Source: Calothrix sp. MO_167.B12 (GTDB lineage Bacteria; Cyanobacteriota; Cyanobacteriia; Cyanobacteriales; Nostocaceae). From it: a stretch of 22,978 nt of DNA. Shown in pieces: positions 1 through 22,978 of the stretch. The notes below the pieces were generated by a model. The model made no database searches and was not told the DNA's origin. It saw only the letters and a list, made by a program, of their open reading frames with translations. The translations under genes were made by a program, and so were the position numbers. The stretch lies in NCBI GenBank assembly GCA_030066045.1, contig JASJCJ010000108.1, positions 1 to 22,978 on the forward strand. The letters run 5' to 3'. Position 1 is the stretch's first letter. The number at the start of each line of letters is the position of its first letter.

Positions 1-495
1 CAGGCGGGGGTCTTAGACCCAATGATTGCGAGAGGGAACCAACAGCCAACACCGGAATGTTCTCTTCCCCCAAAAACCCACTGTTGCCTGTTGCCTGTTC
101 CCCGTTCCCTCTCCCGAAGGGAGATAAAAATAAAGTTGCACATCGCTTTATTTACGTCTTTCCAGACTCTAACTCACATAAGCCGTAATATATAAACTTA
201 AAGAGAAAATACACCTCTGATGAATGATTAAAATTAACGAACTGTGATGTGGATGTAATATTTCCAACTTGATTTATCTAAGGTCGCATATGTAAGTAAA
301 TATCAGGTTAAGTAAACTATATTTAATTATTAATATTTTGTTTTTTAGGATATTTTGATTAGCAGATGTTAAACAATATTACTAAACAATAATAATTTCT
401 TAATAATTAAATAAAATAAAGTAATTTTCTGCCCTATAGTAAATACTACCTAGAGGGTAAAAAGAAATATTTATAGCTAATAATTTAATAACTAA

Positions 496-1293
496 TTACC
501 CAAAACGTCCAGAGATATAGTCACGGGTGCGTTCGTCCAAAGCTTTACTAAATATTTGGGTGGTAGATCCAAACTCCACCATTTGACCAACTCGACTTTC
601 ATCAGTATTAAAGAAAGCAGTGAAATCAGAAATACGGGCAGCTTGTTGCATATTGTGAGTAACAATCGCAATGGTTAAATTATTTCGTAGAGAATGAATT
701 AGTTGCTCAATTTTAGTAGTAGCAATGGGGTCAAGGGCAGAACAAGGCTCATCCATTAACAGTACCTTGGGCTTAACTGCTAAAGCACGGGCAATACAAA
801 GCCGTTGTTGTTGTCCTCCAGAAAGTCCCAGAGCAGATGTATGCAACTTATCTTTCACTTCATCCCAAAGAGCCGCATTTTTGATGGCAGATTCGACAAT
901 TTCATCAATTTCTGTCCTTGGTCGCCATCCAGATATTCTTACCCCATAGGCAACGTTATCATAAATGCTCATGGGGAATAAATTTGGTTTTTGAAATACC
1001 ATACCTATTTTGCGGCGCAACCGATTTAAATTAACTCGGCGTTCGTATATATTCTGACCAAAAAACTCAACTTTTCCTTCTATTTTGACTTCTGCTTCCA
1101 ATTCACTAATTCGATTCAGGGATTTAATAAAAGTTGATTTACCGCAACCACTAGGACCAATAATAGCTGTAACTTGATTTTTATAGATGTCCATTGACAC
1201 CCCTGCTAATGCTTTAGTTTGACCATAGTAAAAATTGAGATTACTAACTTTAATAGCTGTACTTAGTTGAGTCATAGTGATTGGTTTGTGCAT
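496..1293 (-). CDS. pstB: Phosphate ABC transporter ATP-binding protein PstB
   Basis: Walker [13 protein letters not shown] signature LSGGQQQR, Walker B VLLMDEP, H-loop VTHN, and a PstB-typical C-terminus ([10 protein letters not shown]). It is the last gene of a pstS-pstC-pstA-pstB series on the minus strand. Confidence 0.95.
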
Positions 1294-1328
1294 AGAGCTA
1301 AGTGAAATAAAAAATTGGGTGAGGATGG

Positions 1329-2318
1329 TTATTTACGTTTACTAATCAGAGTACGAGAGAGTAAACTCGTAAACAAAACTAAACAAAGTAAAACTATGGC
1401 AGCAGTCCAAACTAATGCTGTTTTTTCTGGGGATGGTTCATTGTAAAGATTGAAAATTAATACGGACATAGATGCAGTAGGACTTAATAATCCATCTGAC
1501 CAATTCAAGCTAAATAGAGCCGTAAAAATTAGTGGTGCTGTTTCTCCAGCAGCGCGAGCGATCGCTAGTAAAATACCTGTAGTAATTCCTGGTAATGCCG
1601 CAGTTAAGACAATACAAAATGTGGTTTGTAATCGGGTACCACCTAAAGAAGCAGATGCCAAACGTAGGGAATTAGGAATTAGTTTTAAAGCTTCTTCTGT
1701 TGCCAGCACAATTACAGGTAACATAATTACAGCTAAAGCACAGCCACCTGCAAAAGCACTAAATTGTTTAAAGGTGATTACAATAATACCATAAACAAAA
1801 ATACCCACTACAATTGACGGCACACCAGTCAAAATAGTGTTAATAAAACGAACAAATTTGGCAATGTGAGAACCTTGACTAAACTCCGCTAAAAATATTC
1901 CCGTCATTACCCCCACAGGAATACTAATAGCTGAAGCGATCGCTACCATTTTGATAGTACCTAAAATTGCATTGGCAAAGCCATCATCAATGACTGGTAA
2001 CCAAAACATTTCTAGTTTAATTCCAGATAATCCTCTAGTTAAAATTTCCCACACTATTGACAGTAATGGGACTAATGCTACTAGGGATAAAATAAAAGCG
2101 ATCGCGGTCATACTATAATTAAATATTAACCGCTTTCCTTCCAAAGGTTGAAATAATTCTATTGCCGAATCTTCAGATTTATTTCCCGGATTATATTTAC
2201 CATGTTTGGTCATATTTGAACGAGATGCATTATTTTTACTTTTAGCTGGGTATTTTTCTTTTGAATAGCTATAATCAAATGTTATGAATGCTCTATCTTC
2301 ATGATTGTTGTTTGCCAC
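1329..2318 (-). CDS. pstA: Phosphate ABC transporter permease PstA, with a roughly 65-aa hydrophilic N-terminal extension
   Basis: Polytopic membrane protein with an EAA-type permease loop ([14 protein letters not shown]). It sits between pstC and pstB and overlaps the pstC stop by 20 nt, which is typical of translational coupling. Confidence 0.9.
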
Positions 2319-3273
2319 GAAGTAACTGTATAATTAGCACTGCACCAATATTTACTGCCAGGGTTAAAGCAAACAAAATTAGCCCTAAATAAGTTAAAGA
2401 ACCAATGTGTAATGTACTATCTGCTTCTGGAAATTCATTAGCTAATACTGCTGGAATTGAATAGCCTGCTTCGAGTAAGGAAATACTAATCACAGAAGAG
2501 TTACCAATTACCATTGTTACAGCCATAGTTTCCCCTAAAGCTCTACCTAGAGCCAGCATTGCTGCACTCAAAATACCGGAAGCCCCAGCAGGAATAAGAA
2601 CTTTAAAAATAGCTTCCCAACGTGTAGAGCCTAAAGCCATAGAGCCAGTTCTTAATTCTTGAGGAATTACTAACAATACATCACGACTAATTGCGGCCAT
2701 GGTTGGCAAAATCATAATTGCTAAAACTATCCCTGCAACTAACATACTCTGACCAAAAGGTTCAGTACTAAATAAAGGGATGAATTGCAAATGTTGAAAT
2801 AGCCATACTTGTAAAGGATTGAGCCACGGAATTAGAATATAAATTCCCCACAAACCAATAATTACACTGGGAATAGCAGCAATTAGTTCCACTAACAAAG
2901 CAATAGGCGATCTCACCCATCTTGGTAAAAAATCTTCCGTAGTGACTAAAGCTACTGCTAAACCAATTGGTACTGCCAATATTAAAGCGAGGGTACTACT
3001 TACTAAGGTTCCATAGATATAGGGCAAAGCACCAAAAATATCACCAGAAACATCCCATTCTTGACTCCACAAAAACCCCAAACCAAACTTAGCGATTGAT
3101 GGATAAGCTTGTTGAAAAATGACCCAACTCATCCAAAACAGGACGGCTACAGTCAATAAAGCAAAACCATGAACTAACCAATTGAATCCTGTTTCTAGAA
3201 GGAAATTTATTCCCTTGGTATCAGTGATATCAATATTTCCAGAATTTACAACTTGTCTCGATGGATTTGTCAT
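2299..3273 (-). CDS. pstC: Phosphate ABC transporter permease PstC
   Basis: Polytopic membrane protein with a permease loop (ALGRALGETMAVTMV). Position is downstream of pstS and upstream of pstA. Confidence 0.9.
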   Translation of the reverse strand: MTNPSRQVVNSGNIDITDTKGINFLLETGFNWLVHGFALLTVAVLFWMSWVIFQQAYPSIAKFGLGFLWSQEWDVSGDIFGALPYIYGTLVSSTLALILAVPIGLAVALVTTEDFLPRWVRSPIALLVELIAAIPSVIIGLWGIYILIPWLNPLQVWLFQHLQFIPLFSTEPFGQSMLVAGIVLAIMILPTMAAISRDVLLVIPQELRTGSMALGSTRWEAIFKVLIPAGASGILSAAMLALGRALGETMAVTMVIGNSSVISISLLEAGYSIPAVLANEFPEADSTLHIGSLTYLGLILFALTLAVNIGAVLIIQLLRGKQQS

Positions 3274-3274
3274 T

Positions 3275-3309
3275 TCAGTTATCAGTTATCAGCTATCAGT
3301 TATCAGTTT
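3275..3309. repeat. Heptamer short tandem repeat, (TCAGTTA)x5 with two variant units
   Basis: Read directly: tcagtta tcagtta tcagcta tcagtta tcagttt. It starts 2 nt from the pstC start codon (3271-3273). Confidence 0.9.
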
Positions 3310-3481
3310 CCCCATCCATAAATCAAGACAGAATTAAGAATACAGTTGGGGGAAAATTTTTAAATTCTCAATTCTAATTTGGGGGCTTAATACCGATTAC
3401 TGTTTAGTCATATACAAATCTGTGTTAACTATGGAAAAAAGTAGGATAGGCAAAAGCTATCCCACCGGGCGAGGAGAATAA

Positions 3482-3590
3482 CACATATCTTGCACCTTCT
3501 CAGTAATGGTAAGGTGGGCAATGCCCACCCTACGATAAAATAAGGTTTTCAGACTTTGATTTGATCAATAATCTTGTGGTGCAAGATGTG
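3482..3590. mobile_element. 109-bp MITE-like element, copy 1 of a 4-member family in this window
   Basis: Terminal inverted repeats CACATATCTTGCACC ... GGTGCAAGATGTG and an internal palindrome GGTGGGCAATGCCCACC. Near-identical 109-bp copies lie at 5132-5240 and 16632-16740. This copy is in the pstS-pstC intergenic spacer. Confidence 0.8.
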
Positions 3591-3613
3591 AAATAACGAA
3601 ATTTATAAATTAA

Positions 3614-4654
3614 TTACTTGACATTGCTTTTAACTGTCTGTATTACCTGACTCGCCACGCTACTAGGAATCCTAGTGTAGTTAAGCTGACCATTATAATT
3701 TTGACCTTTGGTCAGAACCCACTCCACCCATTTTTTCACCGCTTGGGCTTTAGCTGGACTGGAGTATTGTTTGTAAACTAACATCCAAGTTAGACCGACA
3801 ATGGGGTATCCTTGTGTCGAATCCCCGACAAAAACTCGGTAGTTACTGGGGAAACTGACGCTGGATAAAGCCTGATTGGCAGCCTGTAAAGAAGGAGCTA
3901 CAAATTGTCCTGATTTGTTCTGTACTTGGGCTGATTTGAGATTATTAACTGCGGCATATTCGTAGTTAACATAACCAATAGAACCAGGAGTGCGTTTCAC
4001 CAAAGCCGCTACACCTGCATTTCCTTTACCCTTAAGACTCTTTGTTAGCCATTTTGGTTTTTTACTAGTACCAATTCTGCCTTTAAAGTAGGGATTGATA
4101 ACACTCAAATGATTAGTAAAAATGAAGCTAGTACCGCTACCATCAGCACGCACTACGGTTTTAATTGCTGCATTGGGTAGATTGACCCCAGGATTATCTT
4201 TTTTAATTTTTGGGTCGTTCCATTTAGTAATTTGACCGGAAAAAATCCCTGGTAATGTGGTACGAGATAGTTTGAGATTACTTACACCAGGGAGATTATA
4301 AACCACGGAAACAGCACCTCCCGCAGTCGGAACAAGAATTACACCTCCCCTGACCTTAGCCATCTCTGCATCAGTCATTGCCGCATCACTAGCACCAAAA
4401 TCCACAGTACCAGCAATAGTTTGTCTGATGCCACCACTGCTACCAATCCCTTGATAATTAATTTTCAAGTTTGGATGCGTTTTTCTCACTTCCTGAGCAT
4501 ATTTTACATACAGTGGTTGAGGGAAAGTTGCTCCTGCACCATTTACGGTTTGCCCTTGGGCAATTGATGTAAATAAGGGTAAAAAGGCAATAGATGTTGT
4601 TATTGCTGAAGTCGTAAAGGCGCGATTCATAATGGTGAAAAAAGCCATATTCAC
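3614..4654 (-). CDS. pstS: Phosphate ABC transporter substrate-binding protein PstS
   Basis: N-terminal signal-like hydrophobic segment followed by the PstS-type motifs GAGATFPQPLY, GIGSSGGI and DGSGTSFIFT. It is the first gene of the pst operon. Confidence 0.9.
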   Translation of the reverse strand: MNMAFFTIMNRAFTTSAITTSIAFLPLFTSIAQGQTVNGAGATFPQPLYVKYAQEVRKTHPNLKINYQGIGSSGGIRQTIAGTVDFGASDAAMTDAEMAKVRGGVILVPTAGGAVSVVYNLPGVSNLKLSRTTLPGIFSGQITKWNDPKIKKDNPGVNLPNAAIKTVVRADGSGTSFIFTNHLSVINPYFKGRIGTSKKPKWLTKSLKGKGNAGVAALVKRTPGSIGYVNYEYAAVNNLKSAQVQNKSGQFVAPSLQAANQALSSVSFPSNYRVFVGDSTQGYPIVGLTWMLVYKQYSSPAKAQAVKKWVEWVLTKGQNYNGQLNYTRIPSSVASQVIQTVKSNVK

Positions 4655-4727
4655 CTTGTATTTAAGAATAGAATGAGTACTTCAGCTTCTAGTAAAAAAC
4701 AAAGACATACTATTTATAGTTATGAAG

Positions 4728-4768
4728 CGTTTAATTAATGTTTAAATATAATTTAAAGAATGGTTAAT
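4728..4768 (-). promoter_or_regulatory. Candidate Pho-box array (PhoB/SphR-type) upstream of pstS
   Basis: Four TTAA cores at 4731, 4742, 4753 and 4764 are spaced exactly 11 bp apart, 74-114 nt upstream of the pstS ATG. In gene orientation the 8-mers read ATTAACCA, TTTAAATT, TTTAAACA and ATTAAACG. These resemble the cyanobacterial Pho-box unit PyTTAAPyPy(T/A), which is repeated with 3-bp spacers. The region is AT-rich, so a chance match is possible. Confidence 0.4.
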
Positions 4769-4923
4769 TTTATTGATTAGTTGTAGATTTATATGTACTG
4801 TTTAGTACAGTGTTTGATATATTTATCGGTGGATCTTGGTGCTTAGAATTATTTTTACCGATGACTTTCAGGGTTTCAGAAAAGTTCCTCAAATCTGCCC
4901 AGCCTGACTCAAATCTGCTTGGG

Positions 4924-5097
4924 ATCACCAGCAGGCGGAGCCTCCTTTCCCTGGTTCCCAAGCTGAGCCTGGGAACCAGAATATAGAGCCTCTGGCTGTT
5001 ACCAGTTACTTTTTACTTATTGCTTACTTCACCCAGGCAAGGGCACGGCATACACAATTTTTACCGTTATGAGAATCATCTTACTGATGCCGTGCCC
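4924..5097. repeat. Mosaic of dispersed GC-rich hairpin repeats
   Basis: There is a 10-bp stem ctggttccca/tgggaaccag (4941-4950 and 4960-4969) and an 11-bp stem gggcacggcat/atgccgtgccc (5041-5051 and 5087-5097). The motif aggcggagcctc recurs at 13918-13930. Confidence 0.7.
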
Positions 5098-5131
5098 CTA
5101 CGGGATAATTTGTTTTTTTGGTATTCCCTTA

Positions 5132-5240
5132 CACATATCTTGCACCTTCTCAATAAGCGTAAGGTGGGCATTGCCCACCCTACGAAATAATAAGGGTTAC
5201 AGGCGATAATTTTCGCAATAATCATGTGGTGCAAGATGTG
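5132..5240. mobile_element. 109-bp MITE-like element, copy 2
   Basis: Same TIRs and central GGTGGGCATTGCCCACC palindrome as copy 1. It ends 3 nt from the stop codon of the 5244-6266 CDS. Confidence 0.8.
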
Positions 5241-5243
5241 AAC

Positions 5244-6266
5244 TTACTTGACAAACGAGGGCATGATTTCAGCGGCGGTAAATAAACCATGAATGCCTTG
5301 TTGATGCAGTTTTACACCTGCTTTGAGATAACCAAAGGCTGGTCCGCAAACGTTGGCAGCCATACTGGTTTCATCCCCTAAAGTAAAGGTATGGGTAGAA
5401 ATTTTGCCTTCAAAGGTGCGGCCGGTAATCTTCACATTAGTACTGAGGGGCTTTTTGGGATTACGGGTATCAACTACACCACCCACAGTGACGCGATCGC
5501 GATCGCAAATTCCTGCTAGTTCTAACATGATATCATCGGCGTGTTCCATATTTTCTAGGGTCAGTACGCCGTTGGTTTTATCTAACAGTGCTTCTACTTC
5601 TTCATCTGTCATGGTTCTGGCACTATCCACTGTGTAACCGGGCATATGGGCTATATCTTCCCGGATGGTGGCGCGGTAAGCTTCCCAGTTGGCAATCCCC
5701 ACCCCAAAGGTTATTTTGACTTGATGGATTTCGGCATAGCTTTGGGCAGCTACGGCTGCTGCTGCTGTTAATAGTCCTGGTGTTGCACCACACCCACTCA
5801 TGTAAGTAATTCCCGCAGCTTGCAATTCTGCTTTCATCTCCAGTAGTTGTTCTACTGCGCTGGTGCGTTTAATTGCATCTACTAACACCCCACGCCAACC
5901 AGATTGAATAAATTGCTTGGTGACAGAAGCAATAAAATCATTGGGTAAGTTGGGTAAAGCCAGAAAATAGCCATCCACTGAATGATTGCTAGCAAGTAAA
6001 TCCTGAATGCTATTGTTGCTGATGGTACCTGCTGGTTCTAAATAACCCACAGAACCTTGAGATTGGTAAGCTTTAATGGATGCTTGTACGTCTAAACCTT
6101 CAACGGAGTATGCATAACCACCTTTATCTGCGGCTGCGACTAAAATCATTTCCCGTTTTGGTGCTATGACTCTAGCAGCAGCTTGTCCGAGTCCACCAAA
6201 ACCCAAAACACCGATGCGGATTGTTTGGGGAAGGTTGTTATTATCTGTGGTTTGTTCTGTGTTCAT
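5244..6266 (-). CDS. NAD(P)-binding Rossmann-fold oxidoreductase (saccharopine/homoserine-dehydrogenase-like; exact family not certain)
   Basis: 340-aa ORF with an N-terminal dinucleotide-binding motif [18 protein letters not shown]. There are no internal stops, and the antisense ORF is a shadow. Confidence 0.75.
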
Positions 6267-6560
6267 AAGTCTATCACTTGAGTAAAATTAGCTCTCACCA
6301 GCTATGTTCAGTGCTTGTGGCTGATAATACCGATAATTAGGTGCGAGCAAAATAATTATGTTTTATTATCCTGGTTATTCTCCGAAGTGATCTATTTTTT
6401 AAGCAAAAATTCTGCGGTAAGTGGAATGCTCCCCTTCCCACTTGTTTGAAGATTCTGTGAAAACAAGTCCATGCGATCGCTTTCTATCATCCCAAAAAAA
6501 GGGAGCCGCAGCCCCCAAACAAACCGACTAGCCAGCTAAACAAAAACGCCCCAGACGAGG

Positions 6561-7079
6561 ATGACTAAAGGGATTGTATTTTTATCCACCCCACACACAG
6601 GTTCCCATTTGGCTAATTTAATCGATAATATTGGTGTTTTAGCAAGACCCACTGTCAATGTTGAAGAATTAAAAGCCCATGCCCCTGAGTTACGTAGTCT
6701 CAATGAATGGTATCGGCAAAATGTTGAGAGTTTAGTAATTGATACCAAAGTTTTTTATGAAACTCAGCCTATACATGGAATTTTGGTTGTGGATGAGGAT
6801 AGTGCTAACCCAGGGATTAAGGATGTAAAGCCTGTTGCAGTGCCATTTGATCACAATTCTATTGCCAAGCCTCAAAAAAATGACTTAGTTTATCTCGGTG
6901 TCAAAAAGTTTGTTATCCAACACTTACCTTCCCAACTACAATTACCTCCTGGTGCATCAAATGCTGTACAACAACCAATGGCAGGGGATAATACAAGGAT
7001 AGCAGACACAGTTGGAAACATTGGGGTTGTAAACCAGAACAGTTCTATTCAGAATCAGAATATTCATCAAACCTTTTGA
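6561..7079 (+). CDS. C-terminal remnant of an alpha/beta-hydrolase-like (putative serine esterase) effector domain, probably a fragment of a disrupted STAND gene
   Basis: It begins with the motif GIVFLSTPHTGS only 3 residues after the Met. A TAA at 6537-6539 closes the frame immediately upstream, so I see no GxSxG nucleophile region. It ends at a TGA (7077-7079) that is in frame with the NB-ARC ORF. Confidence 0.55.
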   Translation: MTKGIVFLSTPHTGSHLANLIDNIGVLARPTVNVEELKAHAPELRSLNEWYRQNVESLVIDTKVFYETQPIHGILVVDEDSANPGIKDVKPVAVPFDHNSIAKPQKNDLVYLGVKKFVIQHLPSQLQLPPGASNAVQQPMAGDNTRIADTVGNIGVVNQNSSIQNQNIHQTF

Positions 7080-7172
7080 CTAGAGTCGCCTGAACGGGGA
7101 ACGGGCAAAGTTAAATCCCCCAGATATATTCCATATAAAGGCGTTAAAACCTTTGTTGGCAGAGAAAAGGAA

Positions 7173-8990
7173 ATGAAACTGCTGCATGAGAAGCTACAAC
7201 AATCTAATGCAGTGGCAATTTCTGCTATTGCTGGTATGGGGGGAGTAGGTAAGACGGAATTAGCAACCCAGTATGCAAGACAACATGAAGCTGATTATCC
7301 AGGGGGGATTTGCTGGTTAAATGCCAGAGATACTAATCTGGCAGCAGAGATTATCCAGTTTTATCAGTTTTATGTGGATAATCAAGGAGAAATTCCCCAA
7401 CAGATAGGAGAAAGACAGCTCACGGTATCTGAACAAGCTATCTGGTGTTGGGACAATTGGCAACCTGAGGAAGGATTGATATTAGTTGTTTGGGATGATG
7501 TCACGGATTTAGGCAGTTGTCAGCAACTACTACCAACAAATAACCGTTTTCGTCTGCTGATTACTACCAGACTACGCAATCTCGATCCCAATATTGTGGA
7601 AGAGATACCCTTAGATATATTGTCCCCCGAGAAATCTTTAGAACTACTGGTAGTGTTGGTAGGGAAAAAGCGAGTAGAGAAGGAAAGAGAAACAGCAGCA
7701 GAATTATGTAAGTGGTTGGGATACCTGCCATTGGGGTTAGAATTAGTCGGGCGATATCTAGCAGATGACCCGGATTTATCATTGTCAGAAATGTTAGCAA
7801 GTCTGGAACAACAGCGATTGAATGATGAAGCACTAGAATATTCATCGGAGAGTTGGACTACAGCACAGCGAGGGGTTAAAGCTGCATTTGAATTAAGTTG
7901 GCAGAAGCTAGATGCCATGACACAAGGGGTGGCGGAGTTATTAAGTTTGTTTGCTCCAGATGTAATTCCTTGGGGTTTGGTTACATCTATCTGTCAGAGA
8001 TTGGATGGGAATAAAGCTGATATTAACAAAGCCAAAAAACAACTATATAAGCATTATTTAATACAGCGATTAGAAGATAGAGAAAGTAGTTATAAAATTC
8101 ATCCTCTAATCCGCCAATTCCTACAAGCAAAGTTAGAGTTAACACCATCAGCCGATGAGTTGAAGCAGGCTTTCGCTGCGGCAATGGTAGCGGTTGAAAA
8201 AAGAATTCCTGAAAATCCTGTCATGACAGAGATTGAATCGGTTAAAGATGCTATACCCCATCTGATAGAGGTAGCAGAACATCTGATAGCAGTGGTGATT
8301 GATGAAGATTTATATTGGGTGTTTGAGGGGTTAAGCAGATTTTATGAAGGACAAGGATTATATGCATTGGCAGAGCCTTGGCGTAAGCAGTGCGTATCAG
8401 TGCTACAAACTCGCTTGAAAGAAGAAAATCCCTATATCGCTACCAGTTACAACAATCTGGCAGGACTCTACTCAGACCAAGGACGTTACACAGAAGCCGA
8501 ACCTCTGTATCAAAAAGCTTTATCACTAAGGCAACAGTTCCTAGGAGAGAAACATCCCGATGTTGCCACATCTTACAATTGTCTGGCAGGACTCTACTCT
8601 GAACAAGGACGGTACAGCGAAGCCGAACTCCTGTATCAAAAAGCTTTATCACTCAGGCAACGGTTCCTGGGAGAAGAACATCCTGATATTGCCACATCTT
8701 ACAACTGTCTGGCTTTTCTCTATTATTCCCAAGGACGATACACAGAAGCAGAACCTCTGTATCAAAAAGCTTTATCACTCAGGCAACAGTTCCTGGGAGA
8801 AGAACATCCTGATGTCGCTACCAGTTACAACAATCTGGCTCTTCTCTACTACTCCCAAGGACGGTATAGTGAAGTGGAACCCCTGTATCAAAAAGCATTG
8901 ATGATTTTTGAGCAACGGTTAGGGACAGAACACCCTAATACTGTTACTGTTCGCAATAATCTGGAATTTCTTCGTAGCAATATGGACTGA
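7173..8990 (+). CDS. STAND NTPase with an NB-ARC domain and C-terminal TPR repeats
   Basis: P-loop GMGGVGKTELA, Walker B LILVVWDDV and GLPLA-like GYLPLGLELVG, followed by four 42-aa TPR-pair units (ATSYNNLAGLY..GRY.EAEPLYQKAL). The conserved pre-P-loop motif FVGREKE lies upstream of the first ATG, in frame. Confidence 0.9.
   Translation: MKLLHEKLQQSNAVAISAIAGMGGVGKTELATQYARQHEADYPGGICWLNARDTNLAAEIIQFYQFYVDNQGEIPQQIGERQLTVSEQAIWCWDNWQPEEGLILVVWDDVTDLGSCQQLLPTNNRFRLLITTRLRNLDPNIVEEIPLDILSPEKSLELLVVLVGKKRVEKERETAAELCKWLGYLPLGLELVGRYLADDPDLSLSEMLASLEQQRLNDEALEYSSESWTTAQRGVKAAFELSWQKLDAMTQGVAELLSLFAPDVIPWGLVTSICQRLDGNKADINKAKKQLYKHYLIQRLEDRESSYKIHPLIRQFLQAKLELTPSADELKQAFAAAMVAVEKRIPENPVMTEIESVKDAIPHLIEVAEHLIAVVIDEDLYWVFEGLSRFYEGQGLYALAEPWRKQCVSVLQTRLKEENPYIATSYNNLAGLYSDQGRYTEAEPLYQKALSLRQQFLGEKHPDVATSYNCLAGLYSEQGRYSEAELLYQKALSLRQRFLGEEHPDIATSYNCLAFLYYSQGRYTEAEPLYQKALSLRQQFLGEEHPDVATSYNNLALLYYSQGRYSEVEPLYQKALMIFEQRLGTEHPNTVTVRNNLEFLRSNMD
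8439..8942 (+). repeat. Four tandem 126-bp (42-codon) repeats encoding the TPR array
   Basis: Units at 8439-8564, 8565-8690, 8691-8816 and 8817-8942. The first three are near-identical at DNA level and the fourth is more diverged. They generate the spurious out-of-frame ORFs 8390-8602, 8440-8652 and 8560-8901. Confidence 0.9.
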
Positions 8991-9013
8991 TTATCCCTTT
9001 GAAATCACTCTCG

Positions 9014-9184
9014 CTAGGGCGTGTTTTCAAAGTCGCCGTCACCCTAGAAGGGTGCGGCTACACGTACAAAGTCCGCCTACGCGGACTACGAAAAATTAGG
9101 GTTTTTAGCCTGCGTAGGCAGGCTTTGATCGTGTAGCCCCAGGCTTTAGCCTGAGGGTTTTAGGGGTTTGAAAACATACCCTAG
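9014..9184. mobile_element. 171-bp MITE-like element between convergent genes
   Basis: Imperfect TIRs CTAGGGCGTGTTTTCAAA ... TTTGAAAACATACCCTAG. Internal hairpins: gtccgcctacgcggac, agcctgcgtaggcaggct and ccaggctttagcctgagg. Confidence 0.65.
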
Positions 9185-9223
9185 GCGTAGTTTGGGTTGG
9201 GGCTTGACTAACCAGCCGCCACA

Positions 9224-11380
9224 CTAGGGACTCAAAAAATACAAATGATCATCTTCTAAACAGCGTAATTCTTCCGGGGTACCTGTTCGCTTCACCTGAC
9301 CATCTTCCAATAATACAACCCAGTCAGCACGATTATTTACCTGGGGACGATGACTAATTAATATCGTAGTTTTACCGAGACGATTGTGTAATAATTGATT
9401 TAAAAATTCCGCTTCACTTGCTGGATCTAATCCTGCCGTAGACTCATCTAAAATCAAAATGGGTGGATCATTGATAATAGCACGAGCGATCGCTAGTCTT
9501 TGCTTTTGTCCTCCAGAAAGGTTAGCACCAAATTCTCCCAAAACTGTTTGATACTGTTCTGGTAGTCGTTCTATAAATTCATCGGCTTGGGTAACTTGGC
9601 AAGTTTCCATAACCTCTTCTAAGCTGACATCATACCCCAAGCTAAAGTTTTCCATAATCGAACGGCTCCAAAAGTGCGCTTCTTGGGGTACGAGAACAAT
9701 TTGTTGACGCAAACAATCCAGAGGTATTTGCGAATGTTCCTCATCTCCAAAATATATATTTCCATGTTCCAGAGGATACAAACCGGCAATTAATTTTGCT
9801 AGGGTACTTTTACCACAACCAGACCTACCTACCAAAGCGGTAACTTTACCTCCAGGGATGATGAGGGAGAAATCTTGCAGTAAGTGTTCTCTACCAGGAT
9901 AATGAAAGTCTAATCCATCGCAGATTATATCAGTGCGTTGCCTAATGGTAGGATATTGATTTGGTTGTTGCTGCTGATTTTCCGGGGGAAATGTTAATAC
10001 CTCCTGTAATCGAGATAAAGCTGTTTTGGTACTGGCGAATTCATCCACAAAATCAATCACAGTATCCAGTAAACTCACTATATTATTATTCAAGCTGACA
10101 AAAGCTATTAATTGACCAATGGTTAATTCTTGACTAAAAACTAAACCACTACCAATCCACAACAAGCCTACTCCACCAATATCAGAAACTAAACCGGAGA
10201 ATTGTTTGTTAATAATTTCAATGTGAATCGTTGTTAATGCTAATTTGGTAATTCTGGTGAATCTACTTTGTAATTCTTGCCAGAAATAAGGTGCGGCGGT
10301 AATTGTTTTCATAGTTAATGCACCCTTAAATGTCTCTACTAGTACTCCCTGGGTTTCAGCCTCTAGAACCATCAGTTCGCGGGTTTTCTGTTGCAGTTTG
10401 GGAATGAAAACAACTGTAGATAAGGTCATTAACCCAGCAATAAATATAGCAACTATGGTTAACTTCCAGCTATAAAATAACATTAATACTAAACAAACCA
10501 GTGCAATCAATAACCGAATGGGTAAATTGATAATAGCTTGGGAAATTAACTTATTAATTTCTTCAATATCTGTCAGACGGCTAACTATTTCCCCACTCTG
10601 CCGAGATTCATAGTAACTTAGGGGTAAGTGTAAAATTTGTCGCCCAAACTCGAACATCAAATTTAACTGAAAGTGCTGGGCAAAATGAGCAATGAGAACA
10701 TTCTCAACTAACCCTAAACCACGGGTAAAAATATACATTGCTACCACTGCTAACACTACCCCACTGAGAAAGTCTTTATCTCCTCTAACTAAGACATCAT
10801 CAGTGAGAATTTGCAGGAAAAAAGGATAAATTAAGGATAAAGCACCAATGACAAAGGCACATAACAAACCTTCTAGTAATATACCTTGGTAATTTAAGAT
10901 ATATTGCCAAAATTTCTCCCAAGAGTTCCACCCACTACCAGAATGAGACTGACTTGATTGTACAAGCGATCGCTGTTTATTTGGTTTGAGTAATAATAAA
11001 ACTCCATCTTCCCAACTATCAACTAAATCCTCGTAAGAAATATACCTAATACCTACAGCCGGATCGCCAATTACATATTTTTTACCACGTTTTCCATATA
11101 AAACTACCCAGTGACAGCCTTGCCAGTGGATAATTGCTGGTAGTAGCTTATCTGTCAAATGGGGAATTGCATTCGGTGCCACTTTCCCTGATTCAGCATG
11201 AAAACCTAAAGCCTCAGTTCCTTGTCGTAAACCTAATAATGTAGTACCTTTTTTCCCTGTATTTATTGCTTCTCGAATGTGGTTAATGGCAAAATTATGT
11301 CCATAATATTTAGCAATAGAAGCAACACAAGCAGCTCCACAGTCCTCCTCACTTGACTGTTTCACTAATTTATATTTCAT
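9224..11380 (-). CDS. Peptidase C39 domain-containing ABC transporter (double-glycine peptide processing and export, bacteriocin-exporter/HetC-like class)
   Basis: The N-terminal C39 domain has an intact Gln8, Cys14 (EEDCGAACV), His90 (GCHWVVL) and Asp106 (IGDPA). A six-helix membrane domain follows. The C-terminal NBD has Walker A GRSGCGKST, signature LSGGQKQR, Walker B ILILDE and H-loop SHR. Confidence 0.95.
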   Translation of the reverse strand: MKYKLVKQSSEEDCGAACVASIAKYYGHNFAINHIREAINTGKKGTTLLGLRQGTEALGFHAESGKVAPNAIPHLTDKLLPAIIHWQGCHWVVLYGKRGKKYVIGDPAVGIRYISYEDLVDSWEDGVLLLLKPNKQRSLVQSSQSHSGSGWNSWEKFWQYILNYQGILLEGLLCAFVIGALSLIYPFFLQILTDDVLVRGDKDFLSGVVLAVVAMYIFTRGLGLVENVLIAHFAQHFQLNLMFEFGRQILHLPLSYYESRQSGEIVSRLTDIEEINKLISQAIINLPIRLLIALVCLVLMLFYSWKLTIVAIFIAGLMTLSTVVFIPKLQQKTRELMVLEAETQGVLVETFKGALTMKTITAAPYFWQELQSRFTRITKLALTTIHIEIINKQFSGLVSDIGGVGLLWIGSGLVFSQELTIGQLIAFVSLNNNIVSLLDTVIDFVDEFASTKTALSRLQEVLTFPPENQQQQPNQYPTIRQRTDIICDGLDFHYPGREHLLQDFSLIIPGGKVTALVGRSGCGKSTLAKLIAGLYPLEHGNIYFGDEEHSQIPLDCLRQQIVLVPQEAHFWSRSIMENFSLGYDVSLEEVMETCQVTQADEFIERLPEQYQTVLGEFGANLSGGQKQRLAIARAIINDPPILILDESTAGLDPASEAEFLNQLLHNRLGKTTILISHRPQVNNRADWVVLLEDGQVKRTGTPEELRCLEDDHLYFLSP

Positions 11381-11571
11381 TATCAGTGTAAATCCTTTTC
11401 GATAGCAAAACTAATTGTTCAAGTGCAATAGAATCGAAAAAATAGGGCTGTTAACACCGATAATTTATCAATGTTAAAAACCCTAAATCAAATTCAAACA
11501 ATCCAAATTAGCTCGTGGTTATAAAGATTGAGATATATGGGAAATTGAAAAGCTGATCTAGTAGTCCTTTC

Positions 11572-11599
11572 AAAATCCAAAATCTAAAATCCAAAATGG
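11572..11599. repeat. Heptamer short tandem repeat (AAAATCC/AAAATCT)x4
   Basis: Read directly: aaaatcc aaaatct aaaatcc aaaatgg. The complementary GGATTTT motif also occurs at about 15543-15558 and 22511-22524. Confidence 0.85.
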
Positions 11600-11655
11600 T
11601 ATAACCACTAATGCTTAAATTGATAATCTATAAAGTTATCAACTTAGTCTAATCA

Positions 11656-11841
11656 TTAATAACCATAGTGACCACGACGACAGCCATATCCGTATCTACG
11701 ACCATAGCCATATCTATATCTACGACCATAGCCATATCTATATCTACGACCATAGCCATAACCATGACCACCTGCGATCGCAGATTCTTCTTCTGCTGAT
11801 AATTTTGTCAAAATGTTTTCTTCAGTATGAAATTCAACCAT
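11656..11841 (-). CDS. Double-glycine-leader secreted peptide precursor: 61 aa, made of a 25-aa leader and a 36-aa Gly/Tyr/Arg repeat core
   Basis: Sequence is MVEFHTEENILTKLSAEEESAIAGG|HGYGYGRRYRYGYGRRYRYGYGRRYGYGCRRGHYGY. The leader matches the class-II/ComC-type pattern: Leu at -15 and -12, Glu at -8, Ile at -4, Gly-Gly at -2/-1. A consensus SD (AAGGAG) lies 8 nt upstream of this ATG. The gene is directly upstream of, and co-oriented with, the C39 ABC exporter. The track ORF starts 16 codons earlier (11889), where I see no SD. Confidence 0.8.
   Translation of the reverse strand: MVEFHTEENILTKLSAEEESAIAGGHGYGYGRRYRYGYGRRYRYGYGRRYGYGCRRGHYGY
11674..11769 (-). repeat. 24-nt tandem repeat (octad GYGRRYRY) inside the precursor core
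   Basis: Two perfect 24-mers acgaccatagccatatctatatct lie at 11698-11721 and 11722-11745. They are flanked by a copy with 4 mismatches (11674-11697) and a partial copy starting at 11746. Confidence 0.9.
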
Positions 11842-11849
11842 TTTGTCCG

Positions 11850-11855
11850 CTCCTT
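11850..11855 (-). promoter_or_regulatory. Shine-Dalgarno sequence of the precursor gene
   Basis: The minus strand reads TAATAAAGGAGCGGACAAAATG, giving AAGGAG with an 8-nt spacer to the ATG at 11841. Confidence 0.7.
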
Positions 11856-12510
11856 TATTAATTATATACAGCTTGTTTGTCAATTCCATAATTCACAAGC
11901 TAACCGTATATTTATTAGATATTTTCTTCGCTAATTTATCAACCGTAAATAATTAAAACTCATGTTTTAGCAATAACATTGTTTGCTTGTTTACATATTA
12001 TTTAAATACCATAATTCAGTGTTGATGCTATTTGTTAATATACCCTGATATTATTAATTTGACATCCAGAATATAGTATTAAGTCCAATTAAAATAATAT
12101 GGCTCGTAAATCACGGTTGATGCCGAATAATTGAGAATTTGGCTGCATAGCCCATATATAGAACCATGAAAACTATAGTTTATAAGGGATATAGACTTGT
12201 TTGATTTATTCAATTCCAGTGGCTATTCTATTTTATATCTGTGGCATAATGGAAAATATAATTACTACACAACAGAAATAAAATTAGGACATAATACTAG
12301 CTGTAATATAATTAACTTCACACATAAATAATCAGTTGGCATATCTAAATATATTTTAAAAAACCTGAAAATTAGTATTGCCACTTAAAGATATTTGGCA
12401 AACAATTAAAGATATATAATAAGTGCAGTGTACACCATTTTACCTGTCTATGAATGTGTAGTATTGACGATATATTTCGGATGACTCATATGAGCTGGTT
12501 ATAATTGCCA

Positions 12511-13824
12511 ATGCCAATTCAAAAAAACCATGAAGAATTATTACCCAAAGTCAGTAATTGGGCGAAATTAGGAGGATTAATTTTGCTGGGGGCTGGTGGG
12601 ATTACCGTCTTACTTGCTGCTACCATTAAATATCCCATAGCTGTGAAAACAACAGCAATTATTCGCCCTATTGGGGAAATTAAAATTGTTGAAGCTGGAG
12701 CCTCAGGAGTAATTAGTCATATTTTCGTCCAGGAGAATCAAAGAGTTACTCAGGGAACAAAACTTGCTCAGATTGAAAACTCTCAACTTGACGGTAAAAA
12801 AAATCAAATTAATCTCAACATTCAACAGCACAAATTACAACTTACTCAGTTAAATTCTCAACTCAAGGAATTAAATGCTCAAATAGCGGCTGAAACTACT
12901 GGAATCAAGGGAGCAATCGCATCTGCACGAGCACAGTTAAGTCGGACTCAACGGGAATACCAAGACAAGCAGATTGTCACCCAAGCTGAAATTCAATCAG
13001 CCTCAGCAGCTTTAGAATTAGCAAAAGAAGAAGTGAAGCGGTATCAACAGTTAAGCAAAACTGGGGCTGTTTCTTCCCTACAATTTAAAGAGAAAGAAAA
13101 AGCCTTCAAAGCTGCCCAAGCTAAATTACAACGTGCCCAAGTTGGTATTAATCCTAACACCGCTAATTTAGCGATCGCGCAACAAAATATTATCCAAAAA
13201 CAAGCTCAAGGGGAATCAACCCTAGCAAGTTTAAGGAAAGAGCGGCAAAGCCTACAGCAGCGACTGATAGCAATGACTAATCAACTCAGCCGCTACCACC
13301 AGGAACTCAAACAAGTCGAGCAAGACTTGCAAAAAACTATTATTCGCGCACCACAGGGAGGGACTATCCTCAAACTGAAATTGAGAAATCCCGGACAAGT
13401 AGTTAATCCTGGAAATGCGATCGCTCAAATTGCTCCCCAAGACGCAGATTTAGTTGTCAAAGCCAAAATCCCCGTGGCCGACATTCGTAAAGTTAATATC
13501 TGTCAAGCAGAACTGGTAAAAAATTGTCAGGTTGGCAAAGTAAAAATGCGTATATCTGCGTATCCTTACACAGACTACGGGATTCTCAAAGGAGCCGTCA
13601 GAGCCATTACACCGGATGCAATAGTGCCATCAACAGAGGAGAATAATCCAGTCACAGGCTCTTATTATGAGGTGACTATTGAGCCAGAAAAACCCTATCT
13701 CCAGAAAAAAAGTAAGCGTTACCCCCTAAAAGCAGGTATGGAGGCCAAAGCAGAAATATTTGCCAAAAAAGAGACTTTGTTAATACTTCTTCTTAGAAAA
13801 ACCAGGTTAGGAACTAACCTGTAG
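12511..13824 (+). CDS. HlyD-family secretion protein (periplasmic adaptor/membrane-fusion protein)
   Basis: It has one N-terminal TM helix (LGGLILLGAGGITVLLAA), a lipoyl-like segment (VISHIFVQENQRVTQGTKLAQIE), a long coiled coil rich in Q/L/A, and a C-terminal beta-domain. It is divergent from the precursor/exporter pair. The track begins at a TTG two codons earlier (12505); ATG 12511 is preferred. Confidence 0.9.
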   Translation: MPIQKNHEELLPKVSNWAKLGGLILLGAGGITVLLAATIKYPIAVKTTAIIRPIGEIKIVEAGASGVISHIFVQENQRVTQGTKLAQIENSQLDGKKNQINLNIQQHKLQLTQLNSQLKELNAQIAAETTGIKGAIASARAQLSRTQREYQDKQIVTQAEIQSASAALELAKEEVKRYQQLSKTGAVSSLQFKEKEKAFKAAQAKLQRAQVGINPNTANLAIAQQNIIQKQAQGESTLASLRKERQSLQQRLIAMTNQLSRYHQELKQVEQDLQKTIIRAPQGGTILKLKLRNPGQVVNPGNAIAQIAPQDADLVVKAKIPVADIRKVNICQAELVKNCQVGKVKMRISAYPYTDYGILKGAVRAITPDAIVPSTEENNPVTGSYYEVTIEPEKPYLQKKSKRYPLKAGMEAKAEIFAKKETLLILLLRKTRLGTNL

Positions 13825-13860
13825 AGGGTACTTAAGCTAAAAACCTTTGAAAATCTCGTT

Positions 13861-13968
13861 TCCAGCCAGAGGGTGGAAATGCGTATTCGGAGGCTCCGGC
13901 TCCTTTGATGATAAATTGAGGCGGAGCCTCGTAATTTATGCTCCCACCCAGAGCATGGGAGCGAGGAA
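13861..13968. repeat. Dispersed GC-rich hairpin repeat cluster
   Basis: Palindrome gaggcggagcctc and a 7-bp stem gctccca/tgggagc. It shares the ggcggagcctc motif with 4924-4936 and lies between the convergent HlyD and 162-aa genes. Confidence 0.65.
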
Positions 13969-13980
13969 TAACTTCTTTTA

Positions 13981-14469
13981 TCAATTCGCTAATTTCCGTT
14001 GCATTATTTGTCTGGCGATTTCATAATCTTCATTAGTCAAATAACAAAAATGATAATAACTCGCTAAATAAAAATTGCAGTTAACTTTTTGATAACAGTC
14101 AGCTACAGCCAAAAAACCATATCTTGCACCCCATTCATCTGTAAACCAATCTTTGTAAAAAGAATCGTGTAAATATAGCGTTAGCGTATTTTCATCTGCA
14201 CTGGGAATTAGACGAATTAATTCAATATCAGGATGATGGGAACGGCTAACTGGTAAAAGAACATCAAAGCCCTGAAAATTGATAAACTCTGCTAGATCAT
14301 CTTCAGTCTTCTGATAATATGAGGGCGGTTCTTCTGGTAAAGCAATAAAATGTCCCCAATTCATCCAAAATTCATGCTTGGCATCAAATCCAGGGTCAAT
14401 ATCTAATCTCCACTTATCTTCTTGAGAAAGGTCATCAATCACTTCTTTTGGTAACTCTGCTAACTTCAT
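13981..14469 (-). CDS. Hypothetical acidic cytoplasmic protein (162 aa)
   Basis: Uninterrupted ORF with no signal peptide or TM segment. Asp+Glu clearly outnumber Lys+Arg. I recognise no motif. Confidence 0.6.
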   Translation of the reverse strand: MKLAELPKEVIDDLSQEDKWRLDIDPGFDAKHEFWMNWGHFIALPEEPPSYYQKTEDDLAEFINFQGFDVLLPVSRSHHPDIELIRLIPSADENTLTLYLHDSFYKDWFTDEWGARYGFLAVADCYQKVNCNFYLASYYHFCYLTNEDYEIARQIMQRKLAN

Positions 14470-14718
14470 ACATCAATTATCCAACGCTCCACAACAAGAA
14501 GACGATCCCTAATTTGTCTTGATGACAACAATATATCACCGATGAAAAATAATGTGTCACCGTACACCTGTTGTACAGTTAAGGACTTCCAGATAAAAAA
14601 CATCCCATAGTTATCAGGCAACAAAACGTGTAAACTTCACTGTCAACTGTCAACCCCTCTTGTGGGATAATTTATTTCCTGGAGTTCCCTTAGACCTAAC
14701 CAACCTCATTTTTACATA

Positions 14719-14790
14719 AGCCGATGGCGGGATTTGAACCCGCGACCGCTCGATTACGAATCGAGTGCTCTACCACTGAGCCACATCGGC
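14719..14790 (-). tRNA. tRNA-Thr (anticodon CGU)
   Basis: The reverse complement folds as a cloverleaf. Acceptor GCCGATG/CATCGGC, D-arm GCTC-AGTGGTA-GAGC, anticodon stem CTCGA/TCGAG with loop TTCGTAA (anticodon CGT), and T-arm GCGGG-TTCAAAT-CCCGC. CCA is not encoded. Confidence 0.9.
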
Positions 14791-14824
14791 ACAAACAGTT
14801 GATAATTATAACATTACTAGCATC

Positions 14825-15097
14825 ATGGTACAGCCAAATTCTCCAAATCGCACCTCCGGAAAATTCACATCGGCACAATATAATCGCCTCAAAGCAGAAG
14901 CAGTATCACCTTATCGGGGTTTGCGAAAGTTTATATATCTGACCTTTGGTGCTTCCGGTGGCATTGGTGCATTCATTTTTGGTTTGCAGGCGTTGGCAGG
15001 ACGAGATGTTGGTAATGCTTTGCCTAATTTAGCAATTCAAGTAGGATTGATTGCACTGATGGTATTTTTCTGGCGTTGGGATCGGTCAAACAAGTAA
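14825..15097 (+). CDS. Small conserved membrane protein, DUF3493-like
   Basis: 90 aa with the motif YNRLKAEAVSPYRGLRKFIY followed by two hydrophobic helices. From memory this matches the cyanobacterial/plastid DUF3493 pattern. The family assignment is unverified. Confidence 0.65.
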   Translation: MVQPNSPNRTSGKFTSAQYNRLKAEAVSPYRGLRKFIYLTFGASGGIGAFIFGLQALAGRDVGNALPNLAIQVGLIALMVFFWRWDRSNK

Positions 15098-15242
15098 TAT
15101 CGTTTCCGTTTGTATCGGAATTATTTCAGTTACTCTCTCTCTTCCTCTTCCTTTGCGTCCTTTGCGTCTTTGCGGTTTTTTATCATTCAGATGCTATCGG
15201 ATTTGATATAACAAGTAATAAACAATTAAATCCTCTTTCCTT

Positions 15243-15425
15243 CTAGCTAGAAAATGGTTGATAGTTGATAGTTGATAGTTGATGGCGCGGAGTCTGTAGG
15301 GGCGCATTGCGTGCGCCCTTGAAGAGTTAGTCACAAAGCATTTTCATCCTTGGTTATGGAATTTTCCCGTGAGAGACTAGCTAGAAAATGGTTGATAGTT
15401 GATAGTTGATGGTTGATGGTTGATA
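15243..15425. repeat. 34-bp direct repeat carrying (TTGATAG/TTGATGG)n heptamer arrays
   Basis: ctagctagaaaatggttgatagttgatagttgat occurs at 15243-15276 and again at 15377-15410. The spacer contains a GC hairpin gggcgca-ttgcg-tgcgccc (about 15299-15317). Confidence 0.85.
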
Positions 15426-15554
15426 GCACGGAAGTGATTAACTGGTTGGCATCTGGGATATAGAAATTATCATCATTGACTAAAACTTGCTCAACCATCA
15501 GTTTTTTACCTCTTGCGAGCCTTAACTATAGGTTATAGTATTTTGGATTTTGGA

Positions 15555-16433
15555 TTATTTCTCAAAAAGGCAATGTATACGTGTTTTAGCTACCCTTGCC
15601 AAAGCATCCAACTCTTGCTGCATTTGCGATCGCACTATATCGTAACATTGATCTACATAGTTGCGATCGCAAGCTGCTTCTCTACCATAGCGTTCAAAGA
15701 TAATGGGCGGACAAACCCTAGTATGCATAGGTACTGGTAAAGGTATATGAGGTAGAGGACCTAAGGCTAATCCCCAAGGTAATCCGAGATAAATTGGGAA
15801 CACTATGGGATCTAAACCGAATAGCCAAGGCATTCCCCATTCATGTAGTTGACTGACTAATTTGTAACCATCAGCTATGACATACAAGGTATCGTGCGCC
15901 CCACAGGAAATGATGGGAACAATGGGGACTTTCTCTCTCAGTGCCAGTTTAATAAACCCTTTACGCCCAGCAAAATGAATTTGATTACGTTGATGGTGGG
16001 GTCTAAACACATCTTGCGCCCCTCCAGGATATACCAGTACACTAGCTCCAGAACGTAGAGCAGTGTAAGCCATTCTCGGGTGGGCAACAACAGCTCCTGT
16101 TTTGGCTACCATTTGGGCTACCGCTGGAAAAACTTCCCAGATAATCGGATGCATCAGTCCATATACAGGATGTTCCGTGCCAAATCTGCGAAACCAGTCA
16201 TACATCATCATCGGCATATCAGGAGCAGCTAATCCCCCATTATGGGAACCAACCATCAGCACTTTTTGACCTTTGGGAATATGATGCCATCCACTGGTTT
16301 GCACGTGAAAATAGTTGTTATACAACCACTCCCAAATGGGCATTAGGAATTCAATAAATTGAGGATCTCGTTGCTCCAATGTCCATCCGAGCTTGGTATT
16401 TTGGTTTACTGGTTGTATGGTGGATTCTGGCAT
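15555..16433 (-). CDS. Acyltransferase, PlsC/DGAT-like (lysophospholipid or neutral-lipid acyltransferase family)
   Basis: Acyltransferase-like blocks: VGSHNGG (block I position), FAGRKGFIKLAL (block II), YPGGAQDVF (block III, compare FPEGTR) and VPIVPIIS (block IV). Substrate cannot be inferred. Confidence 0.7.
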   Translation of the reverse strand: MPESTIQPVNQNTKLGWTLEQRDPQFIEFLMPIWEWLYNNYFHVQTSGWHHIPKGQKVLMVGSHNGGLAAPDMPMMMYDWFRRFGTEHPVYGLMHPIIWEVFPAVAQMVAKTGAVVAHPRMAYTALRSGASVLVYPGGAQDVFRPHHQRNQIHFAGRKGFIKLALREKVPIVPIISCGAHDTLYVIADGYKLVSQLHEWGMPWLFGLDPIVFPIYLGLPWGLALGPLPHIPLPVPMHTRVCPPIIFERYGREAACDRNYVDQCYDIVRSQMQQELDALARVAKTRIHCLFEK

Positions 16434-16631
16434 GATATTCAGTTAACGGTCATCATTTATTCAGTATCCACTATTCAGTATCCACCCTACCTTAAAAATA
16501 GTCAGGAGTGAGGAGCTAGCACCCCCGGGAAGGGGAAATCATTTCAGTTATCAGTTTCCCCATCAATGTAAGCGTAGCATTCGGTGTAGGGTATCTAGGG
16601 GCTTGAAGCTCAGAAAGTATTTTTTCCTCTC

Positions 16632-16740
16632 CACATATCTTGCACTTTCTCAATAAGCGTAAGGTGGGCATTGCCCACCCTACGAAATAATAAGGGTTAC
16701 ATACGATAATTTTCTCAATAATCTTATGGTGCAAGATGTG
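16632..16740. mobile_element. 109-bp MITE-like element, copy 3
   Basis: Nearly identical to copy 2 (CACATATCTTGCACTTTCTCAATAAGCGTAAGGTGGGCATTGCCCACC...GGTGCAAGATGTG). It accounts for the spurious ORF 16516-16770. Confidence 0.8.
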
Positions 16741-17240
16741 AAATAGGGGTATCTGAGAGCTTGTATCCAATTTTTTTGGTCAAAAGTCACACATTATAGC
16801 TATAGCCAGGTAAGTTAGGACATAGATTCCAAGATTCTCCACTTGCTTATACCCATTTCAATAGACCTTTGGTGGAAAAGAATGTAGAGACGTAGCAATG
16901 CTACGTCACCGAACAAGGGTTTTGGTGCTCCGCATATTTAATTTCCAACAGAAGTCTAATGTCCTAATCAAAATGGCTACAGCTATATTAAACCCCCTGG
17001 CAACAAATGAAACGTTCTGATAGGTAGACAATTGTAGTGGGAGCGTCTCGCTCCCTGCTGTAAGGAAGCGGGCAAGCCTGAGTATGATATTTTTTTGTCT
17101 TGAGAGGTATAAACTAACAGAGAACCTATGTAAAATTACTGCAAAAAAATCCTTTTCGCAGATAAATTATACGGAAAATCACCAATTTTTCAGGATGAAG
17201 GTAACAGTTTATCAATAAAAATACAACCACTGTATTTTGC

Positions 17241-19715
17241 ATGGGTACTGTTACTCTTAGATTAAAGCATATACTTTTTCTGACTTCAGCAGTTGTTATG
17301 CTTCCTGACACAGTTTTTAGCCAGGATAATCAAAAAGCATCAATTGGAGAATTTAGCAAATCAGAATCATCATCAAATCCCTATTCAGTTAATACACCTG
17401 ACTCTATATCTGTCTCCATTCCCGAGCCGGAATCTTTTCAGGATTTATCAGAGTTGGGAGGTTATTCCCAGAATCAGAAGACTTTATTAGTTCAGCAGAC
17501 AAGAGTAACGGACTTAGGCTCTGAGAATAGCGATAAACAGCCTTGTACTCCCGTAAATATTGGAGATGTAGAGTTTCCGAAGCTGGTAGATTTAACCTCT
17601 AATAAAATTAATCAAAAACCTTGTGTTCCCACTAATATCGGACAACCAGAATTTTCTAGTAGAAGTTTACACAAACAAACTGGAGTTGCAGAACTAGAGA
17701 AACAGCAAATATCCACAAAGTCTGATGATTCCAGAAATTTTCCTTTGGTGGCGAAACTAGATAAAAAACCAGCAGTTATAAAAGATAAAGAAAAACCCTC
17801 AGGCGATCCAAAATATATCGATCCACCCCATATAGTTCCAAATAAAAAAGTACATCCTTTGACAACACAATTAATACTTAATGACCAAGTTATTAATCAT
17901 TTAACAACAGGTGAGATTTTTGGTGCTGTTAGTTTTGGTGATGATCGTAATACTAATTTTAATGTTAATGGAATTCTGAAGATAGATGGTGAAATTGAAA
18001 AAAGTGTGAGCAGGGAAAATATCCTTCTGAGGAAGCAAACAGGTCGTTATATACAGTTGCAAACAGTAAATAGAAATAGGAAAGTGGAAGTTAGTACTAA
18101 ACAACCACAAACTTTGACAGGTATAGATGTTCAGTTAAGTTTGATTGCTTCCTGTATTGAAGATCCAGATAACCTCTGTACTTTTACTCCTAGTATTTTT
18201 ACTGATGAAAATTTTTTCGACCCTGCATCTCTACAACCAACATCCTTTTTGCAGCCTTCTAAATTTGGTGAGATAGTAACTCCAGAATCATTTGCTGCTA
18301 TCCAAGAACCTGGTTTCCAATCTGGAGCTGAAGGACAAGAAATTGGTGTAAATTTATCTTTTCCTAATACTGGTTCTTCATTTGGAAATACTCAATCTGA
18401 TAGAGCTTTTGTAACTAGGGAAGAAACTATTAAAAATACACCTACGGCATTTTATTCTACAGTGAGACAGGTTTTTAAAGCCAATGATAGAAAAGCTGTC
18501 GTTGGTCGTACAGTACGTGGTTTTGGATTTATATTAAATGATGACAACTTTTTACTGAACTCTGGCTTACAACTTGCTCATATTTTTTTACCTAATGCTG
18601 AGCCTCAGATTAAACCTGGGGTAAAGCCTGCTAATAGAAATATTAATCGTAATTTATTTTTTGCTGTTAACAATGTGCGTCAACCAATCAATAGTAAAGT
18701 CATTTATCATGCTGGTCTTGGATCAGCAAAAACTCCAACACAAAAGGTTAAAAATAGTAATCAAATTCCTGCTGCTAGATTTAACAGTATCTGGTTTGGC
18801 CTTTCTCCAATCAAAAAAATTAAGCTTTCTGGTAAATCTCGTTATGAAATTATAGGTGATCCTCGAATTATCGCTGCAGGTGGTTCAGAAGGTGCAGCCG
18901 AATTTGACAATAATGTAATCTCAGTAATAGACGATCAAGTTTTTTCCAATGCCACTCTAGATAATATTTACAACCAAGTTTATGTCACAGGATTGCAACG
19001 AGATGCTAATTTTGTCAGCTCTAGTAGTTTCCAAGAGGTAACAAATTATTATCCACATATTAGTTTTAGCGGCAATATTACCGATAGCCAAGATATTTTT
19101 AGATACTATGGAGGCTTAATTACTTCAGAACAAATCAAAGCATATCTTGGTGTAGATTTTACGAGAAATACACGCAATGCTTGGAGCTATTCATTAGGAG
19201 GAATAGCATATACCAACCCCGATAGAGATTATTATAGTAAAATACAGGGTAGTATTTCCAAAAGAATCAACCTGAGCAAGAATTCTTTACTGTTACTTTC
19301 TACTGGATTTAATTATGCTTTCGATGGTAATACGAAAGTAAATGGTGTAAATATTAGTAATTCTGCTAGTTCAGTTAGGCTAGGGGCAACAGTTAAATTT
19401 GGCTCAGTCTCTCTGGGATTGTTTAATTATTTTGGAGATATATTACCAAATTCCGTTGATAGTTATTTATTAGCTAATGTAGGAATTAGATTTAGTAATA
19501 ATTTTCAAGTATCGGCATATTATAAACCCATTGATGAGAGTCGCAGTACTTCTCGTTATGGAGCTAGTGCCAGTTTAAGATTAGGCAAAATAAAAAATCA
19601 TATTTTTTCAATTTCCTGGGCTAATAATGAATATCAATTTGGAACCGATGCTGAGGGTAATCAATTGGATATAAGTAATAATGCATTTACTATTTTATTC
19701 AAATCAGCTTTTTAG
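17241..19715 (+). CDS. Large secreted protein, putative outer-membrane beta-barrel protein (family not recognised)
   Basis: N-terminal signal-like segment (LKHILFLTSAVVMLPDTVFSQ). The C-terminal third is rich in alternating hydrophobic/polar beta-strand patterns and ends in an aromatic residue (...FTILFKSAF), typical of BAM substrates. Confidence 0.7.
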   Translation: MGTVTLRLKHILFLTSAVVMLPDTVFSQDNQKASIGEFSKSESSSNPYSVNTPDSISVSIPEPESFQDLSELGGYSQNQKTLLVQQTRVTDLGSENSDKQPCTPVNIGDVEFPKLVDLTSNKINQKPCVPTNIGQPEFSSRSLHKQTGVAELEKQQISTKSDDSRNFPLVAKLDKKPAVIKDKEKPSGDPKYIDPPHIVPNKKVHPLTTQLILNDQVINHLTTGEIFGAVSFGDDRNTNFNVNGILKIDGEIEKSVSRENILLRKQTGRYIQLQTVNRNRKVEVSTKQPQTLTGIDVQLSLIASCIEDPDNLCTFTPSIFTDENFFDPASLQPTSFLQPSKFGEIVTPESFAAIQEPGFQSGAEGQEIGVNLSFPNTGSSFGNTQSDRAFVTREETIKNTPTAFYSTVRQVFKANDRKAVVGRTVRGFGFILNDDNFLLNSGLQLAHIFLPNAEPQIKPGVKPANRNINRNLFFAVNNVRQPINSKVIYHAGLGSAKTPTQKVKNSNQIPAARFNSIWFGLSPIKKIKLSGKSRYEIIGDPRIIAAGGSEGAAEFDNNVISVIDDQVFSNATLDNIYNQVYVTGLQRDANFVSSSSFQEVTNYYPHISFSGNITDSQDIFRYYGGLITSEQIKAYLGVDFTRNTRNAWSYSLGGIAYTNPDRDYYSKIQGSISKRINLSKNSLLLLSTGFNYAFDGNTKVNGVNISNSASSVRLGATVKFGSVSLGLFNYFGDILPNSVDSYLLANVGIRFSNNFQVSAYYKPIDESRSTSRYGASASLRLGKIKNHIFSISWANNEYQFGTDAEGNQLDISNNAFTILFKSAF

Positions 19716-19752
19716 AGCGTGTTCATAACATAATCATGAAAGTGTAGTGGAT

Positions 19753-19897
19753 TGACACAGCTAAAATAGTGCAATAGGTGTAAGTTGGGTTGAAGAATGT
19801 AGACGCAACAGCGGCTTGGAGCAGAGTAACCCAACACCAGTAAAGCTTTGTTGGGTTTCCCTATCGCTCAACCCAACCTACATTTTTAGGTGTGTCA
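19753..19897. repeat. MITE-like imperfect long hairpin element
   Basis: Ends TGACACA ... TGTGTCA enclose the inverted motifs ttgggttgaag / caacccaacc. It lies just downstream of the 824-aa gene. Confidence 0.5.
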
Positions 19898-19940
19898 GTT
19901 ATTAATAATAATTAGCCAGATAATCATAGTTTTCAAGTAA

Positions 19941-20257
19941 CACATATCTTGCAGTAATGAAGTTGAAGGTTAAGGTGGGCAAGGTTCATCTTAGTTATAA
20001 CTTAAACGTGAGTTCGACGAAATTTTGATGCTAAAACCCTTATGAATCAAGGATTTGTACAATTCAAGTCAGGAGTCACTGACCAAATAGTTGAGAATAA
20101 ACTCAACAATTAACCTAAACTTCGTAAATCAGTATGAATTCGACAGAGTTCAGGTAAATTTTAACTCCGAACTCCGAACTCCGAACTCCGAACTCACGTT
20201 AACTTAAGTATTTCAATCTCTGCTGCATCAAGGATAATATTGTGGTGGAATATGTGA
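19941..20257. mobile_element. Degenerate MITE copy 4 carrying a nested second element
   Basis: Outer ends CACATATCTTGCAG ... GGTGGAATATGTG with a remnant AAGGTGGGCAAGG core. Inside, a second element is bounded by the inverted repeats aacgtgagttcg / cgaactcacgtt and contains (CCGAACT)x4. Confidence 0.6.
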
Positions 20258-20574
20258 ATAAATAAACCCGGTTCCTATAAGAAATCATTGTTGTTAACAA
20301 TAGAAATCTATAAAAAACCGGGTTGATGACTGTGGATTTATAAGTCCTGGCTATATCAAGATAAAAAATGAAAATTAGTTAGTGGATGCATACCCATTCT
20401 AAATTCAGATAAAATACTAAATTATTGATTGGGGATGCATCATGACTCCAGAAATGTCTACATAATCAATTGCTAGAAAGTGCTAGTTCAATCCAGCTAA
20501 TAGTTATGAGACATGAAGAGTACCTAAGTAATAGATTTCATCTTTGTTTTCAGCTGATTAAATCCTACAAACCT

Positions 20575-20937
20575 CTACAGTCCTAGATCATCTTTTAGCT
20601 TGATTTTACTACCATCTGCACCGACTACTTTTGCCTCATTGGCTTCACCTGCTGCTGCACTAGCATCAAAAATTTTCTTACCATTTGGTCTCAATATCAT
20701 ACTTCCAGTAACCGCTGCTGAGTCTTCACCTGCTGCTACACCCACATTAAGATTGCGAATTGTACCATTCACATCCATTGTTGCTTGTACAAATGCTGCC
20801 GCTGCACCATCTTTGCCTCCGGTAGCAGTGTCACCATCAACAGAGATTGATGAGCCAGCCAAAGCAGCAGAGGACATACCGAAAATACCAGCAGAAGCAG
20901 CAATTACAGCAACTGCTAATGTTTGATTAAATTTCAT
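20575..20937 (-). CDS. Small secreted Ala/Gly-rich protein of unknown function
   Basis: The minus strand reads CAGGAGAATGTCGATG, so the SD favours the start MKFNQTLAVAVIAASAGIFGMSSAALA (a Sec signal peptide with an AxA site). The mature part is about 93 aa, Ala/Gly/Asp-rich, with no Cys. The track ORF starts 11 codons earlier. Confidence 0.7.
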   Translation of the reverse strand: MKFNQTLAVAVIAASAGIFGMSSAALAGSSISVDGDTATGGKDGAAAAFVQATMDVNGTIRNLNVGVAAGEDSAAVTGSMILRPNGKKIFDASAAAGEANEAKVVGADGSKIKLKDDLGL

Positions 20938-21591
20938 CGACATTCTCCTGTTTGAGGTGATATAGTACATATTGAGTCACTTCTATGTCTAGAAATATAC
21001 TCAAGTAATTGAACAACTTGACTAGCAAAGTAATTTCACATCTACCAATTGCGTATTCTTAAGTAATAGTAGTTAGGCCACTACAAATTACTTAATCTAA
21101 TGTCTACTAGAATCAATCCGTCGGCCGTACGGATTGACCTAAAATAAATATAGTTATTTGCACGCAAGTTTGGATTGATAATGGTAATACTGCCAGTATT
21201 GCCATACAATCAATTGTTTATTGGTAAAATTGAAATTGCTACGCAAGTCAATTATTGGGAATCACAAGAGTAATAAAATATACCCTTGTTTGTGTCAGCA
21301 TAATTACTGTGTTATCTGTGCTGCACGTTTTTATATTAAATCATTGGTTGTTTTTTTTCTAGATGTTCGAGTAAACAACTAGGCAAATTTGTAAAAAATA
21401 TACATAAAACTATTTAAGAGTAAAGAGTGTGTAAACCTCTTGATAATATTCCGGATGCATCGTGATTGGCTGAAACCTTTGCCATACCTACATTCACGAC
21501 TATCCATACAGCCTAAAAAACAAAAATATGCATTTGTATCCCTTGCATATTTCTGCATATTACTCAGAATATTTTCTGAAAAGAGTATAAG

Positions 21592-22365
21592 TTAAGACAC
21601 CACCACATGGCTCAATTCATCGGGAGTGAGGTGGGAGTGGACTACTTGACCATCAATAAACCAAGCTATTCTTTGGGTATGACGAGCCACTTCTAACTCA
21701 TGAGTTACCATTACCACAGTCATGCCACTAGCATTAAGTTCGCCAAAGATTGCTAATACTTCTTGGGTGGTATGGGAATCAAGAGCACCTGTGGGTTCAT
21801 CAGCTAAAAGTAATACTGGGTGGTTGACAATAGCGCGAGCGATCGCTACTCTTTGTTGTTGTCCCCCAGAGAGTTGGGTTGGTTTATTATGCAGACGTTT
21901 TTCTAAACCAACTTTGATGAGTGCTTCTGTGGCTCTGTCATGACGCTCTTGGGATGATACGCTGGCATATACCATCGGTAACATGACATTTTCTAGGGCG
22001 GTGAGTTGGGGTAAAAGATGGAATTGCTGGAATACAAAGCCGATTTTTTGATTGCGGATATGAGCCAATTGTGTATCATCCATTTGGGCAACATCTACAT
22101 TATCTAGATAATAATTGCCAGAGGTGGGACGATCTAAACAACCAATAATATTCATGGCTGTGGATTTACCAGAACCAGATGGTCCCATAATGGAACAATA
22201 TTCCCCCGTTTCCACAATTAGATTGACATCGTTAAGTGCGCGAACTTCTGTGTCACCACTGCCATATATCTTAAAAATATGCTCTAAGTGAATAATTTTT
22301 TTGGTAGGTGCGGTGATAATTTGTGAGTCTTGAGTATTAATATGTTGGTTCATGGTTAATATCAT
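21592..22365 (-). CDS. ABC transporter ATP-binding protein, MacB/LolD/FtsE-like subfamily
   Basis: Walker [11 protein letters not shown]-loop [10 protein letters not shown], signature [14 protein letters not shown], Walker [13 protein letters not shown] and H-loop VTHE. An alternative start is Met5. Confidence 0.9.
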
Positions 22366-22756
22366 GTTCGCTTAATGACTTATAATTCCTATTTGATTCA
22401 CTCCAATCCTATCTTCCCCTCTCCTTTTATAAGGAGAGGTTAACCCAGGCGAGTGAGGTTTTATAAGTATTCATCCGCACATATATAACACAGCATAAGC
22501 AATACCATTTTGGATTTTGGACTTTAGGGGGACTCTAATCACATCCGTTGGTAATTTCAATTCTGGAAATCTCCTAATTTGACACTCCCCGCAATAAATT
22601 GACGGGGATTCTAGGGATGTCTAATCGGGGGATAAATCCTCTCTGCTCGTTTTCCGTTTTCATCCTCCGGCTAAAGCCGGGAGGCTCTCAACGTTTTTCT
22701 TGGTAGGTTAATCCAAAATCTCCAAGTCATTTTATATTGACAGATAGATACAAAAT

Positions 22757-22780
22757 AGGTTCCGCACACTCACGGAACCT
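22757..22780 (-). terminator. Candidate intrinsic terminator of the Psb34-like gene
   Basis: 8-bp stem aggttccg/cggaacct with an 8-nt loop, 19 nt past the stop codon. On the transcribed strand it is followed by ATTTTGT. Confidence 0.5.
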
Positions 22781-22798
22781 TAACTTGAATATAGATAC

Positions 22799-22978
22799 TT
22801 AACTCACAGTGGAAACTGAATAAGCAACAAAAATTAAGCTACCAACTAAAGCCAGAGCTAAAATGCTCAGAAAAATATAATTGCGTTTTTGATTTGCTGT
22901 GGGTGGTTCAGCTCGGTAAACCTTAGGTTCACGAGCAAAATTGTTGAGACGACCACCTTCTTCGTTTGTGTAGGGCAT
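22799..22978 (-). CDS. Psb34/ssl1498-family small one-helix protein (59 aa)
   Basis: Hand translation of the reverse complement gives MPYTNEEGGRLNNFAREPKVYRAEPPTANQKRNYIFLSILALALVGSLIFVAYSVSTVS*. The N-terminal GGRLNNFA.EPK motif plus a single TM helix matches my memory of the ssl1498 (Psb34) family. The ATG is the last codon of the window, so upstream extension cannot be excluded. The ORF is below the track's length cutoff. Confidence 0.6.
   Translation of the reverse strand: MPYTNEEGGRLNNFAREPKVYRAEPPTANQKRNYIFLSILALALVGSLIFVAYSVSTVS

What the first reader, a model, noticed from the sequence alone, without database searches (positions are those of the whole stretch)
9224..13824. Self-contained export locus for a double-glycine-leader peptide whose core is almost pure Gly/Tyr/Arg repeat
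Three adjacent genes form a coherent module. The first is a 61-aa precursor (11656-11841, -) with a ComC/class-II-bacteriocin-type leader, ...LTKLSAEEESAIAGG. The second, directly downstream, is an ABC exporter whose N-terminal C39 peptidase keeps the full Gln/Cys/His/Asp catalytic set. The third is a divergent HlyD adaptor. Cleavage after Gly-Gly would release HGYGYGRRYRYGYGRRYRYGYGRRYGYGCRRGHYGY, which has 11 Gly, 12 Tyr, 10 Arg, 2 His and 1 Cys, and no aliphatic or acidic residue. C39-ABC/HlyD clusters with GG-leader precursors are known to be common in cyanobacteria. HetC of Anabaena belongs to the same exporter class. I do not recognise this cargo as any described bacteriocin, RiPP or PatS/HetN-type morphogen family. 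The locus sits at the centre of the window.
Basis: partly seen in the sequence, partly recalled or inferred. Interest (0 to 1): 0.88.

Follow-up and report, generated by a model that had tools for sequence, protein, structure and literature searches.

The report
Secreted Gly-Tyr-Arg peptide export module
A marine Calothrix cyanobacterium carries a three-gene cassette that trims and pumps out a tiny, very positively charged peptide made almost only of glycine, tyrosine and arginine; the pump is a well-known type, but the cargo belongs to an undescribed peptide family (with relatives in Trichodesmium and Okeania), and it is untested whether it acts as a glue-like matrix component or as an antimicrobial.

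Summary
The window comes from a Calothrix sp. MO_167.B12 metagenome-assembled genome. It carries a 61-aa precursor (11656-11841, -) with a conserved ribosome-binding site, an acidic 25-aa double-glycine leader and a 36-aa core (12 Tyr, 11 Gly, 10 Arg, 2 His, 1 Cys).

Downstream lies a short-type C39-peptidase ABC exporter with Gln8/Cys14/His90/Asp106. A HlyD adaptor is transcribed divergently. The same three-gene module recurs in at least 10 independent contigs.

About 16 precursors share the leader. Their cores come in three flavours: Gly/Tyr/Arg, Gly/Tyr/His and Gly/Arg/Trp/His. Across 506 core residues there are no aliphatic residues at all.

A sister family of at least 44 peptides, with 3-6 tandem precursors in each complete locus, sits in the same module in Trichodesmium, Okeania and Microcoleaceae.

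No modification enzyme and no immunity gene is conserved with the module. A conserved intrinsic terminator separates the precursor from the exporter gene.

The machinery is ordinary: Wang et al. group III, the same group as the EbfG/PteB biofilm cluster. The cargo has no Pfam or NCBIfam family and did not turn up in my literature searches.

Cleavage and export are well supported. The role outside the cell is inferred: an adhesive or matrix polycation (about 0.4) or an antimicrobial (about 0.35).

The parts
11656..11841 (-). Precursor gene, 61 aa including the stop codon. Leader = 11767-11841 (25 aa, net charge about -6). Core = 11659-11766 (36 aa, net +10).
   Evidence: 100% identical to the NCBI hypothetical protein QNJ51_18340 of Calothrix sp. 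MO_167.B12
11850..11856 (-). Shine-Dalgarno sequence AAAGGAG, 8 nt upstream of the ATG
   Evidence: Conserved in 10 of 11 homologous genes
11674..11760 (-). 24-bp tandem repeat, 3.6 copies at 93% identity, encoding the GYGRRYRY units of the core
11869..11902 (-). Hairpin or palindrome AGCTTGT-N17-ACAAGCT upstream of the ribosome-binding site (5' UTR stem or operator)
   Evidence: Conserved in 8 loci. One pair changes A-U to G-C in two loci. dG -9.6 kcal/mol, z-score -3.1. Modest evidence.
12037..12065 (-). Candidate promoter ATGTCA-17-TATATT for the precursor (weak lead only)
   Evidence: Consensus match inside an invariant block. The scan as a whole found no more sites than shuffled sequence.
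11618..11644 (-). AT-rich hairpin starting 12 nt after the precursor stop codon
   Evidence: Conserved in 7 loci. dG -9.6 kcal/mol, z-score -4.7.
11437..11484 (-). Intrinsic terminator (19-bp stem followed by UAUUUUUU) between the precursor and the exporter gene, 56 nt upstream of the exporter ATG
   Evidence: dG -21.5 kcal/mol, z-score -5.8. The stem is kept through compensatory changes in L020.
9224..11380 (-). Peptidase-containing ABC exporter (short type, 718 aa). C39 domain = 10976-11380, transmembrane domain = 10085-10876, ATPase domain = 9434-9880.
   Evidence: Pfam. Full-length match to PCAT1 4RY2, E = 6e-102. Catalytic Q8/C14/H90/D106. Walker A GRSGCGKST, signature LSGGQ and Walker B ILILDE read directly in the translation.
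12505..13824 (+). HlyD-family membrane-fusion adaptor, transcribed divergently. Probable start at ATG 12511.
   Evidence: Pfam HlyD_3 2.5e-15 and TIGR01843 5e-45, below cut-off. Adjacent and divergent in all complete homologous loci.

Best explanation
The locus is a leader-guided secretion cassette.

Steps shown by sequence and homology. The 61-aa precursor is translated from its own short transcript. A conserved terminator before the exporter gene should keep the precursor in large excess over the pump. The acidic leader (net about -6) carries the ...LSxEEExxIxGG recognition element. The cytoplasmic C39 domain (Gln8/Cys14/His90/Asp106) cuts after Gly25. The ABC dimer, the HlyD adaptor and an unlinked TolC-like channel then pass the 36-aa core across both membranes.

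Steps inferred.
- The leader also masks the +10 core inside the cell.
- The core is released essentially unmodified as a disordered polycation of Tyr and Arg 'stickers' separated by Gly spacers.
- The single Cys forms a disulfide dimer outside the cell.
- Function depends on composition, not on sequence.

Favoured extracellular role. The peptide binds and cross-links polyanionic material through charge and cation-pi contacts. That material would be the cell's own sheath or exopolysaccharide and the surfaces it sits on. The peptide would then be a cement or matrix component, a bacterial counterpart of the Gly/Tyr-basic and His-rich glue proteins of marine invertebrates. It would also parallel the EbfG/PteB biofilm system.

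Confidence in processing and export is about 0.9. Confidence in the cement/matrix role is about 0.4.
For: Export and processing.
- Domain architecture and catalytic residues.
- Invariant GG at positions 24-25, Ile at -4, and LS at -12/-11 in 11-14 sequences.
- Module synteny in at least 10 contigs and in the sister family.
- Conserved terminator.

Composition rather than sequence is under selection.
- 16 cores totalling 506 residues contain no A, I, L, M, N, Q, T or V and only one Ser. Yet 54% of one-step mutational neighbours of the window's core codons fall outside the residue set seen in the Gly/Tyr/Arg-type cores.
- Core lengths range from 27 to 45 aa through repeat gain and loss.
- Against L001, the core differs at about 9% of aligned positions by my manual alignment. 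The exporter differs at 2%.

No dedicated partner genes.
- No immunity gene. The precursor-to-exporter spacers are only 149-200 bp in several loci and hold no conserved ORF.
- No modification enzyme, and the flanks differ.

Stable, vertically inherited trait.
- Adaptor-side synteny is kept across genera.
- The exporter is 55% identical between Calothrix and Trichodesmium, and the cargo stays Tyr/Arg-rich.
- The GC content of the module is not an outlier.

Other points.
- 10 of 11 Gly/Tyr/Arg-type cores have exactly one Cys, at several non-homologous positions.
- A basic Gly/Tyr/Arg gene and a His/Tyr gene sit in tandem in L012. This mirrors the basic Gly/Tyr-rich Sa-1 and His-rich Sa-2 tubeworm cement proteins (PMC12817120).
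- Cyanobacterial precedent: EbfG1-4, double-glycine peptides exported by PteB, are needed for biofilm formation and lie in the same cluster group III (PMC4997328).
- AlphaFold2 gives no confident structure for the core.
Against: - There is no direct evidence for any extracellular role: no expression data, no peptide detection and no phenotype.
- At 27-45 aa the peptides are small for structural proteins and typical for antimicrobial peptides.
- All three core flavours also match known eukaryotic antimicrobial compositions: Gly/Tyr NLPs, Gly/His shepherins and Arg/Trp peptides.
- No tyrosinase or other cross-linking enzyme is linked.
- The resemblance to glue proteins is compositional only.
- Position -7 of the leader is Glu, not the usual Leu/Ile, so cleavage efficiency is untested.
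- All Calothrix-type loci come from closely related genomes (exporter 88-98% identical), so the counts of 'independent' loci overstate the independence.
Confidence: 0.4

Rival explanations
1. Antimicrobial or allelopathic peptide. The exported polycation is a class-II-microcin-like weapon that disrupts the envelopes of competing bacteria, fungi or grazers. The producer would be protected by the exporter itself or by an intrinsically low-charge cyanobacterial envelope, so it would need no immunity gene.
For: - The locus type is the canonical bacteriocin/microcin export arrangement.
- The core carries net +7 to +10 over 27-36 residues with 33% aromatic residues.
- The Gly/Arg/Trp/His variant P0006 resembles Arg/Trp antimicrobial peptides.
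- Gly/Tyr NLPs and Gly/His shepherins are proven antimicrobials (PMC2453101, PMC4695807).
- The core diverges faster than the exporter, as expected in an arms race.
- Microcins can serve both roles (MccAB1, PMC13188072).
Against: - No immunity ORF is conserved in any locus.
- The Gly/Tyr/His cores are uncharged (net -2 to 0).
- From general knowledge: known class II microcins are anionic or hydrophobic rather than polycationic, and cationic antimicrobial peptides are usually weakened at seawater ionic strength.
- The Tyr/Arg-rich character of the cargo persists across two cyanobacterial orders, with conserved synteny. Toxin cargo usually turns over between genera.
Confidence: 0.35
2. Precursor of a modified peptide (RiPP) whose tailoring enzymes are encoded elsewhere. 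Candidate modifications are Tyr hydroxylation to DOPA, Tyr O-sulfation, Tyr-Tyr or Arg-Tyr cross-links, and Arg hydroxylation. This would add to either extracellular role rather than exclude it.
For: - In cyanobacteria, prochlorosin precursors are modified by a stand-alone enzyme and exported by unlinked clusters (Wang 2011).
- Two Trichodesmium sister loci have a TPR + Sulfotransfer_2 protein directly after the exporter.
- From my own knowledge: the Xanthomonas RaxX/RaxST/RaxAB system couples a Tyr sulfotransferase to a peptidase-ABC exporter and adaptor.
Against: - No enzyme gene is conserved next to the module in any Calothrix-type locus or in the Microcoleaceae locus.
- The short 25-aa leader gives no NCBIfam match, including to the NHLP and Nif11 leader models.
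Confidence: 0.15
3. Signalling or morphogen peptide: a quorum pheromone, or a PatS/HetN-like pattern signal exported in the manner proposed for HetC.
For: Double-glycine leaders also export pheromones such as ComC. HetC-type exporters act in heterocyst differentiation. The hosts are heterocystous or filamentous.
Against: - The cores keep their composition but not their sequence or length. A receptor-read signal needs a defined sequence.
- There is no RGSGR motif.
- No sensor kinase or regulator is conserved alongside.
- The exporter is the short type with an adaptor, unlike HetC.
- The sister family occurs in Oscillatoriales genera such as Trichodesmium and Okeania, which from general knowledge do not form heterocysts.
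Confidence: 0.04
4. Binder of extracellular metals, minerals or nutrients. The His/Tyr cores would chelate Fe, Cu or Zn. The Arg/Tyr cores would bind phosphate, silica or dust particles.
For: - The Gly/Tyr/His cores are 30% His and 34% Tyr.
- The hosts include Trichodesmium and the diatom-associated Calothrix rhizosoleniae SC01. From my own knowledge, Trichodesmium colonies collect dust and SC01 lives attached to silica-walled diatoms.
Against: This is purely compositional. No receptor or uptake genes are conserved alongside. The neighbouring pst operon in the window is not conserved in other loci.
Confidence: 0.05
5. Not a real gene. The repeat would be non-coding, or the true gene would be the antisense Thr/Ile-rich ORF (11668-11799, +).
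For: An antisense ORF of 43-79 aa is open in every locus. The DNA is a tandem repeat.
Against: - The sense frame has a conserved ribosome-binding site and ATG, a conserved leader with invariant GG, synonymous changes, and co-orientation with the matching C39 exporter.
- The antisense ORFs have inconsistent starts (GTG, ATG or TTG) and end inside the leader. They follow automatically from GGT/TAT/CGT codons, whose reverse complements contain no stop codon.
- Restriction of the core to so few residue types makes sense only in the sense frame.
Confidence: 0.01

Closest known systems
Group III 'bacteriocin' gene clusters of cyanobacteria (Wang, Fewer & Sivonen 2011, PMC3140520), including ebfG1-4/pteB of Synechococcus elongatus PCC 7942 (PMC4997328)
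   Same: HlyD adaptor + short-type C39-ABC exporter + one or more small double-glycine precursors, with no tailoring enzyme. EbfG peptides need the catalytic Cys of PteB for secretion and enable biofilm formation.
   Different: The EbfG mature parts are 6-7 kDa and have no reported homologues in other cyanobacteria. Here the cores are 3-5 kDa, consist almost only of Gly/Tyr/Arg (or His, or Trp), and are polycationic. I could not test orthology of the exporter to PteB because its sequence was not at hand.
Class II microcin and class II bacteriocin export systems (CvaAB-TolC/MccV; ComAB/ComC; PCAT1/CtA; LahT)
   Same: Double-glycine leader cut by an N-terminal C39 domain during ABC export. There is a full-length match to PCAT1 (E = 6e-102) and to ComA, and the catalytic Gln/Cys/His/Asp align. 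An adaptor gene is adjacent.
   Different: There is no immunity gene. From general knowledge, microcin cargo is anionic or hydrophobic and Gly/Ala/Ser-rich, whereas this cargo is polycationic and free of aliphatic residues. Leader position -7 is Glu instead of Leu/Ile. The exporter scores below the cut-offs of TIGR01193 and TIGR03796.
HetC of Nostoc PCC 7120
   Same: A cyanobacterial peptidase-containing ABC exporter with an active Cys/His peptidase.
   Different: HetC is the long type with an extra N-terminal domain. It has no adjacent adaptor gene and no adjacent double-glycine substrate, and its substrate is unknown.
Nif11/NHLP-leader precursors (prochlorosins and relatives)
   Same: The C-terminal leader motif ...LS-EE(E)---[IV]AGG resembles the LSxEELExVAGG end of those leaders (from my own knowledge). 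The export logic is the same.
   Different: The leader is only 25 aa and matches no NCBIfam model, including those for the NHLP and Nif11 leaders. No LanM or other enzyme is nearby.
Eukaryotic low-complexity antimicrobial peptides: C. elegans NLP-29/31 and caenacins (Gly/Tyr), shepherins (Gly/His)
   Same: Composition classes match the Gly/Tyr and Gly/His cores here.
   Different: There is no homology. Those peptides are not Arg-rich to this degree and are made by signal-peptide secretion in animals and plants.
Marine invertebrate glue proteins: tubeworm cement Sa-1/Pc-1 (basic, Gly/Tyr-rich) with Sa-2 (His-rich); mussel foot protein 3
   Same: Small, basic, Gly/Tyr-rich proteins occur together with a His-rich partner (PMC12817120). 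This parallels the Gly/Tyr/Arg and His/Tyr genes in tandem in L012. From my own knowledge, mfp-3 is about 45 aa and rich in Gly, Tyr/DOPA and Arg.
   Different: There is no homology. The animal proteins rely on DOPA made by tyrosinases, and no such enzyme is linked here. Adhesion by the cyanobacterial peptides is untested.

Membership tests
Peptidase-containing ABC transporter (PCAT/AMS) | N-terminal C39 domain with the catalytic Cys and His, plus the Gln oxyanion residue and Asp | tested here: met
   Q8, C14, H90 and D106 align with ComA Q11/C17/H96/D112 and with the PCAT1 peptidase domain. Pfam PF03412, 1.6e-33.
Peptidase-containing ABC transporter (PCAT/AMS) | Type-I exporter transmembrane domain plus an ATPase domain with Walker A, signature and Walker B motifs | tested here: met
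   PF00664 7.6e-37 and PF00005 6.8e-32. GRSGCGKST, LSGGQ and ILILDE read in the translation. Full-length alignment to PCAT1.
Peptidase-containing ABC transporter (PCAT/AMS) | A cognate double-glycine substrate encoded next to it | tested here: met
   A precursor lies directly upstream in every locus.
Gram-negative tripartite peptide exporter (type-I-like) | A membrane-fusion (HlyD) partner | tested here: met
   ORF 12505-13824 matches HlyD_3 and TIGR01843 (below cut-off). Its position is conserved.
Gram-negative tripartite peptide exporter (type-I-like) | A TolC-type outer-membrane channel | not testable with these tools
   None of the window ORFs of 90 aa or more that I scanned with Pfam matches such a channel. 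It is expected to be unlinked, and the whole genome was not available.
Double-glycine leader peptides | Gly-Gly (or Gly-Ala) at -2/-1, hydrophobic residues at -4, -7, -12 and -15, and Glu at -8 | tested here: inconclusive
   G-2/G-1 are invariant. I-4, L-12, S-11 and E-8 are invariant or nearly so, and L/F/I sits at -15. Position -7 is an invariant Glu, not Leu/Ile. AlphaFold2 predicts a helix at residues 16-23. Cleavage was not tested.
Class II microcin / bacteriocin | A dedicated immunity gene beside the structural gene | tested here: not met
   No conserved ORF lies between or beside the module genes. The spacers are as short as 149-200 bp.
Class II microcin / bacteriocin | Antibacterial activity of the mature peptide | not testable with these tools
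   Needs synthetic peptide assays.
Cyanobacterial group III cluster (Wang 2011) | HlyD + short-type C39-ABC (no CAP_ED extension) + precursor(s), with no LanM, SurA or S8 peptidase | tested here: met
   The 718-aa exporter starts with the C39 domain at residue 2. The neighbours carry none of those domains. Definition taken.
NHLP / Nif11 precursor families and their TIGR03796 exporter | A match of the precursor to the leader-domain models, and of the exporter to TIGR03796 above its cut-off | tested here: not met
   The precursor has 0 NCBIfam hits. The exporter scores 417 bits against a cut-off of 853.
HetC-type exporter | Long form with an extra N-terminal domain, and no adjacent adaptor or substrate | tested here: not met
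   This is the short form, with both the adaptor and the substrate adjacent.
PatS/HetN morphogens | The RGSGR pentapeptide | tested here: not met
   It is absent from all 16 cores (listing).
RiPP (post-translationally modified peptide) | A tailoring enzyme that acts on the core | tested here: inconclusive
   None is conserved in cis. A sulfotransferase-domain neighbour occurs only in Trichodesmium sister loci. Enzymes acting in trans cannot be excluded.

The most novel reading that the evidence does not exclude
Marine filamentous cyanobacteria secrete a dedicated set of 'sticker-and-spacer' peptides through a bacteriocin-type pump. The hosts are Calothrix, including the diatom-associated C. 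rhizosoleniae SC01, and through the sister family Trichodesmium and Okeania. The set comprises polycationic Gly/Tyr/Arg peptides, His/Tyr peptides and Arg/Trp peptides. These would coacervate with anionic exopolysaccharide and cement sheaths, colonies and attachment to host silica or mineral particles. That would be a convergent bacterial version of mussel and sandcastle-worm glues, possibly hardened through Tyr or Cys chemistry.
Probability: 0.25. Interest if true: 0.85.

Novelty: new variant of a known kind. Interest (0 to 1): 0.6.

Why it matters
The export machinery is textbook. The cargo, however, is a peptide class I could not find described anywhere.

What defines the class:
- Ribosomal, leader-exported, aliphatic-free cores selected for composition: Tyr with Arg, His or Trp, and Gly.
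- Conservation, together with its pump, across two orders of marine filamentous cyanobacteria. These include the globally important nitrogen fixer Trichodesmium and a diatom symbiont.

If the peptides are matrix or adhesive components, they would give a molecular handle on sheath cohesion, colony formation and epibiont attachment. They would also offer genetically simple 30-aa underwater adhesives. If they are antimicrobials, they would be the first polycationic Gly/Tyr/Arg 'microcins', and they would work in seawater.

Either way the prediction is cheap to test: a 30-36-aa synthetic peptide and one cultured strain (C. rhizosoleniae SC01).

Tried and rejected
1. The 660-bp adaptor/precursor intergenic region first looked unusually conserved. 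Comparison with third-codon positions of the exporter gene showed about the same identity (0.79-0.88 against 0.75-0.93). I withdrew that claim. Only the hairpins with compensatory changes are kept.
2. The promoter consensus scan found no more sites than shuffled sequence (10 against 9.1). The promoter listed under parts is only a lead.
3. An Rfam search of 9000-14000 gave nothing above threshold.
4. The upstream ATG (77-aa reading) was rejected, because homologues start at Met-Val/Ile with a conserved ribosome-binding site.
5. The antisense Thr/Ile-rich ORF was rejected as a by-product of the codon set.
6. AlphaFold2 on the precursor gave pLDDT 51, with only a short leader helix. It is uninformative for the core, so I ran no fold search.
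7. Literature searches with core and leader k-mers found nothing relevant, and a keyword search found nothing. Table S3 of Wang 2011 lists no sequences, so earlier sightings there cannot be excluded.
8. The Pfam KRTAP hit (E = 0.025, below cut-off) is compositional only.
9. I searched the window for a second precursor with a leader regex and a scan for Gly/Tyr/Arg/His runs. Only the one gene was found.
10. I checked sulfotransferase linkage. It is present in two Trichodesmium loci but absent in the Microcoleaceae and all Calothrix-type loci, so it is not a defining part of the module.
11. GC content does not mark the module as an island.

Full report
**1. The observation**

On the minus strand, 11841-11656 reads MVEFHTEENILTKLSAEEESAIAGG followed by HGYGYGRRYRYGYGRRYRYGYGRRYGYGCRRGHYGY and a stop codon. 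The core has 12 Tyr, 11 Gly, 10 Arg, 2 His and 1 Cys.

The open frame reaches an upstream ATG (77 aa). The 61-aa start is the real one. AAAGGAG lies 8 nt before ATG 11841, and both the ribosome-binding site and the Met-Val/Ile start recur in 11 homologous genes.

The core is encoded by a 24-bp tandem repeat, 3.6 copies at 93% identity. The protein is 100% identical to a 'hypothetical protein' of the metagenome-assembled genome Calothrix sp. MO_167.B12.

**2. The exporter and adaptor**

The 718-aa product of 9224-11380(-) has Peptidase_C39 (residues 2-135), ABC_membrane and ABC_tran domains. It aligns end to end with PCAT1 (4RY2, E = 6e-102) and with ComA.

Residue-level alignment to the ComA peptidase domain (3K8U) and to PCAT1 places Gln8, Cys14, His90 and Asp106 on the catalytic Gln11/Cys17/His96/Asp112. 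Walker A (GRSGCGKST), the signature (LSGGQ) and Walker B (ILILDE) are intact.

It scores below the NCBIfam cut-offs of the named equivalogs. For example, TIGR03796 gives 417 bits against a cut-off of 853. It is therefore a peptidase-containing ABC transporter but not a member of those curated subfamilies.

The divergent ORF 12505-13824(+) is a HlyD-family adaptor, and homologues are called from the ATG that corresponds to 12511. None of the window ORFs of 90 aa or more that I scanned with Pfam matches a TolC-type channel. 'Self-contained' is therefore slightly too strong.

**3. A family, not a singleton**

I ran word-indexed and exhaustive HMM searches of billions of proteins and scans of genome and metagenome contigs. 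These gave about 16 distinct precursors with the leader M-[VI]-x-R-Q-T-E-E-N-[ILF]-L-x-K-L-S-x-E-E-E-S-x-I-[VAS]-G-G.

Named sources are Calothrix MO_167.B12, MO_192.B10 and MO_167.B42, Calothrix rhizosoleniae SC01 and a Nostocaceae MAG. Among GTDB species representatives, only two carry it.

Every contig long enough shows the same order: adaptor (divergent), then precursor(s), then C39-ABC exporter. The genes beyond the module differ. There are NB-ARC/TPR and pst genes here, and toxin-antitoxin, DctP, eCIS or UvrB genes elsewhere. The three-gene module is thus the unit, and no tailoring enzyme travels with it.

**4. The cargo**

The cores fall into three flavours.

| Flavour | Cores | Net charge | Cys | Example |
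|---|---|---|---|---|
| Gly/Tyr/Arg | 11 | +7 to +10 | exactly one in 10 of 11 | the window's core |
| Gly/Tyr/His | 4 | -2 to 0 | none | cores ending YYPYY |
| Gly/Arg/Trp/His | 1 (45 aa) | +9 | none | P0006 |

One locus, L012 (Calothrix MO_167.B42), carries a Gly/Tyr/Arg gene and a Gly/Tyr/His gene in tandem.

Across 506 core residues there is no Ala, Ile, Leu, Met, Asn, Gln, Thr or Val, and only one Ser. Yet 54% of the single-nucleotide non-synonymous neighbours of the window's core codons fall outside the residue set seen in the Gly/Tyr/Arg-type cores.

Sequence and length turn over quickly, from 27 to 45 aa by repeat gain and loss. Against L001, the core differs at about 9% of aligned positions by my manual alignment. 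The exporter differs at 2%. Selection therefore acts on composition rather than on sequence.

AlphaFold2 predicts nothing confident: pLDDT is 51, and the only element is a short leader helix at residues 16-23. This is consistent with a disordered core. The mature peptide has pI 10.3 and a monoisotopic mass of 4540.145 Da. The leader has pI 4.2.

**5. A wider class**

A weak hit (P0016) led to a sister family with the leader MQETxNxxLFxDLSxEESATINGG. Its cores are rich in Tyr, Arg, Ser, Gly and His, and nearly all end in Cys-Tyr. At least 44 proteins belong to it, from Trichodesmium, Okeania and Microcoleaceae.

The complete loci have the same module, with 3-6 tandem precursors. The Trichodesmium exporter is 55% identical to the one in the window.

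Adaptor-side synteny (FHA-kinase, DUF4327) is kept between Microcoleaceae and Trichodesmium. One member lies on more than 60 metagenomic contigs. The pump and its Tyr/Arg-rich cargo are therefore a stable, apparently vertically inherited trait of marine filamentous cyanobacteria. It does not look like a strain-specific island, and the module's GC content is also unremarkable.

**6. Regulation**

A strong hairpin followed by UAUUUUUU lies 56 nt before the exporter start (11437-11484, dG -21.5 kcal/mol, z-score -5.8). It is conserved, with compensatory changes in a more distant locus. This arrangement should give abundant precursor transcript and limited read-through into the pump gene.

An AT-rich hairpin follows 12 nt after the stop codon (11618-11644). 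A palindrome or hairpin, AGCTTGT-N17-ACAAGCT, precedes the ribosome-binding site (11869-11902), and one of its pairs covaries.

My first impression that the whole 660-bp upstream region is unusually conserved did not survive a control. Its identity equals that of third-codon positions in the exporter gene.

**7. How it most likely works**

Shown or strongly implied: the precursor is recognised through its leader, cut after Gly25 by the C39 domain, and exported through the ABC/HlyD pair and an unlinked outer-membrane channel. The one irregularity is Glu at leader position -7, where double-glycine leaders normally have Leu or Ile.

Inferred: the acidic leader neutralises the polycationic core inside the cell, and the single Cys dimerises outside.

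The extracellular role cannot be settled by computation.

In favour of a matrix or adhesive polycation (about 0.4):
- There is no immunity gene in any locus.
- Evolution preserves composition only.
- The cargo character is conserved across orders.
- Basic and His-rich partners occur together, as in tubeworm cement Sa-1/Sa-2.
- The EbfG/PteB biofilm system is a precedent, and Wang et al. place it in the same cluster group III.
- From general knowledge, simple cationic antimicrobial peptides are salt-sensitive, and these hosts are marine.

In favour of an antimicrobial (about 0.35):
- The locus type is the canonical bacteriocin arrangement.
- The peptides are small, with net +7 to +10 and one third aromatic residues.
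- One variant is Arg/Trp-rich.
- Gly/Tyr and Gly/His antimicrobials are proven in eukaryotes.
- Microcins can be both toxin and biofilm scaffold.

Less likely readings:
- A signalling role is unlikely, because a receptor-read peptide would conserve its sequence.
- Modification in trans remains possible. Two Trichodesmium loci have a sulfotransferase-domain neighbour, but none of the Calothrix-type loci does.

**8. Comparison with what is known, and verdict**

The machinery belongs to the peptidase-containing ABC transporters and to Wang et al.'s group III clusters. It is not HetC-like, not an NHLP/Nif11 system, and not a canonical microcin locus, because it lacks an immunity gene.

The cargo has no Pfam or NCBIfam family. 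Its sequences appear in none of the papers I could search.

I rate it a new variant of a known kind: ordinary pump, unprecedented cargo class. Interest is 0.6. It is well above routine because the family is coherent, is under clear selection, extends to ecologically important taxa, and can be tested directly with a 30-36-residue synthetic peptide.

Noticed in passing
window 9014-9184: A nested inverted-repeat element lies between the convergent NB-ARC/TPR gene and the exporter gene. It has 18-nt outer arms (CTAGGGCGTGTTTTCAAA / TTTGAAAACATACCCTAG) around 41-nt inner arms. It gives sub-threshold CRISPR-DR28 matches on both strands (28 and 27 bits against a cut-off of 35). It may be a MITE-like insertion or a bidirectional terminator.
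   Followed up: partly
window 11571-11597 (within 11485-11617): A 7-bp tandem repeat (CAAAATC, 3.9 copies; GGATTTT on the coding strand) sits in a stretch of about 70 nt between the precursor and the terminator. That stretch is absent from the homologous loci, so it is an insertion specific to this genome.
   Followed up: no
L024 10754-13849; L027 13481-16588: In two Trichodesmium sister loci, a protein of about 1030 aa with TPR and Sulfotransfer_2 domains follows the exporter directly. It is absent from the Microcoleaceae and Calothrix-type loci. It may point to Tyr sulfation of the Tyr-rich cargo, as with RaxX/RaxST, or it may be mere synteny.
   Followed up: partly
L024 3891-7338; L022 8606-10686: The sister-family loci carry 4-6 tandem precursors (6 in L024, 4 in L022). 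These fall into recurring subtypes that look orthologous across genera: cores starting YNE...GNLRGYY; HGYYG...RRPVRYYSRRRYY..CY; Y.DC..GYGRxVxYYRRPVSYHYRSY...DCY; and GCGCDGYGYGRSVSYY...GGCY. Several have Cys near both ends. Unlike the Calothrix-type cores, these conserve real sequence motifs.
   Followed up: partly
L015 3620-5326: The HlyD homologue of the Nostocaceae MAG locus (the Gly/Arg/Trp/His cargo) has an N-terminal extension of about 130 aa that includes a long Pro-Leu repeat (LPPLPPLPPLP...). The other adaptors lack it.
   Followed up: no
window 11668-11799 (+), and equivalents in all loci: A Thr/Ile-rich antisense ORF of 43-79 aa is open across every core, because the reverse complements of the GGT/TAT/CGT/AGA codons contain no stop codon. 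Its starts are inconsistent, so I judge it an artefact.
   Followed up: yes
window 496-4654, 7173-8990, 17241-19715: Other genes in the window are a phosphate-type ABC uptake operon (ATPase, two permeases, PBP_like_2 binding protein), an NB-ARC + TPR STAND protein, and an 824-aa ORF with no Pfam match. A similar NB-ARC/TPR gene lies near the exporter in L018, which probably reflects shared ancestry rather than function.
   Followed up: no
L012 6001-6880: Calothrix sp. MO_167.B42 has two precursors in tandem before the exporter: a polycationic Gly/Tyr/Arg type and an uncharged Gly/Tyr/His type ending in YYPYY. P0012 differs from P0007 by one extra GHGHY unit, which shows repeat slippage in the His-type cores too.
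   Followed up: partly

Follow-up and report, generated by a model that had tools for sequence, protein, structure and literature searches.

The minus strand of a stretch of DNA from Calothrix sp. MO_167.B12 (22,978 nucleotides, called the window below) carries a short gene whose last 36 codons specify almost only Tyr, Arg and Gly, with the Tyr residues and the Gly or Arg residues alternating along much of the segment. Two questions arise from this locus: what kind of product the gene makes, and whether the alternation is a structural feature kept by selection or has some other origin. The features to which we refer are the following.

9224..11380, minus strand: gene for a peptidase-containing ABC exporter (PCAT) of 718 aa with C39 peptidase, ABC membrane and ABC ATPase domains (Pfam PF03412, PF00664 and PF00005)
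11656..11841, minus strand: precursor gene, 61 aa plus stop, encoding MVEFHTEENILTKLSAEEESAIAGG and then the core HGYGYGRRYRYGYGRRYRYGYGRRYGYGCRRGHYGY
11659..11766, minus strand: Tyr/Arg/Gly core of 36 residues, net charge +10, one Cys, ~4543 Da, pI 10.3
11674..11760, no strand assigned: 24-nt tandem repeat, 3.6 copies with 93% matches (Tandem Repeats Finder), encoding the 8-aa unit YGYGRRYR
11767..11841, minus strand: double-glycine leader of 25 residues, hydrophobic at -4, -12 and -15, with Glu at -8 and Gly-Gly at -2/-1
11850..11855, minus strand: Shine-Dalgarno-like AAGGAG, read from the sequence, 8 nt upstream of the ATG at 11839..11841
11936..12103, minus strand: conserved non-coding blocks upstream of the gene, with ATTTACGGTTGATAA at 11936..11950 and a block of ~60 nt at 12043..12103
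12505..13824, plus strand: gene for an HlyD-family membrane fusion protein (Pfam HlyD_3, Biotin_lipoyl_2 and HlyD_D23), divergent from the precursor

The precursor gene and its export cassette

The precursor is contained in a 77-aa ORF (11656..11889, minus strand), the last 36 codons of which are those of the core. In the close relative L007, ATA stands in place of the first ATG of this ORF, and we therefore took the second ATG (11839..11841) as the start; AGGAG at its Shine-Dalgarno site is kept in five related loci. The resulting 61-aa sequence is the same, residue for residue, as that of P0001, which is listed as a hypothetical protein in the Calothrix sp. MO_167.B12 MAG. It matched no Pfam or NCBIfam family at E <= 0.01, and on this ground the NHLP and Nif11 leader families were rejected. 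A regex scan of the six frames of the window found no second ORF with a double-glycine leader, leaving the precursor as the sole one.

Double-glycine leaders comprise about 15-30 residues ending in Gly-Gly, Gly-Ala or Gly-Ser, usually with the pattern LSxxELxxIxGG (consensus from PMC3140520). The end of the window leader, ...LTKLSAEEESAIAGG, has L-15, L-12, S-11, E-8, I-4, G-2 and G-1 and fits this consensus except at position -7, which is Glu and not hydrophobic. Twelve of its residues (T6, E7, E8, N9, K13, L14, S15, E17-19, I22 and G24) are invariant in nine sequences, and the leader of the family is near-invariant as TEENxLxKLSxEEESxIxGG. The assignment of the 36-residue segment as a genuine peptide core behind a putatively cleavable double-glycine leader is supported.

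The PCAT gene lies downstream of the precursor on the same strand, and its C39 peptidase domain was matched at E = 1.6e-33 (PF03412). The protein also matches the NCBIfam models bacteriocin_ABC and NHLM_micro_ABC1, each under the curated cut-off. In an alignment of ComA peptidase domains, its Cys14 (in DCG) and His90 (in CHWVV) align with the DCG and QHYYV motifs, of which we take the Cys and His to be the catalytic residues of ComA. The HlyD-family gene matches TIGR01843 at 1e-45, likewise under the curated cut-off. A membrane-fusion or HlyD-type gene is syntenic in the related loci L001, L007, L014 and L017, and a 568-aa gene without a Pfam match occupies this position in L011. Wherever enough flanking DNA was available, the cassette had the same order, an adaptor gene reading away from the precursor on one side and the PCAT gene following the precursor on the other, and the genes outside the cassette vary between loci. 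The rest of the window, which holds pstSCAB, an NB-ARC/TPR protein, a tRNA-Thr, a DUF3493 protein and an acyltransferase, is unrelated to the export cassette. An 824-aa protein of the window without a family match may be an outer-membrane protein.

Across the related loci the precursor has no conserved modification enzyme beside it, and no radical-SAM, tyrosinase or peroxidase gene lies near it. We rejected both a precursor for a C-terminal-Tyr cofactor of the PQQ/mycofactocin type and Dopa chemistry because these three kinds of gene are absent from the neighborhood. A 162-aa ORF (13981..14469) and the NB-ARC/TPR protein were considered as modification genes and set aside, as neither keeps its synteny with the cassette elsewhere. 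The intergenic regions on either side of the gene in the window, L007, L017 and L011 share no conserved ORF for immunity or for a second peptide, and the gap between precursor and PCAT gene is only 188 nt in L001. A 44-aa ORF at 12079..12213 was discarded for having lost its start codon in L007.

The leader, the C39 Cys and His and the HlyD partner are all those predicted of a PCAT-exported double-glycine peptide. We consider it very probable that the 61-aa precursor is cut after Gly25 and exported through a channel of the PCAT/HlyD/TolC type as a plain 36-mer. The C39 peptidase domain of the adjacent PCAT would recognize the precursor through the conserved leader and cleave it, and the released core would then leave the cell by way of the HlyD adaptor and of a TolC-type channel whose gene lies elsewhere. 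Since no modification enzyme is conserved, the product would be the unmodified 36-mer, most simply an intrinsically disordered Tyr/Arg/Gly peptide of charge +10.

The same architecture has been described for the cyanobacterial 'group III' bacteriocin clusters of Wang, Fewer and Sivonen (2011, PMC3140520), which share with the window a short C39-ABC exporter, an HlyD protein and a precursor with a double-glycine leader, likewise have no second ABC protein, LanM or SurA, and likewise combine a conserved leader with a variable core. Gly, Cys, Ser and Thr abound in the cores described there, and most of the NHLP and Nif11 precursors surveyed carry a negative charge (PMC3140520); the window leader, in contrast, is neither NHLP nor Nif11, and the core behind it is strongly cationic. 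The export cassette is thus an ordinary one with an unusual cargo, which is best filed as an unannotated and very narrow family of double-glycine peptides with cationic-aromatic low-complexity cores.

Relatives of the peptide and the make-up of their cores

Relatives were sought in 5.8 billion proteins by two word-seeded searches, in 1.84 billion cluster representatives by a full profile search, and by scanning 185,579 species genomes as well as metagenomes. The four kinds of search together found about 14 distinct peptides; three members were added by the profile search, one organism name (Calothrix rhizosoleniae SC01) by the scan of GTDB genomes, and one new locus by the metagenome scan. A protein search with the core only matched just the peptide itself and its nearest relative. 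Of 15 billion proteins, the family accounts for no more than about a dozen sequence clusters, with mature peptides built from three or four residue types. Named hosts are the Calothrix sp. MO_* MAGs, a Nostocaceae MAG and SC01, and all relatives belong to marine heterocystous (Calothrix-type) cyanobacteria. The SC01 peptide is also present on ENA and Logan metagenome contigs, the sample codes of which presumably denote open-ocean surveys.

All 14 cores are of low complexity and hypervariable behind the conserved leader. Nine are of a G/Y/R type (net charge +7 to +10, 23-37% Gly, 30-40% aromatic residues), three are of a G/H/Y type (net charge 0, pI ~7.3), one is Tyr-rich with two Cys, and one, P0011 (RWGGWRHRRWGGWRGRRRWW), is made of Trp, Arg, Gly and His, so that Trp replaces Tyr while Arg and Gly are retained. 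The sequence of a His-type paralogue starts GYHGHYGHGHYGHGHYGHGHH..., and the His-type paralogues L023 and P0010 contain three to four tandem GHGHY units, of which the window core has none. In the window core, ten Arg and no acidic residue account for the charge of +10 that had been estimated from the sequence, and Gly (31%), two His and the single Cys at position 29 complete the picture alongside Tyr. At least one Cys is present in nine of nine G/Y/R cores and exactly one in eight of the nine, at varying positions; the C-terminal residue is aromatic in nearly all family members. The Cys of the G/Y/R group and the aromatic C-terminus both look selected.

This recurrence of Cys lends support to the earlier suggestion of a disulfide-linked dimer. 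Because a lone Cys cannot form an internal bridge, an extracellular dimer is the simplest reading, and in oxidizing seawater the peptide probably forms one, which would have a mass of ~9.1 kDa and a charge of +20.

Each core has its own tandem repeat in the DNA. The repeat unit measures 24 nt in the window and 15 nt in L023, L001 and L017 both have one of 12 nt, and the second precursor of L017 has one of 27 nt, giving core periods of 4, 5, 8 or 9 aa across the family. Close relatives differ in repeat copy number or by rearrangement; between the window and its closest relative, the core DNA shows a repeat rearrangement and an indel, and the leader DNA is nearly identical. Since each core has its own repeat and close relatives differ in copies or arrangement, we infer that the cores evolve by slippage. 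Selection would act on composition, namely on aromatic and cationic residues spaced by Gly and, in G/Y/R-type cores, on the lone Cys. To judge from the 14 cores, the family conserves this composition (aromatic, cationic and Gly residues) and not the alternation.

We regard the composition of the family, the conserved Cys and the pairing of Arg-type with His-type precursors as more interesting than the periodicity. The mature peptides, at 27-45 residues, are short enough for synthesis.

Possible roles outside the cell

Our best reading of the product is an exported, unmodified, disordered and polycationic "sticker" peptide, for which an antimicrobial role would come first, closely followed by one as an adhesive, matrix component or coacervate. 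In the sticker-and-spacer grammar of FUS-type domains, Tyr and Arg act as stickers and Gly as the spacer. The binding of polyanions or membranes and the Tyr-Arg stickers that had been proposed from the composition fit what the family conserves, namely its polycationic Tyr/Arg/Gly make-up.

Among the extracellular roles we rank first, and favor tentatively, that of an envelope-binding, bacteriocin-like antimicrobial. The peptide would bind anionic cell envelopes multivalently through Arg and Tyr and, much like the residue-biased 'extended' antimicrobial peptides, would act broadly on competitors or epibionts. The intact Cys/His pair of the PCAT, the adjacent HlyD gene and the conserved cassette speak for such a role, as do hypervariable cores behind a fixed leader and a cationic-aromatic make-up that includes the Trp/Arg variant P0011. 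Richness in Trp and Arg is a classic antimicrobial make-up. With a mass of 4543 Da and no conserved modification enzyme, the core also falls within the size and lack of tailoring that define class II microcins. Those microcins are likewise unmodified Gly-rich peptides of <10 kDa with a double-glycine signal, secreted by a PCAT, an MFP and TolC (PMC12219008, PMC10233263); the window peptide differs from them in its cyanobacterial host, its +10 aromatic low-complexity sequence and its want of an adjacent immunity gene.

The last of these differences counts against an antimicrobial, as the flanks of the gene in the window, L007, L017 and L011 have in common no ORF, for a small membrane protein or otherwise, that could serve for immunity. 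The His-type paralogues, being neutral, are a misfit for a cationic antimicrobial. The ionic strength of seawater, moreover, weakens any peptide action that is purely electrostatic. In validated class II microcins the immunity gene is adjacent (PMC12219008), and the same kind of export machinery secretes non-toxic biofilm proteins in cyanobacteria, as in the EbfG/PteB system (PMC4997328). Nematode NLP and caenacin peptides, to which the core had been likened, are also basic, Gly/Tyr-rich, of low complexity and secreted, and are linked to defense (PMC6780910, PMC2453101), but a direct test of their activity was unreported as of 2019 (PMC6780910). They are eukaryotic, carry a Sec signal peptide and have a YGGYG/YGGWG motif (PMC6780910), whereas the window core has GYGYG and YGRRY, no YGGYG, and a bacterial double-glycine leader. 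The likeness to animal Gly/Tyr peptides is therefore convergence at most, in agreement with the sequence-only reading, which had not taken it for homology. If the peptide is antimicrobial, it would be a bacterial case of the cationic-aromatic residue-biased peptides otherwise found in animals and plants, and one active in seawater.

The rival explanation, an extracellular adhesive, matrix or coacervate peptide, is possible but on balance rather unlikely. It holds that the Tyr/Arg/Gly peptide condenses alone at high salt or together with anionic sheath polysaccharide or eDNA, that the His-type paralogues condense above their pI, and that the condensate either attaches the filament, as a glue like mussel foot protein 3 (mfp-3) or the squid-beak GHGxY peptides, to a diatom host or to other surfaces, or scaffolds a biofilm as EbfG does. 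The distribution of the family agrees with this, since all members come from marine Calothrix-type genomes, the hosts being attached filaments, and SC01 is an external symbiont that lives attached to Chaetoceros diatoms (PMC3667715), and so does the lack of a conserved immunity gene in the window, L007, L017 and L011. The composition also matches that of mfp-3, a highly polymorphic protein of 5-7 kDa with 25-29% Gly, ~20% or more Dopa plus Tyr and up to 26% cationic residues (PMC5132118). The tandem GHGHY pentapeptides of the His-type paralogues, with their pI of ~7.3, invite comparison with GHGLY, four tandem repeats of which suffice for phase separation (PMC6884462).

Export by a PCAT is no obstacle to an adhesive or matrix role. 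The small GG-motif proteins of the EbfG1-4/PteB system of Synechococcus elongatus are also secreted by a C39-peptidase transporter and act outside the cell, and such peptides enable cyanobacterial biofilms and form amyloid (PMC4997328, PMC9981879). Compared by description, the two systems differ in that the amyloid hot spots of EbfG are hydrophobic (A-Phi-N-I-G/S), whereas the window peptide has no hydrophobic aliphatic residue. Because a microcin can double as a biofilm scaffold (PMC13188072), antimicrobial and matrix roles can coexist.

Several points speak against adhesion. The resemblance to the marine proteins, which are likewise small, polymorphic, secreted and built of Gly, Tyr and cationic residues (PMC5132118, PMC6884462), is one of composition, without apparent sequence homology, and the window peptide is of the Arg type, not the His type. 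Nor do any of the cassettes include a Dopa-forming enzyme: genes for a tyrosinase or a peroxidase, as Dopa and dityrosine chemistry would need, are absent from them. A 36-mer of charge +10 should also be reluctant to associate with itself except at high salt or in the presence of a polyanion. Finally, very few copies were found among the 15 billion proteins, so the peptide is not a general adhesion device of Calothrix. If the peptide is adhesive or phase-separating, it would link bacteriocin-type secretion to the chemistry of extracellular condensates and glues and might be relevant to the attachment of epiphytic, nitrogen-fixing cyanobacteria to diatoms.

A narrower version of the adhesive role, which by analogy we consider unlikely, is that the peptides of marine Calothrix-type cyanobacteria are a minimal 'sticker-and-spacer' underwater glue or surface primer for substrates or diatoms, secreted by a bacteriocin-type exporter. 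A Cys-dimerized Arg/Tyr/Gly type and a pH-switchable Gly/His/Tyr type may then phase-separate or adsorb at seawater salinity. If this holds, mussel mfp-3 and the squid-beak GHGxY peptides would have a bacterial counterpart that arose by convergence.

The alternating pattern and weaker alternatives

The alternation is exactly as it had been described. Counted from His1, ten Tyr stand at the odd positions 3, 5, 9, 11, 13, 17, 19, 21, 25 and 27, and Gly or Arg occupies each of the sixteen even positions between 2 and 32, both included (GGGRRGGRRGGRGGRG); Arg recurs at every eighth residue of the Tyr face (odd positions 7, 15, 23 and 31), and two further Tyr lie at positions 34 and 36. A run of 16 Gly or Arg on the same parity was seen in none of 20,000 composition-preserving shuffles, and by such shuffles the 10/2 parity bias of the aromatic residues has p = 0.012. 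From this pattern the sequence-only reading had proposed a potential amphipathic β-strand with a tyrosine ladder, bound to a membrane or stacked in an amyloid-like manner; as an explanation of the locus, this would mean that the alternation is selected because the peptide works as such a strand.

The pattern tracks the 24-nt tandem repeat, however, and because this DNA repeat encodes them, the three YGYGRRYR units are not independent observations. When the repeat was collapsed to one copy, a run of nine Gly or Arg still gave p = 0.002, which favors the ladder, but the parity bias of the aromatic residues was lost (p = 0.36). Random 8-mers with the composition of the repeat unit have all their Tyr on one parity in 15% of cases. 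The period-2 alternation is real but mostly the product of the triplicated 24-nt repeat.

The proposal also implied that homologues would keep the odd/even pattern, an expectation that held in part. Parity bias is significant in five of the 14 cores, which fall into two clades: P0001 and its nearest relative P0002, in which 13 of 14 aromatic residues share one parity, and P0005-7, in which all or nearly all do so with a different, 4-residue period (p = 0.002-0.012). Both clades argue for the ladder, yet the other nine cores are without such bias. In P0003, P0004, P0008 and P0009, YY or WY doublets interrupt the parity, so that shifts by one residue are evidently tolerated, and other cores have 5- or 9-residue repeat units that flip it. 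The strict alternation thus appears to be a by-product of the triplicated 8-residue unit, with no constraint across the family.

Structure prediction points the same way. With an alignment of nine family sequences, AlphaFold2 gave a mean pLDDT of 49 and core values of ~40-50, at or below 50 throughout, a confidence too low for a fold search; the lone secondary structure was a helix at leader residues 16-26, and no strand was predicted. This fits a disordered monomer, and β structure induced by a surface or in a fibril would remain compatible with it. The 31% Gly, the adjacent Arg-Arg pairs and the charge of +10 would also disfavor a stable strand or self-stacking unless a polyanion is present. 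A selected strand or ladder is accordingly not what the recent triplication and the prediction suggest, and we consider it improbable. The family illustrates instead how slippage of tandem repeats can yield seemingly 'designed' residue periodicities.

Returning to the bacteriocin-like peptide that we favor, the same cassette could in principle serve a secreted signal, a pheromone or quorum peptide processed by the PCAT as are ComC and other Gram-positive double-glycine peptides. PCATs do export signals as well as toxins (PMC7018657, PMC6363468), the immunity gene is absent, and the strongly conserved region upstream suggests tight regulation. A signaling role is nonetheless very improbable: in none of the loci does the precursor have a linked receptor gene, whether for a sensor kinase, a response regulator or another kind, low-complexity cores that change by slippage would be poor specific ligands, and the high charge and repetitive sequence are unlike those of known pheromones.

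The upstream blocks are near-invariant in five Calothrix-type loci despite their differing cores, and we regard them as a candidate promoter or regulator site. They matched no Rfam family, with only sub-threshold microRNA noise among the results, and a scan for promoters and terminators gave hits at background level. A hairpin downstream of the precursor is AT-only and not significant (z = -1.7).

That the precursor might be a chance ORF over a simple DNA repeat, as the shadow ORFs on both strands of the repeat region and the failure to match any protein family could suggest, is barely conceivable and can be taken as effectively refuted by conservation, in that the 25-aa leader, the AGGAG site and the position flanked by HlyD and PCAT genes are kept across loci with differing cores, and the reading frame is preserved despite changes in repeat number (P0010 vs. 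L023).

Non-coding blocks around the precursor

Comparison of related loci revealed two conserved non-coding blocks in the interval between the precursor gene and hlyD, the divergent adaptor gene:
11936..11950, shorter block
12043..12103, longer block

Both blocks were nearly unchanged across five Calothrix-type loci that encode differing peptide cores, and ATTTACGGTTGATAA was retained also in one Nostocaceae locus. Within the longer of the two lies an imperfect palindrome, AATATC-AGGG-(G/T)ATATT. Examination of the blocks against Rfam did not reveal a family match; they may represent a candidate promoter or regulator site.

Two further elements lie on the 3′ side of the precursor:
11571..11597, heptamer CAAAATC in 3.9 copies, directly downstream of the precursor
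11616..11646, minus strand, AT-only hairpin UAAGUUGAUAACU...AUUAUCAAUUUA, 10 nt past the precursor stop codon

The heptamer repeat, which is also kept in the related locus L007, is similar to the short heptamers that heterocystous cyanobacteria characteristically carry in tandem. The hairpin could attenuate read-through into the gene for the peptidase-containing ABC exporter (PCAT); its predicted fold was not significant (z = -1.7).

Arg-type and His-type precursors in related loci

Locus L017 of Calothrix sp. MO_167.B42 carries two precursors in tandem, ahead of the PCAT gene:
8001..8159 and 8707..8880, precursors with a common leader

One precursor is Arg-type (FGRRYRRRYGCGYRRGYRGGYRGGYGY) and the second is His-type (GYHGYYGHPKYRGHYGYHEHHEHYGHHYYPYY, net charge 0), and the pair may constitute a two-component system.

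We also compared a His-type precursor from locus L023 with the related peptide P0010:
L023 57..239, His-type precursor

Both His-type cores consist of GHGHY pentapeptides in tandem, with an underlying DNA repeat of 15 nt, and they differ by exactly one repeat unit. These units belong to the same motif class as the GHGxY repeats of squid beak, which phase-separate.

Neighboring genes

A DUF6887 gene (65-69 aa) is present in four related loci:
L014 6150..6347
L017 11505..11702
L018 5385..5582
L007 12897..13106

It lies downstream of the PCAT gene on the opposite strand, directly after it in three of the four; none was found in the window.

The window also contains the following genes:
496..4654, minus strand, pstS, pstC, pstA and pstB
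6561..7079, plus strand, 172-aa ORF without a family match, preceding the NTPase gene
7173..8990, plus strand, NB-ARC (STAND) NTPase with TPR_10/TPR_12 repeats
14719..14790, minus strand, tRNA-Thr, anticodon CGT
14825..15097, DUF3493 (LPA1/Rep27-like) gene, adjoining tRNA-Thr
17241..19715, plus strand, 824-aa ORF, C-terminus ...ILFKSAF

Synteny of the NTPase gene with the peptide cassette was not found in other loci. The 824-aa ORF, which matched no Pfam or NCBIfam family, looks like an uncharacterized outer-membrane beta-barrel protein, with an N-terminus that resembles a signal peptide. Judged by their Pfam domains, the four pst genes form a complete phosphate ABC uptake operon.
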